In this document: positions 1-64,000 of the stretch, piece by piece
Numbering within the stretch: position 1 is the stretch's first letter
How the letters are laid out: the number at the start of each line of letters is the position of its first letter
Assembly: GCA_017881075.1 (NCBI GenBank)
Contig: JADGRH010000001.1
Coordinates: 59,639-123,638 of the forward strand
Direction of reading: 5' to 3'
Length of the DNA: 64,000 bases
Origin: Minisyncoccota bacterium
GTDB taxonomy: Bacteria > Patescibacteriota > Minisyncoccia > Phycocordibacterales > CAJBRS01
Program-made: the position numbers and the translations under genes
The notes under the pieces: model-generated
Database searches by the model: none
The model's input: the letters and a program-made list of their open reading frames with translations, nothing else
What the model was told of the DNA's origin: nothing

Positions 1-3000
1 GCAACCTCATCTATATTCAGGGTGAATGCTAATGGCAACGTCGGCATCGGGACGACGACACCGGGGTATAAGTTACACGTTAAGTCGGCTAGTGATATTC
101 AATTTGCTCTCGACGTTGATAGTGGAGGTAGATACACAAGTCAATATTTTCTGAATAATGGCTCAACTCGTGCGGTTAATTTTTGGGACGAGACGAGTAA
201 TAATTTAACAATTGGAACATCGCACTCGGGCGCAGATTTGATTTTCAATCGGGGATTAAATGCTGCAGCAATGACGATTAGTGGAACTACAGGCAACGTC
301 GGCATCGGGACGACGACGCCTAGTACAAAATTGTCAGTGGCAGGTCAAGGATTCTTTGAAACTTCGACTGAAACCCCAGTGGGTTCTGGAACTCCTGGTC
401 CTGGGATAAGGATTGGGTATCTTACAAGCGGTGATTATGGATATATAACTTCAAGTAATTCTGGTGTAGCGGCTAAAAACTTGGTTTTGCAGCCTGGCGG
501 AACTGGAAATGTGGGTATCAATCAAACTGTGCCATTAGATTTGCTTCATATAGCAGGTGATAACATAGCTACGATAAGATTGCAAAACACAATCTCTGGT
601 GGAAAAACGTACCAAATCGGTTCCGCCATTTCTGGTGTAAGTAATGCAGGTTTTCAAATCTATAATGTTACCAACTCAAGAAGTGAAATGGTAATTGATA
701 CAAACGGCAACGTCGGCATCGGGACGACGGCGCCGGGTGGAAAACTAAGTGTCTCCGGCGGTGCCGCTATTGGCTCATCTTACGCTACCACTGCAGTTTC
801 GGATGGAAATCTCATAGTTTCTGGTTCTTTGGGCATCGGGACGACGACTCCTGGATCTAAACTCGACATCTGGGGAAATCTCAATGTGGCTACTGGCACC
901 ACTCCGGCACTTTTCGTGAATACGGCGACGGGGAATGTGGGAATTGGAGTTATTAATCCCGGTAAACCTTTAGATGTAACGGGAGATATTAGAGCTAGTG
1001 GAAATCTGTTGGCAGGGGGCGGCAATGCTTATCTTTTTAACGGAGGAGTTAGATTAGGAAATTCTTCTGGAGAAATTGATCTTTCTGCTAACGATATGAT
1101 TTACGGACCCAATGCCGGAACAACCAATCATATATTCAAGATCGGAGGAAATGAAATCGCTAGGATAAATTCAACAGGAATCGGCATCGGCACGACAACC
1201 CCAGGAGCAAAGCTACATGCTCTTTCCACCACCGAGCAATTAAGACTAGGATACGATGCTTCAAACTACAATTCCTTCACTGTCGGTTCGACTGGAAGTC
1301 TCACAGTCGCCGCTGTAGGAACTAATCCTAATATCACCCTTACACCTGGTGGAACGGGGTATACCATATTGAACGGCAACGTCGGCATCGGAACGACGGC
1401 GCCGGGTCAAAAACTTGATGTGGCAGGAAACATTAATGTTTCAACTAATTCTGCCTATATGTATAACGGCCTGAATGTCATCACCGCATCAACTACATTG
1501 AGTAATTATTTCTTCGGTGGTTCTGGTAACTTAACAATGACTGGAAACGCCAACACCGCCAGTGGTTATCAGGCGCTCTATAGCAACACCACTGGAACCA
1601 CCAACACCGCCAGTGGTTTTCGTGCGCTCTATAGCAACACCACTGGAACCTACAACACCGCCAGTGGTATTAATGCGCTCTATAGCAACACCACTGGAAC
1701 CCGCAACACCGCCAATGGTCTTGGAGCGCTCTATAGCAACACCACTGGAGGCAATAATGCGGGATATGGTATCAACTCTGGCTACGGCCTCACCACTGGG
1801 AACAATAACACCTTAATCGGACCTTCTGATTCTGTGGTCGCTTCATACAATCAGGTTACTACTGGCTCTAACAACATTTCAATCGGCAACAATGTCGCCG
1901 TGGCCAGCCCAACGGCAAGTAATCAATTGAACATTGGTAATCTTATCTATGGTACAGGCTTGAATGGCACGGGAGCGACGATAAGTGGCGGCAACGTCGG
2001 CATTGGGACGATTGCCCCAGACAAAAAACTCGAAGTCAATTTAGGAACATCAGATGCTCTCCGACTCACTTACAACGACTCTGATGGAAGTGCGGCTAAC
2101 TATACGGATTTCAATGTTTCTTCCGTCGGAAGTTTGACCATTGCTCCCACAGGAACTAATCCTAATATTACTCTCACCCCAGGAGGAACGGGGTATACCA
2201 TATTGAACGGCAATGTTGGGATTGGGACGAGCACGCCGACGTTGCCATTGGTTGTTAACGGCAAAATTATGAGCTATGGGAACAGTACTAACCAGATTAC
2301 TATGTCACCGGCGGGCAATGGCGTAGACAGTTACGCTCATTTGCAAATATTCAACACCGCAGGGTATGGTCAGGGCTATTTGGATTTTTATACCTATCCC
2401 GGCCAGGGTCTGGGTACACCTACGGTAAGATGGCGGGGCGTTGACCTCGGCAGCTACACCGGTGGCCACGTATTCTCGGCTTCCGCCGCCTCGCAGAACG
2501 GCGCTTCCACGGATGTCTTATTCGTTGGAAATACCGGAGCTACTGGCGTACTTACTAATCATTTTGGCGTAGGTGTGTTAACTAACGCGCCAGTATCGGC
2601 GTTGGATGTTAACGGCGGGGTAAGCATCGGTTCATACGCCGCTGTTAACGCGGCCCCGAGCAACGGGTTAATTGTCAGTGGCAACGTCGGCATCGGGACG
2701 ACGACACCAGGATTTAATCTTCAGGTTGCAGGTACTGGAGTTTCAGCGGCATTTGGGGCGGCGGCAAATAATAACGGAGCGGGGGTTGCTTTCTTGGGGT
2801 CAAGCACTGGCAAAAATTTCTTTATCGGTAATCAATATAATATAGGTGGCGCTTTGGAGATTACGCCATCGACTGCCAATGGCGGTTCCACTTTCACGAC
2901 GCCTGTTGTCACAATTTTAAGCACCGGCAACGTCGGCATCGGGACGACGGCGCCAGGCACCAAACTGGAAGTGGTTGGTACGGCTTCTTCTACTGGTTTG

Positions 3001-6000
3001 CAGGTTAATGGCAACGGAGCAATCACAGGAACGATAAGTGCACCAACTTTTGTAGCTACCACAAACAATATCGCGTTCCTTTCACTAAAATCACTTTCTT
3101 CTACAATTGGAGTGGGAGTTACAAATGGAGATGTTCTTTCATTTGACTGGGGCGGAATATATCCAAAGGGGTATCAATTCAGAACATCGGCGACACAGGG
3201 GATTAATATAGATAGTTCAGGCAACGTCGGCATCGGGACGACGGCGCCAGGGGCATCTTTGCAAGTTGCTGGCACTGGTATATGGTCTAGCGTTTACGGT
3301 TTTTCTGCCGGTGGGAACGCGCCACTTGCAGTTGGCACAGCAGTACTTCGTACGGGTAATGACTTCCGTATTCAGGACGATGGTAGTTTTAAAATAAATC
3401 AAAGTGGCGCGGCGGCATTCCTGACAATATTAAACACCGGCAACGTCGGCATCGGCACGACGGCACCTAGGGAAAAACTTGATGTTGCGGGAAATATCAC
3501 CACGGATTGGGCAGACCGCTTCATTGGAACTGAATATCAAGATGGCTCTACTTACAGAATGGGTATGAAAGTAGTTACTTCAGATAGAGATTTGCAGATA
3601 ATTAACAAGAGCGCAGGAGAGAATTTTTCGGGAATTTCCTTTCATACGGGGACTGGTCCAACGGAGCGTATGAGAATTGATAAGGGCGGCAACGTCGGCA
3701 TCGGGACGACGAATCCTGGAAACAAGTTAGTTGTGAGCGGAGCCGGTTATACTTATGCAGAGGTAGATGCAAGTTCGAGCAGCGGAACATATTCCGGAGG
3801 TTATCGTGCATATAATGATGTCGGGGCACAGGTATTATTGGATATTTATGCCAGCTCCAGTGTGGGCACATATCTAGGCCAGCCTCTTTCTAATCTTGTA
3901 AGGTTAACGGATTATAGCGGTTCAAGCGGTATTGCCATAGGCACATACACAAATACTCCGCTCACGTTAGGCACCAATAATTCGGCAAGGTTGGTAATCA
4001 ATGGTGCAGGCAACGTCGGCATCGGGACGACGGCACCGAGTGCGAAGTTACAAGTAAATGTAGCCAGTGGGTATGCAAATACTTGGTGGTCAAATGATAG
4101 TGTAACTACTCCATTTAGCGCTATTTACGGAGCTCACGTTGTTGGGTCATTCGGTCAAAATTATTCAACGGGTGGAGGTGCTGATTTTGCTGGATTTAGT
4201 CACGCAAATAACGAAGTCGGGGTGGAATTTGACGGATATGTAGGGGGAACTAGTCCTACAGCACCTGCACTTTTATTGGCAGGTTGGAAGTCTAATGGCA
4301 CTACGGGTGCTTCGGCGATGAGTGGAACAGATATTATTGCGCAGATTGCGGCTGGTGCGTCTCCTGTTGTGACAGTTCAAGCAAACGGCAACGTCGGCAT
4401 CGGGACGACGTCACCTGTCTCAAAATTAGATGTCTCAGTAACTTCACCAGGGTCAACAAACTTTGGTTTAAGTGTGCGGGATTCTACCGTAACCCCAACG
4501 TATGCCAGTAATGCAGATAATCTTTTAACTGTAAGAGGGGCAGGCAGTTCGGTAACTACTTGGAAAGGAAGAATTACTGCAGGTGGAGATAATGTGGAAT
4601 TTCTTATGGGTGAATACAATTCTCTTGCTTGGTTAGGAGCGCATAATGCCGCCCTCAATGCTTGGACTAACATATATATTAACCCTGATGGTGGGTCAAA
4701 TGCATACATTGGAGATTCAGGTGGTGGAGTTAACAATATCCCAGTTCCGATTCTTGCGGTAATTAACAGCACCGGCAACGTCGGTATCGGGACGACGGCG
4801 CCAGATGTAAATCTAGCAATTGGTTCACAGTTACTTGGTGCGCAAGGATTAAGCGGAGCCGTCTTAAACCTTGGTGGTAGTTCCTCTCAAATGCCAGGCA
4901 TAAATATTGGGCAAGACGCTACTCACGCCATAGAGTTTTATTGGATAGGCAATGCGACACCTGGAAGTGCGACTGCTGCGTTGGAAACCTCTGGCTACTT
5001 AAATCCATTTGCTATTAACGGTTCAAAAACAACCATACAAAGTGCGGCTGGAAATGTGATATTGGCGACAGGTGGTGGCAACGTCGGCATCGGGACGACG
5101 GCACCGGGTGGAAAACTAAGCGTGTCCGGCGGTGCAGCTATTGGCTCATCTTACGCTACCACCGCAGTTTCGGATGGAAATCTCATAGTTTCTGGTTCTT
5201 TGGGCATCGGGACGACGGCGCCGGGGTCAAAGATTCAGGCTGTAGGAGGATATATATCAACTTTTGATAACACTGGATACGGACCTGCATTTATGCAAGG
5301 CGCAAGTGGTGTTTCATATTTCGGCAACACCGGGACTTCAAGAATTGCTTTCGGGAACAATACTAATTATGAAAGGATGACGATTTTAGATAACGGCAAC
5401 GTCGGCATCGGGACGACTACTCCGGGTTTTCTTCTCACTGTTGCTGGCACTTCCAACATCACCGGAGCGGCGATATTCGGATCGACTCTAGGAGTTACTG
5501 GTGCAACAACTCTTTCTTCAACTTTGGGCGTCACCGGCCAAACAACTCTGGCGAATGCTTCATCAACGAATCTCACCGTCTCCACTAATTCATATCTTGG
5601 AACTGTGCAGTCAGGAACTTGGAATGGAACGACCATTGCTGTAGCAAACGGAGGCACTGGCCAAACCACATACACTAATGGCCAACTCCTGATTGGTAAC
5701 ACTACCGGCAATACTCTTACAAAAGCAGCTTTGACAGGCACTACAAATCAAGTAGTAGTGACAAATAGCACAGGTTCAATCACTCTTTCCACTCCGCAGG
5801 ATATTGCTACGGCCTCCACTCCAACCTTCGCCTCAACCACTCTTTCAAACTTTACTCTAGGATCCATCCCATTCTTCGGCAGTAGTGGAAAACTGGGTCA
5901 AAACAATGCCAACTTTTTCTGGGATGGTACCAATAACAGATTAGGGATTGGGACATCTACTCCCGATACGCTCCTTACCGTTGCAGGAAACGGAAGATTC

Positions 6001-9000
6001 ACCGGCACCCTCTCCGCTTCAAATCTCTCCGGCACCAACACTGGCGATGTAACTCTAGGAGCAATTGCTGCTACTCCAAACGCAAACGGAGCTTCTCTTT
6101 CCGGGCAAGTCTTAACTTTGCAGCCAGCCTCGACTTCCTTTGGCGGTGTCGTTACAACCGGAACTCAATCGTTTACAGGAGATAAGACCTTTACATCAAA
6201 CTCACTCGCAGCTTTACAAGTTACGGGGAGTAACACAGGAAGAACCTCTATCACTGTTCAAAATACGAACGCATCAGGTAATGCATCATTCTACTTTCAA
6301 AATGATAGAGGTAGCTTCAATTCATACGGAGGCCTTTTGACAGGAGGTTCGTCAGATGTAGGAGGTACTTTATTTGGGCTTGCTCGTGCGGACAGAACCT
6401 TCTTGATAAATGATGGTACTAATGCTCTAGGACTTGCTCTTGGTACTTTGACAGCACAGCCATTGACACTAGGAACGAATAATTTGGCACGGGTCACAAT
6501 TCTAAGTGGTGGTAATGTCGGAATTGGAACGACAGCACCGACCAGCACACTTGAATTATATAGAGGCGATAACAATATCGGGCCAACTCTTACTTTGAAT
6601 AATCCTACTGGAAATGCAGGCACCGCCGGATCAGCAATAGACTTTCTCGGTTATAGCGGAGCGAGCCAGCCGGTTACTAATAGGATTAAAACCATCGACG
6701 ATGGAGCTTATGGCTATCATTTAGCATTTCTCACCAAAGCGGATTCTTCGGGAGGAGCACTTTTTGAAGCAATGAGGATACAAGGAGGCACGGGCAATGT
6801 TGGGATCGCCACCACCACTCCGGGCTTTCCACTTACAGTGACAGGCGCTTCTAATTTCACCGGCGCCCTCAACTTTAACGGCGCCGCTGGATCTTCCGGA
6901 AACATCCTCCAATCAAACGGATCGGGAAGCGCTCCAAGCTGGGTATCAACCACCACACTCGGTACCATTGCGGTAAACCAAGGCGGCACCGGCCAAACTA
7001 CTTATACAAACGGCCAGCTCTTGATCGGAAACACCACCGGAAATACATTAACAAAAGCAACTCTCACGGGCACCGCTAACCAAGTGAATGTTACGAATGG
7101 TGCTGGTTCAATTACCCTTTCTACTCCTCAAAATATTGGTACCACATCCTCTCCCACATTTAACTCTCTCAATATCGCTAATGGATCAACATATAGCGGT
7201 TGGATAGGTAATTTCGGGCTAGGCTCTGACTGGGTTGGATTTACCGCAGATGGAGCGCAAAGTGCTTCAAAGTATGCATTCGAAGCAACGGCATCATATG
7301 GTGAAACTGTTTTTAATGCTAACGGTGGGGGGACATTGCCCTTCATTGATTTTCGATTTTCCAACGGGGGTGTTGAACCTATTACCAGAATATATGGGTC
7401 TGGCGGGCTCTATTTTGGTAGTGTGGCTGGTGCTGCTGACCCCGGTTTACAGAACCTCTCTATCTTTTCTGGAAAACTTGGTGTTGGGGTTCTAACCGCT
7501 TCTGCCAAAATCCACGCCCTTTCCACCACCGAGCAATTAAGACTAGGCTACGATGCTTCCAACTACAATTCCTTTACTGTCGGTTCAACTGGAAGTCTCA
7601 CAGTCGCCGCTGTAGGAACTAATCCTAATATTACCCTCACGCCGGGCGGAACTGGGTATACCATATTGAACGGCAACGTCGGCATCGGGACGACGACGCC
7701 AGGGGCAAAGTTGAGTGTCAAAGGTGGTGGTACTACAACAGGTCTTAACTTCCAAACTACAAACTCTAATAACCTACCTTTGGTCACAATATTAGACTCC
7801 GGCAACGTCGGCATCGGGACGACGACGCCGGGGAATAAACTCCAGATAAATGCTGCTCTTGCCACTGCTTCTGAATCTTTGCTTCGTCTGTCTGGAGGGT
7901 CAACGGGATTTGCCGGGACCAATGATGCAGGCACTGCGTATTCTCTTGTGTTCGATGGTACTGCATATAGTGTTGGTACTGGAGTTGTGCAACGTGATGG
8001 TGCAAAGATTGAGATGGCAAAAGAGGCATCGTGGAACGAAGCCGGTGGTGGCGGCGGTCCGCTTGGAGCATTATTGTTCTACACGAGTGCAGGTTCAATT
8101 GCATCTCCGAAGCTAACGGAAAAAATGAGAATAACAAGTCTCGGCAACGTCGGTATCGGGACGACGGCGCCGGATTCGAAGTTAACTATTTCATCAAATA
8201 CCGCAACCTTACCGTCTGGGGCAGCCACACTTCGTATTGCTGAAGCCGATACCGTGCAGACTAGCGCGGTTATAGACGCTTTTGCTACTAACGGGCTTTT
8301 TAACTTTCGACGGGCCGACACTACGGCGGCAAGCCCCTCGGCGGTCCAGTCTGGTGAAAATTTGGGCGTGTTCGGCGCCGCTGGCTACGGAACCAGTGCT
8401 TATTCCGGCACCCGCGCCCGCGTTGGATTTTTTGCCGATGAGACTTGGACGAATACTGCTAATGGAACATCCATTCGCTTTAGCACTACGCTCAATGGCG
8501 CCGCCACAGCGGGAGGCACGGAACGCATGAGAATAGATAACGCCGGCAATGTCGGAATTGGCACCTCCACCCCGGACCAAGCTCTAGTTGTATCAGGTAC
8601 GGCAAGAGCTACCAACTTACTCGGAGGTGCCACAACTCTTTCAACCGATGCTTCAGGTAACATTATTCGTACTCCATCAGACATTAGTCTCAAGGAAAAC
8701 ATCCAAAATATCGATAGCGCTGATGCTCTAAGCCAGGTTCTAGCCCTTCAAGGAGTAACCTATTTCTGGAAGGACAAGGCGAGATTTGGCACTGCCCAAG
8801 AAATTGGCTTCATCGCCCAGCAAGTCGAACCGATTGTCCCCCAAGTAGTTAAAAGCGGAGGAGCCTACAAATCCCTTAACTATGGTAACTTAACAGCCGT
8901 CCTTGCCAGCGCCATTCAAGAGCAACAAAAACAGATTACAGCCAATGCTTCAACGACGCGGGCCAATGCCTCAAGCACCGCCTCCGCTCTTTCTTCACTG

Positions 9001-9606
9001 GATCTTAGAGTAAGTACCTTAGAGAACCTGGGACCCCAAAGAGGGGGTGGAGGAGTCAGCACTGGAATCTTTGAAGATCTCCTTTCAACACTACAATCCT
9101 TTGGCACCGAAATCGTTGACGGAGTTTCTTATATGAAGAACTTCCTTGCTGAACATCTCACTACCCAGAACTTGACTATAAAAGGCAAAGATATTACGAA
9201 GACAGGATTCACTATTTATGATCGGGCTACCGGCGATCCTATCTGCGTCTATTTTGAGAACGGGATCCAAAAGACTTCCCCAGGCGAGTGTCCCGACAGC
9301 ACAGCTACTTCAACTCCTCCAACAGACACTACCTCCATTGTCTCAGACAACAACCCCCCAATAGATCCCCTCACCGGATCCAGCACTCCTCCGATCTCCG
9401 ATATCGGATCAAATCCTCCTCCAGACCAACCCCCTCCAACACCACCACCCGCCGACCCCACTCCGCCCTCCGATCCCACCTCCTTGATAGCGCCGAGCGC
9501 CCCAACATCACCACCAGCCCCTGATACGTCAGGATCGAATCCTTCTGATTCGACGTCCGCTCCCGCTGATCCGGGCTCGGCTCCTTCCAATGGGGGAGGC
9601 AATTAG
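1..9606 (+). CDS. Giant repetitive surface/fibre-like protein (5'-truncated at window edge; >3194 aa) with C-terminal phage tail-spike-type intramolecular chaperone (peptidase S74-like) domain and Pro/Thr-rich tail
   Basis: Frame 1 is open from nt 1 with no upstream stop, and the ORF-track start at 22 is GTG. The motif GNVGIGTT(T/A)PGxKL recurs about 18 times. Near the C-terminus, 'SDISLKENIQNI...LQGVTYFWKD...IGFIAQQVEPIVPQVV...YGNLTAVLASAIQEQQ' fits the chaperone-of-endosialidase / S74 consensus. The last ~100 aa are P/T/S-rich low complexity. Stop is TAG at 9604-9606. Confidence 0.8.
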   Translation, partial: ATSSIFRVNANGNVGIGTTTPGYKLHVKSASDIQFALDVDSGGRYTSQYFLNNGSTRAVNFWDETSNNLTIGTSHSGADLIFNRGLNAAAMTISGTTGNVGIGTTTPSTKLSVAGQGFFETSTETPVGSGTPGPGIRIGYLTSGDYGYITSSNSGVAAKNLVLQPGGTGNVGINQTVPLDLLHIAGDNIATIRLQNTISGGKTYQIGSAISGVSNAGFQIYNVTNSRSEMVIDTNGNVGIGTTAPGGKLSVSGGAAIGSSYATTAVSDGNLIVSGSLGIGTTTPGSKLDIWGNLNVATGTTPALFVNTATGNVGIGVINPGKPLDVTGDIRASGNLLAGGGNAYLFNGGVRLGNSSGEIDLSANDMIYGPNAGTTNHIFKIGGNEIARINSTGIGIGTTTPGAKLHALSTTEQLRLGYDASNYNSFTVGSTGSLTVAAVGTNPNITLTPGGTGYTILNGNVGIGTTAPGQKLDVAGNINVSTNSAYMYNGLNVITASTTLSNYFFGGSGNLTMTGNANTASGYQALYSNTTGTTNTASGFRALYSNTTGTYNTASGINALYSNTTGTRNTANGLGALYSNTTGGNNAGYGINSGYGLTTGNNNTLIGPSDSVVASYNQVTTGSNNISIGNNVAVASPTASNQLNIGNLIYGTGLNGTGATISGGNVGIGTIAPDKKLEVNLGTSDALRLTYNDSDGSAANYTDFNVSSVGSLTIAPTGTNPNITLTPGGTGYTILNGNVGIGTSTPTLPLVVNGKIMSYGNSTNQITMSPAGNGVDSYAHLQIFNTAGYGQGYLDFYTYPGQGLGTPTVRWRGVDLGSYTGGHVFSASAASQNGASTDVLFVGNTGATGVLTNHFGVGVLTNAPVSALDVNGGVSIGSYAAVNAAPSNGLIVSGNVGIGTTTPGFNLQVAGTGVSAAFGAAANNNGAGVAFLGSSTGKNFFIGNQYNIGGALEITPSTANGGSTFTTPVVTILSTGNVGIGTTAPGTKLEVVGTASSTGLQVNGNGAITGTISAPTFVATTNNIAFLSLKSLSSTIGVGVTNGDVLSFDWGGIYPKGYQFRTSATQGINIDSSGNVGIGTTAPGASLQVAGTGIWSSVYGFSAGGNAPLAVGTAVLRTGNDFRIQDDGSFKINQSGAAAFLTILNTGNVGIGTTAPREKLDVAGNITTDWADRFIGTEYQDGSTYRMGMKVVTSDRDLQIINKSAGENFSGISFHTGTGPTERMRIDKGGNVGIGTTNPGNKLVVSGAGYTYAEVDASSSSGTYSGGYRAYNDVGAQVLLDIYASSSVGTYLGQPLSNLVRLTDYSGSSGIAIGTYTNTPLTLGTNNSARLVINGAGNVGIGTTAPSAKLQVNVASGYANTWWSNDSVTTPFSAIYGAHVVGSFGQNYSTGGGADFAGFSHANNEVGVEFDGYVGGTSPTAPALLLAGWKSNGTTGASAMSGTDIIAQIAAGASPVVTVQANGNVGIGTTSPVSKLDVSVTSPGSTNFGLSVRDSTVTPTYASNADNLLTVRGAGSSVTTWKGRITAGGDNVEFLMGEYNSLAWLGAHNAALNAWTNIYINPDGGSNAYIGDSGGGVNNIPVPILAVINSTGNVGIGTTAPDVNLAIGSQLLGAQGLSGAVLNLGGSSSQMPGINIGQDATHAIEFYWIGNATPGSATAALETSGYLNPFAINGSKTTIQSAAGNVILATGGGNVGIGTTAPGGKLSVSGGAAIGSSYATTAVSDGNLIVSGSLGIGTTAPGSKIQAVGGYISTFDNTGYGPAFMQGASGVSYFGNTGTSRIAFGNNTNYERMTILDNGNVGIGTTTPGFLLTVAGTSNITGAAIFGSTLGVTGATTLSSTLGVTGQTTLANASSTNLTVSTNSYLGTVQSGTWNGTTIAVANGGTGQTTYTNGQLLIGNTTGNTLTKAALTGTTNQVVVTNSTGSITLSTPQDIATASTPTFASTTLSNFTLGSIPFFGSSGKLGQNNANFFWDGTNNRLGIGTSTPDTLLTVAGNGRFTGTLSASNLSGTNTGDVTLGAIAATPNANGASLSGQVLTLQPASTSFGGVVTTGTQSFTGDKTFTSNSLAALQVTGSNTGRTSITVQNTNASGNASFYFQNDRGSFNSYGGLLTGGSSDVGGTLFGLARADRTFLINDGTNALGLALGTLTAQPLTLGTNNLARVTILSGGNVGIGTTAPTSTLELYRGDNNIGPTLTLNNPTGNAGTAGSAIDFLGYSGASQPVTNRIKTIDDGAYGYHLAFLTKADSSGGALFEAMRIQGGTGNVGIATTTPGFPLTVTGASNFTGALNFNGAAGSSGNILQSNGSGSAPSWVSTTTLGTIAVNQGGTGQTTYTNGQLLIGNTTGNTLTKATLTGTANQVNVTNGAGSITLSTPQNIGTTSSPTFNSLNIANGSTYSGWIGNFGLGSDWVGFTADGAQSASKYAFEATASYGETVFNANGGGTLPFIDFRFSNGGVEPITRIYGSGGLYFGSVAGAADPGLQNLSIFSGKLGVGVLTASAKIHALSTTEQLRLGYDASNYNSFTVGSTGSLTVAAVGTNPNITLTPGGTGYTILNGNVGIGTTTPGAKLSVKGGGTTTGLNFQTTNSNNLPLVTILDSGNVGIGTTTPGNKLQINAALATASESLLRLSGGSTGFAGTNDAGTAYSLVFDGTAYSVGTGVVQRDGAKIEMAKEASWNEAGGGGGPLGALLFYTSAGSIASPKLTEKMRITSLGNVGIGTTAPDSKLTISSNTATLPSGAATLRIAEADTVQTSAVIDAFATNGLFNFRRADTTAASPSAVQSGENLGVFGAAGYGTSAYSGTRARVGFFADETWTNTANGTSIRFSTTLNGAATAGGTERMRIDNAGNVGIGTSTPDQALVVSGTARATNLLGGATTLSTDASGNIIRTPSDISLKENIQNIDSADALSQVLALQGVTYFWKDKARFGTAQEIGFIAQQVEPIVPQVVKSGGAYKSLNYGNLTAVLASAIQEQQKQITANASTTRANASSTASALSSLDLRVSTLENLGPQRGGGGVSTGIFEDLLSTLQSFGTEIVDGVSYMKNFLAEHLTTQNLTIKGKDITKTGFTIYDRATGDPICVYFENGIQKTSPGECPDSTATSTPPTDTTSIVSDNNPPIDPLTGSSTPPISDIGSNPPPDQPPPTPPPADPTPPSDPTSLIAPSAPTSPPAPDTSGSNPSDSTSAPADPGSAPSNGGGN
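1561..1800 (+). repeat. In-frame tandem repeat of a ~60-nt unit (about 4 copies), encoding NTASG(Y/F/I)xALYSNTTGTxNTASG, inside the giant gene
   Basis: 'caccgccagtggt...gcgctctatagcaacaccactggaacc' is visibly repeated at 1553-1612, 1613-1672, 1673-1732 and 1733-1790. Confidence 0.8.
9391..9412. repeat. REP-type palindrome TCCGATATCGGA (family 1), embedded in the 3' coding region of the giant gene (encodes PISDIGS)
   Basis: Perfect 12-nt palindrome tccgatatcgga preceded by the partial duplicate tccgatc. The same core recurs at 10438-10449 and 10520-10531. Confidence 0.7.
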
Positions 9607-9736
9607 GGGTTAATCCCTGGTGGAATATCCATAAGAGGTTAAACCTCTTATGAGCTTAGATCATGATTACTCACATTCTCATTAAAATTTCCATTAGTTT
9701 ACACGGTCTAGTGATGAAATATCGCTTCTTATTGCG

Positions 9737-9762
9737 TTAATCTACGCTCCGATCTCCGATGT
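9737..9762. repeat. REP-type near-palindrome (tccgatgtcgga variant of family 1) overlapping the 3' end of the RAYT gene
   Basis: 'gctccgatctccgatgtcggatcgaattc' has the same core as the other family-1 copies with a central 2-nt change. It encodes the RAYT C-terminus ...PTSEIGA. Confidence 0.6.
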
Positions 9763-10428
9763 CGGATCGAATTCATCAAATGTTTTGGCAGGACTTGTGT
9801 CTACAAAATGCTTGTACTCTTCTTTGTTTTTAAATTGGTCAAGAATGAGATCTGTTTTTAGAAGTTCACCCCATCGATTTTCTCCAATATAGTCTTGATA
9901 ACTTGACCAAGGGTAAAAATGCTCCTTGTCCTTCCACCCCGGCAATTCTCGTGCGTTTCTATGAATATAAGCGGAAAGGTGAAGCAACTGAGTATTGTCT
10001 GCAATCAGGACACTCTTGAAAGCTCCCTGAAATAGGTGCCCGATATGAAGATCTTTATATTTTTCATTATTATATTTTGTAGCGGAGATTATAATTCTTT
10101 GTAAATATTTTGATAAAGCTCCATCTTTTTTCCCTGTCGCACTTAGATGAAAGTGATTTGGCATTAAGCCGAATGAGTGAAGCTCCACAGTACGCGAGGC
10201 GACGATCTCCGAAATGATTTTCTTGCTGACCTGGAATTTCCTATGCTTCTCAAAGTATTTTACATATTGAGATAGGTGGCTAAACTTAATCGGAGACTGG
10301 AAAAATAGTATAGTAAAAAGAAAGCGAATATAATCGCGATTATCGTGGAAAATAATTTGCTTATTATTGCCTCTGCTAAGGAGATGAAATACTTCACCCG
10401 CGGCCAAGTTGTCTTTTCTATATGGCAT
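9742..10428 (-). CDS. REP-associated tyrosine transposase (RAYT; IS200/IS605-like HUH transposase)
   Basis: HUH motif 'LMPNHFHL', size about 228 aa, conserved Tyr-containing C-terminal region, flanked on both sides by family-1 REP palindromes. Confidence 0.75.
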   Translation of the reverse strand: MPYRKDNLAAGEVFHLLSRGNNKQIIFHDNRDYIRFLFTILFFQSPIKFSHLSQYVKYFEKHRKFQVSKKIISEIVASRTVELHSFGLMPNHFHLSATGKKDGALSKYLQRIIISATKYNNEKYKDLHIGHLFQGAFKSVLIADNTQLLHLSAYIHRNARELPGWKDKEHFYPWSSYQDYIGENRWGELLKTDLILDQFKNKEEYKHFVDTSPAKTFDEFDPTSEIGA

Positions 10429-10458
10429 TATCTTCCGATCTCCGATATCGGAAGATTT
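10429..10458. repeat. REP hairpin (family 1): atcttccgat-ctccgat-atcggaagat
   Basis: 10-bp inverted repeat arms atcttccgat/atcggaagat enclosing the tccgatatcgga core, immediately 5' of the RAYT start. Confidence 0.7.
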
Positions 10459-10512
10459 AGTATAATAATAGCAGATGAAATATCCTTAAAGATTTTATGA
10501 AAATTTCTTTTT

Positions 10513-10558
10513 ACACTAGTCCGATATCGGAGAATGGAGGATTCATTATACTAGTGAT
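10513..10558. repeat. REP hairpin (family 1) with outer cactagt/actagtg inverted repeat
   Basis: 'cactagtccgatatcggagaatggaggattcattatactagtg' contains the perfect tccgatatcgga core and 7-bp outer inverted repeats. Confidence 0.6.
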
Positions 10559-10598
10559 TATTTGTTATAATATGGAGTATAAATTAATCAATTAGATT

Positions 10599-11624
10599 AT
10601 GAGCAAAATACGAGTGGCAATAAACGGAGCGGGAAGGATTGGGCGGGCATTTTACAAGGTGGCAAGCAAGCGGCCGGAAGTGGAGATCGTGGCCATCAAT
10701 GACGTGGGTGACATCAATAATATTGCCTATCTTTTTAAATATGACAGTGTCTATGGGCGAAGTGGTCTGGATATTAAAGTTGCTAATGATCAGAGAAGTT
10801 TAAATATAGACGGTAAGAGCGTAGCTTATCTCAGTGAGAAAGATCCAGCCCTGCTTCCGTGGAAGGATTTGAATATTGACGTAGTAGTTGAATCTACAGG
10901 CTTTTTCACTAGTTTTGAAAAATCAAAACCGCATCTTGATGCTGGAGCGAAGAGAGTGGTGATAACCGCGCCAGTCAAAGAAGACGCTTCGGCTGGCGCA
11001 CCGACGGTCTTGATGGGAATCAACGAAGGTGAGCTAAAGAATTCCAAGATAAGTTCGAACGCTTCCTGCACCACTAACTCCGCCAGTCCGATCTTGGCAA
11101 TACTTGACGAAACCATAGGAGTTGAAAAAGCAATATTGACAACAGTGCACGGATACACGGCCAGTCAATCAATTGTGGACGGGCCGAATAAAAAAGATTG
11201 GAAAGAGGGCCGAGCGGCGGCACAAAATATCGTGCCGACTTCCACCGGCTCGGCCATTGCCGTAGCCAAAGCCCTGACACAGTTTAAAAATAAGTTTGAT
11301 GGCATTTCCATGCGAGTGCCGGTTCCGGCAGGATCCATTGCCGATATCACTTTTATTGCAAAGCGAAACACCACTGTTGAAGAGGTTAATTCTATTTTAA
11401 AAAAGGCGGCAACCGATCCCCGCTGGCAGAAAATTTTCACCGTGACCGAAGAGCAGATTGTCTCCACTGATATTATCGGAGCTCCTCACGCCGCTATTGC
11501 TGATCTTGGACTGACTCGGGTAGTTGATAATAATCTGGTGAAAGTGCTGTCCTGGTATGACAATGAGATGGGGTACACTTACTCGTTGGTAGAGCATGTA
11601 ATAGAAGCAGGAAAGTATCTATGA
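10599..11624 (+). CDS. gap: Glyceraldehyde-3-phosphate dehydrogenase
   Basis: N-terminal NAD-binding 'INGAGRIGR', catalytic 'SNASCTTNS', GAPDH-typical length (341 aa). Its stop overlaps the rpiB start (ATGA). Confidence 0.9.
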   Translation: MSKIRVAINGAGRIGRAFYKVASKRPEVEIVAINDVGDINNIAYLFKYDSVYGRSGLDIKVANDQRSLNIDGKSVAYLSEKDPALLPWKDLNIDVVVESTGFFTSFEKSKPHLDAGAKRVVITAPVKEDASAGAPTVLMGINEGELKNSKISSNASCTTNSASPILAILDETIGVEKAILTTVHGYTASQSIVDGPNKKDWKEGRAAAQNIVPTSTGSAIAVAKALTQFKNKFDGISMRVPVPAGSIADITFIAKRNTTVEEVNSILKKAATDPRWQKIFTVTEEQIVSTDIIGAPHAAIADLGLTRVVDNNLVKVLSWYDNEMGYTYSLVEHVIEAGKYL

Positions 11625-12124
11625 AAATTTATCTTGCCTCAGATCACGCCGGTTTTAAATTAAAAGACATACTTACTCCTTTCATTAAGGAGTTGGGATA
11701 CGAGGTATTGGATCTGGGAGCATTCACCTACAAAGCGGGGGATGATTATCCTGATTATATTAAACTGGCGGCAGAAAAAGTCTCGGAAGATCCGGAAAAT
11801 GGTAAGGCTATTATTTTGGGAGCTTCCGGTGAAGGGGAGGCGATCGTTGCCAATAAATATAGGGGTGTTCGTGCAACTGTTTATTACGGAGGTAATAGAG
11901 AAATCATCAAGCTTTCTCGTCATGATAATGATTCAAATATCCTGTCCCTAGGGGCCAGATTTCTAAATGAAAAAGAAGCAAAGGAAATGGTTAAATTATG
12001 GCTTGGCGCTAAATTTTCAGAGGAGGAGACAAGACATGTCCGCCGTATAAAGAAAATAGCCGAAATCGAAAAAGTGGCTGGGAAAGGCAAAAAGACAAAA
12101 CTTCGAAAGTTTTTAAGATTTTAA
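11621..12124 (+). CDS. rpiB: Ribose-5-phosphate isomerase B (RpiB/LacAB family) with Lys-rich C-terminal tail
   Basis: 'MKIYLASDHAGFKLKD...' N-terminus and overall RpiB-like pattern. Translationally coupled to gap. Confidence 0.75.
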   Translation: MKIYLASDHAGFKLKDILTPFIKELGYEVLDLGAFTYKAGDDYPDYIKLAAEKVSEDPENGKAIILGASGEGEAIVANKYRGVRATVYYGGNREIIKLSRHDNDSNILSLGARFLNEKEAKEMVKLWLGAKFSEEETRHVRRIKKIAEIEKVAGKGKKTKLRKFLRF

Positions 12125-12129
12125 ATTGA

Positions 12130-12804
12130 ATGGAGATTCTTCCTGCAATAATGCCCGAAAGTTATGACGACCTGCGCGATAAACTGGCCGAGGTCTCAAC
12201 TTTGGTGACGGTCGTCCAGATAGATGTTATGGACGGCCGGTTCGTGGAATCAAAGAGCTGGCCATACAATCTGCATGGCACTGATACTGATTTTAGTAAG
12301 ATTTTACATGAAGATGAGGGCTTGCCGTTTTGGGATAGGCTGGATTTTGAAATTGATTTAATAGTGGAAGATCCACAGCAACAGGTGGAGAAATGGATGA
12401 AGGCTGGCGCCTCTAGGCTGGTAATTCATATTGAAAGTATTAAAGATGATGCTGTCAGTTTGCTTGAAGAAGTGAAGAGGGGTGAAGTTGGAGTAGGTCT
12501 TGCTTTGGATATGGACACCGATGTTGAAGAGGTGTTACCGTTTTTAGATTATGTGGACTTTGTGCAGTTGATGGGGATCGACCACGATGGTTTTCAGGGC
12601 GCCCCTTTTGACCAGAAAGTGCTTGAGAAAATAAAGAGATTGAAAGAGGAGTCGCCGTCGACATTGATTAGTGTCGACGGCGGAGTCAATTTAGAGACGG
12701 CGCCCGCTTTAATAGAGGCGGGCGCCGACCGACTGATCATCGGCTCAGCTATTTTTGAGAGTGGAGATATTGAGGGCGCTATAACCGATTTTGAGAGTTT
12801 ATAG
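12130..12804 (+). CDS. rpe: Ribulose-phosphate 3-epimerase-like protein
   Basis: 'VVQIDVMDGRFV' metal-binding signature of RPE, TIM-barrel-size protein (224 aa), located in the pentose-phosphate cluster. Confidence 0.6.
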   Translation: MEILPAIMPESYDDLRDKLAEVSTLVTVVQIDVMDGRFVESKSWPYNLHGTDTDFSKILHEDEGLPFWDRLDFEIDLIVEDPQQQVEKWMKAGASRLVIHIESIKDDAVSLLEEVKRGEVGVGLALDMDTDVEEVLPFLDYVDFVQLMGIDHDGFQGAPFDQKVLEKIKRLKEESPSTLISVDGGVNLETAPALIEAGADRLIIGSAIFESGDIEGAITDFESL

Positions 12805-12908
12805 CATCGTCATAAGCGGAACCTACCGCTTTAAAACAGACTAAGACTTGGGCAAACGCCCCGGAGTGGTCTGTTTTAAGGCGCGTAGGTGAGCATTATG
12901 ACGATGAT
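12804..12908. repeat. ~100-nt imperfect palindromic element between rpe and tkt
   Basis: Outer arms atcgtcataa (12804-12813) / ttatgacgat (12896-12905). Inner arms aaaacagac / gtctgtttt and cctaccgc / gcgcgtagg. No coding potential on the forward strand. Confidence 0.5.
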
Positions 12909-12925
12909 AATAGTATAATTGAATT

Positions 12926-13792
12926 ATGTCTTTAACCGACAAAGAGATCCAACATTTAGAAGAAAAAGCGAACGACATCCGTCTTTCTATCATTGAAATG
13001 CTCATTGAAGCCGGCTCCGGCCACACCGCTGGCCCTCTCGGTATGGCCGACATTTTCACTGCTCTTTATTTTCAAATCTTAAATCACGACCCGAAAAAGC
13101 CAGACTGGCCGGAAAGGGATCGATTGGTCTTATCAAATGGCCACATCTGCCCGGTTCTATATTCCACCATGGCTCATTCAGGTTATTTTCCGGTGGAAGA
13201 ATTAAAGACTCTGCGTAAATTTGGCTCCCGTCTCCAAGGTCATCCCCATAGAGATTTTCTTCCATATCTTGAAAATAGTTCCGGCCCACTCGGATCAGGT
13301 CTTTCGCAAGCCACTGGTATGGCCCTTGCCGATAGAATTGATCGCGGTGATAGCAATGATCGCTACATTTATTGCCTGATGAGTGATGGGGAATTGGATG
13401 CCGGAAATAGTTGGGAGGGAGCGATGCTTGCCGGCAAGGAGAAATTGAGAAACCTGATCGCCATCGTTGACCGCAATAATATTCAGATAGACGGCTTTAC
13501 CGAAGACATCATGCCACTTGAAAATCTCCGAGCTCGTTGGGAGGCTTGGAATTGGCACGTGCTCGAGATAGACGGCCACAATTTCAATGAGATCGTTGAT
13601 GCGGTCGGTGAGGCAAAGGCTGTTTTTGAAAAACCAACAGTCATAATTGCCCACACTATTCCCGGCAAAGGAGTAAAGGAATTTGAACGAGACTATCGAT
13701 GGCACGGTAAAGCACCCAATAAAGAAGAAGCGAAAATGGCATTGAACGAATTACGAACATTAGGAGGAAAAATTAAAAGCGAACTTGAATAA
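12926..13792 (+). CDS. Transketolase, N-terminal (TPP-binding) subunit of a split transketolase
   Basis: 'GSGHTAGPLGMADIFTALYF' and 'LSNGH' motifs. 288 aa, matching the N-terminal half only. Overlaps the next gene by 8 nt. Confidence 0.85.
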   Translation: MSLTDKEIQHLEEKANDIRLSIIEMLIEAGSGHTAGPLGMADIFTALYFQILNHDPKKPDWPERDRLVLSNGHICPVLYSTMAHSGYFPVEELKTLRKFGSRLQGHPHRDFLPYLENSSGPLGSGLSQATGMALADRIDRGDSNDRYIYCLMSDGELDAGNSWEGAMLAGKEKLRNLIAIVDRNNIQIDGFTEDIMPLENLRARWEAWNWHVLEIDGHNFNEIVDAVGEAKAVFEKPTVIIAHTIPGKGVKEFERDYRWHGKAPNKEEAKMALNELRTLGGKIKSELE

Positions 13793-14804
13793 TCTAAACC
13801 CCAAAATTTTTGATAAAGATGTAGAACAAGTGCCGATCCGAAAAGGATTCGGCGAAGGGCTTCTCATTGCCGGAGAAAAAAATGAAAATGTTGTCGGGCT
13901 TTGCGCTGATTTAACAGAGTCAACACAAATGCATCTTTTCAAACAAAAATTTCCAAATCGATTCGTTCAAGTCGGTGTGGCCGAGCAGAATTTAGCCACC
14001 GTTGCTTCCGGTATGACCGCTATGGGAAAGATCCCGTTCATATCTTCTTACGCCATGTTCAGTCCCGGCCGCAATTGGGAGCAGATCCGTACCACTATTT
14101 GCTATAACAATGCTAACGTCAAAATTGCCGGCAGCCACGCCGGAGTTTCGGTCGGGCCTGATGGCGGGAGCCATCAGGCCCTTGAAGACATCTCTATTAC
14201 GAGAGTAATCCCTCGAATGACAGTCATTTCGCCTTGTGATGCCATTGAAGCCAGAAAAGCTACTCTCGCCGCGGCCGAGATGGTGGGGCCTGTTTATATC
14301 CGTCTTGCTCGCGAGAAAACTCCCATCATCACTACCGAAGAGACACCTTTTGAGATCGGCCTTGGTCAAATATTTTATGATTCGGATGAGAGGGGTTCGA
14401 CCTCTAAAATTGAGGGGTCGAACCCCTCCAAAAGGGCGGGGATCATTGCCACGGGTGCTCTTGTTTACCAAGCAATAATAGCAGCTAAAGAATTGGAAAA
14501 GGAAGGGATTTCAGTCAAAGTTTTAAATCTTGCCACCATCAAACCACTTGATGAAGCTGCTATCTTGCTCTTGGCAAAAGAGACGAGAGCTATCGTTACT
14601 GTAGAAGAACATCAGATCAATGGGGGAATGGGTTCGGCTGTGGCCGAAAGTTTGGCTAAACATTTTCCAGTACCAGTGGAATTCATTGGTGCCAAAGATA
14701 AGTTTGGTCAGTCCGGAACTCCAGCAGAACTGATTGAGCACTATGGCATGGGCATCGATTCCATCAAAAAAGCAGTGAAGGATGTCTTAGCCCGAAAAAA
14801 ATAA
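13785..14804 (+). CDS. Transketolase, C-terminal (pyrimidine-binding) subunit, carrying an in-frame palindromic insertion
   Basis: 'FVQVGVAEQNLATVASGM...' Pyr-domain signature. Residues ERGSTSKIEGSNPSKR are encoded by a 13-bp perfect inverted repeat. Confidence 0.85.
   Translation: MNNLNPKIFDKDVEQVPIRKGFGEGLLIAGEKNENVVGLCADLTESTQMHLFKQKFPNRFVQVGVAEQNLATVASGMTAMGKIPFISSYAMFSPGRNWEQIRTTICYNNANVKIAGSHAGVSVGPDGGSHQALEDISITRVIPRMTVISPCDAIEARKATLAAAEMVGPVYIRLAREKTPIITTEETPFEIGLGQIFYDSDERGSTSKIEGSNPSKRAGIIATGALVYQAIIAAKELEKEGISVKVLNLATIKPLDEAAILLLAKETRAIVTVEEHQINGGMGSAVAESLAKHFPVPVEFIGAKDKFGQSGTPAELIEHYGMGIDSIKKAVKDVLARKK
14390..14428. repeat. Perfect 13-bp inverted repeat (gaggggttcgacc ... ggtcgaacccctc, 13-nt spacer) lying in frame inside the tkt C-subunit gene
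   Basis: Direct inspection: 14390-14402 is the reverse complement of 14416-14428. Confidence 0.8.
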
Positions 14805-14836
14805 GCGAAATTGTAAGCTTCGTATTAATTTCGTAC

Positions 14837-15829
14837 CTAGATTTTCACCGGTGCCCAACCGTCGGGCTTCTTTTTTAACCAGGCCTCGATTCCAGATTGT
14901 GAGAGCAGGCCTTTTTGGGCGCCCACTTCTTGCACTACAGACATGGCATTTATCGATCCCCATTGAAGAGCCTCCCCTGTAGACTTGCCGAGAATGATGG
15001 CACTGGTAAAGGTAGAAGCAAAAGCATCTCCGGCACCGGTTCTTTCGTATGGTGGTTTTGGATCGGGATAGGGTTTCATAAACCAACTGTCAGTTCCATC
15101 ATAAGCATATGCGCCATTTGGTCCGTCAGTTATCACCACAATCTTCGGTCCCAGATCAGCCATCATTTTTAATAAGATTTTAACATCCGATTCCGCAGTC
15201 TCTAATATTTTTTGAGATTCTTGAACATTACAAAAAAAAAGTTCACTGCGAGCATAAATATCTTTCAGTTTTTCTTTTCCTAATTTAATATCAAAAACTC
15301 CCGGTTGAAATACGAGCTTAATCTTTGAATGTTCTTTCAAATAGGAAATAATCTTTTCATACATCGCCGAGGCCCCTTCTCGCAGAGAGCTAAGATAAAT
15401 AAATTTCGGTTCTCCAACGTTTGGTAATTCGTACTCGTATTCCTCATGTTTTATCAGTATGGTTCGCTCATCATGGAACCAAAGGACATAATGATGGTTG
15501 GTCTTCATGTCCTGGTTGATCTTGATAAAAGTGGTATCTACGGCGTTTTGGTGTAGGCTCTCCAAGCAGTCTTTGCCTAATTGATCATCCCCTAGATTAG
15601 AGATTAAGGCCGATTTCAAGCCAAGACGAGAGGCGGAAACTGCCGCATTAGGGCTATTTCCAACGGCGTTCACAATCTCTTCAAATTCGTACGGGATCTT
15701 ACTGGCAAAGGAAAGACAGAGCTTCTCGCTAGTGTGTTCTGCATTCCAGAGATCCTCAGCCTGCTCTAATCGAATAAAAGTATCGACTACGGTATCTCCC
15801 AAGGCGATGAAATCAAAGTCATTTTTCAT
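14837..15829 (-). CDS. PfkB-family carbohydrate/nucleoside kinase (ribokinase-like)
   Basis: C-terminal 'TGAGDAFASTF' anion-hole/ATP motif and N-terminal 'ALGDTVVD' of the ribokinase fold. 330 aa. Confidence 0.7.
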   Translation of the reverse strand: MKNDFDFIALGDTVVDTFIRLEQAEDLWNAEHTSEKLCLSFASKIPYEFEEIVNAVGNSPNAAVSASRLGLKSALISNLGDDQLGKDCLESLHQNAVDTTFIKINQDMKTNHHYVLWFHDERTILIKHEEYEYELPNVGEPKFIYLSSLREGASAMYEKIISYLKEHSKIKLVFQPGVFDIKLGKEKLKDIYARSELFFCNVQESQKILETAESDVKILLKMMADLGPKIVVITDGPNGAYAYDGTDSWFMKPYPDPKPPYERTGAGDAFASTFTSAIILGKSTGEALQWGSINAMSVVQEVGAQKGLLSQSGIEAWLKKKPDGWAPVKI

Positions 15830-15860
15830 GAGAATATTATATCAGAAGTTATGTTAAAAT

Positions 15861-16733
15861 ATGATTATGCATTCGCTTAAATATCACCTAGAACAGGCGG
15901 TAAAAAATAAGGTGGCTATTGGCCATTTTAATATTTCCAACATTGAGGGTTTATGGGCCGTTTTTAATGCGGCCAAGGCTTTAAATCTGCCGGTCATTGT
16001 TGGCACATCCGAGAAGGAGCGTGATTTTATCGGTCTAAAACAGTCGGTAGCTTTGATTCGTAGTTTGCGGGAAGAATTTGATTATCCGATCTTTCTCAAC
16101 GCCGATCATACTTATTCATTTGAAAAAGTGAAGGAAGCGGTGGACGCGGGCTACGATGCCGTCATTTACGATGGGGCAGAACAACCCCTTGAAGAAAATA
16201 TAAAAATAACTAGGCAGTGTGTTGAATATGCCAGAAGTAAAAATCCGAACATTGTGGTGGAAGGGGAGCTCGGCTACAAAGGAACTTCTTCTCAAGTCCT
16301 GGATTCAATTCCAAAAGGCGTGGAACTAGATAAGGAATATTTAACCAGCGTAGAGGAAGCGGCTCGATTTGTAAAAGAAACGGGAGTGGATCTTTTGGCT
16401 CCAGCCATAGGTAATTTTCATGGAATGCTCTCAAGTGGACATGACCCAGCCTTGAATATTGATGTGGCCAGAGAGGTGGCAGAGGCAGCCGGTATCCCTC
16501 TGGTTCTTCATGGTGCTTCCGGCAATTCCGCCGAAGACATTAAAGCCTCCATTGACGCCGGTGTTTCCATTGTGCATGTCAGCACCGAGCTACGGGTAGC
16601 ATTCAGGAAGAGTCTTGAAGAAACTTTGGCTGCCAATCCTAAGGAGGTCGCCACTTACAAAATTTTAGGACCGTCAGTAGAGGCAGTGCAGAAAGTGGTG
16701 ACAGATAAATTAAAAATATTCAATGAAAGATGA
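15861..16733 (+). CDS. fba: Class II fructose/tagatose-bisphosphate aldolase
   Basis: 'KVAIGHFNISN', 'LNADHT', 'LHGASG' class II aldolase signatures. 290 aa. Confidence 0.8.
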   Translation: MIMHSLKYHLEQAVKNKVAIGHFNISNIEGLWAVFNAAKALNLPVIVGTSEKERDFIGLKQSVALIRSLREEFDYPIFLNADHTYSFEKVKEAVDAGYDAVIYDGAEQPLEENIKITRQCVEYARSKNPNIVVEGELGYKGTSSQVLDSIPKGVELDKEYLTSVEEAARFVKETGVDLLAPAIGNFHGMLSSGHDPALNIDVAREVAEAAGIPLVLHGASGNSAEDIKASIDAGVSIVHVSTELRVAFRKSLEETLAANPKEVATYKILGPSVEAVQKVVTDKLKIFNER

Positions 16734-18360
16734 AATTCAGAAGATAATCAAAGGAGAGGCCGAAGACGATGAAACCACTCTCAAAACTTATAGCCGTGAC
16801 GCTAGTCTTTTTTTGGTCCGGCCGAGTTTGGTGGTTTTTCCGAAAGACACAGAAGATTTGAAAGCTTTAGTTAAATATGTAAATGAAAATAAAGCGGACC
16901 GGCCGGAACTTTCTCTTACCGGCCGGTCTGCCGGAACGGATATGACTGGCGGACCGCTGAACGACTCCATCATTCTGGATTTCACACGCCATTTCAAAAA
17001 GGAAAAAGTGGACGTTGAGGCTCTTTCCGCTGTGGTAGAGCCGGGCGTATTCTATCATGATTTTGAGACCGACACTCTGCCGAAACACATCTCACTACCC
17101 GTTTATCCGGCCTCAAAACAGTTGGCCGCTCTCGGTGGCATGATTATGAATAATGCTGCTGGCGAAAAGACTCTTCGTTATGGTCAAATCAGAGATTTCG
17201 TTAATGAAATTTCCATGATCCTTTCCGATGGAAATGAGTATTCATTTCGGAAACTGAATAAAAAAGAATTGGATGAAAAGCTCGCCCTCCAGAATTTCGA
17301 GGGCGAGCTCTACCGAAAAGTCCACACTTTAATTGAAAATAATTATGATCTAATTCAAAAGGCTAAGCCAAAAACTACTAAAAATTCATCCGGCTATTCT
17401 CTTTGGCGAGTGTGGGACCGCCAGACTTTTGATATGAGTCAACTATTCGTCGGCTCGCAGGGGACTCTCGGGTTGCTCGCCGAAGCCAAGATGAGATTGA
17501 TAAAAGAAAAACCATATCGAAAATTAATTGCCACCTTTTTTAAATCTTGGGATGATCTACCGGCGATGGTTAATGCCATCTTGCCGTTTAATCCTGAAAG
17601 TATGGAAGCTTTTGATGACACCACTCTTAAGTTGGGAATTCAGTTTATGCCGGAAATTGCCAAACGAGCACATGAGCATTTCTGGCGCTTTGCATTACGT
17701 TTTCTGCCGGAAGCTTTTATCGGAATAGAAATGGGTGGCCTCCCTAAATTAATTGTTCTTGTTGAATTATCAGAGGACTCTCAAGAGGAAATAGATAAAA
17801 AGGTTCCAGAGATTGAAAATATTCTAAAAACTTTTCCAGTGCATGTGCGGGTACTTGATGATGGGCCCGATGCGGAGAAATATTGGATAATGCGACGGGA
17901 GAGTTTCAATCTTCTTCGTCAACATGTTCATGGCCTGAGCACTGCTCCTTTCATTGACGACTTTGCCATTGATCCGGCCAAGATGCCGGAATTTCTGCCA
18001 AAGCTTTTGAAAATTCTTAAAGATCATGGCATTAAGGCCAACATTGCCGGCCACGCCGGTAATGGAAATTATCATATTATTCCACTAATGGATCTGAAGG
18101 AGGCAAGCGAGAGAGACAAAATATTGCCAGTAGCCAAGCTGGTCTATGATTTGATCATTCAATCGGGTGGCACCATTACTGCCGAACACAATGATGGTAT
18201 CATTCGCACTCCATTTGTGGAGCAAATGTTTGGTCACGAAATGTATCATCTATTTGAAGAAGTAAAGAAGATTCTTGATCCGCAGGATATTTTTAACCCT
18301 GGCAAGAAGGTAGGGGGTACCTTAAAATATCTAGAAGAGCATATTGCCAAAGGCGCCTGA
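16723..18360 (+). CDS. FAD-linked oxidase (GlcD / D-lactate dehydrogenase-like FAD-binding oxidoreductase)
   Basis: PCMH-type FAD-binding N-terminal region ('PSLVVFPKDTEDLKALV...LTGRSAGTDMTGGPL') and a C-terminal FAD-oxidase domain. 545 aa. Confidence 0.6.
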   Translation: MKDEIQKIIKGEAEDDETTLKTYSRDASLFLVRPSLVVFPKDTEDLKALVKYVNENKADRPELSLTGRSAGTDMTGGPLNDSIILDFTRHFKKEKVDVEALSAVVEPGVFYHDFETDTLPKHISLPVYPASKQLAALGGMIMNNAAGEKTLRYGQIRDFVNEISMILSDGNEYSFRKLNKKELDEKLALQNFEGELYRKVHTLIENNYDLIQKAKPKTTKNSSGYSLWRVWDRQTFDMSQLFVGSQGTLGLLAEAKMRLIKEKPYRKLIATFFKSWDDLPAMVNAILPFNPESMEAFDDTTLKLGIQFMPEIAKRAHEHFWRFALRFLPEAFIGIEMGGLPKLIVLVELSEDSQEEIDKKVPEIENILKTFPVHVRVLDDGPDAEKYWIMRRESFNLLRQHVHGLSTAPFIDDFAIDPAKMPEFLPKLLKILKDHGIKANIAGHAGNGNYHIIPLMDLKEASERDKILPVAKLVYDLIIQSGGTITAEHNDGIIRTPFVEQMFGHEMYHLFEEVKKILDPQDIFNPGKKVGGTLKYLEEHIAKGA

Positions 18361-18403
18361 CCAGTGTTTGATTTTTTAATTTCAGTCTATATAATAGGTT
18401 TCT

Positions 18404-19078
18404 ATGCTGACTTTATCGATAGAAAAGCGCCAAAAGAAAGAGAAATTAGAGAAAATTAGGAAAAACGGCAAAATCCCGGCTGTTTTTTATGGACGCAAAG
18501 AAGCGGCTACCTCTATCGCTCTGTCTGAAGTGGATTTTCTAAAAGCCTGGAAAGAAGCGGGAGAATCATCCGTCCTAGTATTGAAAGGGGTAGGTGATGA
18601 GCATGAGGCTCTGATTCACGCCGTTGACACCGATCCGGTAACAGGCCGAGTTCGTCACGCTGATTTTTATGTAATTGAGAAAGGTAAGAAGCTGAAGATC
18701 AAAGTGCCGATTGAATTTACTGGCATTGCTCCGGCAGTGAAAGAGCTTGGAGGTATGTTGGTCAAAGTTCTTTATGAGTTGGAAGTCGAGGCTTTACCAA
18801 AAGATCTACCTCATAAAATTGAAGTTAGTATTTCCACACTTGTTAATTTTGAAAGTCAGATTCTGGCCAAGGATGTTAATTTACCGGCCGGTGTAGAATT
18901 AGTTATTGACCCGGAAGAAGTAGTGGCTCTGACCGCCGAAGCCAAAGAAGAAGTGGAGGAAGTGGTTGCACCGGTAGATCTTTCCGCCATTGAAGTAGAA
19001 GAGAAAGGTAAGAAGAAAGAAGAAGGGGAAGAGGCGGCGGCCGAAGAGAAGCCGGCCGCCGCCGCCGAAACGAAGTAA
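18404..19078 (+). CDS. rplY: 50S ribosomal protein L25 / general stress protein Ctc, with acidic C-terminal tail
   Basis: 'RKNGKIPAVFYG' N-terminus, beta-barrel pattern, Glu/Ala-rich tail. Confidence 0.75.
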   Translation: MLTLSIEKRQKKEKLEKIRKNGKIPAVFYGRKEAATSIALSEVDFLKAWKEAGESSVLVLKGVGDEHEALIHAVDTDPVTGRVRHADFYVIEKGKKLKIKVPIEFTGIAPAVKELGGMLVKVLYELEVEALPKDLPHKIEVSISTLVNFESQILAKDVNLPAGVELVIDPEEVVALTAEAKEEVEEVVAPVDLSAIEVEEKGKKKEEGEEAAAEEKPAAAAETK

Positions 19079-19098
19079 TTATTCTAATCATTAAATTT

Positions 19099-20466
19099 GT
19101 GATCAAATTTGGCAAAAGTTTTTTAAAATTGGTCATTTTATTTACAGCTGTAATTTCCTTGATGGCTTTACCGATCTCTTTTCAACCGCTTCCTAATGTT
19201 TTGGCCCAAACGGCTAATCCGGACCTAACTCCAGAACAGCGCAAAGCTCTGGAAGATCAATTGGCTAAGATTGAGCAGGAGATCGCGGCCCAACAACAGA
19301 TCTTAGACCAAAAGAAGCAGGAAGGATCGTCAATTTCTCGTGATATAGCTATTCTTGATGCTCAAATTAAACAGGCTCAACTAAAAATCCAGGCGCACAA
19401 TTTGGCTATTAGTCGATTAGGAAAAGACATCACGGTCAAAGTTCAGGTAATTGATAATTTAAATATCCATATTAGTAGCGAACAGGAATCTCTGGCTCAA
19501 ATTCTCCGCCAGACCAATCAATTGGATTCCTACTCATTAGCCGAAGCCATGTTGAGCAAGCAGGATCTCTCTGCTTTTCTCTTAGATATGGACACTTTTT
19601 CTACCATCAATCAATCTTTAAAACAGAAGATGGATGATATTACCAATGCCAAGAATCAGAATGAACAAGCAAAGAATTCTCTCGATCAGCAACGCAACCA
19701 GGAAATTGATACTAAAGTTAATGTTGAAAACGAACAGAAGAAAATCAAGACGGCTGAGGCCCAAAAACAAGCTCTGCTTAATATCAATAAAAATCAGCAG
19801 CAGGGCTATCAGACGGTTATTGCTAATAAACAGGCCCAAGCGGCGACCATCAGAAACACCCTCTTTCCTTTGCGAGATGTTCCGGCTATTAAATTCGGTG
19901 ATGCCGTAACCTACGCCACGGTGGCGTTCAGAGCTACCGGTGTAGATCCAGCTTTTATTCTGGCTATCATTACTCAGGAAAGTAATCTAGGGGCCAATGT
20001 TGGAGCGTGTTATTTGAAAGATGCTTCCGGGGCAGGCACCCGGATCAGTTCTGGCGTTACGGTTTCAAATCTAATGAAGCCTGATCGAGATATTCAACCA
20101 TTTTTGGAAATTACTAAATTGGTTGGACGCGACCCATTTCAGACCAAAGTATCTTGTCCGTTATCGGTGGGGTACGGCGGAGCGATGGGACCGGCTCAAT
20201 TTATTCCTTCTACCTGGAAACTTATGGCATCAAAAATTGCTGCCGCTGTAGGGAAACCAGCGGCTGACCCCTGGAATCCTCAAGATGCAATCATGGCCTC
20301 AGCTCTCTTTTTGAGGGACCTCGGAGCTGTGTCCGGCAGTTATACCTCGGAAATCAAGGCCGCCTGTAAATACTATGGTTCAGGCGGTTCCGCATGTGCT
20401 TACGGAACTCAAGTAATGGCAAAAGTGCAAGCCATTCAGGCTAATATTGATGTGTTGAATAGCTAA
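19099..20466 (+). CDS. Secreted coiled-coil protein with C-terminal lytic transglycosylase (SLT-like) domain
   Basis: Signal peptide, then a ~200-aa Q/K/E-rich coiled coil. C-terminal 'ITQESNLG...GAMGPAQFIPSTW' resembles the SLT catalytic Glu and substrate-binding motif. Confidence 0.55.
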   Translation: MIKFGKSFLKLVILFTAVISLMALPISFQPLPNVLAQTANPDLTPEQRKALEDQLAKIEQEIAAQQQILDQKKQEGSSISRDIAILDAQIKQAQLKIQAHNLAISRLGKDITVKVQVIDNLNIHISSEQESLAQILRQTNQLDSYSLAEAMLSKQDLSAFLLDMDTFSTINQSLKQKMDDITNAKNQNEQAKNSLDQQRNQEIDTKVNVENEQKKIKTAEAQKQALLNINKNQQQGYQTVIANKQAQAATIRNTLFPLRDVPAIKFGDAVTYATVAFRATGVDPAFILAIITQESNLGANVGACYLKDASGAGTRISSGVTVSNLMKPDRDIQPFLEITKLVGRDPFQTKVSCPLSVGYGGAMGPAQFIPSTWKLMASKIAAAVGKPAADPWNPQDAIMASALFLRDLGAVSGSYTSEIKAACKYYGSGGSACAYGTQVMAKVQAIQANIDVLNS

Positions 20467-20491
20467 CGCAGATTTGATATAGTCTATCAAC

Positions 20492-20728
20492 ATGAAAAAA
20501 GACATTCACCCACAATATTTTCCAAAAGCGACCATTACTTGCGCCTGCGGAGTGGTCTATACTCTTGGCTCTACTAAGGAGAAGATGGAAGTGGAAATCT
20601 GCTCTGCTTGCCATCCACTTTATACCGGCAATGAGAAGGTGCTTGATTCGGCTGGGCGAGTGGAGAAGTTTAAGGCACGACAGTCTGGTGCTAAAACTAG
20701 GAAAGCTGTCTCAAAGAAAGAGAAATAG
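20492..20728 (+). CDS. rpmE: 50S ribosomal protein L31
   Basis: 'MKKDIHPQY...CxxC...CSACHP' zinc-ribbon pattern. 78 aa. Confidence 0.85.
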   Translation: MKKDIHPQYFPKATITCACGVVYTLGSTKEKMEVEICSACHPLYTGNEKVLDSAGRVEKFKARQSGAKTRKAVSKKEK

Positions 20729-20887
20729 ATTTGTACAGCTGGTGTGGCCCGTATCGCTCCTGCCCGACTTTCCTCCTCTGATGACTCGGAAGAGTCGTTC
20801 ACGAGCTCTCCGGGAACAACCTGGACGATTGGGTATTTCACAGCATGTCTATTGTGGTGCTGCTAATCCAGGTTCCAAATTGATATC

Positions 20888-21817
20888 ATGCAAAAAGAAC
20901 AACTTGATGGATTAAAACAAAATCACAAGACCTCCTATCTCGCCGGCGAATATGAAAGATTAGAAAAGCAGGAAGAGGAGATCAGGAAGATGTCGGAGAA
21001 CGATCCGGCTCTTTTGGCATTGGCCGAAGATGAATTAAAAGATCTGGATGTACAAAAGAAAATGATAGAAGAGCAAATTGAAAATATTACCAAGGTAGAA
21101 GAGTCGGAAGATGATTTTCCTTCTGAAATTGTTTTGGAAGTGAGGGCTGGCGCCGGTGGGGAAGAGGCAACTCTTTTTGCCGAAGAGCTCGCTCTAATGT
21201 ATCAGAAGTATGCCGCCGCCGAGGGTTGGGCGACTCATAAGATTAACGACACCTCATTTGAAATTAAAGGCAAGGATGTTTATCGAAAACTTCGATTTGA
21301 AACTGGCGTCCATCGTATTCAGCGCGTTCCGGAGACTGAAAAAATGGGCCGAGTCCATACTTCCACCGCCTCAGTGGCCATTCTTCCTATTCGTAAGAAA
21401 ACTAGTATCGTTATTAATCTCGTCGATATTGAGATGGAATTCTCCCGTTCCGGTGGAGCGGGAGGTCAGAATGTGAACAAAGTAGAAACTGCCGTGCGTC
21501 TCATCCATAAACCAACAGGCATTGATGTTCGCTCTACTCAAGAGCGAAGCCAATTGAAAAATCGGGAGAAGGCCATGAGCATTTTGATTGCCAAACTGGA
21601 GTTGATGAAAGAAGAAGAGGAAGCCAAAAAATTCTCCAAAGAGCGCTCCGACCAGATTGGCACCGCCGACCGCTCCGAAAAGATCCGCACTTACAACATC
21701 CTCCAAGACCGCGTCACCGACCACCGCATCAAAGAATCCTGGCACAATATAGAAAAGATCTTCGCTGGCGGCCTTGGACCGATCGTGGAGGCAATGAATC
21801 AGGCCTCAGGGGTATAA
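20888..21817 (+). CDS. prfA: Peptide chain release factor 1 (compact form)
   Basis: GGQ motif ('[18 protein letters not shown]'). 'RVPETE' is a PxT-type tripeptide position (RF1-like, not the SPF of RF2). 309 aa. Confidence 0.7.
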
Positions 21818-21819
21818 AA

Positions 21820-22062
21820 TTAGTGAATGAATTTAAGAGAAGTGGAAGTGCTCGTCGTTGTTGCATTCATGGTAGAAGTGCTGAAAGTTGAAATTATGGA
21901 ATTCCAAATATTTCCTGGGCGCTCCAATTGGCTCATAATTTGACCGGTAAGGCCTCCCTGCTGATTATGATAACTGCTATATCCGATAGTGGCGACGAAT
22001 GCCACAGCAACAATAAGAACAATCAACAGCCCGATAAAGCCGTGTTTTTTAGTGGTTTTCAT
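21820..22062 (-). CDS. Small hypothetical membrane/secreted protein
   Basis: 80-aa ORF with an N-terminal hydrophobic segment and no recognisable domain. Confidence 0.3.
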   Translation of the reverse strand: MKTTKKHGFIGLLIVLIVAVAFVATIGYSSYHNQQGGLTGQIMSQLERPGNIWNSIISTFSTSTMNATTTSTSTSLKFIH

Positions 22063-22088
22063 ACGCTTAAAATCATAACATATCTCTT

Positions 22089-22107
22089 GCAGAGGTCTGA
22101 CCTCTGC
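22089..22107. repeat. REP palindrome family 2: GCAGAGGTCTGACCTCTGC
   Basis: Perfect 19-nt palindrome. Copies occur at 22089-22107, 22190-22208 and 22916-22934. Confidence 0.8.
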
Positions 22108-22189
22108 AGCCGAGTTTCTGCAGATTTTTTTTATCTATAATTTATATTTCCTTTAATGTTTCTTCATAGTCGGTACTATAAAATATCTT

Positions 22190-22208
22190 GCAGAGGTCAG
22201 ACCTCTGC
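22190..22208. repeat. REP palindrome family 2 copy (central A variant) directly abutting the RAYT start codon
   Basis: gcagaggtcagacctctgc, followed 3 nt later by the RAYT ATG at 22212. Confidence 0.8.
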
Positions 22209-22211
22209 AAG

Positions 22212-22907
22212 ATGAGAAAAGAACCATTTAATGTCGGATCATACATTCATGTAATAAAAAGAGGCCATAGAAAGTCTCTCATTGTTCGGGATGAGAATGA
22301 CAGAAATCATTTTGAGCGAATCTTGTATTACCTGAATCATAAGAAATCATTGCCCGAACGTTGGTCTCAGATTTTAAGAGAAAAGAGAATTAAGAATTTT
22401 GATTTTCCTAAGGAGTGGGGAAAAAGAAAGCCTTTGGTAAAAATTGTAGCTTATGCTCTAATGCCGAACCATCTTCATCTATTTCTGAAAGAAATTGTTG
22501 AAGGAGGAGTAACGACTTTCATGAGAAAAATAGGCAATAGCATGACAGCTCATTTTAATCTCAGACATGAAGAATCTGGAACGCTTTTTCCAGGTGCCTA
22601 TCGGTCTAAAACAATTGAAGACGATGCTTATTTTCGTTACTGTGGAGTATATATCATGGTCAAAAATATTTTTGAGCTTTATCCTGGTGGACTCGAGCGA
22701 GCAAAAAAAGAATTTGAGATAGCATTTCAATGGGCTTTAAATTATAGATTCAGCAGTTTGCCGGAATATCTGAATATCAGGACTCAACCGATAATCGATA
22801 AGGAATTGTTAGGGGAACTCTTTTTCGGTCCTAAGGACTTCAAGGATTTTGCTAGAGATTGTATTTTAGGAAGGAAACCTGATTTTAATGAGATAAATCT
22901 AGAGTAA
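22212..22907 (+). CDS. REP-associated tyrosine transposase (RAYT, second distinct copy/family)
   Basis: HUH motif 'LMPNHLHLF', about 231 aa, bracketed by family-2 REP palindromes. The ORF-track start at 22188 lies inside the REP, so the second Met (22212) was chosen. Confidence 0.75.
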   Translation: MRKEPFNVGSYIHVIKRGHRKSLIVRDENDRNHFERILYYLNHKKSLPERWSQILREKRIKNFDFPKEWGKRKPLVKIVAYALMPNHLHLFLKEIVEGGVTTFMRKIGNSMTAHFNLRHEESGTLFPGAYRSKTIEDDAYFRYCGVYIMVKNIFELYPGGLERAKKEFEIAFQWALNYRFSSLPEYLNIRTQPIIDKELLGELFFGPKDFKDFARDCILGRKPDFNEINLE

Positions 22908-22915
22908 ATGAAATC

Positions 22916-22934
22916 TGCAGAGGTCTGACCTCTG
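22916..22934. repeat. REP palindrome family 2 copy 3' of the RAYT gene
   Basis: ctgcagaggtctgacctctgcag is a 23-nt palindrome 9 nt after the RAYT stop. Confidence 0.8.
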
Positions 22935-22990
22935 CAGGAAATTTATGGGTTGCGCCGATAATTCTAATTTGCTACACTACCTCCTACACT

Positions 22991-23716
22991 ATGGAAAAAA
23001 CCAATACAAATAGCCTCGTTATAGAAAAAATGTTCCAAGCCGGTGCTCATTTTGGCTATTCTAAATCCCGGCGCCACCCGACCACCAGCCCCTACATTTT
23101 CGGGGTCAAAAATAAGGTAGAGATTATTGATTTAGAAAAGACCGAGGAATCTCTCACTGCCGCATTGGAATTCGTCAAGAAACTAGCCTCTGAAGGCAAA
23201 ACTATTCTTTTTGCTTCCGGCAAAAATGAAGGAAAGTCTGCTATTCAGAAAGGGGCAGAGGCCATTGAAATGCCATTTGTTGCCGGCCGCTGGGTAGGAG
23301 GAACTTTCACCAATTTTGACAATATCAAAAAACGAGTAGAGAAGATGCAGGACCTTCTATCTCAACGAGAGAAAGGAGAATTGGCCAAATATACCAAGAA
23401 AGAAAGATTGATGATTGATCGCCAGATCGACAAATTGAATCTGCTTTTCTCAGGATTGGTCTTATTGAAACAACTTCCCGCAGCACTTTTTGTAATTGAT
23501 TCAAGACGCGAGCATATCGCCGTAGAGGAAGCGAAGTGCATGAAGATTCCGGTGATCGCTCTTAGTGGCTCAGATTGCAATCTCAAAGAAGTTGACTACC
23601 CGATCGTCGCTAATGATTCTGCCATGGCCAGCATTAAATTTTTTGTTGATAAAGTGACCGACGCCTACAAAGAAGGGAAGTTAATGAAAAAAACTGAACC
23701 AATCAAAGCTGTATAA
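22991..23716 (+). CDS. rpsB: 30S ribosomal protein S2
   Basis: 'MFQAGAHFGYSKSRRHP' S2 N-terminal signature. 241 aa. Confidence 0.9.
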   Translation: MEKTNTNSLVIEKMFQAGAHFGYSKSRRHPTTSPYIFGVKNKVEIIDLEKTEESLTAALEFVKKLASEGKTILFASGKNEGKSAIQKGAEAIEMPFVAGRWVGGTFTNFDNIKKRVEKMQDLLSQREKGELAKYTKKERLMIDRQIDKLNLLFSGLVLLKQLPAALFVIDSRREHIAVEEAKCMKIPVIALSGSDCNLKEVDYPIVANDSAMASIKFFVDKVTDAYKEGKLMKKTEPIKAV

Positions 23717-23719
23717 GTC

Positions 23720-24310
23720 ATGACTATCACTACCGAACAAGTAAAAGAATTACGTGACAAGACCGGTATTTCGGTGATGCAATGCAAGAAGGCTTTGGAA
23801 GAAGCCGGTGGCGACATGGAAAAGGCCACGGTCATTTTGCGAAAGAAAGGAGCGGAAATTGCTTCTAAGAAATCGGACCGAACGCTCGGCGCTGGCACCG
23901 TCGCCGCCTACATTCATTCTAATGGTACTGTCGGAGCGATGGTGGAGCTCGTTTCAGAGACAGATTTCGTTTCCAAGAATGAGGAATTTAAAACTCTGGC
24001 CTATAATATCGCCATGCACGTTGCTGCATCCAAACCAGAATTTCTCACCACCGAAGAAATAGACAAAACAACCAAGAAGAATGCCGCTGAAGTGTTTCAA
24101 AAAGAGGTGGAAGGAAAACCAAAAGAAATGCAGGCAAAGATACTGGAAGGGAAACTTAACTCTTATTTCGCCGACAAAATTCTATTGGAACAACCATTCA
24201 TCAAAAATCCGGAACTAACCATCAATCAACTTATTCAGAACGCTATTCAAAAATTCGGCGAGAAAATAGAAGTGGCCAAATTCACTCGCTTCTCTGTCTT
24301 AGAAAAATAA
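23720..24310 (+). CDS. tsf: Elongation factor Ts (short form)
   Basis: 'VKELRDKTGISVMQCKKALEEAGGDMEKA' UBA-like N-terminus typical of EF-Ts. Immediately downstream of rpsB. Confidence 0.85.
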   Translation: MTITTEQVKELRDKTGISVMQCKKALEEAGGDMEKATVILRKKGAEIASKKSDRTLGAGTVAAYIHSNGTVGAMVELVSETDFVSKNEEFKTLAYNIAMHVAASKPEFLTTEEIDKTTKKNAAEVFQKEVEGKPKEMQAKILEGKLNSYFADKILLEQPFIKNPELTINQLIQNAIQKFGEKIEVAKFTRFSVLEK

Positions 24311-24320
24311 GCAAACATTC

Positions 24321-24698
24321 ATGATTATTGCTCTCTCATTGCTGATTGTCTCTTTTTTGGCCATGATGGGTATGGTTTATCTGAAACTGACCGAGACCAG
24401 AACTGGTAAGTCCTACCTCTTTTTCAATAAAAAAAGTGATCAGTTTGTGGAAAATAGTTATACTGGTGCAAAGAAATTCTTTCATCGCTGGAATTGGCGG
24501 ACCATCCAATTGCTTTACCACCTTGTTTTGGAGAAAATTGAGGATTTCTTTCTGAATATCTATCGATATACTAGAAAGAAGTTTGATAAACCGGTCAGTA
24601 TGGTAAAAGGACAAGGTGACCTTCCAACTGAAAAATCAGACAGCTCCTTTTTCTTGAAAAACATAGAGGAGCATAAAAATAATAATAAGCCGAAGTAG
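24321..24698 (+). CDS. Hypothetical small membrane protein
   Basis: One N-terminal TM helix and no recognisable domain. Its stop overlaps the tRNA 5' end. Confidence 0.35.
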   Translation: MIIALSLLIVSFLAMMGMVYLKLTETRTGKSYLFFNKKSDQFVENSYTGAKKFFHRWNWRTIQLLYHLVLEKIEDFFLNIYRYTRKKFDKPVSMVKGQGDLPTEKSDSSFFLKNIEEHKNNNKPK

Positions 24699-24764
24699 CT
24701 CAGTTGGTAGAGCAGCTGTTTTGTAAACAGCAGGTCGTCGGTTCAAACCCGACCTTCGGCTCCA
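24689..24764 (+). tRNA. tRNA-Thr (anticodon UGU), CCA encoded
   Basis: Cloverleaf drawn by hand. Acceptor gccgaag/cttcggc, D-arm gctc-agttggta-gagc, anticodon stem gctgt/acagc with loop tttgtaa (anticodon TGT), T-arm gtcgg-ttcaaac-ccgac, then discriminator t + cca. Confidence 0.8.
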
Positions 24765-24767
24765 AGA

Positions 24768-25463
24768 TTATTTCTTCTTACTACTAGTGCTTGTGGTGGA
24801 AGTGGCGCTGGTGGAGCTCGCCAGTAATGTTTGAAGAATTGGCAAGTCTTTCTCAATGTCTTCAATGCTGGTGAAACCGTAATAGGTCTTGTCTTCAATG
24901 ATGGTGGCCGGCAATGATCCATTCAATTTATAAATGGAAATGAGAGTCTTGACGGCAGAGAGGTCAAGATCATAATCAAAAGAATAAACTCGGAGAGACG
25001 GATATTTCTGTCTCATGGCGGTCAGAACATAGCCCTGTTTAGTACAATCATCGCAGTGAGTGTTGTTGGAATAAAAATATAGAATGAATACGGAAGGCAC
25101 ATGGCATCTTTCGCTCACCTGTTTCATTAAGAGATAATCTTTAATTTCCAAGAGAGAATAATCTTTCTTCAGCTGAACAATGTTGCTGTCTTGATTGCCA
25201 ATATTTTCTTCTCCGTATTGAATCTTATCGGCCAGAGAGTTTAGTTCGGGGGATAAGATAGAATCATTGACGTCCTTGCAGGAAAGCTCTCCAAGTAAAG
25301 AGAACTGAACCTCCGAGGAGGCAATGTCCGTAGAAATGGAACTCTGGATTGATTGAATGTCGGCAATTCTTTTGCCGTTGAAATAATTATTCAGATAAAG
25401 GGCCGTAAAGAAAATAGCGGCCGTGATCAGAAGAGTAATAAGATATTTTTTCCAATCCATCAT
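24768..25463 (-). CDS. Membrane-anchored thioredoxin-like (CxxC) protein
   Basis: N-terminal TM helix. The C-terminal region with 'CDDC' and flanking pattern is consistent with a thioredoxin/DsbA-like fold. Ser/Thr-rich tail. Confidence 0.4.
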   Translation of the reverse strand: MMDWKKYLITLLITAAIFFTALYLNNYFNGKRIADIQSIQSSISTDIASSEVQFSLLGELSCKDVNDSILSPELNSLADKIQYGEENIGNQDSNIVQLKKDYSLLEIKDYLLMKQVSERCHVPSVFILYFYSNNTHCDDCTKQGYVLTAMRQKYPSLRVYSFDYDLDLSAVKTLISIYKLNGSLPATIIEDKTYYGFTSIEDIEKDLPILQTLLASSTSATSTTSTSSKKK

Positions 25464-25476
25464 GAGTGTGTCGCCC

Positions 25477-26733
25477 CTATCTCCAGGAGCTTTGTCTTCC
25501 GAATAAAGTATTGTAAAAAGCCTTGATAAGCCAGAGTGGAGCGATCATGGAATAAAGGAAGAGAGAATAAACCACATCCATATATCGGCGGTCTCTCACT
25601 CCGGCCATTCGCTTTCCGGTAAAAATAATGATCAGTGTAAGAACGATGAGCAAGGCATTAATGAAGGAAATAGCTTTCGTATTAATAAAGAACCAATCGA
25701 AATGAAAATTACTAAGGCTCCAATGAAAACCGACAGTTTGGAATCTAACGGTTTCTTTAATAAGAAATTTCAAGATGCCATAATAGATGACAAAGACTAG
25801 ATAGATAGTGCCAAAGAAAGAGACAAAGGCTAGCGGTAGGATAAAAAGGCCCAGATTGCCATATTTTTTATTAAAGACCAGATGCCGATAATCCTTGATA
25901 TTTTCCAGAAAGCCGTGGGTCCAGCGCACCCTCTGCTTGTAAAGCTTCGGTAAGGTTTTCGGACCAACAGTATAGACTACGGCCTTATGGGCGTTCACAA
26001 TCTTATAATGATTGCTCTGAAGACGTAGTGCCATCTCCATATCTTCGGTGTTGTGAGCATGATGATAATTACCTAGCTCGGTAAAAACTCGGGTTCTGAA
26101 AATGGAAAACGGACCGGGCGTGACATAAATAGCATTCAGAATACTGAAAACTTTTCGGGCGAAGATACCAAGATTATATTCAACATTCTGGATCATTCTG
26201 ATAATACTGTTCGGACTGTGGATTTTAAGCGACGGGGTAACAGCCATGACTTTTGGGTCTCTGAAATAGACCATGATATTTTTCAGAGCGTCCGGATGGA
26301 CGAAGGAATCAGCATCAAGACAGCCGACATAGTCTGTGACGGTATGTTCCAGGCCAAGATTGAGTGCAGTATATTTACCCCCGTTTTCTTTTTGAAATGT
26401 TTGAATTTGGGAAATATCTTTAAATTCGGAGATAACTTTGAAAGTATTGTCAGTACTGCCGTCATCAATAATTAAAATATGTAATTTCTCTTTAGGGTAA
26501 TTCAGTTTCAGTAAAGATTCTACAGTGGTTCTAATAGTGTTCTCTTCATTGAAGCAAGGAACGATAACGGTGACAGCCGGATGATCAATCAATTGCCACG
26601 ACTCTTCTTCCCGAATTTGCCCCTTTTTTTCCCAAAAAGTGAGCAACAGGAAGACTTCAAAATATAAAGACATGAAGAGAATGGTATATGTAACAATATC
26701 GGAGGCAATATGAAAAGGCATAGGTCGTTCCAT
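25477..26733 (-). CDS. Family-2 glycosyltransferase, processive beta-glycan synthase-like (PgaC/NodC/cellulose-synthase-like)
   Basis: 'VIVPCFNEE', 'DDGSTD', 'DADS' and 'QRVRWTHG' (QxxRW) motifs, with multiple C-terminal TM helices. Confidence 0.75.
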   Translation of the reverse strand: MERPMPFHIASDIVTYTILFMSLYFEVFLLLTFWEKKGQIREEESWQLIDHPAVTVIVPCFNEENTIRTTVESLLKLNYPKEKLHILIIDDGSTDNTFKVISEFKDISQIQTFQKENGGKYTALNLGLEHTVTDYVGCLDADSFVHPDALKNIMVYFRDPKVMAVTPSLKIHSPNSIIRMIQNVEYNLGIFARKVFSILNAIYVTPGPFSIFRTRVFTELGNYHHAHNTEDMEMALRLQSNHYKIVNAHKAVVYTVGPKTLPKLYKQRVRWTHGFLENIKDYRHLVFNKKYGNLGLFILPLAFVSFFGTIYLVFVIYYGILKFLIKETVRFQTVGFHWSLSNFHFDWFFINTKAISFINALLIVLTLIIIFTGKRMAGVRDRRYMDVVYSLFLYSMIAPLWLIKAFYNTLFGRQSSWR

Positions 26734-26797
26734 CCTATCTCATTTTGACCTCCTTTTCAACCTTTATTTTAAGGCTTAATTTGGCTATAATCGACTT

Positions 26798-27946
26798 ATG
26801 AGAAATATTTTTGAGGTGTCATATGAGGATCAAAAGAAGGCTTTAACCACGCTCGATGCTCTACATGATCCTGAAAACGAACGAATTAAAAGGTTTTTAA
26901 AAATGTCGGATTTATCTCGAACAGTCGGCAGTCCTATTGCCGAAATGGTAGAGAAAATTCTGGCCCGCCCGGAATTCAAAGATTTCGATGTTATTGAAAC
27001 GCCCGAAGTGGTGCCTACAACTATTAGTTTTGATCTTTTCGATTTTCCAAAAGATCATCCGGCCAGAAGCCGCTCCGATACCTACTACGTGAACGATGAA
27101 AATATTCTCCGAACTCACACCACCGTAATGTGGTATTACTATTTAAAGGAGAAAGATGTCCAAAAAAGAATGAGTAAGGGAGAGCCGGTCGGCTGTTTTT
27201 CCTTCGGAAAAGTTTATCGAAAGGATGAGATTGATCGAAATCACATGAATGTCTTCCATCAGCTGGACGGCTGGTATCTTGCCCCAAAAGAGAGAGAAAA
27301 AATTGGCGCAGATGAATTGAAAAAAGTTTTAGGAGCTATTGCCGAAGCGGTATATGGCCCGAAAATGGAAAAACGATATAACCCCGATGAATTTCCATAC
27401 ACTGACCCGTCTCTTGAAATGGAAATCAAGCCGGATGATCGATGGATTGAAGTTTTGGGGAGCGGAGTGGTGAAAGACAGCGTTTTGGATAAGCTCGGCA
27501 TTGATTCAAATAAATGGAATGGCTGGGCTTTCGGCTTTGGACTGGAGCGGTTAGCCATAGTTTCAATGGAATTGCCGGACATCCGCCTCCTCTGGTCGGA
27601 AGACGAAAGAGTGAAGAAGCAGTTGAAGCTCGGTTCTAAATTCAAAGAAGTCAGCAAATTTCCGCCGGTTATCCGCGACATTTCTTTTATTGCTCCCAAA
27701 AATTTAATTTTAAATCACTACTTTGATCGCATTCGCGATATTGTCGACGATCAAATCGAGGAAATGAAACTAACCGATAAATATGAGAATGATGCCAAGT
27801 TCGGTGTGGATAAAATGAGTTATACCTGGAGACTGACTTATCGAGATTTGAATAAAACTTTAACTAGTGAGGAAGTAAACGGTTTGCACGCTAAAGTTGA
27901 AGAAATGACAGAAAAGGAATTCAACGCCGCTGTAAGAAGAGCATAA
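26798..27946 (+). CDS. pheS: Phenylalanine--tRNA ligase alpha-type catalytic domain fused to a C-terminal FDX-ACB (PheT-type anticodon-binding) domain; monomeric/mitochondrial-type architecture
   Basis: Class II motifs 'HPARSRSDTYY', 'FGKVYRKDEIDRNHMNVFHQLDG' and 'GWAFGFGLERLAIVSMELPDIRLLW'. These are followed by ~100 aa 'KFPPVIRDISFIAP...YTWRLTYRDLNKTLTSEEVN' resembling the FDX-ACB domain. No pheT is adjacent. Confidence 0.7.
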   Translation: MRNIFEVSYEDQKKALTTLDALHDPENERIKRFLKMSDLSRTVGSPIAEMVEKILARPEFKDFDVIETPEVVPTTISFDLFDFPKDHPARSRSDTYYVNDENILRTHTTVMWYYYLKEKDVQKRMSKGEPVGCFSFGKVYRKDEIDRNHMNVFHQLDGWYLAPKEREKIGADELKKVLGAIAEAVYGPKMEKRYNPDEFPYTDPSLEMEIKPDDRWIEVLGSGVVKDSVLDKLGIDSNKWNGWAFGFGLERLAIVSMELPDIRLLWSEDERVKKQLKLGSKFKEVSKFPPVIRDISFIAPKNLILNHYFDRIRDIVDDQIEEMKLTDKYENDAKFGVDKMSYTWRLTYRDLNKTLTSEEVNGLHAKVEEMTEKEFNAAVRRA

Positions 27947-27951
27947 AACAC

Positions 27952-28278
27952 ATGGAAGATAAAATTCGACAAATTCTTTCGGATATAGGTTTCGTGGAAT
28001 CCGATAATGGAAATAAAATTTTTAAAATTAAGGATGGCATCCTTACCGTTGCTATTTCTAAACCTTCTTCGGGTAAGACGGTAAACGAAGAAATTCGCCA
28101 AACTCGTGAATATCTCTTGAAAAACCTTGATGCTAAAATTTTGACTCTCTGCACCATTGATGATACAGGTGGAATTTTAATGCTAGGAAAGGAGAAAATC
28201 GGTGAAATTAATAGAATAGATGGAGTAATGGAGATAAATCTCCATAAATTACTAAATAGTGCCTCAACTAAGGGTTAA
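27952..28278 (+). CDS. Hypothetical protein
   Basis: 108-aa ORF with good coding appearance, following pheS by 5 nt. No recognisable motif. Confidence 0.35.
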   Translation: MEDKIRQILSDIGFVESDNGNKIFKIKDGILTVAISKPSSGKTVNEEIRQTREYLLKNLDAKILTLCTIDDTGGILMLGKEKIGEINRIDGVMEINLHKLLNSASTKG

Positions 28279-28296
28279 ATTGAGTCAGTGTTAGCT

Positions 28297-28326
28297 TGGC
28301 AAAGAGGCCAGTAAAATGCTATAATA
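28297..28326 (+). promoter_or_regulatory. Candidate sigma70-type promoter (TTGGCA-N18-TATAAT) upstream of gyrB
   Basis: ttggca at 28297-28302 and tataat at 28321-28326, about 30 nt upstream of the gyrB start. Confidence 0.4.
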
Positions 28327-28358
28327 TGAGTAAATAAAGCCATTAAAAGGGGCTTTGT

Positions 28359-30476
28359 TTGTTTCAAAAAATGGCAAAAGATAGCAAAGAAAAAGATGTA
28401 AAAAAGGGCTCATATGGGGCTGCTGATATTACGGTATTAGAAGGGTTGGAACCGGTCCGAAAGCGGCCGGGAATGTATATCGGTACCACCGGCCCGGACG
28501 GCCTCCACCACCTCATTACAGAAATATTTGACAATGCCCGCGATGAAGCCATGGGTGGTTTTGCTAATGATATTGAAATTGCCTTTCTGCCAAACAACCG
28601 AATCCGAGTAGTAGACAATGGCCGAGGTATTCCGGTGGATATGCACAAGCAGACGAAAGTTTCGGCGTTGGAGACTATCATGACCACACTCCACGCCGGA
28701 GGAAAATTCGGAGGTGAGAACAGTAGCTACAAAGTTTCCGGCGGGCTTCACGGTGTGGGTGCCTCAGTGGTCAATGCCCTTTCAATTTATACCAAGGTGA
28801 CAGTACATAAAGATGGGGGAGTGTATGTTCAGGAATATTCTCAAGGCAAGCGAAAAGCAGCAGTCAAAAAGATTGGTAACACAAAACTTTCCGGCACCAT
28901 TGTTATCTTTGAACCGGATCCGGCCATTTTCAGTGAGATTAAATTTGATTTTGAAAAGATAGTTTCTCATATGCGACAGCAGGCGTATTTAGTGAAGAGT
29001 TTGCGCATCTCTCTCCTTAATTTTACGGAAGTAAAAGAAAAAATTGAAACGGATAAGGTCTTCTATCTGCGAGAACTTGATCTAGAGGGACCATCACAAA
29101 CTTTTTATTTTGAAGGTGGACTTTTGTCTTTGGTCAAATTCTATAACCAACTCCAAAAACCGATCCACAAAAATATTTTTTATGTAGAGAAGAAAGTGGA
29201 AGGGGTGGAATCAGTGGAAGTAGCTTTGCAATACGTAGATGATATTGCTTCAAGAGTAGTGACTTTTGCCAATAATATTAATACTCCCGAAGGAGGAACA
29301 CATCTCACTGGTTTTAAAACCGCTCTGACTAGAACTCTAAACAGCTACGGCCGCAAAACGAACATTATTAAAGAATCGGAAGACAATTTTACTGGTGATG
29401 ATGTTCTGGAAGGTCTTACCGCCATCGTTTCGGTAAAGCTCCGAGAGATCCAATTTGAGGGCCAAACAAAGGCTAAATTAGGCAGCATGGAGGCCCAGAG
29501 TGCAGTAAACACGGTCTTTGGCGAGGCCTTTTCGGCGTATCTCGAGGAGAATCCGGATGATGCTCGATCTATCATCAACAAATCAATATTGGCTCTGAAG
29601 TCTCGGAAGGCAGCCAAGGCGGCCAAAGATTCCATCTTGCGCAAAGGTGCCTTGGAAGGAATGACCTTACCCGGAAAGCTGGCTGACTGCCAGTCAAAAG
29701 AAGCTAGTGAATCGGAGCTATTCATCGTAGAGGGGGATTCGGCCGGCGGTACGGCCAAGATGGGGCGCGACCGAAGGACTCAGGCCATACTGCCTCTCCG
29801 AGGAAAGATTTTAAATATTGAACGGGCACGACTTGATAAGATGCTTGCTTCCGAGCAGATCAAGAATTTGGTTATTGCTATCGGCACGGCTATCGGCGAC
29901 ACCTTTGATATTTCCAAACTTCGCTATCACAAAATTATTATCGCCACCGATGCCGACGTTGACGGTGCGCACATTCGCACTCTTATTTTGACTTTGTTCT
30001 ACCGATATTTCCGGCCGCTTCTCGATGGCGGCTTTATTTACATCGCCCAGCCGCCACTTTATAAAGTGAAATATGGAAAAGAAGTCTTGTATTTCTATAC
30101 TGAAGAAGAGAAAGATAAATTTCTGGTCAAAGAAAAAGTGGAAGTGGAGGAGGTGAAGGAAAGTGATGACAACAATAATGAGGTGGAAGTTTCGGAAGAG
30201 GAGAACGAGGAATCAGCCGAAGTGTCGACTGGTAAAAAAGCGGTCGCTTCGGCAAAAAAGAAAATCAGTATCCAAAGATATAAAGGTCTCGGAGAAATGA
30301 ACGCCGAAGAGCTTGGTGAGACCACTATGAATGTAAACAATCGCATCTTGAAACAAGTAAATGTAGATGACGCCGAAGCGGCTGACAAAGTGATTGAGGT
30401 CCTCATGGGCACCGACGTCCCTTCTCGCAAATCCTTCATCCAATCAAACGCCAAGGCTGCGAATATTGATATATAA
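28359..30476 (+). CDS. gyrB: DNA gyrase subunit B (type IIA topoisomerase B subunit)
   Basis: GHKL ATPase 'LEGLEPVRKRPGMYIG', 'HHLITEIFDNARDEA', Toprim 'FIVEGDSAGG', 'PLRGKILN'. Contains an acidic low-complexity insertion before the C-terminal region. Confidence 0.85.
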   Translation: MFQKMAKDSKEKDVKKGSYGAADITVLEGLEPVRKRPGMYIGTTGPDGLHHLITEIFDNARDEAMGGFANDIEIAFLPNNRIRVVDNGRGIPVDMHKQTKVSALETIMTTLHAGGKFGGENSSYKVSGGLHGVGASVVNALSIYTKVTVHKDGGVYVQEYSQGKRKAAVKKIGNTKLSGTIVIFEPDPAIFSEIKFDFEKIVSHMRQQAYLVKSLRISLLNFTEVKEKIETDKVFYLRELDLEGPSQTFYFEGGLLSLVKFYNQLQKPIHKNIFYVEKKVEGVESVEVALQYVDDIASRVVTFANNINTPEGGTHLTGFKTALTRTLNSYGRKTNIIKESEDNFTGDDVLEGLTAIVSVKLREIQFEGQTKAKLGSMEAQSAVNTVFGEAFSAYLEENPDDARSIINKSILALKSRKAAKAAKDSILRKGALEGMTLPGKLADCQSKEASESELFIVEGDSAGGTAKMGRDRRTQAILPLRGKILNIERARLDKMLASEQIKNLVIAIGTAIGDTFDISKLRYHKIIIATDADVDGAHIRTLILTLFYRYFRPLLDGGFIYIAQPPLYKVKYGKEVLYFYTEEEKDKFLVKEKVEVEEVKESDDNNNEVEVSEEENEESAEVSTGKKAVASAKKKISIQRYKGLGEMNAEELGETTMNVNNRILKQVNVDDAEAADKVIEVLMGTDVPSRKSFIQSNAKAANIDI

Positions 30477-30488
30477 TTTAATGATCAT

Positions 30489-30638
30489 ATGAAACGACAA
30501 AATCCTATGAATAAGAAAAAACTCTTGCGGCAGGTAGATCACTTTACCCGCCCGCCACGGCTTGAGGGCAAGGCAAAAAATGCAGGAATGAACCCAATTC
30601 GCAAGAAGAAAAGAATTATTTATAAAGATAAAAAATGA
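30489..30638 (+). CDS. Candidate 49-aa highly basic small protein, translationally coupled (ATGA) to the VKOR gene
   Basis: ATG at 30489. Translation is MKRQNPMNKKKLLRQVDHFTRPPRLEGKAKNAGMNPIRKKKRIIYKDKK. Its stop overlaps the VKOR start. Too short for the ORF track. Confidence 0.35.
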   Translation: MKRQNPMNKKKLLRQVDHFTRPPRLEGKAKNAGMNPIRKKKRIIYKDKK

Positions 30639-31054
30639 ATAAAAAAATAATAATACTCTCAACGCTCGCCCTTGTTGGTTTTATCGATGCGGCATATCTT
30701 ACGATCCAACACTACGCGAACGCTATCCCACCCTGCACCATCCATGGTTGCGAGACGGTGCTCTCGAGTGCCTACTCGGTTGTTTTCGGTCTGCCGGTCG
30801 CTCTCCTCGGTGTTGCTTACTACTTTGTATTGTTAATTCTTTATTTCATTTATTTTCAAAAAAAGAATACCAGTCTGCTCATCTTTACTCTACGTCTATC
30901 AATCGTGGGCTTTCTGGCCGATCTCTGGTTTGTCTCGGCCCAAGCCTTTCTCATCCATGCGTGGTGTGTGTACTGCCTTTTGTCCGCTCTGATGTCGACT
31001 CTCATTTTTATCCTCTCGTATTGGGAACTTTTCCACAAAAAGAATTTGTTGTAA
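30635..31054 (+). CDS. Vitamin K epoxide reductase (VKOR) family membrane protein
   Basis: Loop cysteines 'CTIHGC' and active-site 'CVYC' in the last TM helix, with about 4 TM helices. 139 aa. Confidence 0.75.
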   Translation: MNKKIIILSTLALVGFIDAAYLTIQHYANAIPPCTIHGCETVLSSAYSVVFGLPVALLGVAYYFVLLILYFIYFQKKNTSLLIFTLRLSIVGFLADLWFVSAQAFLIHAWCVYCLLSALMSTLIFILSYWELFHKKNLL

Positions 31055-31098
31055 CATTTGAAAGAAATAGGCAGTTCAGACGTATATATAGGTACAAT

Positions 31099-31629
31099 AT
31101 GAAAAAATTCTTTACCTCACTTATCTTTGTGTTGATTTTTGCTGGCTATGGACTCCAGCAGCATTTTGGCAATGCATCTCAGATGGCTCCTATTGTCTCT
31201 GATATAACTCCCACAACACAACTTGTCGATACTGGTATCCAGACTAGCCTTACTCCTACACCGCCGCCGCCTCCCTCAACCAACAATCACACACCTACCC
31301 CAGTTCCTACCCCCACCCCCACACCACCACCAACGCCTAGAGGGCAATATATTGACGGTTCTTACACAGGGGGTGTAGCCGACGCCTATTACGGCTATGT
31401 GCAGGTACGAGTTACGGTGCGCGGTGGCAAAATGACGGACGTGGCTTTTCTTCAATATCCGAACGATCGGAACACCTCCCGTTACATAAATAGTCAGGCA
31501 ATGCCAATCCTTCGAAGCGAAGCGATCCAGGCTCAAAGTGCTCAAGTAGACACTGTCTCGGGAGCAAGCGCTACTAGTGGAGCTTTCCAGCAGTCGCTTG
31601 CCGATGCACTTTCGCAAGCCAGAGCCTAA
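31099..31629 (+). CDS. Secreted FMN-binding-domain protein (ApbE flavinylation substrate type)
   Basis: Signal peptide, PT-rich linker, then an FMN_bind-like domain ending 'AQVDTVSGASATSGAF', which carries the Dxx(S/T)GA(T/S) flavinylation motif. The ORF-track 5' extension (30748) overlaps VKOR and is rejected. Confidence 0.65.
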   Translation: MKKFFTSLIFVLIFAGYGLQQHFGNASQMAPIVSDITPTTQLVDTGIQTSLTPTPPPPPSTNNHTPTPVPTPTPTPPPTPRGQYIDGSYTGGVADAYYGYVQVRVTVRGGKMTDVAFLQYPNDRNTSRYINSQAMPILRSEAIQAQSAQVDTVSGASATSGAFQQSLADALSQARA

Positions 31630-31630
31630 T

Positions 31631-32377
31631 ATGAAGCAGAATCGTGACATTATGGGAATGCCAGTGGCTCTCGAGATTACTGACGCCATAGTGAAGCAAG
31701 AATACTTTGATAAAGTGTTTGATTATTTCGTGCACATTGATCAGAAATTCAGCACGTACAAGAATGAAAGTGAAATTTCTCGTATCAACCGAGGAGAGCT
31801 ATCTCCCGCCGAATATAGTGATGAAATGAAAATTGTTTTTGACCTATCGGAAGAAACCAAGAAAATGACGGGAGGATATTTTGATATACGAAAAGCAGAT
31901 GGCACTTATGATCCGTCGGGCCTAGTGAAGGGTTGGGCAATCAATAACGGCGCTCTTATTTTGAAAAATCTCGGCTGTAAAAATTTTTATGTTGATATTG
32001 GGGGAGATATTCAAGTGAATGGAAAGAATGGTCAGAGTGAGGAATGGAGCATCGGTATTCGCAACCCTTTCAATCGAGAGGAGATAATTAAAGTGATATA
32101 TCCGCGTGGCCAAGGAGTGGCTACCTCCGGTACTTATATTAGAGGAGACCACATCCTAGATCCGTTCTCCAAGAAAGCGGTTGAATCCGATATAATTAGT
32201 CTTACGGTCATAGGGCCGAATATTTATGAAGCGGACCGCTTTGCTACTGCTGCATTTGCCATGGGTTCAGAGGCAATTCAGTTTATAGAAAATCTAGAAG
32301 GCTTTGAAGGTTATGCTGTAAATAAAAATGGCATTGCCACAATGACAAGCGGATTTGAGCATTACACAAAATTATGA
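31631..32377 (+). CDS. apbE: ApbE-family FAD:protein FMN transferase
   Basis: 'MGMPVALEI' N-terminus and the overall ApbE pattern ('GGYFDIRKADGTYDPSGLVKGWA', 'GVATSGTYIRGDHILDP'). Immediately downstream of the FMN-binding substrate gene. Confidence 0.65.
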   Translation: MKQNRDIMGMPVALEITDAIVKQEYFDKVFDYFVHIDQKFSTYKNESEISRINRGELSPAEYSDEMKIVFDLSEETKKMTGGYFDIRKADGTYDPSGLVKGWAINNGALILKNLGCKNFYVDIGGDIQVNGKNGQSEEWSIGIRNPFNREEIIKVIYPRGQGVATSGTYIRGDHILDPFSKKAVESDIISLTVIGPNIYEADRFATAAFAMGSEAIQFIENLEGFEGYAVNKNGIATMTSGFEHYTKL

Positions 32378-33897
32378 TCAAAATTATTGATAATTTCCTG
32401 AATAAGATAACTATGTATCGTTTGGTGTTCTACGAGCTATTCTTTCTATTGTTTGTGGCCGGAGTGCTCGGCTATTTTGGAATGCTACCCTATAACCCTT
32501 TAGCCCTAGCTTTTTCCGTAGCTTTTATTTTCGCAATCTGTTGGCTGGTGAATAAAATCTTTGCTCAGATGTTTAACGTACCGTCAAATCCGGAGTCAGT
32601 TTGGATAACCGCTTTTATTTTGGCTCTTATTATTATGCCCACCAGCAGTTTTTTAGATATGCATTTTTTGCCGCTGGCATTCTGGGCATCGGCTTCTGCA
32701 ATCGCTTCTAAATATATCTTGGCCATACGGGGGAAACATCTCTTTAATCCGACCGCCATGGGTGTTGCTGTGACCAGTTTAGTCCTAGGCTTATCCGCCA
32801 ACTGGTGGATAGGCACTCCCATCATGATACCGTTCGTACTTCTCGGCGGATTATTGGTGGTGCGAAAAATCCATCGATTCGATTTAATGTGGGCCTTTAT
32901 CGGAACTTTTGTCGTCGGAATCGTCTTTTCTAATTTTGCCCGAGGGTCTGGTTTGATACACCTCTTGAGCCAATCTTTATTCTACGCACCGGCATTTTTC
33001 TTTGCCACGGTAATGCTCACCGAACCAGCCACCATGCCACCGACACGCGTACTACGTATTTTCTACGGAATGCTTGTCGGGCTCCTATTCTTGCCCAATT
33101 TTAATATTGCCGGTTTCTATTTCACTCCCGAGCTCGCTCTGATTGCTGGCAACCTGTTTTCATATATAGTCAGTCCAAAATATAAACTTATGCTGAGGCT
33201 TAAAAAAATCATTCGCTTGTCTCCCGATGTTTACGAGTTTGCTTTTGCCACAAACAGAACGATTTCATTTAAACCGGGACAATTTATGGAATGGACACTG
33301 GCGCACGAGCATGCCGACAGTCGAAGCGTGCGACGCTATTTCACTTTAGCTTCCTCTCCGACAGAAAGAGAAGTGAAAGTGGGAGTAAAGTTTTATGCCC
33401 CGGCGAGCACTTTCAAGAAAGCACTTATATCGATGGGTGAGGGAGAGTCCCTTGTAGCCTCACAGTTATCAGGTGATTTCACTTTGCCTAGAAATAAAAA
33501 GAAAAAGCTGGTATTTATTGCCGGGGGAATTGGTGTTACGCCATTCAGAAGTATGATTAAATATTTACTTGATAAGCGAGAGAGACGCTCCATAACTCTT
33601 TTGTATGCCAACAAAACTCCGGCTGATGTTGTTTACTCCAATATTTTTACCATGGCCGAACGTGATCTTGGGATAAAAACAATCTACGCCTTTACCGACA
33701 AAAATGCTCAGCTTCCTTATGGAGCGGTTTCTATTATTGATGCTGAGACGATTAGGCGAGAAGTACCTGATTATTTTGATCGGCTATTCTATATTTCCGG
33801 ACCGCAAGGGATGGTGACCGCTTTCAAAGAGACTTTGTTAGAAATGAATATTCCAAGATCTCAAATCAAAACGGATTATTTTCCCGGGTTTGCATAG
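32374..33897 (+). CDS. Membrane oxidoreductase: N-terminal polytopic TM domain fused to a C-terminal FNR-like FAD/NAD(P)-binding domain
   Basis: About 7 predicted TM helices in the first ~270 aa. Then 'RRYFTLASSP' (RxYS FAD motif), 'LVFIAGGIGVTPFRSM' (NAD(P) Rossmann) and a C-terminal 'YISGP' region. Confidence 0.6.
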   Translation: MIKIIDNFLNKITMYRLVFYELFFLLFVAGVLGYFGMLPYNPLALAFSVAFIFAICWLVNKIFAQMFNVPSNPESVWITAFILALIIMPTSSFLDMHFLPLAFWASASAIASKYILAIRGKHLFNPTAMGVAVTSLVLGLSANWWIGTPIMIPFVLLGGLLVVRKIHRFDLMWAFIGTFVVGIVFSNFARGSGLIHLLSQSLFYAPAFFFATVMLTEPATMPPTRVLRIFYGMLVGLLFLPNFNIAGFYFTPELALIAGNLFSYIVSPKYKLMLRLKKIIRLSPDVYEFAFATNRTISFKPGQFMEWTLAHEHADSRSVRRYFTLASSPTEREVKVGVKFYAPASTFKKALISMGEGESLVASQLSGDFTLPRNKKKKLVFIAGGIGVTPFRSMIKYLLDKRERRSITLLYANKTPADVVYSNIFTMAERDLGIKTIYAFTDKNAQLPYGAVSIIDAETIRREVPDYFDRLFYISGPQGMVTAFKETLLEMNIPRSQIKTDYFPGFA

Positions 33898-33968
33898 ATA
33901 ACTTTTTGTCGCTCTTTTATTTGACTTTGACCCGGAAGAAGATTAATCTCAGGTGAGGAAAACAGCTC

Positions 33969-34682
33969 ATGAAAAACACAAATAAGAAGAGATTTTTACC
34001 GGTGATTCACGTTGAAAAACTCTACGAGACAGAAGAAAATGCCAAAATTGCTTTTGACAACGGCGCCGATGGCATCTTTCTGATTATTTACAACATTCAG
34101 ACTTATAAACTGCTCGAAATCTACGATCGAGTGCGGATTCTATATCCAGATCGCTACATCGGCCTTAACCTACTTGACCTCGGGGCCGGAAGCGCTTTGA
34201 GACAAATTCCAAGGACGGCTAACGCCTTGTGGGTTGATAGTCCCGCTTTGGTTGGCAGTCCTTCCAACTGGCCTTTTTGTAAGAAAGCTAGGGAGTTCTG
34301 GGAACGCCGCCAGCAATATCCAGATTGGGAAGGTGAATGCTTCGTGGGTGTCGCCTTCAAGCATCAACCGACAATTCCTATGGCTGAACTGGCTGCGGTC
34401 ACAAAGGCCTCGGCGCCATTTATGGATGTTGTTGTCACAAGTGGTAAGGCGACAGGAGTGCCGCCGATACCGAGGAAGCTGGAGATCATGCGAGAGGCAA
34501 TTGGGAATGAAAAACGTCTCGCTCAAGCAAGCGGCATCACACCCAAAAATGTCTTTGACTCCTTGCCGTTCATTGACGATTTTATTGCCAACACTGGTGT
34601 CAGCAGGAGTCCGACAGAGTTGGAGCCGCGTCTCGTTAGGGTGACAGGGGACATCATTCACAATTACTCCTGTAGAAATTAA
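33969..34682 (+). CDS. BtpA/SgcQ-family TIM-barrel protein (function unknown)
   Basis: Pattern 'GADGIFLI...VVVTSGKATG...ASGITPKNV' resembles the BtpA family. Identification is weak. Confidence 0.35.
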   Translation: MKNTNKKRFLPVIHVEKLYETEENAKIAFDNGADGIFLIIYNIQTYKLLEIYDRVRILYPDRYIGLNLLDLGAGSALRQIPRTANALWVDSPALVGSPSNWPFCKKAREFWERRQQYPDWEGECFVGVAFKHQPTIPMAELAAVTKASAPFMDVVVTSGKATGVPPIPRKLEIMREAIGNEKRLAQASGITPKNVFDSLPFIDDFIANTGVSRSPTELEPRLVRVTGDIIHNYSCRN

Positions 34683-34787
34683 GGGAGAGAATGTCGGGCG
34701 AAAACCGAAGGTTTTCGCCCATTTTTATATCACAGGAATTAAAAATATCGAAGTCTGACTTCGATAAATCCTTGTTATAATGGCGAA

Positions 34788-35105
34788 ATGAAAGAGAGTT
34801 TTGGTGACAGGGTCATAAAGATAGCTCTTCGGATTCCATCCGGCCGGGTGACGACTTACGGCCGGATTGCTCGAGCGGCGGGCGGCGGGGCGATGGCGAG
34901 CCAGAGTATTACAAGTATTCTCAGCAAAGCATATGATAATGGAGAGAAGAAGATCCCATTTCACCGCATCGTCTATGCTGATGGCAGAATTTGGGTGAAC
35001 TCACGCTACCGCAAGGAGCGCATGAAGCTCTACAAAAAAGAGGGAATTGAAATTGATAATAAAGACCGAATCAAAGATTTTCGAGACATTCTTTTGGATT
35101 TTTAA
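34788..35105 (+). CDS. Alkyltransferase-like (ATL) protein: MGMT DNA-binding domain lacking the acceptor Cys
   Basis: 'IPSGRVTTYGRIARAAG' and 'PFHRIV', where canonical MGMT has PCHR. 105 aa. Confidence 0.55.
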   Translation: MKESFGDRVIKIALRIPSGRVTTYGRIARAAGGGAMASQSITSILSKAYDNGEKKIPFHRIVYADGRIWVNSRYRKERMKLYKKEGIEIDNKDRIKDFRDILLDF

Positions 35106-35345
35106 ATGAGTGAAATAATTTTTAATGACGTTTGTAATAGAGATTGAGGCGGAGGAATTCGCTTCGACCATGGTGATTATTAGTCCCGACGTCTCTGTCG
35201 GGGCCCCGATCAAAGCATTGGGGATAATTTATCAAAAATTGTAACAACATGTGAAGATTCGTTTGGGCAAAACCCGCCTTCGGCGGCTTTTGCCGTGTTT
35301 AGAATAAGCTTGCTATCAAATTGCATAAAAGATATAACATAATTT

Positions 35346-35924
35346 ATGGATCCGACCGATCTCACACTCTCCGATGAAGAAGTAGCCCTGCTCATTCAAA
35401 AAGGAGATAAAGAAAAATTCAGTCTTTTAGTCAAACGCTATGAAGACAAACTGTTTCGATATGGACGCAGGTTTCTTTCCAGTCGCGAAAATATTGAGGA
35501 TATAGTTCAGGACGTCTTTGTCAGCACATTTCAAAATATTAATAATTTTGACTCATCGCTCCGATTTTCGTCCTGGATTTATCGAATTGCCCACAACGCT
35601 TTTGTTAACAGTCTGAAGAAAAATAGCAAAAGCCCTATTATTTATATCGATTTCGATACATTAATTTCGCATCCCGTATATGAAGAGCCTAAGGATTTTG
35701 AAAAAGAGCAGAAGGAAATGAAGGAAATGGTAGACAAAGGGTTGGAAAAACTTTCATCAAAATACAAAGAAGTGATCATCCTGCACTATTTGGAAGAAAT
35801 GAGCTATAAGGAAATATCGGATATTTTAAGAATACCAATGGGCACCGTCGGCATTCGTATTAAAAGAGCCAAGGAATCCTTAAGAGTAGCGTACGCCAAA
35901 ATGAATTTAAATTATGGAAAATAA
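35346..35924 (+). CDS. ECF-type RNA polymerase sigma factor
   Basis: Region 2 ('SWIYRIAHNAFVNSLKK') and region 4 ('YKEISDILRIPMGTVGIRIKRAKESLR') patterns. 192 aa. Confidence 0.75.
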   Translation: MDPTDLTLSDEEVALLIQKGDKEKFSLLVKRYEDKLFRYGRRFLSSRENIEDIVQDVFVSTFQNINNFDSSLRFSSWIYRIAHNAFVNSLKKNSKSPIIYIDFDTLISHPVYEEPKDFEKEQKEMKEMVDKGLEKLSSKYKEVIILHYLEEMSYKEISDILRIPMGTVGIRIKRAKESLRVAYAKMNLNYGK

Positions 35925-36648
35925 TCAAGACCAAAAACCAAATAAAATCCAGCAAATTCTGGAGAAGATAAAGAAAAATGAGATCACTCCTCATTCAAAG
36001 TTTTATTTCAAATTACGAATGACCTCGGTGATAATTGTGGCCGTGGCCGTCTTCCTTATCACCGCCCTTCTGCTCAGCTTCATTATTTTTAGTATGAAAA
36101 TAGGCGGTCAGTTTGCTTTGATCGGTTTCGGTCATCACGGCTGGGAAGTATTCCTGGTCACTTTTCCTTGGATCTTATTCTTTCTTGATCTTATTTTAAT
36201 GATTCTTCTCGGCTGGCTTTTAAGGACTTTCCGATTTGGATATAAGAGCCCGGCCCTTTATTTATTGGCCGGGCTTCTAGGCCTTACTATTTTAAGCGCG
36301 GTTGTATTTGAGGGCGAGACCTCGTTTCATAATCGTCTATTTCTCGAGGCGGAAAAGGATAATCTACCCTCACCTTTTGAAGAGCTATATGAACATGTTC
36401 ACCGCCCACCACCCTCAGGCCACGGCATATTTCGAGGAATGATTGCCTCCATTAGTGATGGCACTCTCGTAGTTAATATTGAGAGCCCGGATAGTACCTC
36501 AACCATGCCCTTCAAAGTCATAATCTCACCATCTCAAAATACCGATGCCTACCAAGTCGGTCAGTTGATCTTTATAGACGGCGTAATCATTAATGATCAG
36601 ATTCAGGCTGAAGGTATTCGCGAAGCCCCCGAAGTGCCGGGCGAATAA
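35914..36648 (+). CDS. Putative anti-sigma factor / membrane protein (overlaps the sigma gene by 11 nt)
   Basis: N-terminal cytoplasmic segment, then a TM helix and further hydrophobic segments. Assigned by genomic context only. Confidence 0.4.
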   Translation: MENNQDQKPNKIQQILEKIKKNEITPHSKFYFKLRMTSVIIVAVAVFLITALLLSFIIFSMKIGGQFALIGFGHHGWEVFLVTFPWILFFLDLILMILLGWLLRTFRFGYKSPALYLLAGLLGLTILSAVVFEGETSFHNRLFLEAEKDNLPSPFEELYEHVHRPPPSGHGIFRGMIASISDGTLVVNIESPDSTSTMPFKVIISPSQNTDAYQVGQLIFIDGVIINDQIQAEGIREAPEVPGE

Positions 36649-36751
36649 TTAGTAGTGATCGGAAAGATAATGGTGTCCTAATTATAGCTTAGTCTGTCCT
36701 TGAAATTATATGTAGAGGGCTCACTGCATGTTATAAGCAGGAACTAAGCTT

Positions 36752-36792
36752 GACAGAATTCTATATTTAGTTAAGATACTTAACTAAATATG
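36752..36792 (+). promoter_or_regulatory. Candidate promoter (TTGACA) plus perfect 12-bp inverted-repeat operator overlapping the MarR start
   Basis: ttgaca at 36752-36757. tatttagttaag-ata-cttaactaaata at 36766-36792 is a perfect palindrome ending at the MarR ATG (36790). Confidence 0.55.
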
Positions 36793-37215
36793 GATACCCG
36801 AAAACAGGCTACTTTGGCCATTATGGAGAGCATGCAAGTCGTTAGACGACGTCTAATGGTGCGTAAAACTATTACTGACATTACCTTTTCACAATGGGCG
36901 GTTTTGTCTGCGGTCATGAAGATGAAACGTGGTGGTATAAAAGAGATCGCTACAGAGCTCGATATTACCCCAAGCGCCGCTACTCAACTAGTTGATGAAT
37001 TGGTTCTGAAAGGGTATCTCTTAAGGGAGGGCAGTGACCGCGACAGGCGGGCCATTTTCATTAAATTATCTCCAAAACAAGAGAAAAACCTCAAAGATCT
37101 TAAAGCTAAACGGCTAAAGAAATTTAACATCATGTTTCGCGTCTTAGATGATGAGGAGTTGCGAACATATGCCGTTCTGAACAAGAAAATTGCAGTCGGC
37201 CTTTTAAACAGATAA
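36790..37215 (+). CDS. MarR-family transcriptional regulator
   Basis: Winged-helix region 'IKEIATELDITPSAATQLVDELVLKGYLLREGSDRDRRAIFIKLS'. Confidence 0.8.
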   Translation: MDTRKQATLAIMESMQVVRRRLMVRKTITDITFSQWAVLSAVMKMKRGGIKEIATELDITPSAATQLVDELVLKGYLLREGSDRDRRAIFIKLSPKQEKNLKDLKAKRLKKFNIMFRVLDDEELRTYAVLNKKIAVGLLNR

Positions 37216-37235
37216 ATAAACATTAATTTTAATAT

Positions 37236-38897
37236 ATGAAAAATTTTTTTAGCGGAATCAAAATCTGGGTGGTCAAGCATAAAGTCATCAGTGCCATTAT
37301 AGTCATTGTTATTTTGGGCGGTGGCTATTGGAGTTATACGAAATTTTTTGTCGGTACACCAGCAACCCAATATGTTTTGGGGCAAGTTACCAAAGGAACG
37401 CTTATCTCATCTATTGACGGTACCGGCCAAGTCTCCGCCACTAATCAAATAGATTTAAAACCAAAAGTTTCCGCTAAGATTACCTCCATTTCCGTTAAAG
37501 CCGGACAGGAAGTGAAGCAAGGGGCGGTCATTGCTAGTCTAGATGCAGGGGATGCCTCAAAGGCTGTACGTGACGCAGAACTCAGTCTTCAAAGCGCCCA
37601 ATTATCTCTGGCTAAGCAAAATCAATCTTTGTCTCAGACTGATGTCAGGAAGGCTTATGACGATGGTTTTAATGCGGTAGGGAACTCATTCCTTGATTTG
37701 CCCGGAATGCTTACAAAATTAGAAGACCTGGTATATAACGGAAAGGGCTATCTTTCCAACAACTCAATTAATGCTTTAGGACAGGTTGCCCAAACATATA
37801 GTCAAACGGCTGTCGCTTCTTATTTCAAAACCAAGAAGAGCTACGACCAAAATTTAGTAGACTATAAACTCACTTCTCGCGATTCAGCGACCAGTACCAT
37901 TGAATCCTTAATTTCAGAAACCTATAATACCATTCAAGATTTATCGGAAGCCATTAAGGATGCTAATACCTTAGTGGATTATTTAAATACACAGTATGAT
38001 ACCCAGAATAAACCTCCCCAACTTATGATTGATCAGAGTAGTTTAAACACTTTTACTAATACCACCAACAGTCACGCAACTGCTCTTATAAATTCAAAAT
38101 CCAGTATTCAAAGTGCCACAGATGCCGTAGGCAACAATGGCCTAGATACTCAATCATCGGAGTTGACAGTGGCAGTGCGTCAAAATGCTCTGAACGATGC
38201 TCGAGAAAAATTGGCCGACTACACTATTCGAGCACCCTTTAGTGGCATTATTGGTAATGTTGTTGCCTCTCTTTCCGATGACGTTGGCCCATCTTCAGTA
38301 ATCGCCACTTTAGTGACAAAACAAAAAATTGCCGTTATTCAATTAAATGAAGTAGACGAGGCGAAGATCGCTTTGGGTAATAAAGCCACCTTAACCTTTG
38401 ACGCTCTTCCGGATCTCTCCTTGACTGGCACGGTGGAAGAAATTGAGAATGTTGGAGTGCTTTCACAAGGAGTAGTGACCTACAATATTAAAATTACATT
38501 TGACACTCAAGACGACAGGGTTAAACCAACCATGACTGTTTCAGCTTCCATCATCACTGATTCCAAAGAAGGAGTATTAATGGTTCCAAGTTCGGCTGTT
38601 AAGACTGATGCCAACGGAGGGAAATACGTTCAGGAAATTGCCGGAGCATCCGCCGGAGCCGGAAATGTTTCGACTAAGACTGCTCCACAATCGGTTGCAG
38701 TGGAAGTTGGCAACTCCAATGATACAGATACGGAAATAGTTTCCGGATTGAATGAGGGCGATACGATTGTCATTAGATCAATTGCCTCTAGCGCCACAAC
38801 CGCAGTCGCTTCTGCGCCCAGCCTCTTTGGCGGCAGTACCGGTGGAAACAGAGGAGGAACCACCGGAGCAACCACCAGAGCTCTTCGTTCAAATTAA
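37236..38897 (+). CDS. Periplasmic adaptor / membrane fusion protein (MacA/HlyD family) with Gly-rich C-terminal tail
   Basis: N-terminal TM, lipoyl-like 'ISVKAGQEVKQGAVIASLD', coiled coil, 'IRAPFSGIIGNV' beta-barrel motif. Confidence 0.7.
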   Translation: MKNFFSGIKIWVVKHKVISAIIVIVILGGGYWSYTKFFVGTPATQYVLGQVTKGTLISSIDGTGQVSATNQIDLKPKVSAKITSISVKAGQEVKQGAVIASLDAGDASKAVRDAELSLQSAQLSLAKQNQSLSQTDVRKAYDDGFNAVGNSFLDLPGMLTKLEDLVYNGKGYLSNNSINALGQVAQTYSQTAVASYFKTKKSYDQNLVDYKLTSRDSATSTIESLISETYNTIQDLSEAIKDANTLVDYLNTQYDTQNKPPQLMIDQSSLNTFTNTTNSHATALINSKSSIQSATDAVGNNGLDTQSSELTVAVRQNALNDAREKLADYTIRAPFSGIIGNVVASLSDDVGPSSVIATLVTKQKIAVIQLNEVDEAKIALGNKATLTFDALPDLSLTGTVEEIENVGVLSQGVVTYNIKITFDTQDDRVKPTMTVSASIITDSKEGVLMVPSSAVKTDANGGKYVQEIAGASAGAGNVSTKTAPQSVAVEVGNSNDTDTEIVSGLNEGDTIVIRSIASSATTAVASAPSLFGGSTGGNRGGTTGATTRALRSN

Positions 38898-38900
38898 ATA

Positions 38901-39605
38901 ATGATTGAATGCAAAGACATCACTAAAATCTACAAAAACGGTGACAACGAAACGGTTGCTCTGAAAGATGTCTCTTTATCTATTAATGATGGTGAATTCG
39001 TGGCGATCATGGGACCGTCAGGATCCGGCAAATCAACCCTAATGCATATTTTAGGAGCTCTTGATACACCCACTTCCGGCACTTATTTTCTGGATGGCGA
39101 AGATGTATCTAAACTTTCTGACGATGAATTGGCCGATATTAGAGCCAAAAAAATCGGCTTTGTTTTTCAAACTTTTAATTTACTTTCCCGAGCAACAGTG
39201 ATGAGAAATGTAATGTTGCCGTTAGTCTACTCCAATGTGGATGAGGCGGCGCGGAAGGAAAGGAGCGCCGCCGCTCTTCGGTCGGCAGGTCTTCCTGAAG
39301 ATCGTTGGCAACATCGGTCCAATCAACTCTCCGGTGGCCAGATCCAACGAGTAGCCATCGCCAGAGCTTTGGTTAATGACCCATCCGTAATTATGGCCGA
39401 TGAGCCAACCGGAAATCTTGATACTAAGACCGGTCAGATTGTCCTAGGCACATTTGAGAGACTGAACAAGGAGCACGGGCGAACTATTGTTCTCATCACT
39501 CACGAAGTAGAAGTGGCAGAATATGCTGATCGCATCATTTATATCAGGGATGGAATGATCACTGAAGATAAGAAAAGCCATAAGAAGCGAAAAGCACATA
39601 TATGA
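38901..39605 (+). CDS. ABC transporter ATP-binding protein (MacB/LolD-type)
   Basis: Walker A 'GPSGSGKST', signature '[15 protein letters not shown]', Walker B '[12 protein letters not shown]'. Confidence 0.9.
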
Positions 39606-40813
39606 CCATAAGAGATCTATTTAACGAAACTTCTTCCGCCTTGCTTAGCAATAAAGTCAGATCGTCTTTGACCATGCTCGGTATTGTTATTGGTATTGCT
39701 TCAGTCATTGCTATGCTCGCTATCGGTAATGGAGCTAAGGTTCAAATCCAATCAAGCATTGAAGGTCTAGGGTCAAATCTTTTAACTATTCTGCCTGGAG
39801 TGGTTCAGCCGGGTCGTGGCATTGTCTCTAGTGGTCGTGGCGCCGCTCAGACCCTGAAGACAGACGATATTGCCGTCATTGCGTCTGTTGATGGTATTAG
39901 CGCTATCTCTCCAGAGAACTCTCGTCGCTTCCAGATAGTGTCTCAAGTCGGTAATAATACCAATACTACTGTCACAGGAGGGCTCTCTGCCTATGCCACT
40001 ATTCATAATCTAGTAATATCAGAAGGTACATTTATCACCGATGAGTCGGAACGAAGCATCCGCCGCCAAGCCGTACTGGGCGCTACTGTCGCCACAGACC
40101 TCTTTGGTGATGTGGATCCTCTTGGCAAGACTGTTCGAGTAAACAATGTCCTCTTCACGGTTATTGGAATATTGCAGAAAAAAGGTGGGGTTGGTTTTTC
40201 CGGTCCGGATGATATGGTCATTGTGCCGCTCTCGGCCATGCAAAAAATTCTAACCGGGGATGATTATTTCTCCACTATTACTGTTAGTGTCGCCGACAAA
40301 AATAATACCAATAATATTCGTGACGAGATAACTTCTGCGCTGATGGCGAAACATCGCGTAGCTGAAGCCGACTTTTCTATTATCTCTCAAGAAGATATCT
40401 TGGGAGCACTCTCTCAAGTAGTAAATACCTTCACTCTATTTCTTGCTTCAATTGCCGGTATTTCTCTATTGGTGGGGGGTATCGGTATTATGAATATGAT
40501 GCTTACTACAGTTACAGAAAGAACCAGGGAGATTGGTTTAAGAAAGGCCGTAGGAGCAAAGAGCAAGGATATCAACAATCAATTTCTGACTGAGGCCATC
40601 TTGCTTACTTTTGTCGGAGGAGTGGTCGGAGTAATTCTCGGTTGGGTTGTGGCTTTTGGTGTATCATCTACTGGGATAGTAAATGCCCAAATCAGCCTTT
40701 TCTCCGTAATTTTGGCTTTCGGTGTCTCTGCCGTCATCGGTATCGCCTTCGGATATTATCCAGCCAGACGTGCGGCCAATCTTAATCCAATTGAAGCATT
40801 GAGGTATGAATAA
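39602..40813 (+). CDS. ABC transporter permease (MacB-type periplasmic domain + FtsX domain)
   Basis: N-terminal TM, large periplasmic domain, C-terminal 3-TM FtsX-like region ('GGIGIMNMMLTTVTERTREIGLRKAVGA'). Confidence 0.8.
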   Translation: MTIRDLFNETSSALLSNKVRSSLTMLGIVIGIASVIAMLAIGNGAKVQIQSSIEGLGSNLLTILPGVVQPGRGIVSSGRGAAQTLKTDDIAVIASVDGISAISPENSRRFQIVSQVGNNTNTTVTGGLSAYATIHNLVISEGTFITDESERSIRRQAVLGATVATDLFGDVDPLGKTVRVNNVLFTVIGILQKKGGVGFSGPDDMVIVPLSAMQKILTGDDYFSTITVSVADKNNTNNIRDEITSALMAKHRVAEADFSIISQEDILGALSQVVNTFTLFLASIAGISLLVGGIGIMNMMLTTVTERTREIGLRKAVGAKSKDINNQFLTEAILLTFVGGVVGVILGWVVAFGVSSTGIVNAQISLFSVILAFGVSAVIGIAFGYYPARRAANLNPIEALRYE

Positions 40814-40854
40814 CAGAGCTATAATGTTCAAAATTATTAATAAAAATTTATAAA

Positions 40855-41292
40855 ATGAATAAAAATAAATCAATAGGGTTCATAATAATCGGGTTAGTAA
40901 TTGCTGCCGGCCTCTTTTATGGCGGGCTGAAATATGGAGAAGCTCATGCACAGCCTGTGGCGGGAGCGTTCGCTCGTGGAGCAGGGGGAGCTGGTGCCAA
41001 TTTTGCCGGCCGGCAGACCGCAGGTGGCGGAGCACGGGCTGGTGCGAACGGCGGCCTGGTTCTAGGTCAGATCTTAAATAAGGATAGCCAGAGTATTACT
41101 ATCGGTCTCTCGGGAGGTGGTTCAAAAATCGTTTTTCTGGCCACTTCTACACCCATAACGAAATCAGTATCAGGATCTCGGAATGATCTTCAAACAGGAA
41201 CAACAGTTTCGGTTATCGGCAGTGCTAATTCAGACGGTAGTGTCACTGCACAATCAATTCAAATTAGAACAGCTACTTCAACACCAAGATAA
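40855..41292 (+). CDS. Hypothetical secreted Gly/Ala-rich protein
   Basis: Signal-anchor, G/A-rich low-complexity region, then a small beta-rich C-terminal region. Confidence 0.4.
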   Translation: MNKNKSIGFIIIGLVIAAGLFYGGLKYGEAHAQPVAGAFARGAGGAGANFAGRQTAGGGARAGANGGLVLGQILNKDSQSITIGLSGGGSKIVFLATSTPITKSVSGSRNDLQTGTTVSVIGSANSDGSVTAQSIQIRTATSTPR

Positions 41293-42115
41293 TTAACGAA
41301 AGAAGTCCGGCCAGGATGCAGTAAATGGCAAAAGGTTTAAGAGTGTGAGTTTTAAAATATTTAGTCAGGAATCGAATGGAAAAGTAGGCAGCTATGGCGG
41401 CCGATATAAAACCAGCAAGAATTGGACTATACACAGTTTGATCGGCCTGTATTAATTGCGGCAATTTTAATACGGCGGCAGCCAATATAATTGGTGTTGC
41501 CAGCAGAAAAGAAAAGCGGGCGGCGGCCTCGTGATCAAGGCCAGAAAGGAGACCTCCGCCGAGGCTCGCTCCGGTTCGGGAAAAACCGGGCAAAAGTGCT
41601 ATGGCCTCTGAAAGACCGATTCCCAAAGTATTTTTCCAGGAAAGTTTGGCGATTTCCTCGTCCGGCCGACTACCCTCTATTTTTCTATGCCTGATTTTTT
41701 CCATCAGAAATAGCATCAGGCCGTTCAAAATCAGAAAGATGGCAATAATGAAGGAAGAAGCAAAGAGGCTTCTGAATTGCTTTTCAAAAAGCAATCCTAA
41801 AATACCGGCTGGAATAGTAGCGACGATGATAAACCAGGAAAGTTTCTCATAAGTATCCGTAATTTTTCTCTTTCCAATTGAACGAAAAAATCCTCGAATA
41901 ATCAAGAGCCAGTCTTTATAGAAAAAGACCAATAGAACTAAGGCGGTAGCCAGATGAGTAGCCACTAAGAAAATGAGGAAAAAGTTATTACTCTCATTGA
42001 TTGGCCAATTTAAAATTGCCGGCAGAAGGACACCATGCCCAAGACTGGAGATTGGAAAAAGTTCTGTCACCCCCTGAACCAACCCCAAAATTATTGCTTG
42101 AGTAAAGCTAATCAC
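41273..42115 (-). CDS. uppP: Undecaprenyl-diphosphatase (BacA/UppP)
   Basis: 'QGVTELFPISSLGHGVL' and 'SRTGASL' conserved BacA motifs. Polytopic membrane protein. Confidence 0.85.
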   Translation of the reverse strand: MISFTQAIILGLVQGVTELFPISSLGHGVLLPAILNWPINESNNFFLIFLVATHLATALVLLVFFYKDWLLIIRGFFRSIGKRKITDTYEKLSWFIIVATIPAGILGLLFEKQFRSLFASSFIIAIFLILNGLMLFLMEKIRHRKIEGSRPDEEIAKLSWKNTLGIGLSEAIALLPGFSRTGASLGGGLLSGLDHEAAARFSFLLATPIILAAAVLKLPQLIQADQTVYSPILAGFISAAIAAYFSIRFLTKYFKTHTLKPFAIYCILAGLLSLIILVLK

Positions 42116-42143
42116 CCCTCTATTTTATCACTTCCTAGCGAAC

Positions 42144-42683
42144 ATGCTAGAATTATGTATGGCTAAGATAACTATTGATGGGTTGGCAGGAACGGGGAAG
42201 AGCACGGCCACCAAGATGTTGGCCGAAAAGCTCGGCTACCAGTTCTCCTCAAGTGGTGATTTTATAAGAATGCAGGCAAAAGAGCTTGGTCTTTCTATTC
42301 ACCAATTCGATGATTTGGCCAGAACCGACTCTAAGTATGATATTACACGGGACAAAATGGTAGAAAAATACGGAAAGATCCACAATGATTTTATTGTCGA
42401 GGGTAGATTAGGTTGGAAATTTATTCCCGATGCCCATAAAGTAAAATTGCACTGCGATTTTGACGCAAGGGTGCGAAGGGCGGCTGACCGAGATGGTCTT
42501 GATTTTGAAACGGCTAAACGACACACTATTCAGCGGGAAGAAGCCATTGCGGACAGATTTTTTCGTTATTATGGAATTGAAAATGCCATCGACGATTCTC
42601 ATTTTGATTTGATTATAGATACTACCAATACAAAAAAAGGTGAGGCAATGGAAATAATTTGCCGCCATTTCAACCTAAAATAA
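42144..42683 (+). CDS. Cytidylate kinase-like P-loop kinase
   Basis: 'ITIDGLAGTGKSTATKMLAEKLGY' P-loop, with LID/NMP regions consistent with a short CMP-kinase-like protein. Confidence 0.5.
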   Translation: MLELCMAKITIDGLAGTGKSTATKMLAEKLGYQFSSSGDFIRMQAKELGLSIHQFDDLARTDSKYDITRDKMVEKYGKIHNDFIVEGRLGWKFIPDAHKVKLHCDFDARVRRAADRDGLDFETAKRHTIQREEAIADRFFRYYGIENAIDDSHFDLIIDTTNTKKGEAMEIICRHFNLK

Positions 42684-42796
42684 GTCAAAAATCTACAACC
42701 GGGTTATCCCCACCCCTCCTATTGACTACCCCCCCCTTATGCTATTCTTATAGGTGAGGGAAGTAACTCTAAACTTTATTAATAAATATTTTTTCT

Positions 42797-44692
42797 ATGT
42801 CTAAAAATCATTTCAGACTGATTTTATCAGTTTTCTTTATAAGTGCTTTCTTTTTGGCCCATGGAGCTCTGGCGGCGACCCACCCTACACCAGTCTTTAC
42901 AGTGGATATGCATGATTACACTTACCCGCCTGAAGCTTCTACTGATGCCAACACTGGCGGGCAGGTTAGTGGTCTCCAGAACTTTTTGACAACCACTGGT
43001 TATTTCCACGGCCCAGTCAGCGGATATTTCGGTTCTGTCACCAAGACCGCCGTTGTAAACTTTCAAGTAGGCAACTGTATTGATCCTGCTTCTGGATATG
43101 TTGGGTCTGTCACCCGCGCAAGAATTGCCACTGGAAATTATGTAAACGGAGGCCCTAATCCTACAACTTGCGTTCCTGCTCCCTCTAATCCATTTATCCA
43201 AATCTATTCTCCAAATGGGGGAGAGCACTTAGTAAGCGGACAAACAGCCAACATCTCCTGGAATGCTCACAATATTCCACTTGGGGCAACACTCTCTCTA
43301 GGCTTAATACCTGTAGGAGCGCCTTGCAGTCCTCTTCCTTGTGTTGGTACTATGATGCTTATAACTACCCTTCATAATGATTCAGGTCAATACACTAATT
43401 CTGCTAGCTATGATTGGTTAGTGCCGATTATGCCTGGTCCTCAACAGTACAATATTAATATTATTGTTCGGCAAGGTAATAATCCAGAGACTCTTGCATC
43501 CGACCAGACAGATGCGCCATTTACTATCGGACCACTAACTACGACAGGACCTCACATCTCTTTTCTTTCTTCGGTCTCTGGTCGAGCCGGCAGTCAACTG
43601 ACGATTTACGGATCGGGATTTGCGCCGACATATAATACCGTTAACTTTATTGGCCCGCCTCCTTTGGGTGCTGGCCTTGCTGTATTACCATCAAACGGAA
43701 CATCTATAACGGTCACTGTGCCAAATATTGCAAATCTTCCACCGGGCATATATATGGTTGCTGTCTCGCATGATCCAGACAATTCGCCAAGCAACCTAAT
43801 GACTTTTGTCGTGCTCTCTAGTAATCAAACAGGATCTCCGGTCATCTCTTCTCTTTCTCCCAACCCTGCCCCTGTGGAGTCATCAGTAGATATTATTGGC
43901 TCAGGTCAAATAATTAGCGGCATCTTTTATCCCGTCTTAACAGACAATGGTTGTCCTGCAGTAATACTCCCGATTCATTTCAGCCCGACTACCGGAAGAC
44001 CAATATTCGACGTCCCGTTTCATTATGGGTGCTCGAACGGCTATCACCCGGTCGTCCCAGGCAACTACATCGTCCAGGGACTAGACACCAATAACTGGAA
44101 GATAAGCAATGCGGTCAATTTTGTGGTTAATGCTGGAACTGTGACGACCTGTATTCCGTACACCACTCCGGGTGTCCAGTATACTTGTGCGCCTTCATAT
44201 TCTTACATCGATCCTTCTTTTGGTCCGGTAGGCAGCACAGTTTATCTATATGGCTCAAACTTCAACCCAAACACTTTTGTCGCCCTTGATGGAAGCTATG
44301 GACAATCGATTACTCCAACCTTAATATCCTCTACTACTCTCCGTTTTATCATTCCATCAAACACCAGTCTTGGCACGCACCTTGTTCAAGTCAATGATAG
44401 AGCGTCAAGTTTTTCTTTGAGTGGCTACGGTAACTTCACTGTCACCTCCGGGCCTGCTCCTACTCCTCCGCAGAAAGACCCAATTACTACAGTCAAACCA
44501 GCTCCAAGTGTCACCCCCAGCACTTCAGCCACACCAAAATCAAATGACTCGGCTAATAAGATGCAGACAGCCAATGTTATTGATTCCTTGAACAATCTGG
44601 TCAACATAGCTAATGGAAATAATATGACAGCGGAAGTGCGTAGTGCTATCAATCTATTGTTGAGAAATTTGCAGATATTTGGCAGGTATTAG
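42797..44692 (+). CDS. Secreted cell-surface protein with an N-terminal peptidoglycan-binding-like domain and multiple IPT/TIG-like Ig-fold repeats
   Basis: Signal peptide. 'LQNFLTTTGYFHGPVSGYFGSVTKTAVVNFQ' resembles PG_binding_1. Repeated 'I..ISP..G..G..VTI.GSGF' IPT-like modules. PT-rich stalk near the C-terminus. Confidence 0.5.
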   Translation: MSKNHFRLILSVFFISAFFLAHGALAATHPTPVFTVDMHDYTYPPEASTDANTGGQVSGLQNFLTTTGYFHGPVSGYFGSVTKTAVVNFQVGNCIDPASGYVGSVTRARIATGNYVNGGPNPTTCVPAPSNPFIQIYSPNGGEHLVSGQTANISWNAHNIPLGATLSLGLIPVGAPCSPLPCVGTMMLITTLHNDSGQYTNSASYDWLVPIMPGPQQYNINIIVRQGNNPETLASDQTDAPFTIGPLTTTGPHISFLSSVSGRAGSQLTIYGSGFAPTYNTVNFIGPPPLGAGLAVLPSNGTSITVTVPNIANLPPGIYMVAVSHDPDNSPSNLMTFVVLSSNQTGSPVISSLSPNPAPVESSVDIIGSGQIISGIFYPVLTDNGCPAVILPIHFSPTTGRPIFDVPFHYGCSNGYHPVVPGNYIVQGLDTNNWKISNAVNFVVNAGTVTTCIPYTTPGVQYTCAPSYSYIDPSFGPVGSTVYLYGSNFNPNTFVALDGSYGQSITPTLISSTTLRFIIPSNTSLGTHLVQVNDRASSFSLSGYGNFTVTSGPAPTPPQKDPITTVKPAPSVTPSTSATPKSNDSANKMQTANVIDSLNNLVNIANGNNMTAEVRSAINLLLRNLQIFGRY

Positions 44693-44705
44693 AAAGGATT
44701 CTATT

Positions 44706-44737
44706 AAAAAAACGCCGCCCAAAAGGCGGCGTTTTTT
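44706..44737. terminator. Bidirectional Rho-independent terminator
   Basis: aaaaaaa-cgccgcc-caaaa-ggcggcg-tttttt between convergent genes. Confidence 0.8.
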
Positions 44738-44743
44738 GTTAAT

Positions 44744-45145
44744 TTATTCCTTTCTCCTCAACTCAATCTCTTCTTTTGATAAATCAAATTTAACCACAAA
44801 ATGTTCAAAGAATCCTTTTTGACCAAGTATTCCATACGGCACAACACTTCCAGAAACGTTAGGCATAAATCCTGCATCAATCTCAAAAGGCCAGCCACCA
44901 ACCATGATACTAATTCGGTGTAAGTAATAAATAGAAACTTTTCCTCCAACTCCAAAAACTTCCTCCGGTCTGCCACTTGTCAAATCAATACCAAGCAGGT
45001 CTCCAATATTAGAGTGAAAAATACATATATCAGAACCGGAATCTATCAAAACATCGTACGGAACAGTTCTATCATTATAGGTAAGTTCAATAGGAATAAC
45101 TGGCCGCAATATTTGCGACCCATAGTTCTTGTATCGAAATTTCAT
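44744..45145 (-). CDS. Retropepsin-like (clan AA) aspartic protease
   Basis: 'VLIDSGSDICIFHSNIGDLLGI' D-S/T-G active-site pattern in a ~130-aa protein. Start placed at the internal Met, which overlaps the upstream gene's stop (ATGA). Confidence 0.55.
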   Translation of the reverse strand: MKFRYKNYGSQILRPVIPIELTYNDRTVPYDVLIDSGSDICIFHSNIGDLLGIDLTSGRPEEVFGVGGKVSIYYLHRISIMVGGWPFEIDAGFMPNVSGSVVPYGILGQKGFFEHFVVKFDLSKEEIELRRKE

Positions 45146-45339
45146 AGTGCACCAATGTATGTCGCCAGCGTTTCCGGCATGCGAGTAAGAATAGGTTTTT
45201 TGTAACCATTCTTTTGAGCCTTCTCCCAAGCTTCTTTTGCGGTCTTGCCACTTCCCACAACCGTGATCTCATCTTTCTTAAGTGCCACCCACAAGCCTTT
45301 ATATTTTTTATATATTTTAGTCCAATCTATAGCTGTCAT
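45142..45339 (-). CDS. Small hypothetical protein encoded upstream of, and translationally coupled to, the retropepsin-like gene
   Basis: 65-aa ORF 'MTAIDWTKIYKKYKGLWVALKKDEITVVGSGKTAKEAWEKAQKNGYKKPILTRMPE...'. Its stop TGA overlaps the ATG of the next gene. Confidence 0.45.
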   Translation of the reverse strand: MTAIDWTKIYKKYKGLWVALKKDEITVVGSGKTAKEAWEKAQKNGYKKPILTRMPETLATYIGAL

Positions 45340-45590
45340 AGTTACGTTATATCAAAATTAAGGATAATTCTCAAGACGTTCGACCGAGACACTATGATAA
45401 AGATCACAGATGAATTTTCGCCAAAGGAAAGATAAAGAAAAAAGCTTCTACTGAGACTTATTTTACACACAGGATTATCCACAGCCAATTTTTTCGGTCT
45501 TCAAAAAAGCCATTTTCTCTGGTATGATTATATAGTTAGTTAAAAGTAAGGGTCGATTTAATTACAAACTTAAATACAAACCCAATCTAT

Positions 45591-45968
45591 ATGGCAAAGA
45601 ATTTAGCTGTTATTTTTGGAGTAGTATTTGTTCTTGTCGGCCTTTTGGGCTTTATTGGCGGAGTTGGTATTGTCGGACCAAATGGCACTTTTGCCACCGA
45701 CACTGTCCACGATCTTATTCACTTCCTTTCTGGTGTGATTATGTTGATTGTGGCCTTTTCCGCTCCTCAGTCTTCTGCTGGAGTTCTGAAGGTCTTCGGT
45801 ATCATCTATCTCTTAGTCACCCTGCTCGGATTTCTCACTCCCGGTCTGCTTGGTAGCCTAATGCTTTCTAACGGAACTGATAATTGGCTACATTTAGTGC
45901 TAGGCGTCGTTATCACTTGGGCTGGCTTTAGTGGCGCAAACAACACCAGCGCTCCGATGACAGCGTAA
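45591..45968 (+). CDS. Hypothetical small membrane protein (3-4 TM)
   Basis: Hydrophobic profile. No catalytic motif. Confidence 0.45.
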   Translation: MAKNLAVIFGVVFVLVGLLGFIGGVGIVGPNGTFATDTVHDLIHFLSGVIMLIVAFSAPQSSAGVLKVFGIIYLLVTLLGFLTPGLLGSLMLSNGTDNWLHLVLGVVITWAGFSGANNTSAPMTA

Positions 45969-45999
45969 GCAATTTTTCTCACTAGAAATTTTTTAGAGA

Positions 46000-46037
46000 C
46001 CCACCCCGTCGCTTCAAAACGACGGGGTGGGTTTTTA
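46000..46037 (+). terminator. Rho-independent terminator
   Basis: acccaccccgtcg-cttcaaaac-gacggggtgggt followed by ttttt. Confidence 0.75.
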
Positions 46038-46245
46038 TGATATTATAAAATGGATGGAAATAAAAAACATTGATCATTACGTTTGTGCCGGAGAGTGCCG
46101 GAGCGAATCGGAAAAGCCCGCCACCTGTGTTGTTAAAAGCTGCTCAAAATATGGAGAACCTCTGGTTTCCTGCACTTGTGCCGATGGTCGTCACAAGGAA
46201 GTTTGGGATAAGGAACTGCCTTCGCCGACGAGGGATGGGTTTTGA
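46027..46245 (+). CDS. Small Cys-rich hypothetical protein (7 Cys in 72 aa)
   Basis: ORF separated from the CAP-domain gene by 3 nt. Its start is embedded in the terminator T-run, so its reality is uncertain. Confidence 0.25.
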   Translation: MGFYDIIKWMEIKNIDHYVCAGECRSESEKPATCVVKSCSKYGEPLVSCTCADGRHKEVWDKELPSPTRDGF

Positions 46246-46248
46246 AAT

Positions 46249-47106
46249 ATGAACTTTCTCCGACCATTAGGCTTCCTATCCTTAATCGTTCTCGTGGGGT
46301 TTTTTCTCCAACACTACCATTTCAACTTTACCGATTTCAAAAATACTACCAGCGCTCTTGAACAGAAAGTTCAGCAAAAAGTAGAAGAGAATCTGCCTCC
46401 ACCGCTCCGCGGCGGCTCCTCTATCACTCCTCCCCAAAGCGGAACGATCAGCCGCTCCGGCATCATCGCTACCACTAACAAGGAAAGGGCCAAAAATGGG
46501 GGCTTCTCCGCGCTCACAGAAAATGCCAAACTTGATGCTGCTGCGGCTGCCAAGGTAACAGACATGTTCGCCAATCAATATTTTGAACACACTTCTCCGA
46601 GTGGTAAGGGGCCAGCGGACCTGGCGAATGCACAGGGCTACTCCTACATTCTCATCGGCGAGAATTTGGCACTCGGCAATTTTACCGACAATCAGGATTT
46701 ACTGACCGCTTGGATGAATAGCCCGGGACATCGGGCCAACATTTTGAATAATCGTTTTATTGAAATGGGAGCGGCGGCCACAATGGGAATGTATGAGGGA
46801 AGAAAAGTATGGTTGGCAGTTCAGGAGTTTGGTTTGCCCCTGTCTTCTTGCCCATCAATTAATTCTAATCTTGAAGCAAGGATCCAAATAATGAAGAACG
46901 ATCTTGATATTAAGGTGGCCGCCCTTCAAGCAAAGAAAAAGGATATTGACAATACCTATCCAAAATCCGGCGATACTTATAATCAAAAGGCGGCAGAATA
47001 CAACCAAATGATAGCTGATTACAACGCTGAAGTGAAAGAAACCAGAACTGATATTGATACTTACAACAAAGGAGTCAAGGCTTTTAATAATTGTGCTCAA
47101 ACCTAA
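46249..47106 (+). CDS. CAP/SCP/PR-1 domain secreted protein with C-terminal coiled coil
   Basis: 'YFEHTSPSGKGPADLA...GENLALG...NSPGHRANIL' CAP-domain signatures. N-terminal signal anchor. Confidence 0.7.
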   Translation: MNFLRPLGFLSLIVLVGFFLQHYHFNFTDFKNTTSALEQKVQQKVEENLPPPLRGGSSITPPQSGTISRSGIIATTNKERAKNGGFSALTENAKLDAAAAAKVTDMFANQYFEHTSPSGKGPADLANAQGYSYILIGENLALGNFTDNQDLLTAWMNSPGHRANILNNRFIEMGAAATMGMYEGRKVWLAVQEFGLPLSSCPSINSNLEARIQIMKNDLDIKVAALQAKKKDIDNTYPKSGDTYNQKAAEYNQMIADYNAEVKETRTDIDTYNKGVKAFNNCAQT

Positions 47107-47113
47107 GATCTAA

Positions 47114-48280
47114 ATGCTAAATTTTTTTCACAGCTTTCATGGTAATGATCTATTAGATGTTATTCTGGTAGCCCTTTTTATCTATGTTGTTTTTATTTTT
47201 ATCAAACAGACTCGCTCTTACTTCATTTTCAATACCTTTCTGCTTCTTTTTGTCATTACCTATTTGTCGCGAACACTGGACCTTGCCCTAAGTCGTAAAC
47301 TATTTGAACCGTTAGTGGCTTTTTTCGCCATCATTTTTGTAGTGGTCTTTCAGCGTGAGATCCGTCGTTTTTTTAAATGGTTTGTTATCTCCCGTAATCG
47401 ACTGGGACGAAAAACCGAAACCATGATTACAACTCGCATTACCGACGCCATTGTGGAAGCGGTGGCTATAATGGCCAAGAAGAGAACAGGGGCTCTGATT
47501 ATTCTCTCCGGCGAATATCCTTTAGATGGCGTGGTAGAAGGAGGATTTTCTCTTGGTGGAGAAGTTTCCACCCCGCTTCTTTTAAGTATCTTTGACAGTC
47601 ATACTCCGGGTCACGACGGAGCGGTGTTGATTGATAATAAACGGGTCAAGAGTTTTGGTTTACATTTGCCTCTCACTGAAGAGTTCCGCGGCTCGCCAAC
47701 CCTAATGGGAACACGTCATCGGGCAGCTCTCGGGCTTTCAGAAAGAACGGACGCCATGATTATTGTGGTCTCGGAAGAGAGGGGAGCTATCTCTATCGCT
47801 CAAAATGGGGCACTACGAACAGTCCCCGATAGTGATAGTTTGGCGACCATCATCCGTGATTTCATTAAGGAAAATCCGCAAGAGACGCATGATTTCTGGT
47901 ATTACATTGTGGTTAAAAATTTTTTTATCAAGATTCTTTCTATTGTTATTGCTCTGGCTCTTTGGATTCTTCTTGTATTTCAGGGCAATATTTCTAATCG
48001 CGAGATCACGGTGCCGATTGAATTCAGTCATATTCCGGCGAGCGTCATTGTAGAGAAAGTGATTCCACCTGAAGTGAAGATTAATGTTTCAGGCAACAGC
48101 CGTGACGTTGCCGCTCTAAAAGAACAAGATGTAAGGGTTATTATTGATCTCTCTAAAGCGGTGGAGGGTAGCGAGCAATTTGATGTCACCAAAAAGGAAG
48201 TCGTTCTGCCGTCCTATCTTAATCTAGTCAGCATCAGCCCAACCAGAACCTTGGTCGGGCTACATAAAGTCGGACCGTGA
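47114..48280 (+). CDS. cdaA: Diadenylate cyclase CdaA fused to a YbbR-like (CdaR) domain
   Basis: 3 N-terminal TM helices. DAC domain with 'TPGHDGAVLI' and 'GTRHRAALGLSERTDAMIIVVSEERG'. Then an additional TM and ~130 aa 'REITVPIEFSHIPASVIVEKVIPPEVKINVSGNSRDVAAL...' resembling YbbR repeats. Confidence 0.75.
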   Translation: MLNFFHSFHGNDLLDVILVALFIYVVFIFIKQTRSYFIFNTFLLLFVITYLSRTLDLALSRKLFEPLVAFFAIIFVVVFQREIRRFFKWFVISRNRLGRKTETMITTRITDAIVEAVAIMAKKRTGALIILSGEYPLDGVVEGGFSLGGEVSTPLLLSIFDSHTPGHDGAVLIDNKRVKSFGLHLPLTEEFRGSPTLMGTRHRAALGLSERTDAMIIVVSEERGAISIAQNGALRTVPDSDSLATIIRDFIKENPQETHDFWYYIVVKNFFIKILSIVIALALWILLVFQGNISNREITVPIEFSHIPASVIVEKVIPPEVKINVSGNSRDVAALKEQDVRVIIDLSKAVEGSEQFDVTKKEVVLPSYLNLVSISPTRTLVGLHKVGP

Positions 48281-48411
48281 GCCTGGTGGTTTTGAGTTCG
48301 AGTCCTTAACCCCCAACAAATAAATAAAAGATAATTTTAAGATAATGTTATTGACAAAATGGCTAAATAGGCGTAGTTATATATTATTATTTGCTTAATA
48401 ATTATATTGCC

Positions 48412-49557
48412 ATGAAAAAACTTCAATTTTCAGCCATATTTTTCAGCCTAATTTTGACAGTGATGTTCTTTCCACATTTCGGATTGGCTGACACCGTTGG
48501 TCTCTCTGTGAGTAGTATGAGCAATAACAGGGTTCAGATTAACGTAAATGGCGACAGTAATTATTCTGTAGATCTTTTTTACCAAGTATCTCCGTCATCG
48601 CCCACCATCCCTGTTGGTTCTATTGGCACCACCGACTCAAGTGGTTACTTTTCTGCCATTCTAAATAGTGGCAGCTACAATCTCTCATCGGGTTATAGAG
48701 TATATGTGGAAGTGAATGGCCAGCAATCAAACACCGTGATCTGGCCGTCTTCTGACAATAACAATAACGACCAAATCACTTTCAGTCAGAACAATATAGA
48801 ATTGGATTATAACCAAAGCATCACCGTAAATATTTATGGTGGCTCCGGCTCGTATTATATTTCTTCCAATTCAAATTCTGATTTTGTCAACGCCTCAATC
48901 AGCGGTAATCAAATTTATCTCTCAACTGACAATAATAATCAGTATAACGGTGACTCGGCTACCATCCGTGTCTGTTCTCGTAATGGTAATTCAAGTTGTG
49001 GTTATCTGTATGTAACCCAGAGTGGCAATAATAATAATGAACAGGTTAGTTTCAGCCAAAATAATATTAATCTCAATATCGGCCAACAAGTTCAAACCAC
49101 TATCTACGGTTCCGGCAGTTACTACATTTCTAACAATTCTAATTCAAATGTGGTCAACGCTTATCTAAACGGCAATACTCTGAATATTACAGGAAGTCAA
49201 AGTGGTTCAGCCACTATCAGAGTTTGTTCCAATAATAGTAATTCAAGTTGTGGCAATCTTCATGTCAGTGTCAGTGGCAACTATTATAATAATAACAATG
49301 GCTACTACAATAATCCTCCCATCGTCTACGTTCAGAATCCAACCACTCCTATGTATACTCAGTCTATTTATGGCGGATTAGGCACGCCGTCCGCCGGAGT
49401 ATTCTTAAGCCATGTGCCTTCAACCGGCATCAGTTTCAATCTGAAAATGGCTCTCTTTTTCATCGGCCTCTTTATGTGGAGTGCTTTCGGTGCTTTTATG
49501 ATTCTTTCCTACCAAGAAAGCAAGAAATTACTGGCTGACCTAGAAAAGAGAAATTAA
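48412..49557 (+). CDS. Secreted surface protein with repeated Ig-like modules and a C-terminal VPSTG + TM + charged-tail sorting-signal-like module
   Basis: Signal peptide from the ATG at 48412. Repeated '...ATIRVCS.N.NSSCG.L.V..SG' modules. C-terminus 'HVPSTGISFNLKMALFFIGLFMWSAFGAFMILSYQESKK...'. Confidence 0.6.
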   Translation: MKKLQFSAIFFSLILTVMFFPHFGLADTVGLSVSSMSNNRVQINVNGDSNYSVDLFYQVSPSSPTIPVGSIGTTDSSGYFSAILNSGSYNLSSGYRVYVEVNGQQSNTVIWPSSDNNNNDQITFSQNNIELDYNQSITVNIYGGSGSYYISSNSNSDFVNASISGNQIYLSTDNNNQYNGDSATIRVCSRNGNSSCGYLYVTQSGNNNNEQVSFSQNNINLNIGQQVQTTIYGSGSYYISNNSNSNVVNAYLNGNTLNITGSQSGSATIRVCSNNSNSSCGNLHVSVSGNYYNNNNGYYNNPPIVYVQNPTTPMYTQSIYGGLGTPSAGVFLSHVPSTGISFNLKMALFFIGLFMWSAFGAFMILSYQESKKLLADLEKRN

Positions 49558-51008
49558 TTGGTGTAAATATTTACGCTGGCAGTATTATTATTTTCTTCAG
49601 TCTCGTTAATATTGTTATTAGGATCAACAGTGATTCTGATATTATTATTGCTCTGATTGTTTAATCCATCTAAACCGACGGTGTAGATTCGGCTTTCGCC
49701 ACCAGCCAGAGAGGGTTGGGTGCTATCAGTATCAAAGTTATTATTTGAGTAGTAATTGTTGTTTGAATTAGGCAAGCTGATCCGGAAGACCCAAGTGCCA
49801 CTAGAAGCCGAGCCATTGTTGGTGACTTGAAAACGGACGCCAGCTCGATCGCCATTATTGATTGAAGAAGTCTGAATGTATTGTCCGCTGGATCGATCAA
49901 TAATGCCGGTATCAAGGATACTTACCGAGAGATCTACTCCGTTTGAAGTTACTCCAGAATTAGTGGCGTTGATGGTGATTGATGCCATGTTATTATCTTT
50001 TCGCAATTCTTTCAATTGATCGGTCGGATCGATATTGATCTGCACCAGTCGGTTTTGTCCGGTCTGAACGTAATCAAAGTAGACTTCACCCGCCAGAGCA
50101 ATTCCGGGCGGAATAGAAGACTGATTGTAGAGATATTTGGTTTGATCAGAAGGGGAGACGGCGGGCAAAATAGCTCGTAAAGTCCAAGGGCCGGAAGGAG
50201 CGCTGCCAATATTATCTACTTGAAATTGAACGGTCACTCGGTCATTGGTATTGACGTCGGTGGTAGGAGTAAAGACTCCAGTATTTCGGTCTCGCACACC
50301 AATGGCCGTGATACGCACCACTAGGTCCGCTGTGCCACCGGCGGTTGGGGGATTGGAATAATTTGGATTGGCGTTTGAAGAAGAGGTGGCCTTCGGAGAA
50401 GTGTTGTTATTGTTTGATCCGTTATTGTTGGGTGGAATAGAAACAGCCGTATTAATAACTACTGAAGTTTCACCACTGACTACAATTTTTCCATCTAATT
50501 TAGAAATGAAATCAACCGAAACAGGGGCGGTGACGGCAGAGCCACTGTTATTAACGCCGATGAGTGTGAATGAAGTACTGGATGCTTCAAGGCGTAATTT
50601 ATTATTGCAGTCGACTGATTGATGATTATTGCCGGTCTGATATTCCAATTTAAAATTATTCTGGCAAGTGGTACTCAAATTGTAGTAGCCATCGATGGTT
50701 GCGCCAATGTGTTTAAAAGAAACGGTAAACGATTCTTCGGAATTGATTCGACTCTTGTCAGAGCTAACAGTGATTTTCTCTTTTGGAGAGAAAAGGGAAG
50801 AAAAGGAAAAGTTTACGGAAGCGAAAGAGGAGAGAGCGGCCGGTACCAGTTTAACGATACCGATGCTTAGAACGATTAAGACGATTAGAACAACTCCCAA
50901 GATCAAAATACGCAGGAGAATACTGCGAGAAGGGGTCTTTTCAGGAAGTTCCTCTCGGATTTCCTGTCGATTAATTGAAAAGTTATCGATGTTTTTGTCT
51001 TTTTCCAT
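49554..51008 (-). CDS. Membrane-anchored protein with two CARDB-like adhesion domains
   Basis: N-terminal TM anchor and Asn-rich linkers. Two modules end '...G.N.I.I.VDP.N.INE..E.NN', which is a CARDB-like ending. Confidence 0.5.
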   Translation of the reverse strand: MEKDKNIDNFSINRQEIREELPEKTPSRSILLRILILGVVLIVLIVLSIGIVKLVPAALSSFASVNFSFSSLFSPKEKITVSSDKSRINSEESFTVSFKHIGATIDGYYNLSTTCQNNFKLEYQTGNNHQSVDCNNKLRLEASSTSFTLIGVNNSGSAVTAPVSVDFISKLDGKIVVSGETSVVINTAVSIPPNNNGSNNNNTSPKATSSSNANPNYSNPPTAGGTADLVVRITAIGVRDRNTGVFTPTTDVNTNDRVTVQFQVDNIGSAPSGPWTLRAILPAVSPSDQTKYLYNQSSIPPGIALAGEVYFDYVQTGQNRLVQINIDPTDQLKELRKDNNMASITINATNSGVTSNGVDLSVSILDTGIIDRSSGQYIQTSSINNGDRAGVRFQVTNNGSASSGTWVFRISLPNSNNNYYSNNNFDTDSTQPSLAGGESRIYTVGLDGLNNQSNNNIRITVDPNNNINETEENNNTASVNIYTN

Positions 51009-51065
51009 AGTGTCGCTATTATATACTACATTTACTTTTTTGTCAAATAGAGCTATAATTGGCCT

Positions 51066-51719
51066 ATGAAACAGTCAGTAAAGTGGTATAAACACAAAGA
51101 GACCCTTTTCATTCTGCTCTTCGTTGGTATATTTTTCGTCTCCTTTGTCATTTTGTATTTTCTGGGACTAATTCCTAATGAGTTGATTGTTGATACCAGT
51201 AAGCCGAGCGCTCTGGACCAATTGAATGAACACTCCATTGAAAGTGTTGTTGGGGGCAATAACTCGAATAATTATTCAGTCACCATTCTCCAAGAAGAGC
51301 CCATCAAGATTGAGGCGGCCACAATCGGTTTAAGTTTCAGTATTGAAAACCCGACCACTGATAATTATCAGGCTCTGGATTCGGCACTGGTGAGGGGGGC
51401 GGTCCATTATCCCGGCTCCGGTTTTCCCGGTGCAGGCAACATGTTTATTTTTGGTCACAGCACCGGCTTCAAAGTAGTGAACAACAAGGCTTATCAAGTT
51501 TTCAATAATATTCACAATCTTCAGCAAGGTGATGAAATAAAAATTTATTCCAAGGACAAAGTTTATTCATATCGTGTCAGTTCGGTGAAGTTGGAAAAAG
51601 ACAGTAATGCTTATGTCAACTTCTCCACCAATATCAACAAATTAACTCTCTCTACCTGCAACAGTTTCGGCGCGAAAGAAGATAGGTATGTTGTGGAGGC
51701 AGACTACGTTAGCAGCTAA
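51066..51719 (+). CDS. Sortase-family transpeptidase
   Basis: N-terminal TM anchor. Catalytic His in 'IFGHSTG', Cys in 'LTLSTC' (TLXTC) and Arg in 'EDRYVVEADY'. Followed by a GC-rich hairpin ggggccggcgc-gga-gcgccggcccc. Confidence 0.75.
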   Translation: MKQSVKWYKHKETLFILLFVGIFFVSFVILYFLGLIPNELIVDTSKPSALDQLNEHSIESVVGGNNSNNYSVTILQEEPIKIEAATIGLSFSIENPTTDNYQALDSALVRGAVHYPGSGFPGAGNMFIFGHSTGFKVVNNKAYQVFNNIHNLQQGDEIKIYSKDKVYSYRVSSVKLEKDSNAYVNFSTNINKLTLSTCNSFGAKEDRYVVEADYVSS

Positions 51720-51853
51720 GGGGCCGGCGCGGAGCGCCGGCCCCGTTGACTATTTCTTCATATAGTGGTAGCAATTAGAGTGGGTAAAACCAACTATTTT
51801 CAATAGAAATTTGACAAATCAATAAAACAAAAAACAAGAAAGGGCAGTTACAG

Positions 51854-53821
51854 ATGCAACAGAACGAACCAACGCAACAGATTTCACATGCTCGCCTTCA
51901 AAAACGCTACCCCACTATGAGGATCGGTGAAGATGAGGATGAGTTCGCAGTAGATCTTGACACCACGAACACTGAGAAAAAAGGGAGACCAGTTAAGGAC
52001 CTGGATCGGGGTGAAAAACAACTTCATTTCGATCATCGGCTTCTCCGATATAATAAACCTGAATTGGCTGCAATGGCCGAACCGCTTTTGCCGGGAGATG
52101 TGAGAGAGACAAGCAATCTCTCCCTTATTTCGGGAAAGACTGGCCATGAAAGCGACGCCAGTCTTCACCGGGTTGTAAAACCCGAAATGGTCGGAGACGG
52201 AGAGAGAGGACGTGCTCTGGCTGAGAGACGACAAAAGAGACGGTTTCCCCGTGAAAATTTCGGCTTAGGAAAGCTCCAAGACGATCACATCAGAATCTAC
52301 GGCAATGCCATTGACGCCTTCGGCTCTCTAGGTCTGGTTAAAGGAAAATTCGAGGAAGGTTTCATTATCGACCTCGACCAGGGTGAAATCGAAGGAAACG
52401 TCGGCGGAAAGAGTGGCTTTAATCACAACACTCACAATATCAGTAATGTCGAGGGCGATGTCACCGGAACAACAGGAAATCCCAGCGGTTTCATAACAAA
52501 GGTAAATGTCACGGATTGGGGTAACTGGGAACAGATACTTCTTCTCTTTTTCGGGTACGATCCGCTTTTGTGGGATGGAACACCTCTTCCCTCTGATCTG
52601 GCTCCTAAGCCAGGAAGCGCCGTTGATCTTTATCGAATCGCCCGAAAAGCATACGAGACTGGCGGTGGAGGTTACACCCCTGAAATCAAGGCACTCTACG
52701 ATCTCTATCGGGTTGAGCTCGCAAGGGTTTGGAAAATCGCCGAAGAGATGCAACTGCCGTGTTATCTCGATCTGGTAACGACCGCCGACTGGAATGCCGG
52801 CGACTGGGTCTATCGAGATTTTTTCGAAAAGTGCCAAGCCAGGTACGAACAAGCGAAAAAAGACGGGGTAGAAAATCCCGTGGAAACACCATTCGTCCTT
52901 GTAAGACACGAAAGTGGCAATCTTCGCACCACGATCGCCTTGTTCTCGGAACTCGACGGTCGTTCTGATGCGGAAAAACAGTGGGAACTGCCGGATGAAC
53001 CAGTCATTCGGAACATCAGCGCGACAGTGCATTGGAGATCAGAGTGGATGCCTCAAGAAGAGATCGAGTGGCGAACGCGAGCTAATGAAAAAATCTCGCG
53101 TAAGAATATTCGTCGTCAGTTGCGTGGCAAAGAACCTTTGCCTCTGTGGCCTGTTGGATCTCTGATTCCAGAATGCGTGCGGCATGGATGGGACGGGGAG
53201 AGGAAGCTCACCCTAAGGCCCATCATAGAGTTTCCTAAACAGCCCGACAGGGAGGTCTGGAACTTTAAGCCGAGATCGGAAAGTGACGAACATTTCCACG
53301 CTCGAATGTTTCGGAAATATAGGATCTGTCCGCGACACCCACCCTTCTGGATTGAGGATTTCTATGTCTCGGTACCAGTCTATGCAGGTACAGGGAAAGT
53401 GAAATACCTCATTTGTCCGAAGATGTTGAAGATGCCGCCCGGTCCGATGCTACACGTTTCTCATGTGCGTGAATTGCTTCATAGGCCAAGAGCTGAAGCT
53501 CTGGCTTATGTGGATCGTCTTCAACCCAAAAAGCCGCAACTCAGCGCTAAAGCGCTTCAGTACATTAAAGGAAAGATGAAACCTTTGCCAAAGGAAGAGC
53601 GAAGAAGTAAAGCCAAACAGAAAACCAAGACTATCCCTCGGATTTCGGAACAACCTCCGAATTTGCCGAAGGAAGTTAATCTTCCTGCTTCAGCTACAAC
53701 TTCAACTTTAGTAGCACCGGCGCCGAATTCTTCCAAAACTCCGCCGGAACCCGAGACCCCAAAGACGGGGGTAATACGACGGCTTGCGGGTGCCGCCGCC
53801 TCCTTCTACATTAGGCAATAG
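51854..53821 (+). CDS. Large (655 aa) orphan protein, first gene of a compositionally distinct island
   Basis: Long ORF with coding-like periodicity and codon usage distinct from its neighbours (more GCC/CGC/GAG/AAG). No recognisable motif. Basic, Lys-rich C-terminal region. Confidence 0.5.
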   Translation: MQQNEPTQQISHARLQKRYPTMRIGEDEDEFAVDLDTTNTEKKGRPVKDLDRGEKQLHFDHRLLRYNKPELAAMAEPLLPGDVRETSNLSLISGKTGHESDASLHRVVKPEMVGDGERGRALAERRQKRRFPRENFGLGKLQDDHIRIYGNAIDAFGSLGLVKGKFEEGFIIDLDQGEIEGNVGGKSGFNHNTHNISNVEGDVTGTTGNPSGFITKVNVTDWGNWEQILLLFFGYDPLLWDGTPLPSDLAPKPGSAVDLYRIARKAYETGGGGYTPEIKALYDLYRVELARVWKIAEEMQLPCYLDLVTTADWNAGDWVYRDFFEKCQARYEQAKKDGVENPVETPFVLVRHESGNLRTTIALFSELDGRSDAEKQWELPDEPVIRNISATVHWRSEWMPQEEIEWRTRANEKISRKNIRRQLRGKEPLPLWPVGSLIPECVRHGWDGERKLTLRPIIEFPKQPDREVWNFKPRSESDEHFHARMFRKYRICPRHPPFWIEDFYVSVPVYAGTGKVKYLICPKMLKMPPGPMLHVSHVRELLHRPRAEALAYVDRLQPKKPQLSAKALQYIKGKMKPLPKEERRSKAKQKTKTIPRISEQPPNLPKEVNLPASATTSTLVAPAPNSSKTPPEPETPKTGVIRRLAGAAASFYIRQ

Positions 53822-53840
53822 TAGGGAAATAACGATAGTC

Positions 53841-53870
53841 GGCGTCGCGTCTTGCGCGACGCCTTTTTAA
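53841..53870 (+). terminator. Rho-independent terminator
   Basis: ggcgtcgcg-tctt-gcgcgacgcc + ttttt. Confidence 0.75.
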
Positions 53871-53960
53871 TTTTCCATTGACACCAGCTACTTATCATGA
53901 TAGATATCTGACTAGATATTGTAGGAAAAAACAACGAACAAAAACAAAAAGAAAGGTATT

Positions 53961-55424
53961 ATGATTAGTTTTTTGATAACACCGTGCAGGAAAATTTGGC
54001 CGAAAAAGCTGAAACCATGGCTTACGGCCACCATAGCCGTCGATATCGGCACCGACAATCTCGACATTTGTCTATGTGATTCAGACGGAAAGCCCGATGT
54101 CGACAAGATTCTTCAGCTGCCCACCGTTGCGCTCAAAATGGCTGATGGAGAAACTCTTCTCGCCATTGGGGATGAAGCTCGAGCGGTGATAGATCGTGTC
54201 TCTAATGATGCGGAAGAAAAAAGGCGTGTGGAGGTGATCCAGCCGGTCAGAAACGGCAAGATCGTCAATCGTCCAGTGGCGACAGCTCTTCTTAAGATGG
54301 GCCTCCGAGAGTTTTGGAAGCAGTATCCTCAAATCACGGATCAAACGCAAATCCGCCTGATTGTCACAGTGCCAATCAAGTTATCTCATGTCCAGGAACG
54401 AGAGGTAGTCAATGTGGCGCAAAACGCGACCACGAGGAATGACGATAGCAGCACCACTTCCGTCTCGGTTATCGATCAGCCGATGGCAGCAGCCATTGGT
54501 TCGGGAGTTTATAACCCGAAGAAAGTTATTGGGTCACTGATTTGTGACATCGGAGGGGGTACTCACCAGGTGATGGCCGTTTCCGGAGTAGCAGGTAACA
54601 TGGCCTCCAGGCTTTTGGAAGAAGGAGGCAACGCTTATACGGAGGTCATACAGGAGTATTGCCGCACCAAGCACAAGATCGATCCTGACTTCAACGAAGC
54701 CGAAAGGGTAAAGTGCGAGATCGGAGCAGCCGAGGTGGTTCCTGAAAAAGACGAGAACAACAAGATGACAGATGGTAATCGAACTACCAGAATCTATGGC
54801 AAACATCTCGAGACGCACTTGGGTGATTCGGTTGAATTGACCAGCGAGGAGTTGGTACCGGTCTTTGCTTCAATCCTTGGTCGTTTCGTGAGACTGATCA
54901 AGGAAGTGGGAGATGTCGCGCCCAAAGGAGTGGTTGCTGACATGGCAAAGCCAAACTCGGGTCTTTATCTTGCAGGCGGAGGCTCTCTGCTTCGCGGTCT
55001 GCCAGAATACCTGAAGAAAGAAACTGGTTACAATGTCTATGACATCCCGAATCCTCAAAGAGTTGTTGTGATTGGGGCGGCCATGGCACTGGGGAGTCCC
55101 ATCCTCTCCTTCAACTTTGTCCGGGAGCCTATCATTGAAGATCCAAAACGAAAGGGTTTGCCGAAAGCTGTCAAACGACCGTCGTTCAGCAACTTGAGCG
55201 GTCAAAGTCCGACCTTCAGATGCTCAACTCTTCCATCGGAGGATGGAGAATCGGATCCGGTCACCCAATACTCGAAGGGCACAACTTCTGATGGTAAGAC
55301 CTTCGAGGAGAAGGCCTTGCTCCTGGGTGTAGGCGTGAAGTATCTCGACGATCTCACACCCGCTGAGAAGAGACGACTCGCGGCGCAGAAGAAAATGCCG
55401 GTAATGGAGACGCAGACAGCCTAA
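53961..55424 (+). CDS. Divergent MreB-like actin-family ATPase with ~90-aa C-terminal extension
   Basis: 'IAVDIGTDNL' (phosphate 1), 'IDQPMAAAIGSG', 'GSLICDIGGGTHQVMAVS' (phosphate 2), 'GGNAYTEVIQEY...ERVKCEIGAA', 'GLYLAGGGSLLRGLPEYLKKETG' (adenosine motif). These align in the MreB order. Confidence 0.7.
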   Translation: MISFLITPCRKIWPKKLKPWLTATIAVDIGTDNLDICLCDSDGKPDVDKILQLPTVALKMADGETLLAIGDEARAVIDRVSNDAEEKRRVEVIQPVRNGKIVNRPVATALLKMGLREFWKQYPQITDQTQIRLIVTVPIKLSHVQEREVVNVAQNATTRNDDSSTTSVSVIDQPMAAAIGSGVYNPKKVIGSLICDIGGGTHQVMAVSGVAGNMASRLLEEGGNAYTEVIQEYCRTKHKIDPDFNEAERVKCEIGAAEVVPEKDENNKMTDGNRTTRIYGKHLETHLGDSVELTSEELVPVFASILGRFVRLIKEVGDVAPKGVVADMAKPNSGLYLAGGGSLLRGLPEYLKKETGYNVYDIPNPQRVVVIGAAMALGSPILSFNFVREPIIEDPKRKGLPKAVKRPSFSNLSGQSPTFRCSTLPSEDGESDPVTQYSKGTTSDGKTFEEKALLLGVGVKYLDDLTPAEKRRLAAQKKMPVMETQTA

Positions 55425-55442
55425 GGGTAGTAATTAGTCAGC

Positions 55443-55472
55443 GCCGCGGAAACCTAGTTTCCGCGGCTTTTT
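55443..55472 (+). terminator. Rho-independent terminator
   Basis: gccgcggaaacc-tag-tttccgcggc + ttttt. Confidence 0.8.
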
Positions 55473-55596
55473 ATATAAAGTAGCTTCTACGGTAAAATTT
55501 AATTGACGTATAAGATTTAGTGTGATAAGGTCAAAAAGAATTTTCATTTCGTCGAATTCTCGACGAAACAGCTCTTAAACAAAGAAAGGAACATAA

Positions 55597-56319
55597 ATGG
55601 CTAAACCAGCCGTAAAGAAAGTCTCAGTGCAGAGGCGCGCGGTTCAATTGGTCAGTCAATTCATTTGCGCTGGCCGCAAGTTTCATTGGCGCAGGGTCGG
55701 AATTACTCTTCTCATGCTTGTAGTTTTTCCAATCTTGATGTGCACTCTTTGGCATCACGGAGGAAAAATCGCTTCTCTCGGGTGGCGTACAACCACTCAA
55801 GGATTGCAATATTTTGGTAGTCACATGCAGATGGCAACGAAGTTGGCAAAAGTGCAGACAGCGCTCAACCTTACCGACTACGATCTTCGAGTGACACAGC
55901 AAAAGTTTGCCAACAAAACCGAAGAAGCGGCGGAAAATGCAGACGAGGCAAAGGCCGCGCACAAATCGGAAGCGGAGTTGCGTGAGTCCCTAGCTGCGAA
56001 GAAGGAATCTTTGGACGCCGAGAAAAAAGCCACCACTAGACTTGAGGGAGAGGTCACACAGGCAAACCTTAATGGCCAGAAGCGGGTGGAGAAAGCTCAA
56101 GCGGAAGCAGCTTCAAAGATCGCTGATGCCAATGGTGTAGCAGCGGCTGCCGTTAATCGCGCCAAAGTAGCCGAAGCTGCGGTAAACAAACTTCCAGACG
56201 AAAGTTTGAGCAAAGCCAAAGCCGAAGCGGAGCAAAAAAACGCCAGATTGGAAGCGGAGCTTAGACAATCGAGAGCGCGACACCTCGCAGACGTCAAAGA
56301 ATTACTGAAGGGCTATTAG
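55597..56319 (+). CDS. Membrane-anchored coiled-coil protein (island gene)
   Basis: One TM helix ('ITLLMLVVFPILMCTLW'), then a ~170-aa Ala/Glu/Lys-rich coiled coil. Followed by the terminator at 56334-56360. Confidence 0.45.
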   Translation: MAKPAVKKVSVQRRAVQLVSQFICAGRKFHWRRVGITLLMLVVFPILMCTLWHHGGKIASLGWRTTTQGLQYFGSHMQMATKLAKVQTALNLTDYDLRVTQQKFANKTEEAAENADEAKAAHKSEAELRESLAAKKESLDAEKKATTRLEGEVTQANLNGQKRVEKAQAEAASKIADANGVAAAAVNRAKVAEAAVNKLPDESLSKAKAEAEQKNARLEAELRQSRARHLADVKELLKGY

Positions 56320-56382
56320 TGCTCAATCAGGACGCAGTGCGGAACACCGATTCCCGCACTGCTTTTTATTTTAGGGCTGTTT

Positions 56383-56411
56383 CAAATTGCCCTTGACTTT
56401 ATTTCAGGGAT
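56383..56411 (+). promoter_or_regulatory. Candidate sigma70 promoter GCCC-TTGACT-N17-TAATAA (extended -10 TGa)
   Basis: ttgact at 56383-56388. tgataataa at 56403-56411. Confidence 0.5.
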
Positions 56412-56512
56412 GTGATAATAAGAGAAATGAATCGTCAATAGTTAATAAATCTTGAACAAGTATTCAGGGTTTATGTTGACAAACAAACAACGCAGACAAC
56501 CCGGGAGGGTTT

Positions 56513-57097
56513 ATGAATATATCGAAAACAAACAAGCCATTCGCTCTCATTCTCGCGCTCATCGCGGCCGTTTCCTTCGTCGCCACCCCCGTGGCGTTCG
56601 CTGGCGACAGGAACGAAGCGAAGCCGAAGCAATCGGCGATACCTACTAAAGCAGCCGCCAAGAAACTACCAAACGAATTCACTGGCATTCCTGAAGCCAC
56701 GCCAGTGGATCAAATGATCGCAATTGATACGACACCGACCGGAAACGATCCGAACAAAAAGAAACTCCAACAGCTAGCTACAGCTGCCGACCCCACGGCG
56801 TCAGCAACTCCGGACCCTACGGTGGAAGCCAAAGCTGGGATCGTCGCCGAGATTCGCAGGATGGCGAAAGCCAAGATTGACGAGATCACAGCCGAAAAAG
56901 ATGATGTTTCGAGCAAGTACAACGAACTGGTCAAAGGCTACAACAATCTGCTCACGCAACTAAACACTGCGAATGGCGATAAGGCTAAGTTGCAAGCCAA
57001 TTACAACGTCTTGGCGGCAGCGTTGGATGGAGCCGACGACATCAAAACGACGCTCAAGCCGAAAGAAAACCCGGCACCGACGGTCGTTAAGAAATAA
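56513..57097 (+). CDS. Secreted coiled-coil protein (island gene)
   Basis: Signal peptide 'ALILALIAAVSFVATPVAFA', then a predicted helical/coiled-coil C-terminal half. Terminator at 57116-57152. Confidence 0.45.
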   Translation: MNISKTNKPFALILALIAAVSFVATPVAFAGDRNEAKPKQSAIPTKAAAKKLPNEFTGIPEATPVDQMIAIDTTPTGNDPNKKKLQQLATAADPTASATPDPTVEAKAGIVAEIRRMAKAKIDEITAEKDDVSSKYNELVKGYNNLLTQLNTANGDKAKLQANYNVLAAALDGADDIKTTLKPKENPAPTVVKK

Positions 57098-57169
57098 GAC
57101 ACGATCAATTTCGATCAGCGAGCGCAGGGAAGTCCTTTGCGCTCGCTATTTTATTTAGAGACGAAGCCC

Positions 57170-57198
57170 TTGACTTTCTACTACTAGTATGATAATAT
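57170..57198 (+). promoter_or_regulatory. Candidate sigma70 promoter GCCC-TTGACT-N17-TAATAT (same architecture as 56383)
   Basis: ttgact at 57170-57175. tgataatat at 57190-57198. Confidence 0.5.
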
Positions 57199-57256
57199 AC
57201 AGGTAAATCAGGTTCTAGACACTATGTTTAGGGCCGCAACACGGAGAAGTATACAG

Positions 57257-58057
57257 ATGAAAAAACAGATCTTTGCAACACTGATCATGGCCCTAGTGGC
57301 TGGATCGATGATCAATAACGTCTCAGCCCAGACTTCAGCATCAGTGGCCGCTGACGCTGACGTTGTGGCACGCGCGGAAAAATTCAAGGCAAACAGGGTG
57401 CATATCGCAACTCTGGAGCAGGAAAATGCTCGGCTCACAGCAAACGCCGAAGTCTACAAAGAAGCTTTGGGAACAGAGCCCGTTGTGACTTCCTCGCCTG
57501 CGGCAAGCACAACCGCTTCACCAAGCGCGACGACAGACACCAAAGCGGAGAGCGCGACGAAGGACGCCACCGAAGCCGAGATCAAGAGATTGGTCGAGGA
57601 CAAACGGCGCGAAATCGCGGCAAGGAAAAATCTTCCTGGCCCGACAGCGAACAACACCTCTGCGGCACCGGCGAGCACGCCCGCAGACCCAATGGATCGT
57701 GAAGGCTACACCAAGACCTTGGTGGGTAGCTACATCCAGAAGGTGGAAGACCCGCGTTCTAAGCCCGTCGAAATCTTGGCCCGCAAGATTACCCTGGTTG
57801 GAGAAACCGAGGGAAAGATGCGCGAGCTTTGTTTCTGGACTGATGGGCACCACAACATTACCACGGGGTATGTGAGTGGTGGGGTGAAGGCGCATTTGAA
57901 TCGTCCGGATCATCAAACCTGGAAAAGGGGAGAGATCCGCGACGGACAGACAGGCAACATTCTTGTCGTCTATTACGTCGATTCGCCGGAAGGGAAGGTG
58001 GTCACAGCCTCCCGCCGGGAGTACCATCAAAAGCCGTCAAAGAATCAGCGTCGATAG
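57257..58057 (+). CDS. Secreted protein with coiled-coil N-terminal part, Ala/Thr/Ser-rich linker and a C-terminal globular domain (island gene)
   Basis: Signal peptide from the internal Met (MKKQIFATLIMALVAGS). C-terminal region 'CFWTDGHHNITTGYVSGGVKAHLNRPDHQTWKRGEI' has no match I recognise. Terminator at 58080-58107. Confidence 0.45.
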   Translation: MKKQIFATLIMALVAGSMINNVSAQTSASVAADADVVARAEKFKANRVHIATLEQENARLTANAEVYKEALGTEPVVTSSPAASTTASPSATTDTKAESATKDATEAEIKRLVEDKRREIAARKNLPGPTANNTSAAPASTPADPMDREGYTKTLVGSYIQKVEDPRSKPVEILARKITLVGETEGKMRELCFWTDGHHNITTGYVSGGVKAHLNRPDHQTWKRGEIRDGQTGNILVVYYVDSPEGKVVTASRREYHQKPSKNQRR

Positions 58058-58116
58058 GACGCAAAACGACTATAAGCGACAAGTGCAGGGAAAAAGTCCC
58101 ACACTTGCCGCCGTTT

Positions 58117-58144
58117 ATTTAAAAACTTGACAAATTAATGATAT
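58117..58144 (+). promoter_or_regulatory. Near-consensus sigma70 promoter TTGACA-N16-TATAAT
   Basis: ttgaca at 58117-58122 and tataat at 58139-58144, about 65 nt upstream of the 58212 gene. Confidence 0.55.
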
Positions 58145-58211
58145 AGTGTATAATACTTAAATCATTGATTTTTAGCCAAAAAAGCATAATTTAAAAATAA
58201 TCAACAAAAAC

Positions 58212-59663
58212 ATGAACAAAATTTTAAAAACAATTAAATACAGCTTAGGAATTATGGTAATCCTTGCCTTTGCTTCTATTTCTATGGGGCAAGTTGTTTA
58301 TGCGGATACCCCATCTGATTATGGATCAGGAAGCTACTACGACTACACTCCTGATTATGGATCTGGAAGTTATTACAACTATACCCCTGATTATGGATCC
58401 GGCAGTTACTATAATTATACTCCTGACTATGGCTCAGGCAGTTACTACGATTCTTCTCCGACCTACACTGATAATACTTCCGGCAATGGTTACGGCACCG
58501 ACTATGGTTATTACTACGGAGACAACTGTGGCTCTAGTTGCGACACTACTAATTATGGCACTGACCAGGGTTATTACTATGGTAATAACTGTGATACTAG
58601 TTGCGACACCGCTAGCAATGATTATGGTTACGGTGGCTCTGGTGGTGGCTACGGAGGCTGTTCTTACGGTTGTGGTAGTAGTAACTCCGGAAGTTATGGC
58701 ATGCCATCCTACAATTCCTACGGCACTCCCTCTTACAATCCACCATCTTACAATTACAACCCCACCCCTACCTATTACAATCCTCCATCTTCTAACGGCT
58801 CCGGCGCTATCGTAGTGAATAACAACAATAACAATACAAATAACAACACCAACAACAATAATGTGGTAGTGAATATTCCTCCGGTCAATACTGTCACTCC
58901 TCCGCCACCCCCACCTCCTCCTGTCTACAACAACCTTACTGCTTACTGTGTTGGCACCCCTTCTAATCCTCAAATTGGAGATAATGTTACATGGAGAGTC
59001 TATGCCTCGGGGGGTAATGGTAACTACAATTATTCTTGGAGAGGAGATGTCTCTGGTAATAACACAACTGAAAACGCCAACTATTATAATAGTGGTACAG
59101 AGAGTGCTTCAGTCAGGGTAACAACCTCAAATGGCGATAGCTTTACTACCGACCAATGTGAAGTAAACGTGCAACCACGAGGATCAACCATTTCTAATGT
59201 TACGGTCTATACTCCACCAACAGGCACTCCTAGCGCAGGTGTATTCCTTAGCCAAATTCCTGCTACTGGCATCAGCCCTACGATGAAATTGGCTCTCTTC
59301 ATTCTCGGACTCTTTCTCTGGAGCGCCTTCGGAGCCTACATGATTCTGGAACGACGCAAGATGGGTACATTGGCTACTGCTGGTATCAATGCTTCCGACA
59401 TGGAAGATGAGGCCGACGAAGTGGTCACTGAACCGACGGAATCAATTCCAGCTGACGATCTTGAAAGTAATCTTTCTTTCCGAGCGCGCGAGAACAATGT
59501 TCTCATCTCTCGAGATGGTCTTGCCGTCATAATGAATCGAGCCAATGGCAATCAGGGCGAGGCTGAAAACATCCTTTCACAACTCGTGAGCAAGGTTTCC
59601 AGAAATGACGGAGATTACGCTACACTGAACGGAGAAAAAATTAATAAATTACTTAATAGTTAA
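58212..59663 (+). CDS. Secreted Tyr/Gly/Ser-rich repeat protein with a C-terminal IPATG + conserved TM module followed by a ~105-aa cytoplasmic tail
   Basis: Signal peptide. 4 tandem 36-nt repeats encoding YGSGSYY(D/N)YTPD. Cys-rich and Asn-rich stretches and a Pro8 run. 'TPSAGVFLSQIPATGISPTMKLALFILGLFLWSAFGAYMILERRK' is shared with the 48412 gene. Confidence 0.6.
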   Translation: MNKILKTIKYSLGIMVILAFASISMGQVVYADTPSDYGSGSYYDYTPDYGSGSYYNYTPDYGSGSYYNYTPDYGSGSYYDSSPTYTDNTSGNGYGTDYGYYYGDNCGSSCDTTNYGTDQGYYYGNNCDTSCDTASNDYGYGGSGGGYGGCSYGCGSSNSGSYGMPSYNSYGTPSYNPPSYNYNPTPTYYNPPSSNGSGAIVVNNNNNNTNNNTNNNNVVVNIPPVNTVTPPPPPPPPVYNNLTAYCVGTPSNPQIGDNVTWRVYASGGNGNYNYSWRGDVSGNNTTENANYYNSGTESASVRVTTSNGDSFTTDQCEVNVQPRGSTISNVTVYTPPTGTPSAGVFLSQIPATGISPTMKLALFILGLFLWSAFGAYMILERRKMGTLATAGINASDMEDEADEVVTEPTESIPADDLESNLSFRARENNVLISRDGLAVIMNRANGNQGEAENILSQLVSKVSRNDGDYATLNGEKINKLLNS

Positions 59664-59666
59664 CAA

Positions 59667-59713
59667 AAAAGAAAACAGCGGCCGCCTAAAGGCGGCCGCT
59701 GTTTTCTTTTTGG
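59667..59713. terminator. Bidirectional Rho-independent terminator overlapping the thrS stop
   Basis: aaaagaaaacagcggccgcc-taaa-ggcggccgctgttttcttttt. Confidence 0.8.
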
Positions 59714-61434
59714 AATTTTTCGATCAATTTTGCTATTTTAATTGTCTCCGCATTTCCTTTGTCACGGCTCTCTAGTGTTACGGTCTGCGACCCAACCTCT
59801 TTGTCACCAATGACGGCCATGTAGGGGACTTTCTCTACCTTTCCTTCTCGTATCTTCTTGCCGAGACTTTCATTAGAATCATCCAACTCCGCTCTGATGC
59901 CGGCGCTTTTCAATTGCTGAAATACTTCGCCGGCATACTCTTGATGTGTCTCACCAATAGAGAGGATCTTTATCTGAACAGGGGAGAGCCAGAAGGGGAA
60001 TGCACCGGCGTAATGTTCGATCAAAAAACCGATGAATCTCTCATGAGTACCAAGAGGGGCGCGGTGAATGCAAAGAGGAGTTTCCTTTTCTCCTTTAGCA
60101 TTAACATAATTTAAATCGAATCGTTTTGGTACCGAAAAATCTACTTGATTAGTAGCCAGAGTAAACTCCCGGCCAATAGCACTCCAAACTTCCACGTCAA
60201 TCTTAGGGCCATAGAAAGCCGCTTCGTTGGCTATTTCTACATAAGGAATTTTTGATTCCACCAAAACATCTCGAACCATTTTTTCCGTTTCAATCCAGAG
60301 CAGAGGCTCATCAACATATTTCTCGCCCAGTCTGGCCGGATCATGAGTGGAAAAACGCATCTGATATTTTTCTATACCAAAAATCTTAAAATATTTAAGA
60401 TACATTTCATTTACTTGTCGAAACTCTTCCGCAAATTGATCCTTACTGCAATAAATATGGGCATCATTCATTTGCATAGAACGCGTCCTCATGATGCCGA
60501 AAAGTTCTCCCGATTTTTCCTGCCTGTAAACAGTGCCATATTCAGCCAGGCGCAGAGGTAGGTCTTTATAACTCGGATGCATCGCCGCAAATATTTTATG
60601 ATGATGCGGACAATTCATGGCCTTTAGATAATACTTTCCGCCCTCATATTCCATTGGTGGAAACATGCTCTCCTGGTAATAGGGAAGATGGCCGCTTTTT
60701 ATATACATTGATTCCTTGGCGATGTGAGGTGTGCGAACTCTTTGGTATCCTGCTTCAAACTCTGTTTCTTTGGCAAGCTTTTCCAGCTCCTCAATAATAA
60801 TGGCTCCGTTCGGAAGCCAGAGCGGCAGCCCTGGCCCGGTATCTTCATCAAAAACAAAAATTTTTAATTCACGGCCGAGTTTTCGATGATCTCGTTTTTC
60901 GGCCTCAATCTGTTGTTTCTCATAATTTTCCAATTCTTCTCTTGTTTCAAACGCTAACCCATAAATACGAGTGAGCATTTTGTTTTTCTCGTCTCCGCGC
61001 CAATAGGCACCGGCGATGTGGGAGAGCTTAAATGCATCAATATTGACATCCTGCATGTTGTCAACGTGTCCGCCGCGACAGAGGTCGGTGAATTTTCCAG
61101 CAGTGTAAAGAGTGATCGGCTCCTTTTTGGCGACAATCTCATCAATCAATTCCAGTTTGTAGGGATTGTCGGTGAATAGGGCCCTCGACTCGCTCGGGCT
61201 CACTTCTTTATGCTCAAACCCTTTCCACCCATTATAAATTTTCTTCATCTTCTTCTCGATCTCCTTCAGGTCTTTATCCGAAATAGGGGACACGAAATCA
61301 AAGTCGTAATAGAACCCATTCTCAATAGCTGGCCCGATAGTATTTAAAGCATCAGGATGCAATTCCAAAACTGCCGCCGCAAGCAAATGTGCCAGCGAAT
61401 GTCGCATTTTAGCCAGTTTGTCGTTTGAATCCAT
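59686..61434 (-). CDS. thrS: Threonine--tRNA ligase (short form lacking the N-terminal TGS domain)
   Basis: Editing-domain 'HSLAHLLAAAV', class II motifs ('FRQVNEMY...', 'HRAPLGTHERFIGFLIEHYAGAFPFWLSP') and a C-terminal anticodon-binding domain. 582 aa. Confidence 0.85.
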   Translation of the reverse strand: MDSNDKLAKMRHSLAHLLAAAVLELHPDALNTIGPAIENGFYYDFDFVSPISDKDLKEIEKKMKKIYNGWKGFEHKEVSPSESRALFTDNPYKLELIDEIVAKKEPITLYTAGKFTDLCRGGHVDNMQDVNIDAFKLSHIAGAYWRGDEKNKMLTRIYGLAFETREELENYEKQQIEAEKRDHRKLGRELKIFVFDEDTGPGLPLWLPNGAIIIEELEKLAKETEFEAGYQRVRTPHIAKESMYIKSGHLPYYQESMFPPMEYEGGKYYLKAMNCPHHHKIFAAMHPSYKDLPLRLAEYGTVYRQEKSGELFGIMRTRSMQMNDAHIYCSKDQFAEEFRQVNEMYLKYFKIFGIEKYQMRFSTHDPARLGEKYVDEPLLWIETEKMVRDVLVESKIPYVEIANEAAFYGPKIDVEVWSAIGREFTLATNQVDFSVPKRFDLNYVNAKGEKETPLCIHRAPLGTHERFIGFLIEHYAGAFPFWLSPVQIKILSIGETHQEYAGEVFQQLKSAGIRAELDDSNESLGKKIREGKVEKVPYMAVIGDKEVGSQTVTLESRDKGNAETIKIAKLIEKFQKENSGRL

Positions 61435-61449
61435 ATTTCAGAATATTAA

Positions 61450-61600
61450 CATATTTATTTCTGTCATTCCCGTGAAGACGGGAATCCAGGTCTTCCTCCC
61501 CTCCTCAGATGAGGAGGGGATTGAGGGGTGGTTGAAGAATCTTAATTTCAGACCACCCCCTGCCCCCTCCTTGTCTAATGAGGGGGTTTCAAAACGGAGT
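61450..61600 (-). promoter_or_regulatory. Cluster of four GC-rich stem-loops in the thrS 5' leader / dnaE 3' region
   Basis: ttcccgt-gaag-acgggaa, cccctcctc-aga-tgaggagggg, ggggtgg-...-ccaccccc and ccccctc-cttgtctaatga-ggggg, all seen directly in an otherwise AT-rich spacer. Confidence 0.5.
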
Positions 61601-61620
61601 CAAAAACTGGCTTTGACACA

Positions 61621-64000
61621 TCATAATTCTTTAATCGCCTCCGCGATCATGCTGGTCTCGCCGTTGCGGTCGGACATCCGGCCTTTGACCGCAATGCATT
61701 TTTCCAGTGCGATAAAAGATTTGTATTTCTCACAAGTCTTTGGAAACACCACCACCTCAATATTTCCGGAGAAATCGGCGATCTTCAGGAAATACATATT
61801 TTCTCCTTTTTTAGTCCTCACCTCTTTTAATTCTTCTACAATACCTTCAACTACGCCGAGCATCCCTTCTCTTAACTCCGCTTTCGTCTTGGCGATATTT
61901 GTTTGTTTTTTCTCTAGCTGTTCTTTGAATTTATCCAAAGGATGACCGCTGATGTAAAGGCCGAGAAGCTCCTTTTCCCAGATGAGCTTCTCGGCCGCCG
62001 TTGCTTCTGGCGCCGCCGAGAGGCGCAAGGATGGTAGGGAAATGCTCGCTCCCAGAGCCCCGAATAATGACTCCTGATTAGTTGGAGCGCGATGTGTTTC
62101 CTTATTGTATTGAATAATGTCTTCAATATTGGCAAGTAACTGGCCTCTTTCGCCGAAGTGATCCATCGCCCCCGCCTTTATCAAAGCTTCCAATGATTTT
62201 TTATTTAAATTTTTATCGCTTACTCGGTTCAGCAAATCCTCCAGAGATTTGAACTTACCGCCCTTCTTCCTCTCATTGATAATGGAATGAGCAATGCCTT
62301 CGCCGAAATTCTTGATGGTCGTTAGGCCGAAACGAATTTGATCTGGCGGTAAGGAAGTCTGACTTCCCTTAGGAAGTCTGACTTCCTTACCGCTCTTTAT
62401 CACCGTAAAATCCTCAAAACTTTCATTGATATCCGGCGGCAGAACGGGGATCCTCATTCGTTTGCATTCCGTGATGATCTCCGAGATCTTCTCCACATCT
62501 CCCGATTCTGCCGTCATCACTGCAGCCATATAAATACATGGGAAGTTGGCCTTCATGTAAGCGGTCTGGTAAGCCACCTTGCCGTAGCTGGCAGCATGGG
62601 CTTTGTTGAATCCGTAGGCCTGAAAAGGTTCAAAAAGTTTCCATAATTTCTCGGCAAAATCTTTTGTCTGACCCTTCTTGATGATACCCTCGATCAATTT
62701 TTCTTTTTGAGCGGCCATTTCTTTTGGAATTTTCTTACCCATAGCCTTTCGGAATTTATCCGCCTCGAGCCAGGAGTAGCCGGCAAGCTCTATGGCGCTA
62801 AGGAGTACGTCGTCCTGATAGACAATAAGACCATAAGATTCCTCCAGATATTTTTTCATTCGGGGATCGGGGTAGGAAATAAGATTCGGATTATTTTTTC
62901 TTCGGACATATTCCGGGATCACTTCCATCGGGCCGGGGCGATAGAGAGCCACCATGGCGTTAATGTCGTGAATGGTGGAAGGTCGAAGGTCTTTCAAGTA
63001 ACGGGTCATGCCGGAGCCGTTCAACTGAAAGAGTCCGGCCGTTTCTCCTTTGGCTAGAAGTTCAAATGTTTTCTTATCATTTAAAGGAACGTTTTCAATA
63101 TCAATATCAATTCCCTCAATGGTTTTCACCAGAGAGACGGAGTCGGCTAAAATGGCAAGATTTCGGATACCGAGAAAATCAAATTTTAAAAGCCCGGCAT
63201 TACTTTCATCTACAGAATGCATGTCGTATTGGGTGATGATCTTACCCTCATCTAATCCGGCGCTTTTCGGATCAAATTGTAGCGGCACAATTTCAGTCAG
63301 AGGAATAGGGGAGATAACCACTCCGGCGGCGTGAACGCTAATGTGTCTTGCCAAGCCTTCAATTTTTTTAGCCATGTCAATGATCGTTGCCACATCTTTG
63401 TCTTGTTGGTAAAGCTGTTTCAGCTCCGACACTTTCGCAAAGGCCCGATCAATGGTCATGGGAAATCCTTGGGCGCCGATAGGAATTAATTTTGAAATTT
63501 TGTCACCCACGTCGTAAGGGAAGCCGAGAGCCCGGGCAACGTCACGCACCGCTCCGCGGGCCATCATCGTTCCGAATGTTCCAATTTGCGCCACTTTGTC
63601 TTTTCCATATTTCTCTTTAGCATAAGCAATAACTTCATCACGACGATTGTCGGCAAAATCCATATCAATGTCCGGCGCCGATGGTCGCTCAAGATTAAGG
63701 AATCTTTCAAAAGGTAATTTATATTCAAGTGGGTCTACATTGGTAATACCGGCGAGATATGTGACTATGGAACCGGCGACAGAACCTCGGATAGTGGTCA
63801 GGATCTTGTTCTCGTGTGCAAAACGCATCAGGTCGGACACTACCAGGAAATAGGAGGCATAGCCCTTCTTTTCAATGATATTCAGTTCGTATTCAATCCT
63901 TTCTTTTACCTTTTCCGATAGTTCCAATTTCCGCCTTTCAAGACCGCTATATACAAGCTCGCGCAATTCCTCATCGATCGATTTGCCTTTTGTCGCTTTA
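61621..64000 (-). CDS. dnaE: DNA polymerase III alpha subunit, C-terminal ~790 aa (5' part lies beyond the window end)
   Basis: '...GTFGTMMARGAVRDVARALG', 'DIDIDF', fingers/beta-binding region and a C-terminal OB fold. The frame stays open to nt 64000 (the ORF-track 'start' at 63966 is a TTG inside a continuing frame). Confidence 0.85.
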   Translation of the reverse strand, partial: KATKGKSIDEELRELVYSGLERRKLELSEKVKERIEYELNIIEKKGYASYFLVVSDLMRFAHENKILTTIRGSVAGSIVTYLAGITNVDPLEYKLPFERFLNLERPSAPDIDMDFADNRRDEVIAYAKEKYGKDKVAQIGTFGTMMARGAVRDVARALGFPYDVGDKISKLIPIGAQGFPMTIDRAFAKVSELKQLYQQDKDVATIIDMAKKIEGLARHISVHAAGVVISPIPLTEIVPLQFDPKSAGLDEGKIITQYDMHSVDESNAGLLKFDFLGIRNLAILADSVSLVKTIEGIDIDIENVPLNDKKTFELLAKGETAGLFQLNGSGMTRYLKDLRPSTIHDINAMVALYRPGPMEVIPEYVRRKNNPNLISYPDPRMKKYLEESYGLIVYQDDVLLSAIELAGYSWLEADKFRKAMGKKIPKEMAAQKEKLIEGIIKKGQTKDFAEKLWKLFEPFQAYGFNKAHAASYGKVAYQTAYMKANFPCIYMAAVMTAESGDVEKISEIITECKRMRIPVLPPDINESFEDFTVIKSGKEVRLPKGSQTSLPPDQIRFGLTTIKNFGEGIAHSIINERKKGGKFKSLEDLLNRVSDKNLNKKSLEALIKAGAMDHFGERGQLLANIEDIIQYNKETHRAPTNQESLFGALGASISLPSLRLSAAPEATAAEKLIWEKELLGLYISGHPLDKFKEQLEKKQTNIAKTKAELREGMLGVVEGIVEELKEVRTKKGENMYFLKIADFSGNIEVVVFPKTCEKYKSFIALEKCIAVKGRMSDRNGETSMIAEAIKEL

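Follow-up and report, generated by a model that had tools for sequence, protein, structure and literature searches.

A 39-nt palindrome inside a Patescibacteria transketolase gene is probably a REP doublet tolerated in a permissive turn

The DNA analyzed here, a 64-kb stretch of a Patescibacteria metagenome-assembled genome (the window), carries rpiB, rpe and the two genes of a split transketolase in one operon (Table 1). Its best homologues bear names that assign it to Patescibacteria/Parcubacteria. The protein encoded by tktC, the gene of the C-terminal subunit, was aligned to the C-terminal chain of 6yaj, a split transketolase (E = 7e-80), and a 39-nt palindrome lies within this gene. The window also contains two genes for RAYT-like Y1 HUH transposases with palindromes at their flanks, a second in-frame palindromic doublet in dnaE, and an intergenic single unit. 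Loci outside the window are designated by L numbers.

Table 1. Genes and palindromic features of the window.
Feature	Position	Strand	Remarks
Palindrome CATAAGAGGTT a AACCTCTTATG, shared AGRGGTYNRACCTCT motif	9630..9652	.	downstream of RAYT-like gene 2
RAYT-like Y1 HUH transposase gene 2	9742..10428	-	PNHFHL, AYIHRNA; Pfam Y1_Tnp 37.9 bits
Palindrome with 19-nt repeat TCCGAYATCGGAGATCGGA	10430..10456	.	abuts ATG of RAYT-like gene 2
rpiB	11621..12124		same operon as split transketolase
rpe	12130..12804		same operon as split transketolase
N-terminal subunit of split transketolase	12926..13792	+	8-nt overlap with tktC; PF00456 on equivalent neighbour in L119
tktC, C-terminal subunit of split transketolase (Pyr + C-terminal domains)	13785..14804	+	339 aa
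39-nt palindromic element (probable REP doublet, REPIN-like)	14390..14428	+	13 codons; codes part of TktC residues 202-215
Unit 1 of tktC element, GAGGGGTTCGACCTC	14390..14404	+	without the family's CC; can self-fold (GAGG/CCTC)
Spacer/loop of tktC element, TAAAATT	14405..14411	+	
Unit 2 of tktC element, GAGGGGTCGAACCCCTC	14412..14428	+	6-bp stem, 5-nt loop; family core
Palindrome TGCAGAGGTC t GACCTCTGCA	22088..22108	.	upstream of RAYT-like gene 1
Palindrome ATCTTGCAGAGGTC a GACCTCTGCAAGAT	22185..22213	.	abuts ATG of RAYT-like gene 1
RAYT-like Y1 HUH transposase gene 1	22212..22907	+	PNHLHL; VYIMVKN at Tyr-motif position
Palindrome CTGCAGAGGTC t GACCTCTGCAG	22915..22937	.	8 nt after stop of RAYT-like gene 1
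Intergenic single unit TATCGAAGTC t GACTTCGATA	34746..34766	.	same type as dnaE units
In-frame palindromic doublet in dnaE, units GGAAGTCTGACTTCC	62346..62393	-	48 nt = 16 codons; 15-residue gap versus 3e0d

Direct reading of the sequence bore out the preliminary description of a perfect 13-bp inverted repeat with a 13-nt spacer inside tktC. The arm GAGGGGTTCGACC at 14390-14402 is followed by its exact reverse complement, GGTCGAACCCCTC, at 14416-14428. The range given earlier, 14386-14436, is that of the peptide; ERGSTSKIEGSNPSKR corresponds to residues 202-217 (nt 14388-14435), and the arms themselves span 14390-14428. Pairing reaches a 16-bp stem with one G-T/G-U pair and a 7-nt loop. The RNA minimum free energy (MFE) of the 81-nt hairpin stretch was -36.5 kcal/mol versus -22.3 +/- 3.2 for shuffled sequences (z = -4.46), and none of 200 shuffles was equally stable. 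For the loop-coding stretch by itself, the MFE z was -5.55. In 20 shuffles of the whole window, a perfect stem of at least 13 bp with a loop of at most 16 nt was never found. Thus, the palindrome is real and lies far beyond chance (MFE z = -4.5 to -5.5). An Rfam search of positions 14200-14600 in E-value mode detected no known RNA family, its sole match being a chance miRNA (E = 0.57). A likeness to the tRNA T-arm (GGTTCGA) was dropped, since a stem of 4-6 bp with a 5-nt loop does not fit the T-arm geometry.

The six nearest TktC homologues (75-80% identity) are without the insert, and it was found in none of the 119 aligned homologues. Opposite the insert, the two nearest solved homologues have a 13-residue gap. 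Between F and G(IIATG) there are 23 residues in this TktC, as against 8-9 in insert-free homologues. Precise removal of the 39 nt leaves an in-frame FYDSDDKRAGIIATG, and the loop then reads FYDSDDKRAG, with 8 residues and the canonical length and pattern. Because the nearest homologues are insert-free, the solved structures show the gap and the excision is clean and in frame, these comparisons support an insertion and not an ancestral sequence. The size of the insertion named in the preliminary description is better given as 13 codons, the length of the 39-nt palindrome, than as 16 amino acids, considering the 13-residue gap. The element appears to enter at phase 2 of an Asp codon (GA/.../C), and its borders (GGATGA/element/CAAAAG) show no direct repeat; these boundaries are placed from homologues 75-80% identical, the nearest relative having at most 80% identity.

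The AF2 model of TktC has a pLDDT of 88.7 and a TM of 0.93 to 6yaj. Strands 195-199 and 217-222 enclose a stretch, residues 204-207, in which the pLDDT drops under 50. The model supports the placement of the insert in a surface turn between these two strands, the kind of site for which a structural check had been suggested. The 13 extra residues would be translated and are probably disordered. The enzyme presumably remains active despite them, and the insert is most likely neutral for transketolase.

The preliminary description took transketolases to be normally contiguous at this position. This premise was only partly right: across 120 homologues from Patescibacteria the turn is hypervariable in length, with 0 to about 30 extra residues, and the inserts of different homologues are mutually unrelated in sequence. 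Nine insert-bearing loops were available with their DNA. A strong hairpin was detected in three and a weak one in another; the remaining five had no significant hairpin, which rules out that all inserts at this turn are hairpins. The insert of L123 is an A-rich tandem repeat. The orthologues L121, L122, L124 and L125 have inserts of equivalent length without any palindrome. Such palindrome-free inserts had been named in advance as evidence against the insertion. Since they are unrelated in sequence to the tktC insert, they show that the site is permissive and are no argument against an insertion.

The hairpin in tktC belongs to a dispersed family with the pattern [T/A]A-GGGGTTCGACC(CC)-loop-(GG)GGTCGAACCCC-T[A/T]. 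At least 12 further loci in low-GC MAGs and metagenome contigs carry members, of which some are in frame and others intergenic. The 22-24-nt two-arm pattern is present in Patescibacteria MAGs (L024, L033, L068, L075 and L084) and in 20 low-GC metagenome loci, where the chance expectation is far below one. In Patescibacteria MAGs and metagenome contigs there are at most two copies per contig; about 70 copies of the same core were found in Hungatella sp. UBA5385, the sole genome in which multi-copy status within a genome was seen. A search of the 64-kb window for the same 13-mer, a check that had been suggested for the genome, gave no second copy at up to 2 mismatches, and the tktC core occurs in the window only once. 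Related units of the GTCNGAC type number 6 in the window versus 0.04 expected.

The flanks of the family are also shared. Position -1 is A in 18 of 22 copies, and position -2 is T or A in 20 of 22. The consensus directly before GGGG is [T/A]A, and GTAG itself occurs in some copies (L097 and the internal copy of L108). The lead-ins of the tktC units are TGAG and TTAG (TTAG on the reverse complement of unit 1), the REP reference tag being GTAG/CGTC. The u-U arrangement is common to all other doublet members examined (L096-L117, L024, L033, L068, L075 and L084).

Several members lie in frame within protein genes. In the RNase HII gene (L105), the family member corresponds to an 11-residue insert relative to 3o3g. 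Further in-frame members are in the genes for MurD (L098), a glycosyltransferase (L103) and a TagA-like protein (L099); in the comparison of MurD with the PDB, the hairpin-bearing N-terminal part did not align. In MiaA, three genomes (L075, L084 and L115) share the position of an in-frame family hairpin, with changes confined to the loop. Segment lengths are similar to those of E. coli MiaA, and MiaA is not counted as an established insertion.

In two genomes, the family brackets a gene for a Y1 HUH (RAYT-like) transposase. In L108, a doublet precedes the start of the Y1 transposase gene by 17 nt, and a single unit follows its stop at a distance of 2 nt. The RAYT-like gene of Hungatella sp. 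UBA5385 (L038) is likewise bracketed by copies of the family core, and in L107 a doublet lies inside a RAYT-like gene. The RAYT-like proteins of these three loci and of the window all match Pfam Y1_Tnp. Their best NCBIfam match is REP_Tyr_transpos, with scores of 18-32 bits, far under the equivalog cutoff of 80. For the two window proteins, the scores were 24.3 and 37.9 bits with Pfam Y1_Tnp (cutoff 23) and 24.8 and 31.6 bits with REP_Tyr_transpos. HUH motifs are readable in both of them; the Tyr motif is readable in the product of gene 2, and that of gene 1 has only VYIMVKN.

The two RAYT-like genes of the window have palindromes of their own at the flanks, which differ from the tktC core. 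The 64-kb window contains no RAYT gene with the GGGGTTCGACC core at its flanks. The 19-nt repeat at the ATG of gene 2 is also present at 9390-9408, 9748-9766 and 10520-10538, giving 4 copies versus 0 expected. A search with the RAYT-flanking motif AGAGGTCNGACCTCT gave 5 matches versus 0.13 expected. In a post hoc comparison, unit 1 of the tktC element differed from this motif by 2 mismatches in 14 specified bases.

Based on these results, we consider that the 39-nt palindrome of tktC is probably an intragenic REP doublet, REPIN-like in form, which is tolerated in a permissive turn. Independent support for this reading comes from the core itself, since it brackets RAYT-like Y1 genes in L108 and L038 and recurs in genes and at intergenic sites. 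A short self-pairing unit is present twice, in opposite orientations on either side of TAAAATT, and the two copies form one hairpin; this corresponds to the REPIN architecture. The preliminary description of a small REP-type hairpin tolerated in frame within an essential enzyme is supported, as is the surface-turn site. Its MITE-like label was rejected: the element has neither a target-site duplication nor the terminal inverted repeats of an insertion sequence (IS), and the whole element is the palindrome.

A RAYT may have mobilized the tktC copy. By analogy with REP/RAYT and IS200/IS605 systems, the hairpin would form on single-stranded DNA at the replication fork, and a RAYT supplied in trans would cut and rejoin it and paste it elsewhere without duplicating the target. 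Since genes are densely packed in a Patescibacteria genome, many landings would be intragenic. The surviving copies would be those with a multiple of three bases, no stop in the frame read and a permissive surface turn as the target. In TktC, the landing would have been in the turn that leads from the strand just ahead of the C-terminal domain into the first strand of that domain.

Template switching, in which a self-pairing loop sequence is copied in reverse complement by a quasipalindrome or inverted-duplication event without a transposase, is another possible source of the palindrome. The window contains 23 perfect hairpins (stem of at least 10 bp, loop of at most 16 nt) versus about 1 in shuffles, and about half are inside ORFs. 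In several of them, one arm coincides with an invariant motif and its partner falls in neighbouring codons of lower conservation, for example in those at 14154-14181 (GPDGGSHQA) and 12653-12682 (VDGG of rpe); since these occupy conserved codons, they cannot be insertions. The GPDG palindrome in tktC is specific to this genome, with a stem of 11-12 bp versus 3-7 bp in 8 homologues. At the site of the tktC insert itself, L118 has a different, 20-bp palindrome and L120 has its left arm only; this arm is identical over 28 nt, although the two genes share 76% identity overall, and the pair fits an inverted duplication. The general surplus of perfect palindromes inside genes suggests that hairpins are also made by a second, non-transpositional process. 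However, both arms of the tktC palindrome carry the exact core of the RAYT-bracketing family, which is present at no fewer than 12 unrelated loci, so that an origin de novo would need the chance recreation of that sequence. Moreover, because the clean 39-nt excision restores the canonical loop, neither arm need be ancestral, and the L118/L120 pair fits equally well the decay of a doublet to a singlet described for REPINs (PMC3116915). We therefore regard template switching as a rather unlikely origin of this particular element.

The hairpin or its peptide might instead have been selected for a function of its own, as an mRNA structure that modulates how the tkt operon is translated or its message degraded, or as a surface peptide with a role in the enzyme complex. 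The great stability of the hairpin as RNA and the reported action of REPs elsewhere as RNA elements (PMC3733652) are in line with this, and the retained MiaA copy, changed only in its loop, suggests that stems can be maintained. The absence of the insert from all aligned homologues, the unrelated inserts at the same site, the predicted disorder of the peptide and the lack of an Rfam match make such selection improbable, and it would be compatible with a REP origin in any case. An ordinary indel in a hypervariable loop, the palindrome being incidental, would accord with the length range of the turn and with the insert-bearing loops that have no significant hairpin, such as the tandem repeat of L123. 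It is very improbable here, considering the z of the loop-coding stretch, the absence of comparable stems from shuffled windows and the identity of the hairpin sequence to a dispersed family. An assembly or sequencing artefact, for example a fold-back chimera, has to be considered for a metagenome-assembled genome because library artefacts can make palindromes. Yet the element lies in the interior of a 169-kb contig, is exactly 39 nt long, in frame and stop-free, the exact TktC protein is present in one NCBI and one Logan assembly, and the same family occurs in many independent assemblies; an artefact is thus extremely improbable.

The probable REP doublet of tktC can be compared with the known REPINs and RAYTs (PMC3116915). 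It is a short GC-rich stem-loop, with units of 15 and 17 nt, and two inverted units combine into one long hairpin. A degenerate lead-in, (N)TAG/AAG/GAG, stands beside the stem. As in REP/RAYT systems, the core brackets single Y1 HUH transposase genes (L108 and L038), target duplication is absent, and RAYT-like genes with flanking palindromes are in the same window. In contrast, most REPs are extragenic and this element is intragenic, although exceptions are documented (PMC3733652). It is also shorter, at 39 nt, than the Pseudomonas REPINs of roughly 70-110 bp, and its copy number is apparently low, the 64 kb containing a single copy. The family does not strictly keep the GTAG tag, its RAYT-like proteins stand far from the curated RAYT model, and the host belongs to the Patescibacteria. 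Literature searches on RAYT with Patescibacteria and on palindromic in-frame elements in CPR found nothing relevant.

Di Nocera et al. 2013 (PMC3733652) described REP singlets and dimers within genes, and one of their examples is in dnaE of R. conorii. The intragenic REPs and RPEs of that report are in-frame palindromes in housekeeping genes that are translated as extra surface residues, and dimers are common among them. The second insert of our window is also in dnaE. Different REPs near the same gene site in related species, as in recB of Xanthomonas, were also reported there and resemble the situation at the tktC turn. The reported dimers code for 20-30 residues, whereas the tktC element codes for 13. 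RPE-1 is 100-150 bp long and Rickettsia-specific; the tktC element is in another phylum and has another core sequence. Therefore, its in-frame insertion fits the RPEs, while size, sequence and host set it apart. MITEs (for example Correia and Nezha) are likewise small, non-autonomous and palindromic and can insert into genes or close to them; they differ by their IS-derived terminal inverted repeats and target-site duplications. Quasipalindrome or template-switch mutations create or perfect local inverted repeats, also in coding sequence, and accord with the palindrome excess of the window and with the L118/L120 pair; they leave unexplained why the arms are identical to a many-locus, RAYT-adjacent family.

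Intragenic REPs and RPEs are already known, and what is new here is the host range and the detail, not the principle. Hairpin repeats of REP/RAYT type are present in Patescibacteria (CPR) inside essential genes, where they would be translated, and one 64-kb window has hairpin repeats in both the transketolase gene and dnaE. This provides a concrete and testable source for some unexplained short insertions in CPR proteins, and it identifies a structurally permissive turn in the C-terminal domain of transketolase. In annotation, such inserts should not be taken for frameshifts, introns or assembly errors. We further raise, tentatively and with some doubt, the possibility that small hairpin repeats, perhaps REP doublets mobilized by RAYTs and possibly amplified or kept perfect by template switching, routinely colonize the coding sequence of Patescibacteria, in which intergenic space is very scarce. 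If so, hairpin repeats would be a general source of lineage-specific peptide insertions in the core proteins of Patescibacteria, and permissive turns, such as that of transketolase, would have been struck independently by unrelated hairpin families across lineages. A REP core common to Patescibacteria and a Clostridia MAG would then point either to a horizontal spread of a RAYT/REP pair or to a structural constraint on RAYT recognition.

The site in tktC reads ...gat tcg gat gaG AGG GGT TCG ACC TCT AAA ATT GAG GGG TCG AAC CCC TCc aaa agg gcg ggg..., with the 39-nt element in capitals. Its arms, GAGGGGTTCGACC at 14390-14402 and the exact reverse complement at 14416-14428, are 13 nt apart, and inward extension of the pairing gives a 16-bp stem with a 7-nt loop. 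RNA folding of the 81-nt stretch over the hairpin gave -36.5 kcal/mol versus -22.3 ± 3.2 kcal/mol for dinucleotide shuffles (z = -4.46); the loop-coding stretch by itself gave z = -5.55. No perfect stem of at least 13 bp appeared in shuffles of the whole window. Thus, direct reading, folding z and window shuffles confirmed the perfect 13-mer inverted repeat with a 13-nt spacer reported in the preliminary description.

The split transketolase genes are preceded by rpiB and rpe. The best homologues of TktC carry the names Parcubacteria, Paceibacterota or Patescibacteria, which assigns the window to a Patescibacteria MAG. An identical protein is on record from a 169-kb NCBI contig and from a Logan assembly. 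Both PDB alignments show a 13-residue gap at the insert. In an alignment of 120 homologues (71-80% identity), 23 residues separate the conserved F and G(IIATG) in TktC of the window versus 8-9 in the six closest homologues. The element begins after codon base 2, and deletion of exactly 14390-14428 fuses GA and C (Asp) to give FYDSDDKRAGIIATG; the frame is kept and the loop takes its canonical form in both pattern and length, 8 residues (compare FFDSDNPQVG and FESEKSQVG). Therefore, the insert is the 39-nt palindrome itself and comprises 13 codons, not 16. In the AF2 model (pLDDT 88.7, pTM 0.90; TM 0.93 to 6yaj), the insert falls where the C-terminal domain begins, in a turn from strand 195-199 to strand 217-222 that is modelled with low confidence (pLDDT below 50 at residues 204-207). 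The model thus supports a predicted surface-turn location.

Features of the window and family copies in open reading frames
Feature	Position or genome	Strand	Remarks
tktC ORF	13785-14804	plus	339 aa; C-terminal chain of split transketolase; 6yaj E = 7e-80, human TKT 5e-51
N-terminal chain gene of transketolase	12926-13792		8-nt overlap with tktC
RAYT-like gene 1, Y1 HUH	22212-22907		three flanking palindromes CTGCAGAGGTC-N-GACCTCTGCAG (22088-22937), one abutting the start codon
RAYT-like gene 2	9742-10428	minus	26% identical to gene 1
dnaE doublet	62346-62393	minus	in ORF 61621-63966; GCGGTAAGGAAGTCTGACTTCC ttag GGAAGTCTGACTTCCTTACCGC, 48 nt, 16 codons, peptide SGKEVRLPKGSQTSLPP
Perfect coding-sequence palindromes	14154-14181, 12653-12682, 12698-12727, 16897-16928, 17279-17309, 19033-19063		the first over GPDGGSHQA of TktC
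Family copy in MiaA	three genomes		identical site; GVRPPIGGRTP
Family copy in RNase HII	L105		hairpin-coded residues are an 11-residue insertion versus T. maritima 3o3g
Family copies in other ORFs	L098/L106; L103; L099		MurD; glycosyltransferase; TagA-like protein, respectively

Across Patescibacteria homologues, the same turn holds 0 to about 30 extra residues, many of unrelated sequence. It is naturally length-variable, and the view that transketolases are normally contiguous here does not hold. Orthologues with equal-length inserts lacking palindromes do exist, but those inserts are unrelated in sequence to the one described here. We compared the loop DNA of eight other insert-bearing tktC genes (L118-L125). 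L118 contains a perfect palindrome with a 20-bp stem, TGTAGAAATCAGATGTCTAC agacg GTAGACATCTGATTTCTACA, and L119 contains two hairpins. Of the L118 palindrome, just the left arm is present in L120, with 28 nt identical versus 76% identity for the whole genes; this is a case either of singlet and doublet or of inverted duplication. No significant hairpin was detected in the loops of L121, L122, L124 and L125. The L123 loop (protein P0077) consists of A-rich short tandem repeats, AAATCCGAAATCCGAAATCCTAAATCCGAAAC, encoding peptides such as IRNPKSETNPK, which is a different way of loop growth at the same site. Resembling peptides also occur in the homologous proteins P0042, P0098 and P0008. Thus, hairpin insertion is one among several growth routes at this turn.

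The hairpin core is dispersed. When one genome per species was scanned with GGGGTTCGACC-N(1-30)-GGTCGAACCCC, the core was detected in Patescibacteria MAGs (L024, L033, L068, L075, L084), in about 70 copies in a single Clostridia MAG, Hungatella sp. UBA5385, and as scattered matches in high-GC genomes. Among the 22 loci that a scan of JGI metagenomes with a stricter right arm yielded, 20 had low or moderate GC. The consensus is [T/A]A-GGGGTTCGACCCC-short loop-GGGGTCGAACCCC-T[A/T], with A at position -1 in 18 of 22 copies. Relative to it, the left unit in the window lacks CC, a truncation also seen in L103, and the spacer is longer. Each unit is a small stem-loop by itself, with GGGG/CCCC around TCGAA, so the tktC element combines two of them in inverted orientation, as a doublet. 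A REPIN is by definition a doublet of inverted REPs that forms a hairpin (PMC3116915). Several family copies lie inside long open frames (see table); others are intergenic, for example in L024 and L068, where an IscS-like gene ends directly before the copy.

The GGGGTTCGACCCC doublet follows both IscS-like genes; the L068 protein (6636-7928) has an extra segment, RKPHYAEASRGKQENKKTWEG, that its L024 orthologue (7399-7905) does not have. The Hungatella hairpins (DHOR01 contigs, L001-L095), about 70 REP-like copies of ttaaaattGGGGTTCGACCCTTTG.T.CAAAGGGTCGAACCCCaattttaaa, such as L038 395-429 and 1367-1380, have covarying outer stems and a 12-nt core identical to that of the Patescibacteria family.

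In other genomes, the core accompanies transposase genes. In L108, a doublet precedes the start of a Y1 HUH transposase gene by 17 nt, and a single unit, CCCTAGGGGTCGAACCCCTAGGG, lies 2 nt beyond the stop. In Hungatella L038, the homologous gene has a single unit upstream and a doublet 11 nt after the stop. This gene-plus-repeats layout is the REPtron arrangement known in REP/RAYT systems. In L107, the doublet lies within a Y1 HUH transposase-type gene. These RAYT-like proteins match Pfam Y1_Tnp; among NCBIfam models they score highest, though below the cutoff, with REP-associated tyrosine transposase. These results show that the tktC hairpin core is associated with RAYT in other genomes.

The window itself has two RAYT-like genes. 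Around gene 2 (9390-10538), four copies of TCCGAYATCGGAGATCGGA (0 expected) and a palindrome at 9630-9652 were found. The motif AGAGGTCNGACCTCT, with up to 2 mismatches, has five matches in the window versus 0.13 expected; three are the repeats that flank gene 1, and the others are the palindrome at 9630-9652 and unit 1 of the tktC hairpin. Palindromic units centred on GTCNGAC number six versus 0.04 expected; two of them form the in-frame dnaE doublet, which coincides exactly with a 15-residue gap versus Taq Pol III alpha (3e0d) and whose unit GAAGTCNGACTTC occurs three times in the window (0.17 expected). Therefore, given the two RAYT-like genes, the related motifs and the dnaE doublet, the tktC insert is not an isolated oddity.

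Further hairpins were observed in the window. One between dnaE and thrS (61497-61520), TCCCCTCCTCA ga TGAGGAGGGGA, shares its arms with the first tktC-loop hairpin of L119 (894-913; CCCCTCCTCA gt TGAGGAGGGG), another Patescibacteria genome; the two may belong to a second hairpin family common to both genomes, or represent an SD/anti-SD-like motif. Long perfect hairpins at 59666-59711 and 44707-44737, bordered by A and T runs, one with a 22-bp stem (AAAAAGAAAACAGCGGCCGCCT), look like bidirectional or intrinsic terminators.

Template switching (quasipalindrome mutation) is the main rival explanation; it could have doubled a single tktC unit. Perfect hairpins with a stem of at least 10 bp number 23 in the window versus about 1 expected from shuffles, roughly half of them within ORFs, and this intragenic excess may be a signature of such mutation. 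Some of the palindromes lie over motifs that are invariant (GPDGGSHQA in TktC, VDGG and AGAD in Rpe); at these places the palindrome results from codon choice and is specific to this genome, and the GPDG palindrome is missing in 8 homologous genes. With the L118/L120 pair, this points to template switching as a further process that creates or perfects hairpins in the window. However, the match of both tktC arms to a widely dispersed, RAYT-linked family is hard to explain in this way, and we regard template switching as an unlikely origin of the tktC doublet.

We conclude that the tktC element is a hairpin of the REP-doublet type that keeps the reading frame and occupies a permissive turn, in a genome with RAYT-like genes. 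HUH Y1 transposases (IS200/IS605 TnpA, RAYTs) act on ssDNA hairpins and leave no target duplication. The tktC hairpin has no target-site duplication at its borders, consistent with RAYT movement. By analogy with known HUH Y1 transposases, a RAYT supplied in trans would have moved the doublet into tktC, and selection would then have removed all copies except those that lie in tolerant loops, keep the frame and carry no stop. The family arms lack stop codons in all frames, and the copy in the window is open in four of six. Of the suggested REP- or MITE-like nature, the family and the RAYT link favour the former, and the absent duplication speaks against the latter; the preliminary observation was confirmed and its interpretation partly supported.

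Catalogues of intragenic REPs, for the most part dimers, exist for several bacteria and include a case in R. conorii dnaE; Rickettsia RPE-4 and RPE-6 are REPs, and recB of two Xanthomonas species carries different REPs at about one site (PMC3733652). The tktC case and its window share all these traits, but differ in the host phylum, the very small size, the degenerate tag, the apparently low copy number and the distant RAYT-like proteins. Literature searches turned up no account of elements of this type from CPR/Patescibacteria, which is weak evidence of absence. Intragenic REPs are thus already known, and the tktC insert adds an example of that kind.

Follow-up and report, generated by a model that had tools for sequence, protein, structure and literature searches.

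Positions 22085-22940 of the window (the whole stretch of DNA that was analysed, 64 kb) probably form a REPtron-type unit, in which a single-copy RAYT-like Y1 HUH gene is bracketed by three cognate perfect hairpins. The unit is real but of a fairly ordinary REP/RAYT type, and its gene comes from a branch of the family that is specific to one lineage, the ultra-small Patescibacteria. Bracketing of genes by hairpins was seen throughout the family, and hairpin sequences covaried with those of the proteins; hairpin copies away from the gene and inside other genes, as well as synteny of orthologues, were observed; and the window protein had the fold and the catalytic residues of a Y1 HUH enzyme.

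The unit and its hairpins

The features of the unit and its neighbours were as follows.

20888-21817 (strand not given): RF1 gene (prfA), with GGQ and PET motifs read from the translation
22088..22108 (no strand): distal upstream hairpin, A-type TGCAGAGGTC-T-GACCTCTGCA, 21-nt perfect palindrome with a 10-bp stem
22103..22132 (+): terminator-like hairpin TCTGCAG...CTGCAGA with a T8 run (consensus scan)
22109..22184 (+): AT-rich spacer between the two upstream hairpins, 26% G+C, presumed promoter region
22185..22213 (no strand): proximal upstream hairpin, A-type, 29-nt perfect palindrome with a 14-bp stem, centre A
22212..22907 (+): Y1 HUH tyrosine transposase-like gene, RAYT-like, Patescibacteria clade, 231 aa
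22915..22937 (no strand): downstream hairpin, A-type, 23-nt perfect palindrome, centre T
22991-23716 (strand not given): rpsB, the neighbour on the other side of the unit

The earlier note had described three perfect palindromes of 19-23 nt around an HUH gene; all three were recovered, but the middle one measured 29 nt. The 19-mer GCAGAGGTC-W-GACCTCTGC is common to them (22089-22107, centre T; 22190-22208, centre A; 22917-22935, centre T), against a chance expectation of 0.04 (mean of 100 shuffles), and no fourth copy was found in the 64-kb window with 3 mismatches allowed. That note had named absence of the palindromes elsewhere in the genome as a refuting condition, and the outcome does not refute it: the other 63 kb contained no A-type copy, but hairpins of sister families lay away from Y1 genes in the window, and the 19-mer was present in other Patescibacteria. 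As single-stranded DNA, the A-type hairpins folded stably on either strand (-9 to -14 kcal/mol; z, -4 to -8), and the distal and proximal copies can pair with each other in a long stem of 24 bp (-30.6 kcal/mol). The sub-threshold plant miRNA-precursor matches that were all Rfam returned merely reflect this pairing of the two upstream palindromes and were rejected. The same spacing of two upstream hairpins, as at 22088 and 22185, was seen at other loci (L053, L060, L099, L100, L115, and L129).

The distal hairpin lies 27 nt from the start of a divergent 80-aa ORF (21820-22062, minus strand), and its right arm is overlapped by the terminator-like element (22103..22132), whose predicted function could be to block prfA read-through into the unit. 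A terminator-like hairpin is known at the left end of IS200, with another hairpin over the translation start. The spacer contains TATAAAAT at about 22177-22184 (read from the sequence), and a sigma-70 consensus promoter scan of 22109..22184 found none. The ORF-track start, TTG 22188, falls within the proximal palindrome, in agreement with the overlap noted before; the conserved start, though, is ATG 22212, which gives a protein beginning with MRKEPF as in all homologues. The proximal palindrome covers the first two bases of this ATG, and its RNA fold was -25.4 kcal/mol (z, -5.7). The downstream hairpin begins 8 nt past the stop codon.

The ORF at 22212-22907 carries the previously reported LMPNHLHLF motif. 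The protein scored 24.5 bits with Pfam Y1_Tnp (above the cut-off of 23) and 24.8 bits with NCBIfam REP_Tyr_transpos (NF047646), below the equivalog cut-off of 80; by this curated score, or by the Y---NP motif, the predicted protein is not a canonical RAYT. Residues N86, H87, H89, Y147, and N152 were invariant in 31 homologues (HUH motif, N86-H87-L88-H89), Tyr147 was placed on the helix after strand 4, and all 15 family-invariant residues of the 31-sequence alignment were kept in the full-length window protein. A search of PDB sequences with the protein and with the profile gave nothing significant (ISDra2 TnpA merely at E = 0.5; weak AriB matches were judged to be spurious), so that a fold search was needed. 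The model (pLDDT 92.7) had the predicted Y1 fold, and its best PDB match with Foldseek was 4er8_A, E. coli TnpAREP with a REP hairpin (E = 4.9e-5); the TnpA proteins of IS608, ISDra2, and IS200 were close fold matches too. The HUH and Tyr residues, for which the earlier note had proposed a check, are hence in place. The class-2 Tyr motif Y---NP was absent from the window protein and from the clade consensus (Y147-I-M-V-K-N152-x-F-E-L-Y-P), which have Asn at +5 of Tyr147 with no Pro after it, that is, Y-x4-N in place of Y---NP. Gln was not present at +4 of the Tyr; with a threshold of E <= 1, no match to NCBIfam transpos_IS200 and no C-terminal HTH-type domain in Pfam were found. The remaining motifs were NHLH, LFPG, and SSL in the window protein and NHFH, LFQG, and SSL in the clade consensus, the Pro for Gln in the FQ motif (LFPG) being confined to the window protein among the 31 aligned sequences. 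The 90% identity cluster of the protein had one member on one contig.

The gene has a G+C content of 35.5% and a GC3 of 31%, compared with 42-46% and 44-48% for neighbour genes. The distance between prfA and rpsB is 1.17 kb here and 50-300 nt in relatives, which fits the proposed insertion between these two genes. Orthologues were syntenic upstream of rpmE-prfA in six organisms (PrfA, 75-99% identical), and the hairpin type was kept; L075 was a seventh locus with the same arrangement (the PrfA identity range refers to the six). When sharp unit boundaries were sought in the related syntenic loci L082, L088, and L090, the difference was gradual with no break (nucleotide identity, about 76% in the gene and 82-89% in prfA). 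Clade members as a whole were found in many different genomic contexts.

Hairpin-protein pairs in relatives and in this genome

The gene is a member of a large clade found in Patescibacteria (676 clusters at 50% identity in the profile search, E <= 1e-30). Perfect hairpins were present on both sides in 42 of the 69 unique clade relatives with enough flank, and 41 pairs were cognate (41/69), a perfect hairpin peculiar to the gene being placed immediately upstream of its start and repeated at its stop. As a rule, members of the family have a cognate hairpin that lies at the stop codon or overlaps it. The apex GTC-W-GAC was shared by 27 of the 41 cognate pairs, and the identity of the hairpin arms was correlated with that of the proteins (Spearman 0.42, permutation p = 0.001). 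Far copies of the hairpins were rare in relatives (11 in 222 kb), and doublets were seen at L044, L079, and L084. Across the 41 aligned hairpin pairs, neither a guide tetranucleotide (GTAG/GTGG) 5' of the hairpin foot nor any guide or target motif beside the hairpins was conserved; the foot is (T)GCAG here and GTAG in L011. An orientation rule based on the central base was rejected: 20 loci had matching upstream and downstream centres and 20 had opposite ones, and therefore nothing can be inferred on orientation.

The exact 19-mer was multi-copy in other Patescibacteria, with 14 exact copies on 5 contigs of a Kaiserbacteria MAG. It flanked Y1 genes in L011, L027, and L042, and it was found in frame in MurB, MiaA, a Mur ligase (murE-like), and a TsaD-domain protein of other Patescibacteria. 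MurB (L006) was not accepted as a proven insertion, the alignment having no net length gain, unlike those of MiaA and DnaE. The Y1 gene flanked in L027 is only 32% identical; a REP family is therefore not confined to one RAYT clade, a point that the earlier note had proposed to test. The REP core had also been put forward as a strain marker; this idea fails because at least five lineages of Patescibacteria have the 19-mer, and it is also found in Chloroflexota, Limnocylindrales, and Clostridia, where it is a hairpin plus T-run terminator. The matches of the latter three groups were rejected as Y1 elements, since these terminators are unrelated to Y1 genes.

The other Y1 gene and hairpins of the window, and the hairpin families, were as follows.

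9389..10531 (no strand): four B-type hairpins, CCGATCTCCGATRTCGGA, of the first Y1 gene
9630..9652 (no strand): orphan C-type hairpin CATAAGAGGTT-A-AACCTCTTATG, gene-less
9742..10428 (-): first Y1 gene of the window, 228 aa, NHFH, YIHRNA, Y1_Tnp 37.6 bits
34746..34766 (no strand): gene-less D-type hairpin TATCGAAGTC-T-GACTTCGATA, intergenic
62348..62391 (no strand): E-type hairpin doublet, two copies of GGAAGTC-T-GACTTCC, in frame inside dnaE
Family A: GCAGAGGTCWGACCTCTGC, cognate to gene 22212-22907
Family C: AAGAGGTTWAACCTCTT, orphan in the window
Family D: ATCGAAGTCWGACTTCGAT, cognate to P0021
Family E: GGAAGTCWGACTTCC, doublet in dnaE

The B-type sites were at 9389-9410 (inside a 3194-aa ORF), 9747-9768 (at the 3' end of the first Y1 gene), 10430-10456 (just upstream of its start), and 10520-10531. 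The protein of this gene is 28% identical to that of 22212-22907, and the A-type palindrome differs from CCGATCTCCGATRTCGGA, in line with the two RAYT genes with unrelated palindromes within 13 kb of the earlier note. The C-type apex, GAGGTT-W-AACCTC, flanks clade relatives elsewhere (L073, L097, and L115). The stem at 34746..34766 is identical to the hairpins flanking the paralogue P0021 (L053), which is apparently on the same contig as the two window genes (its contig is recorded with an equal length, 169,236 bp), is 49% identical to the window protein, and has a layout of two upstream hairpins and one downstream with a different hairpin sequence. Paralogues scored 31-39 bits with REP_Tyr_transpos and 37-39 bits with Pfam Y1_Tnp. 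The dnaE doublet codes for a 15-16-aa insertion that is absent from the DnaE proteins of Taq (2hpi) and E. coli (2hnh). The proposal of multiple REP/RAYT systems was strengthened: no fewer than three Y1 genes are present in the genome (two in the window, plus P0021), they are 28-49% identical, a different hairpin belongs to each, and five hairpin families were found in the 64-kb window. Hairpins with the apex GTY-W-RAC numbered seven in the window, including the in-frame dnaE doublet, against 0.24 expected. A hairpin at 14154-14181 was set aside as an incidental palindrome in a conserved transketolase motif (VGPDGGSHQALED), with no inserted element.

Alternative explanations and proposed mechanism

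The unit might be read as an autonomous IS200/IS605-type insertion sequence, in which the outer hairpins are the subterminal hairpins of the left and right ends and the 0.85-kb unit transposes as ssDNA. A single Y1 gene has hairpins directly at its start and its stop in an IS200-like manner, the unit occupies a 1.17-kb gap that is 50-300 nt in relatives, neighbour genes have much higher G+C and GC3, clade members occur in many contexts, and the TnpA proteins of IS608, ISDra2, and IS200 are close fold matches of the window protein; a mobile IS would be suited equally well by the low G+C and by so compact an arrangement of hairpin, ORF, and hairpin, which in this respect count against the REPtron reading. 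We consider the IS unlikely, however: the 64 kb contain one copy, identity among the paralogues is 28-49% as against about 99% for subclass 1.1 (PMC6006769, Table 1), the orthologues are syntenic across organisms with PrfA 75-99% identical, and hairpins are found without the gene. The protein itself, with 231 aa, NHLH, no Y---Q, and no NCBIfam transpos_IS200 match, also argues against it.

A decaying or inactive relic, with an enzyme that no longer works and hairpins that are its fossils, is a very improbable reading. The Gln to Pro change in the otherwise conserved FQ motif (this protein only, of 31), the weak Pfam score (24.5 bits, compared with 37-39 for the paralogues), and the lack of dispersed A-type copies in the window would agree with decay; the ORF, however, is full-length with all 15 family-invariant residues and a confident fold prediction, and recent maintenance is suggested by the three perfect hairpins, which agree with one another at 19/19 positions of stem and flank. 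Hardly any weight was given to the view that the palindromes are ordinary terminators, or dsDNA operators of a dimeric regulator, and no substrates of the encoded enzyme. Such elements would not be expected to place the same sequence at the 5' and 3' ends of a gene or a gene-specific stem at both ends in 41 relatives, covarying with the protein, and in-frame copies in dnaE, miaA, and murB cannot be operators or terminators of those genes. These points stand against the terminator-like hairpin and T8 run that follow the distal copy, the terminator-like character of the proximal and downstream copies on the minus strand (terminator scan), the occlusion of the start codon by the proximal copy, and the role of the 19-mer in Chloroflexota and Clostridia, where it forms a terminator hairpin followed by a T run.

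Further points against the REPtron reading are the missing gene-less A-type copy in the other 63 kb, the rarity of far copies in relatives, the RAYT score below the NCBIfam cut-off, Y-x4-N in place of Y---NP, the Pro in the FQ motif, and the lack of a conserved GTAG-like tetranucleotide. For this preferred reading, we infer hairpin binding, cleavage, mobilisation, and regulation by analogy with known systems. The hairpins would extrude on single-stranded DNA, for example, on the lagging-strand template, as for TnpAREP and IS608 TnpA, and recognition by the protein would involve both the conserved GTC-W-GAC apex and the outer stem, which is particular to each gene. A metal on H87/H89 and the nucleophile Tyr147 would then cut and rejoin the strand, and hairpin singlets or doublets would be copied or moved to new sites, in-frame sites within genes included. 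The Y1 gene would normally stay in place and pass on vertically, and the hairpins at its own ends would keep enzyme and substrate linked. The hairpins probably also throttle expression, the proximal one by sequestering the start codon and the distal one with its terminator-like tail.

Significance and comparison with known systems

REP/RAYT systems have been studied mainly in Proteobacteria, and long 2.1-like Y1 proteins had been reported without REP partners; a literature search for REP/RAYT in Patescibacteria or CPR yielded no relevant paper. The present clade is a large one from ultra-small, host-dependent bacteria, with a very clean pairing of one gene and one hairpin. Its conserved apex and varying, protein-covarying stem make a natural data set on hairpin reading by Y1 enzymes, and the clade could supply orthogonal pairs of ssDNA-cutting enzyme and hairpin. 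In essential genes such as dnaE and miaA, the in-frame hairpins point to one possible origin of the unusual protein insertions of these genomes. It is conceivable, at slightly below an even chance, that the clade is an undescribed Y1 HUH subclass of the Patescibacteria's own (about 230 aa, Y-x4-N, related to the 'REP-less' 2.1), with a private perfect hairpin per gene, a common GTC-W-GAC apex, several orthogonal pairs in a roughly 1-Mb genome, and hairpins that colonise essential genes (dnaE, murB, miaA, and mur ligase) in frame. If this is true, such enzyme-hairpin pairs would drive the insertion of loops into proteins and the plasticity of the reduced genomes of Patescibacteria.

E. coli TnpAREP (RAYT, TnpAY1 subclass 2.2; 4er8), the best structural match, has the Y1 HUH fold in common with the window protein, and its gene is likewise single-copy with cognate flanking hairpins (REPtron) and gene-less singlets and doublets (REP/BIME). 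The identity is about 12%, and the window protein is longer (231 vs 165 aa), with an insertion after helix 1, a helical C-terminal extension, and the Tyr motif YIMVKN in place of YIHYNP. Unlike E. coli REPs, the hairpins here are perfect and symmetric, without a bulge or a conserved 5' GTAG, and they are present in few copies (0 to about 14 seen) instead of hundreds.

Rickettsia palindromic elements (RPE) are in-frame palindromic repeats in protein genes. As with these elements and with intragenic REPs (Di Nocera 2013, Additional file 3), palindromes of the present class are tolerated in frame in essential genes (dnaE in the window; murB, miaA, and Mur ligase in relatives); at 19-45 nt, however, they are much shorter, and a cognate Y1 gene can be identified for them. 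TnpA of subclass 1.1 is short (about 150 aa) with DH[VI]H and Y---Q, and class 2 has Y---NP (PMC6006769, Table 1). The unit has the fold, the catalytic residues, and subterminal hairpins on both sides in common with IS200/IS608/ISDra2, but it has no DH[VI]H, Y---Q, or tnpB, its protein exceeds theirs by about 80 aa, the 64-kb window showed no set of near-identical copies, and the orthologues are syntenic.

The TIRYT/TIRtron group (TnpAY1 subclass 2.1; PMC3733652, PMC6006769) is similar in protein length (about 238 aa) and has NH[YF]H, FQ (for W-E/Q), and SS after the Tyr helix in common with the clade consensus. Both have several divergent copies per genome, the flanking repeats differ from copy to copy, and dispersed repeats are few or absent. 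REP-like hairpins were reported to be missing from subclass 2.1, and its TIRs to contain GGGGWSAS (Di Nocera 2013, PMC3733652; Quentin 2018, PMC6006769), whereas the flanks here are perfect GCAGAGGTC-W-GACCTCTGC hairpins with the GTC-W-GAC apex and no GGGGWSAS TIRs, there is no HTH-type C-terminal Pfam domain, and the Tyr motif is without NP.

In comparison with the REPIN-RAYT systems of Pseudomonas (Bertels & Rainey; PMC3116915, PMC5581495), the flanking repeats here are far fewer (57-140 occurrences were reported for RAYT Groups 2 and 3), many copies are intragenic and in frame, and the host is a Patescibacteria genome of roughly 1 Mb. The two are alike in the presence of several RAYT genes in one genome, each paired with a REP family of its own, in REP doublets capable of forming a long hairpin (here in dnaE, L044, L079, and L084), and in vertical inheritance, which is indicated here by the syntenic orthologues.

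Palindromes and gene between prfA and rpsB

The earlier note had described a second REP/RAYT unit inserted between prfA and rpsB. Its account of palindromes bracketing the ORF of a Y1 (HUH) transposase-like gene (22212-22907, plus strand, 231 aa) was accurate, with three copies of the A-type hairpin (the unit's own) at the places it had given.

A-type palindromes of the unit
22089-22107, 22190-22208, 22917-22935: 19-mer GCAGAGGTC-W-GACCTCTGC, three copies in the window
22088-22108 (21 nt), 22185-22213 (29 nt), 22915-22937 (23 nt): complete perfect palindromes

Chance matches to the 19-mer averaged 0.04 in dinucleotide-preserving shuffles of the window, and no fourth copy was found in the 64-kb window with up to three mismatches allowed. 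The palindromes are perfect, as had been described, and the outer two fall within the 19-23 nt then given; the middle one is longer. By folding, the hairpins were stable as single-stranded DNA on both strands (-9 to -14 kcal/mol, z -4 to -8). The ORF is listed from TTG 22188, inside the 29-nt palindrome, so that the reported overlap of a palindrome with the ORF-track start holds; we assigned the true start to ATG 22212 because MRKEPF opens every homologue, and the first two bases of this ATG are also inside the palindrome.

The unit is preceded by rpmE, prfA (RF1, whose translation shows the GGQ and PET motifs) and a short ORF on the minus strand (80 aa) that is not conserved, and followed by rpsB and tsf, in agreement with the place first assigned to it. 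Its G+C content is 36% (GC3, 31%) versus 42-46% (GC3, 44-48%) in the neighbouring genes, a composition that would suit foreign DNA or DNA that moved recently. In seven metagenome loci a member of the same clade (Patescibacteria relatives of the Y1 protein) lies upstream of rpmE-prfA, and in the four of the seven reaching through rpsB (L066, L079, L082 and L084) the prfA-rpsB spacing is 50-300 nt with no Y1 gene between. Relative to these four, the 1.17-kb gap in the window contains an insertion, as the earlier note had it; its right end falls after 22937 and before the TGCTACAxT box conserved at rpsB (around 22966). Orthologues in six of the seven loci kept the position and the hairpin type (ACAAGTC-W-GACTTGT), at identities of 75-99% for PrfA and 64-82% for the Y1 protein. 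In L082, L088 and L090, nucleotide identity was about 76% in the Y1 gene versus 82-89% in prfA, with no sharp break, and the Y1 orthologues were 70-79% identical where PrfA was 97-99% identical; this Y1 protein therefore evolves much faster than its housekeeping neighbours. Such a pattern points to vertical inheritance of a fast-evolving gene and not to an active IS.

Family and fold of the Y1 protein

The 231-aa product scored barely above the Pfam Y1_Tnp cut-off (24.5 bits versus 23), its top NCBIfam match, REP_Tyr_transpos, was below cut-off (24.8 bits versus 80), and a PDB sequence search with it gave nothing significant. The protein search returned 84 relatives, those with names being Patescibacteria, Taylorbacteria, Kaiserbacteria or Parcubacteria 'transposase' or 'RayT', and a profile search of 1.84 billion representatives returned 676 clusters at E <= 1e-30 and 9,133 at E <= 1e-10. 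In the alignment of 31 homologues (42-55% identical), N86, H87, H89, E94, G99, N116, G123, F126, Y147 and N152 were invariant; the HUH and Tyr residues that the earlier note had proposed to look for (N86/H87/H89 and Y147) are thus present. The AlphaFold model built from this alignment was confident (pLDDT 92.7, pTM 0.90), and the closest solved structure was E. coli TnpAREP with its REP hairpin (4er8_A, E = 4.9e-5), followed by IS608, ISDra2 and IS200 TnpA. In the model, strand 3 opens with the HUH motif and Tyr147 is on the long helix that follows strand 4, a predicted placement as in these four proteins.

Hairpins in the window, the clade and other genomes

Several REP/RAYT systems per genome, as previously suggested, were borne out: the two Y1 genes of the window and P0021, a third Y1 gene that appears to lie elsewhere on the window's contig, each have a different hairpin. 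The NCBI contig recorded for P0021 is as long as that of the window protein (169,236 bp). P0021, read on Logan contig L053, is 49% identical to the unit's protein and has the same layout (upstream, a pair of hairpins with about 100 nt between them, and a third across the stop codon); its hairpins are built from ATCGAAGTC-W-GACTTCGAT (L053 5770-5798, 6462-6484), unlike those of the unit.

Other Y1-related features of the window
9742-10428, minus strand: first Y1 gene, 28% identical to the unit's protein
9747-9768 (overlapping the 3' end of that gene), 10430-10456 and 10520-10531 (just upstream of its start): its B-type palindrome, CCGATCTCCGATRTCGGA
9389-9410: fourth B copy, CTCCGATCTCCGATATCGGATC, 21/22 identical to 9747-9768, inside a 3194-aa ORF (22..9606) and in its reading frame, where the C-terminal part is rich in Pro, Ser and Asp
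9630-9652: C-type orphan, a perfect hairpin (CATAAGAGGTT-A-AACCTCTTATG) in the stretch that separates the 3194-aa ORF from the first Y1 gene; partner gene, if any, outside the window
34746-34766: D-type gene-less perfect hairpin, TATCGAAGTCTGACTTCGATA, intergenic, with a terminator on one side and on the other the start of a methyltransferase-domain gene; stem identical to that of P0021
62348-62391: E-type doublet, GGAAGTC-T-GACTTCC, in frame inside dnaE (ORF 61621..63966, minus strand), encoding KEVRLPKGSQTSLPP

When hairpins were counted that have a GTY-W-RAC apex and no fewer than 8 of 10 positions paired in the stem, the window gave seven versus 0.24 expected, namely the three A copies, the D orphan (34746), the C orphan (9630-9652) and the E doublet (62348-62391). 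The C-type apex (GAGGTT-W-AACCTC) also flanks three clade relatives (L073, L097 and L115). The dnaE-encoded KEVRLPKGSQTSLPP adds 15-16 aa to a loop of the DNA polymerase III alpha subunit, an insertion that the DnaE proteins of Thermus aquaticus and E. coli lack; no Y1 gene cognate to the E doublet was found in the window. The 3194-aa ORF runs off the window start, and towards the C terminus it is low-complexity sequence with much proline. A perfect hairpin at 14154-14181 (12-bp stem) was rejected as an inserted element, being an incidental palindrome that encodes the conserved VGPDGGSHQALED in a transketolase C-terminal subunit. A 46-nt perfect inverted repeat (59666-59711; A/T-rich arms, AAAAAGAAAACAGCGGCCGCCT/AGGCGGCCGCTGTTTTCTTTTT) between convergent genes looks like a bidirectional terminator.

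For the clade, 80 metagenome loci were fetched and 69 unique genes with sufficient flanking DNA were kept; a gene counted as bracketed if one perfect hairpin, with 7 bp or more in the stem, lay in the 160 nt upstream and another lay at the stop codon or shortly beyond it. Hairpins were found on both sides in 42 of the 69, with the same gene-specific sequence at both ends in 41 of the 42. The outer stem varies from gene to gene, while the apex is GTC-W-GAC in 27 of the 41 cognate pairs (others include GTT-W-AAC, ATC-W-GAT and GACACGNCGTGTC). Hairpin-arm identity rose with protein identity (Spearman 0.42; 1/1000 permutations as high, observed included). The central base at the two ends was the same in 20 loci and opposite in 20, so that this base gives no guide to strand or orientation, and no tetranucleotide such as GTAG was conserved beside the stems in the aligned hairpin pairs.

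A scan of one genome per species found the 19-mer at 52 loci. Matches in Chloroflexota, Limnocylindrales and Clostridia are hairpins with a T-run behind them; these are terminators and have no connection with Y1 genes. In Chloroflexota and Limnocylindrales (L001, L004, L005, L008, L009 and about 20 more) the 19-mer and T-run occur once per genome beside the conserved GGGAGCACGGGTCGTGCCGGG element; here the hairpin probably terminates a conserved gene or RNA, and its match to the window palindrome is convergent. A Kaiserbacteria MAG had 14 exact copies on five contigs as well as degenerate copies, another MAG had eight within a longer conserved repeat, and the 19-mer was also found in two Taylorbacteria, RAAC4_OD1 and a Saccharimonadales MAG. 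In the JAHJSK01 MAG (L002, L021, L025, L035) it lies inside a longer conserved repeat, TTAATTAAATTAGAGCTGTCAGAAAAGTTG-[hairpin]-CAACTT, which suggests a larger MITE-like element around the hairpin. In the Kaiserbacteria MAG and RAAC4_OD1 it is in frame, often as a doublet, in MurB, MiaA, a Mur ligase and a TsaD-domain protein.

In-frame copies of the 19-mer
L006 1047-1094 (MurB)
L044 5614-5661
L023 2860-2904
L033 5119-5137

The net insertion in MiaA was about 12 residues (alignment to 3d3q), and the MurB alignment (L006) showed no net length change, so that the MurB copy is only a candidate insertion. On these sequences, the A hairpin is scattered through related genomes in the manner of a dispersed repeat. 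The proposed use of the REP core as a strain marker accordingly fails, the 19-mer being repeated across several Patescibacteria genomes. Three loci carry it beside a Y1 gene: L011 (52% identical to the window protein; flanked by GTAGAGGTC... variants), L042, and L027 (32% identical, of another clade, YVHLNV type; doublets on both sides, 1211-1258 and 1966-2014), where the TGA stop is the palindrome centre, as at the end of the L011 gene. One hairpin therefore serves different protein clades, contrary to the idea that each REP family co-occurs only with its own RAYT clade.

Likely mechanism, alternatives and comparison with TnpAY1 classes

We infer binding, cleavage, mobilisation and regulation by the unit, the first three from the biochemistry of analogues (PMC3479197, PMC8266576) and from the TnpAREP and IS608 TnpA structures matched to the model. 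The Y1 protein would bind its own hairpin on single-stranded DNA and cleave via a 5'-phosphotyrosine at Tyr147, with the metal held by His87 and His89; rejoining of the strand would spread hairpin singlets and doublets. In computed folds, the two upstream A copies can pair as a 24-bp stem (-30.6 kcal/mol), like a REPIN, and the proximal hairpin as RNA (-25.4 kcal/mol, z -5.7) buries the start codon. A terminator-like hairpin and its T8 run share sequence with the distal copy. The buried start codon and the terminator-like element would keep expression low; IS200 expression is kept low by comparable features.

An autonomous IS200-like element would fit the compact layout, the insertion in the prfA-rpsB gap and the low G+C; it is nevertheless disfavoured by the single copy, the divergent paralogues, the synteny of the orthologues, the gene-less hairpins and the protein motifs. 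If the palindromes were regulatory and nothing else, three observations would be left unaccounted for: one gene-specific sequence at either end of the gene, its covariation with the protein, and the copies in frame within other genes. In favour of an inactive relic are the Gln to Pro change in the FQ motif, seen in the window protein alone among the 31 aligned homologues, and the weak Pfam score; against it stand the three perfect hairpins and the intact ORF.

The finding of the earlier note was correct as written; the more interesting leads are the code that pairs one gene with one hairpin throughout the family and the hairpins inserted in frame into essential genes. The literature search gave no description of REP/RAYT systems in Patescibacteria. 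Compared with the TnpAY1 classification (PMC6006769, Table 1), the clade appears similar to subclass 2.1 in length (about 238 aa), NH[YF]H and FQ motifs and an SS motif after the Tyr helix; its Tyr motif is Y-I-M-V-K-N, whereas the class-2 signature is Y---NP. The unit is best read as a REPtron (a RAYT-type gene flanked by its own cognate hairpins), as Nunvar, Ton-Hoang, Di Nocera and Quentin use the term. It lacks some marks of canonical RAYTs, namely a score above the curated cut-off, Y---NP and a GTAG guide, and it lacks the marks of TIRYTs (subclass 2.1), namely GGGGWSAS repeats and an HTH tail.

Follow-up and report, generated by a model that had tools for sequence, protein, structure and literature searches.

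A probable single-chain, mitochondrial-type phenylalanyl-tRNA synthetase beside gyrB in a Minisyncoccota genome

We analyzed a 64-kb stretch of DNA from a Minisyncoccota bacterium (Paceibacteria/CPR; assembly GCA_017881075.1, contig JADGRH010000001.1, positions 59,639-123,638), hereafter the window, and identified a gene that most likely encodes the cell's only phenylalanyl-tRNA synthetase (PheRS), judging from its sequence and a predicted structure. The textbook PheRS of bacteria, archaea and the eukaryotic cytosol is an (alpha-beta)2 heterotetramer, and the single-chain form is held to be peculiar to organelles. The product of the window gene would be a single chain with the architecture of the mitochondrial enzyme (PheRS-M). 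We base this assignment on the domains that the gene encodes, on its conserved catalytic residues, on fold, family and synteny, and on its alternation with pheS-pheT in one chromosomal slot. The gene, its parts and its neighbors are as follows (positions are those of the window).

26786..26791, + strand: TATAAT hexamer, 6 nt before the ATG (read from the sequence)
26798..27946, + strand: predicted fused single-chain PheRS gene; ORF with an ATG start, 382 aa, stop codon at 27944-27946
26798..26932, + strand: N-terminal extension, aa 1-45, with two predicted helices, H10-20 and H25-35 (AF2 secondary structure)
26933..27622, + strand: class IIc catalytic core, PF01409 (tRNA-synt_2d), aa 46-275 (Pfam, 188.8 bits, cut-off 19.8)
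27209..27277, + strand: motif 2 region, aa 138-160, KVYRKDEIDRNHMNVFHQLDGWY (alignment with E. coli and mitochondrial counterparts)
27521..27565, + strand: motif 3, aa 242-256, GWAFGFGLERLAIVS (alignment and column counts)
27623..27652, + strand: interdomain linker, aa 276-285, presumed hinge (HMMER alignment to 5mgu and 8p8x)
27653..27937, + strand: FDX-ACB (PheT B8-like) anticodon-binding domain, PF03147, aa 286-380 (Pfam, 68.1 bits, cut-off 31.1, profile positions 1-94 of 94)
27952..28278: small ORF of 108 aa downstream of the PheRS gene, without a Pfam or NCBIfam match
28359..30476, + strand: gyrB, the conserved syntenic anchor of the PheRS slot (context, outside the enzyme)

The gene is present in the ORF list with exactly the peptides quoted in a preliminary description of this DNA. 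A protein identical to its product (P0001) is present in NCBI and Logan, and homologs align from residue 1 to ~380 at 58-87% identity. The preliminary description had credited the protein with all class II motifs of PheS and with a C-terminal segment resembling FDX-ACB; the former is borne out by the PF01409 score and by the invariance of the motif residues in 49 homologs, and the latter by a full-length PF03147 match well above the cut-off. Its placement of the end of canonical PheS at '...PDIRLLW' was incorrect, as the real end lies ~12 residues later (E. coli, DLRSFFENDLRFLKQFK; CPR, DVRLFYQGDLRLNQF). For this reason the extension of ~100 aa that it described does exist, at ~105 aa, but begins after '...SEDERVKKQL' and not directly after PDIRLLW.

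The FDX-ACB segment matches positions 691-798 of TIGR00472 (pheT_bact) and residues 696-794 of E. coli PheT (26% identity), and AF2 predicts a beta-alpha-beta-beta-alpha fold for it. The linker is preceded by a conserved helix, PDIRLLWSEDERVKKQL, which has the counterpart PDIRLFWCEDERFLKQF in mitochondrial PheRS, and model confidence (pLDDT) dips around aa 281-290. At the other end of the protein, the 45-aa extension stands in place of the long coiled-coil arm of the canonical PheS alpha subunit; E. coli PheS has ~100 extra N-terminal residues in the alignment, and there are hardly any in the phage-like forms and the canonical CPR forms.

We assessed residue conservation in 49 fused sequences from Paceibacteria. 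Invariant positions in the N-terminal extension and at the edge of the core are R29, D38-L39-S40-R41 and P46. Within the core they are H87 and R90 (HPAR), R105 and T109 (LRTHTT), R141 and E144 (motif 2), H154, Q155 and D157 (FHQxDG), F199, T202 and S205 (FPYTDPS), and A244, G246 and R251 (motif 3, GWAFGFGLER); those in FDX-ACB are R293, D294, S296, R345, Y348 and R349. A244 aligns with the Ala of 'GFAFGMG' in E. coli, which we take to be the specificity residue A294. Two pocket positions set the clade apart, which counts against the PheRS assignment: D157 (49/49) is Glu in canonical and mitochondrial PheRS, and position 201, which is Tyr in 41 sequences and Phe in 8, is Phe in canonical and mitochondrial PheRS.

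From these features we propose how the enzyme would work. In the class IIc core (aa 46-275), Phe and ATP would bind and react to Phe-AMP, from which Phe would pass to A76 of tRNA-Phe; the ferredoxin-fold domain (aa 286-380), homologous to B8 of the beta subunit, would read the GAA anticodon. The enzyme would thus be specific for Phe and charge tRNA-Phe, probably as a monomer. By analogy with human mitochondrial PheRS (mtPheRS), the resting enzyme may be closed, with the anticodon-binding domain packed against the core, and this domain may have to swing out on the linker that follows '...DERVKKQL' to accept tRNA; for this hinge motion we draw on PDB entry titles. The fused enzyme has no B3/4 editing domain, so discrimination between Phe and Tyr would fall to the active-site pocket or to a factor acting in trans.

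Structural comparison agrees with the mitochondrial-type reading made in the preliminary description, as human mtPheRS is the best PDB match of the window protein by both sequence and fold. By sequence, human mtPheRS (3cmq and 5mgu) scores 182 bits and bacterial PheS alpha ~126, and the alignment to the human enzyme runs through the linker and the anticodon-binding domain. The top Foldseek matches of the AF2 model (pLDDT 90.1, pTM 0.86) are the closed forms 5mgv, 3cmq and 8p8x (TM 0.77-0.79 over 389-408 columns); 3cmq and 5mgv match with TM 0.77 (query) and 0.73 (target) over 389 columns (E ~1e-32). The open, tRNA-bound structure 3tup has a TM of 0.57 against the same model, and bacterial PheS alpha structures cover the core only.

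The window protein does not reach the curated cut-off of any of the three NCBIfam models, which counts against our reading: TIGR00469 (pheS_mito; 222.2 bits, cut-off 258.35), which we take to be built from eukaryotic sequences, TIGR00468 (canonical PheS; 164.9 bits, cut-off 237.45), and NF051887 ('PheS-related mystery ligase SrmL'; 250.5 bits, cut-off 300), which is the top-scoring model. P0121, a protein 60% identical to it, lies above the TIGR00469 cut-off (264.3 bits), and five further non-eukaryotic or unnamed relatives score 264-361 bits to this model; together, 6/10 diverse relatives tested pass it.

The NF051887 match suggests another reading, in which the gene encodes a paralogous, SrmL-like PheS-related ligase beside a canonical PheS/PheT elsewhere in the genome and is not the housekeeping PheRS. 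The curators of NF051887 call the family's function unknown, and the match spans core and C-terminal domain (profile positions 20-345 of 349), so the SrmL family seems to share the fused architecture. Moreover, canonical PheT is common in sister Paceibacteria (Nomurabacteria). We nevertheless consider this reading unlikely: the ten diverse relatives score 219-274 to NF051887, with none reaching 300, while six of them pass pheS_mito; the catalytic residues and anticodon-binding domain are under strong constraint, with conservation like that of GyrB; and genomes this small rarely keep redundant synthetases. Across Paceibacteria, fused PheRS proteins are 58-72% identical and the GyrB proteins of the same loci 51-75%, and this parallel points to constraint at a housekeeping level.

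We searched for the missing two-subunit genes in the window and in 81 related loci (80 GTDB loci and L001, the window strain's own Logan contig; ~10 kb around the gene). Within the 64-kb window, part of a contig of at least 169 kb, Pfam scans of 20 ORFs (288-781 aa) identified no pheT or second pheS, and tblastn with E. coli PheT and PheS and with CPR PheT and PheS (the CPR PheT query was found via loci fetched with the window's ThrRS) matched the fused gene only. The earlier statements that no pheT lies nearby, and that the gene is followed by a small unrelated ORF and then gyrB, therefore stand. Over the 1.4 Mb of the window and related loci together, we found no PheT B3/4, B5 or B6/7 domain and one PheS-like gene in each. 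We estimate that a randomly placed pheT would be expected in ~1.7 copies over this length (genomes of ~0.8 Mb), so that a count of zero is, alone, weak evidence. Queries with E. coli RplT, RpmI and InfC had no match in the loci or the window, which is uninformative as to a pheST beside infC-rpmI-rplT; and comparing the MAG names and locus-tag prefixes of fused-gene matches with those of PheT matches gave no overlap, with few matches carrying names. Our reading predicts that pheST is absent from the rest of the genome as well.

Upstream of the gene, the divergent intergenic region is only 64 bp long and has no Rfam match to a T-box, an attenuator or another regulatory leader. The TATAAT hexamer might conceivably serve as the -10 box of a transcript with little or no leader; it went unreported in the promoter scan because it has no -35 match.

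The genomic position of the gene also bears on its role. A gyrB match lies within the locus in 63/80 GTDB loci and in L001, and among the loci with a full-length gyrB ORF, 59 carry the fused gene (window and L001 included) and 4 carry pheS-pheT. Of those 59 fused genes, 38 share the strand of gyrB and 21 are divergent from it. Six related Paceibacteria loci (L084, L090, L091, L094, L095 and L099) have the order pheS-pheT-gyrB, with a reduced canonical pair directly upstream of gyrB, which is the position of the fused gene elsewhere. L084 and ten close relatives have GyrB proteins that are 80-87% identical and share both flanks. In L084, pheT and pheS lie between gyrB and the gene for a 982-aa helicase; in the 8/10 relatives that have the helicase gene, the fused gene lies between gyrB and the helicase gene on the opposite strand, and in L078 it occupies the entire 1.24-kb gap. 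In a set of 163 loci, the fused gene alone occurs in 83 and pheS-pheT alone in 6, and the two are never found together. This alternation in one slot points to displacement in situ and to a sole working PheRS, and counts further against an SrmL-like paralog. From gene order, the two-subunit genes seem to have given way to the fused form at this chromosomal site.

The canonical pairs found in this slot are themselves small (PheS, 240-282 aa; PheT, 400-648 aa). The related PheT proteins, at 648, 611, 482, 437 and 400 aa, show stepwise domain loss; they are without B2, and those of L090, L095 and L099 are also without the B3/4 editing domain. Many CPR PheRS beta subunits have been described as lacking B2 (PMC5370408). 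We count in favor of the single-chain reading that, going by these PheT proteins, loss of editing seems to be tolerated in the group.

The fused protein could also be a catalytic PheRS in need of a small tRNA-binding partner in trans (such as a stand-alone B2-type OB-fold), or could act as a homodimer. A gene for a 140-150 aa protein with tRNA_bind (PF01588) only lies directly upstream of the fused gene in L046, L049, L070 and L068, which form one Paceibacteria subclade. The tRNA_bind-only family has at least 563 members, and 120/120 among those listed are stand-alone proteins of 119-212 aa. No such gene was detected, however, in the window or in 77/81 related loci, the predicted model is a compact closed monomer, and human mtPheRS, which shares this architecture, acts as a monomer and is not known to need such a partner; we regard a partner or homodimer as quite improbable. 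The 108-aa downstream ORF was considered as a partner and rejected, as it has no Pfam or NCBIfam match and was found only in the same strain.

To place the enzyme among its relatives, we built neighbor-joining (NJ) trees from 217 catalytic-domain columns with 100 bootstraps. All fused enzymes, including mitochondrial and viral copies, are monophyletic relative to canonical PheS (100/100), and the Paceibacteria fused enzymes form a clade of their own (100/100). The window protein falls in the fused, mitochondrial-type clade and apart from canonical PheS. Within the fused clade, the Paceibacteria enzymes are a separate deep branch, and the mitochondrial group joins viral and ~350-aa forms (82/100).

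The same data bear on a different origin for the same function, namely that a recent in-frame deletion in the local pheS-pheT operon joined PheS to B8 of PheT. Such an event would fit the location of the fused gene at the pheS-pheT position of its relatives, its shared strand with gyrB in 38 loci, and the stepwise shortening of PheT in relatives from 648 to 400 aa. It is at odds with sequence distance, since for each domain the scores to fused relatives exceed those to local CPR PheS and PheT: the catalytic part shares only ~30% identity with local CPR PheS (itself at 43-50% identity to the E. coli protein), and the anticodon-binding domain scores 57-80 bits to 5/7 fused relatives but 31-40 bits to B8 of CPR and E. 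coli PheT. It also conflicts with tree topology, in which the CPR PheS clade is excluded from the fused clade (100/100 and 94/100), and with the opposite strand of the fused gene in the nearest relatives of L084. We therefore rejected a recent fusion, which we hold to be very unlikely.

Sequence comparison instead makes it most likely that the fused gene is a xenolog, which, within Paceibacteria, took the place of a reduced pheS-pheT operon upstream of gyrB. A broader scenario is possible, and we offer it tentatively, as one that may well prove wrong. Single-chain PheRS would be an old family mobile among bacteria and viruses, and no eukaryotic or mitochondrial invention. In Paceibacteria it would repeatedly have taken over the chromosomal place of the (alpha-beta)2 enzyme, at the end of a reduction series (loss of B2, then of B3/4, then of the whole beta subunit), and the mitochondrial enzyme would derive from such a bacterial or viral donor. 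If this is true, the translation of Phe codons in a large bacterial class depends on an enzyme of ~44 kDa that does not edit and ranks with the smallest synthetases known.

The preliminary description had called the layout uncommon in bacteria. This holds for bacteria generally but not for Paceibacteria: a narrow pattern scan with one genome per GTDB species gave at least 200 matches, E<=1e-30 is reached by 217 clusters (50% identity), and there are viral copies too. An Oligoflexia MAG is among the nearest relatives outside Paceibacteria.

Full-text literature searches gave no description of a bacterial or CPR single-chain PheRS, and the only single-chain entry in AARS Online is 'PheRS-M', exemplified by FARS2 (PMC11580382). 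A broad group of bacteria, free-living or episymbiotic, likely uses the single-chain form as its housekeeping PheRS. Natural controls exist in close relatives that have the two-subunit form in this slot, and the bacterial and viral members provide outgroups for testing the origin of mitochondrial PheRS. As related lineages also have editing-less PheT, the group offers a natural experiment on giving up PheRS editing. The fused enzyme would also explain an annotation problem: most named homologs are labelled 'hypothetical protein' in NCBI, scores lie below curated cut-offs, and JGI labels B2-only proteins 'PheRS beta chain'. Where pheS and pheT serve as markers in CPR genomes, this could bias completeness and marker-gene estimates.

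Among known systems, the window enzyme has the layout of mitochondrial PheRS (human FARS2, 3CMQ/3TUP; yeast Msf1; TIGR00469). In both, one chain carries the class IIc core, the linker and, at its C-terminus, FDX-ACB; the two enzymes share the conserved 'DIRLxW.eDERf..Q' helix and the same catalytic residues, have no beta domains B1-B7 and no editing domain, and match over their full length in sequence and fold. Identity is ~31% to human mtPheRS (structural alignment) and 38-41% to a choanoflagellate and a fission-yeast enzyme. The window enzyme differs in being bacterial and chromosomal, and shorter (382 aa versus about 415-450), in having its own 45-aa helical N-terminal extension, D157 for Glu and Y201 for Phe, and in lacking the insertion that mitochondrial sequences have after motif 2. 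With canonical (alpha-beta)2 PheRS it shares a core ~31% identical to E. coli PheS, a C-terminal domain homologous to PheT B8 and, as expected, the reaction; unlike that enzyme, it has no coiled coil, no beta subunit (B1, B2, B3/4 editing, B5, B6/7) and no adjacent pheT. SrmL (NF051887), of which we found no description in the full-text literature, has an apparently similar architecture, but the window protein and its ten relatives lie below the cut-off of that family. Virus-encoded fused PheRS (huge phages and giant-virus bins in IMG/VR) has the same two-domain layout at ~350 aa, belongs to the same family clade and, like the window enzyme, has no mitochondrial insertion. These viral forms, in contrast, share ~33-38% identity with the window protein and group with the mitochondrial branch; they do not have the N-terminal extension of Paceibacteria, and are found in mobile or viral genomes and not in a housekeeping slot.

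We analyzed a single open reading frame in the window that joins a PheS catalytic core and a PheT-type FDX-ACB domain in one chain, as in mitochondrial PheRS. The gene and the features discussed with it are:

26798 to 27946, plus strand: fused PheRS gene, ATG start, 382 aa
26786 to 26791: TATAAT hexamer, 6 nt ahead of the fused-gene ATG
28296 to 28325: gyrB's own strong promoter-like site (11/12 matches, extended -10)
12926 to 13792 and 13785 to 14804, plus strand: two overlapping ORFs, transketolase N-terminal TPP-binding part and pyrimidine-binding/C-terminal part

The peptides quoted in the preliminary description are present in this ORF. Pfam assigned aa 46-275 to the class II PheRS core (tRNA-synt_2d, PF01409) with 188.8 bits, and the C-terminal segment, previously likened to FDX-ACB, indeed matched PF03147 at aa 286-380 with 68.1 bits (gathering score 31.1), over the complete profile (positions 1-94 of 94). 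The same stretch aligns with positions 691-798 of TIGR00472, the bacterial PheT model, and matches residues 696-794 of E. coli PheT. The proposed fusion therefore stood, but the junction had to be moved: canonical PheS does not end at '...PDIRLLW' but ~12 residues further ('...DLRSFFENDLRFLKQFK' in E. coli, '...DVRLFYQGDLRLNQF' in CPR), and in the alignment the added part of the window protein starts after '...SEDERVKKQL'. An identical protein is on record at NCBI (169,236-bp contig) and in a Logan assembly. Each of the 120 best homologs has both domains and a length of ~380 aa, the named ones being from Parcubacteria, Paceibacterota, Minisyncoccia or Zambryskibacteria.

The closest solved structures by sequence are of human mitochondrial PheRS (3cmq, 5mgu and 8p8x; ~182 bits), and the alignment extends across the conserved helix ('PDIRLLWSEDERVKKQ' / 'PDIRLFWCEDERFLKQF') and the linker and takes in the entire C-terminal domain; bacterial PheS alpha chains reach at most 126 bits, over the core alone. 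An AlphaFold2 model from 49 homologs (mean pLDDT 90.1, pTM 0.86) had as top Foldseek PDB matches the closed human mtPheRS structures 5mgv, 3cmq and 8p8x (TM 0.77-0.79, 389-408 columns), versus TM 0.57 for the open, tRNA-bound 3tup; bacterial alpha subunits matched the core only. Invariant in 49 Paceibacteria sequences are HPAR (H87, R90), LRTHTT (R105, T109), motif 2 (R141, E144), FHQxDG (H154, Q155), FPYTDPS (F199, T202, S205) and motif 3 GWAFGFGLER (A244, G246, R251), which are the residues one would expect to form the adenylate and bind Phe, together with R293, D294, S296, R345, Y348 and R349 of the anticodon-binding domain. Two pocket positions are clade-specific: D157 for the usual Glu (49/49) and Y201 for the usual Phe (41 Y vs 8 F). 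We propose that the core would activate Phe with ATP and then transfer it to tRNA-Phe, while the C-terminal domain would read the anticodon. The modeled resting state is closed, as in human mtPheRS, whose closed-to-open hinge mechanism is known from work on that enzyme; by analogy, the linker would have to act as a hinge and swing widely for tRNA to bind, a step drawn from the 3cmq-versus-3tup match and PDB entry titles.

None of the curated NCBIfam cut-offs was reached by the window protein: SrmL ('PheS-related mystery ligase'), 250.5 vs 300; pheS_mito (TIGR00469), 222.2 vs 258.35; and pheS (TIGR00468), 164.9 vs 237.45. A relative 60% identical to it exceeded the TIGR00469 cut-off (264.3), as did five further proteins, 345-400 aa long and prokaryote- or virus-like, among ten relatives; the SrmL cut-off was reached by none of the ten. 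These models show that curators have already met bacterial proteins of the fused build. When 1.84 billion cluster representatives were searched exhaustively with HMMER, 217 clusters reached E<=1e-30, with both domains detectable in 102 of the best 150; they include choanoflagellate and Schizosaccharomyces Msf1 mitochondrial enzymes and an Oligoflexia MAG protein, many MAG taxon labels being generic. All trees were neighbor-joining (NJ). Those of the catalytic domain, from 217 columns and with 100 bootstraps, showed all fused enzymes as monophyletic relative to canonical PheS (bootstrap 100), consistent with the preliminary assignment. Paceibacteria fused enzymes formed one clade (100) and canonical CPR PheS a separate one (94), and mitochondrial, viral and ~350-aa forms grouped together (82). 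The window core scored 139-243 bits to 7/8 fused relatives vs 112-134 to PheS, and its anticodon-binding domain 57-80 bits to 5/7 fused relatives vs 31-40 to PheT B8; for both domains, PheS and PheT of neighboring CPR lineages scored below the fused relatives.

The window carries a small-genome housekeeping set (EF-Ts, tRNA-Thr, GyrB, ThrRS, DnaE, release factor, GAPDH, MreB and the split transketolase). As first described, no pheT lies nearby: Pfam found neither pheT nor a second pheS among 20 window ORFs of 288-781 aa, and tblastn with E. coli and CPR PheS and PheT queries matched only the fused gene in the 64 kb. Upstream, 64 bp separate the fused gene from a divergent glycosyltransferase gene; Rfam found no leader RNA there and no Shine-Dalgarno is obvious, and, judging from the position of the TATAAT hexamer, the transcript may be leaderless. 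The 108-aa ORF downstream has no family match and is conserved only in the window strain. Since gyrB has its own promoter-like site, it could be transcribed apart from the fused gene. Elsewhere, a giant 3194-aa ORF (22-9606, plus strand), whose sole Pfam match is Peptidase_S74 (endosialidase-chaperone, aa 2886-2944), probably encodes a large fibre or surface protein. For three plus-strand ORFs of 655, 483 and 388 aa (51854-53821, 58212-59663 and 48391-49557), Pfam returned nothing at E<=1e-4.

The fused gene occurs widely and is under constraint. With one genome per GTDB species as the target set, a narrow pattern scan returned at least 200 relatives, the best 80 of which are 58-72% identical to the window protein (GyrB of the same loci, 51-75%) and span Yanofsky-, Zambryski-, Giovannoni-, Nomura-, Vogel-, Lipton-, Brenner- and Harrisonbacteria. 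The 81 related loci each have exactly one PheS-like gene and no PheT domain beyond the fused B8. Assuming ~0.8-Mb genomes, ~1.7 pheT copies are expected by chance in the 1.4 Mb of these loci, so this absence alone is weak evidence. The GTDB loci were chosen for carrying the fused gene, so ancestral states cannot be read from them. We also retrieved loci from metagenomes with the window's ThrRS as query. In six of these, whose ThrRS shares 65-72% identity with that of the window, there is a canonical pair, always in the order pheS, pheT, gyrB on one strand (6/6), the position that the fused gene has in the window. Over 163 loci, 83 have the fused gene only, 6 pheS-pheT only, and none both. Full-length gyrB accompanies the fused gene in 59 loci (38 on the same strand, 21 divergent) and pheS-pheT in 4.

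One canonical locus, L084 (Candidatus Nomurabacteria RIFCSPLOWO2_01_FULL_39_17), is nested among fused-gene loci in the GyrB tree. It shares with fused-gene relatives (GyrB 80-87% identical) one flank of 744-aa, 231-aa and 299-aa genes, thrS and gyrB, and on the other side a 982-aa helicase gene. The gyrB-helicase interval of L084 contains pheT (611 aa), pheS (255 aa) and a gene for a pilin-like protein; in ten relatives the fused gene adjoins gyrB on the opposite strand, followed in 8/10 by the helicase gene, and in one of them, L078, it takes up the entire 1.24-kb gap. One slot with the same neighbors and alternate occupants is expected from in-situ displacement between functional equivalents, and is our strongest evidence on whether the protein is the PheRS or an extra paralog. 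A paralog coexisting with pheS-pheT is hard to reconcile with such alternation, which makes it very probable that the fused protein is the only PheRS at work in this organism; its oligomeric state, its substrate specificity and the genome-wide lack of pheST are inferences. We note that the ThrRS of the window (59686-61434, minus strand) and that of L084 (10001-11752) share 72% identity, whereas L084's nearest GyrB relatives (80-87%; L042, L078 and others) have ThrRS just 52-62% identical to L084's; this apparently discordant history suggests an exchange of ThrRS, too, among Paceibacteria.

We also considered a recent in-frame fusion of pheS and pheT, and rejected it on the grounds of strand (opposite in L084's relatives), identity to the local PheS (~30%) and tree topology. 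The fused gene is, from its sequence relationships, best read as a xenolog whose source is the wider single-chain family.

Because the window protein has no editing domain, mischarged Tyr-tRNA-Phe would not be cleared in cis. This loss looks tolerable in the lineage, since the relatives' canonical PheT (611-648 aa forms) already lacks B2, and in three loci of 400-482 aa PheT the B3/4 editing domain is also lost, leaving B5, CLM and FDX-ACB. Upstream of gyrB, the short PheT has as its partner a 240-257 aa PheS reduced to the core; together they would make up a minimal two-subunit PheRS that lacks editing. These genes, and the stand-alone and viral genes considered below, are:

L090 14301 to 15614, L095 14933 to 16135, L099 1562 to 3010, minus strand: short PheT
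L090 16019 to 16792, L095 16139 to 16861: core-only PheS partners
L046 9523 to 9981, L049 9326 to 9772, L070 ~9546 to 9971, L068 ~7 to 243, plus strand: stand-alone tRNA_bind gene
L083 10001 to 11065, and L165 to L204 (IMG/VR contigs): viral fused PheRS, ~350 aa

In one subclade, a stand-alone gene for a PheT B2-like OB fold (PF01588 only, 130-150 aa) lies directly upstream of the fused gene; no such gene was detected in the window. At least 563 proteins belong to this family (120/120 listed are small, 119-212 aa), and the stand-alone protein may act as a tRNA-binding cofactor in trans. Forty viral contigs encode a fused mitochondrial-type PheRS of ~350 aa. The size of many (200-536 kb) suggests huge phages, and further ones in GVMAG bins or a 1.47-Mb bin suggest giant viruses; one copy shares a 160-kb phage-like Logan contig with genes for dCMP deaminase, dNMP kinase and ThyX. 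Viral copies group with mitochondrial enzymes in the NJ trees.

The fused layout had been called uncommon in bacteria, which holds for bacteria at large but not for much of Paceibacteria, where it is standard. Most named matches are labeled 'hypothetical protein' at NCBI, and JGI labels the fused enzyme 'alpha chain' and B2-only proteins 'PheRS beta chain'. This annotation gap could affect CPR completeness estimates that use pheS and pheT as marker genes. Our literature search, of incomplete coverage, found no description of a bacterial or CPR single-chain PheRS or of its alternation with pheS-pheT. AARS Online lists the single-chain form as 'PheRS-M', with FARS2 as example (PMC11580382). What is new here is a bacterial, very probably housekeeping single-chain PheRS; the architecture is already known from mitochondria. 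The window protein shares that architecture, and probably the mechanism, with mitochondrial PheRS, but differs in lacking the insertion that the mitochondrial enzymes carry after motif 2 and in having a 45-residue, two-helix N-terminus of its own.
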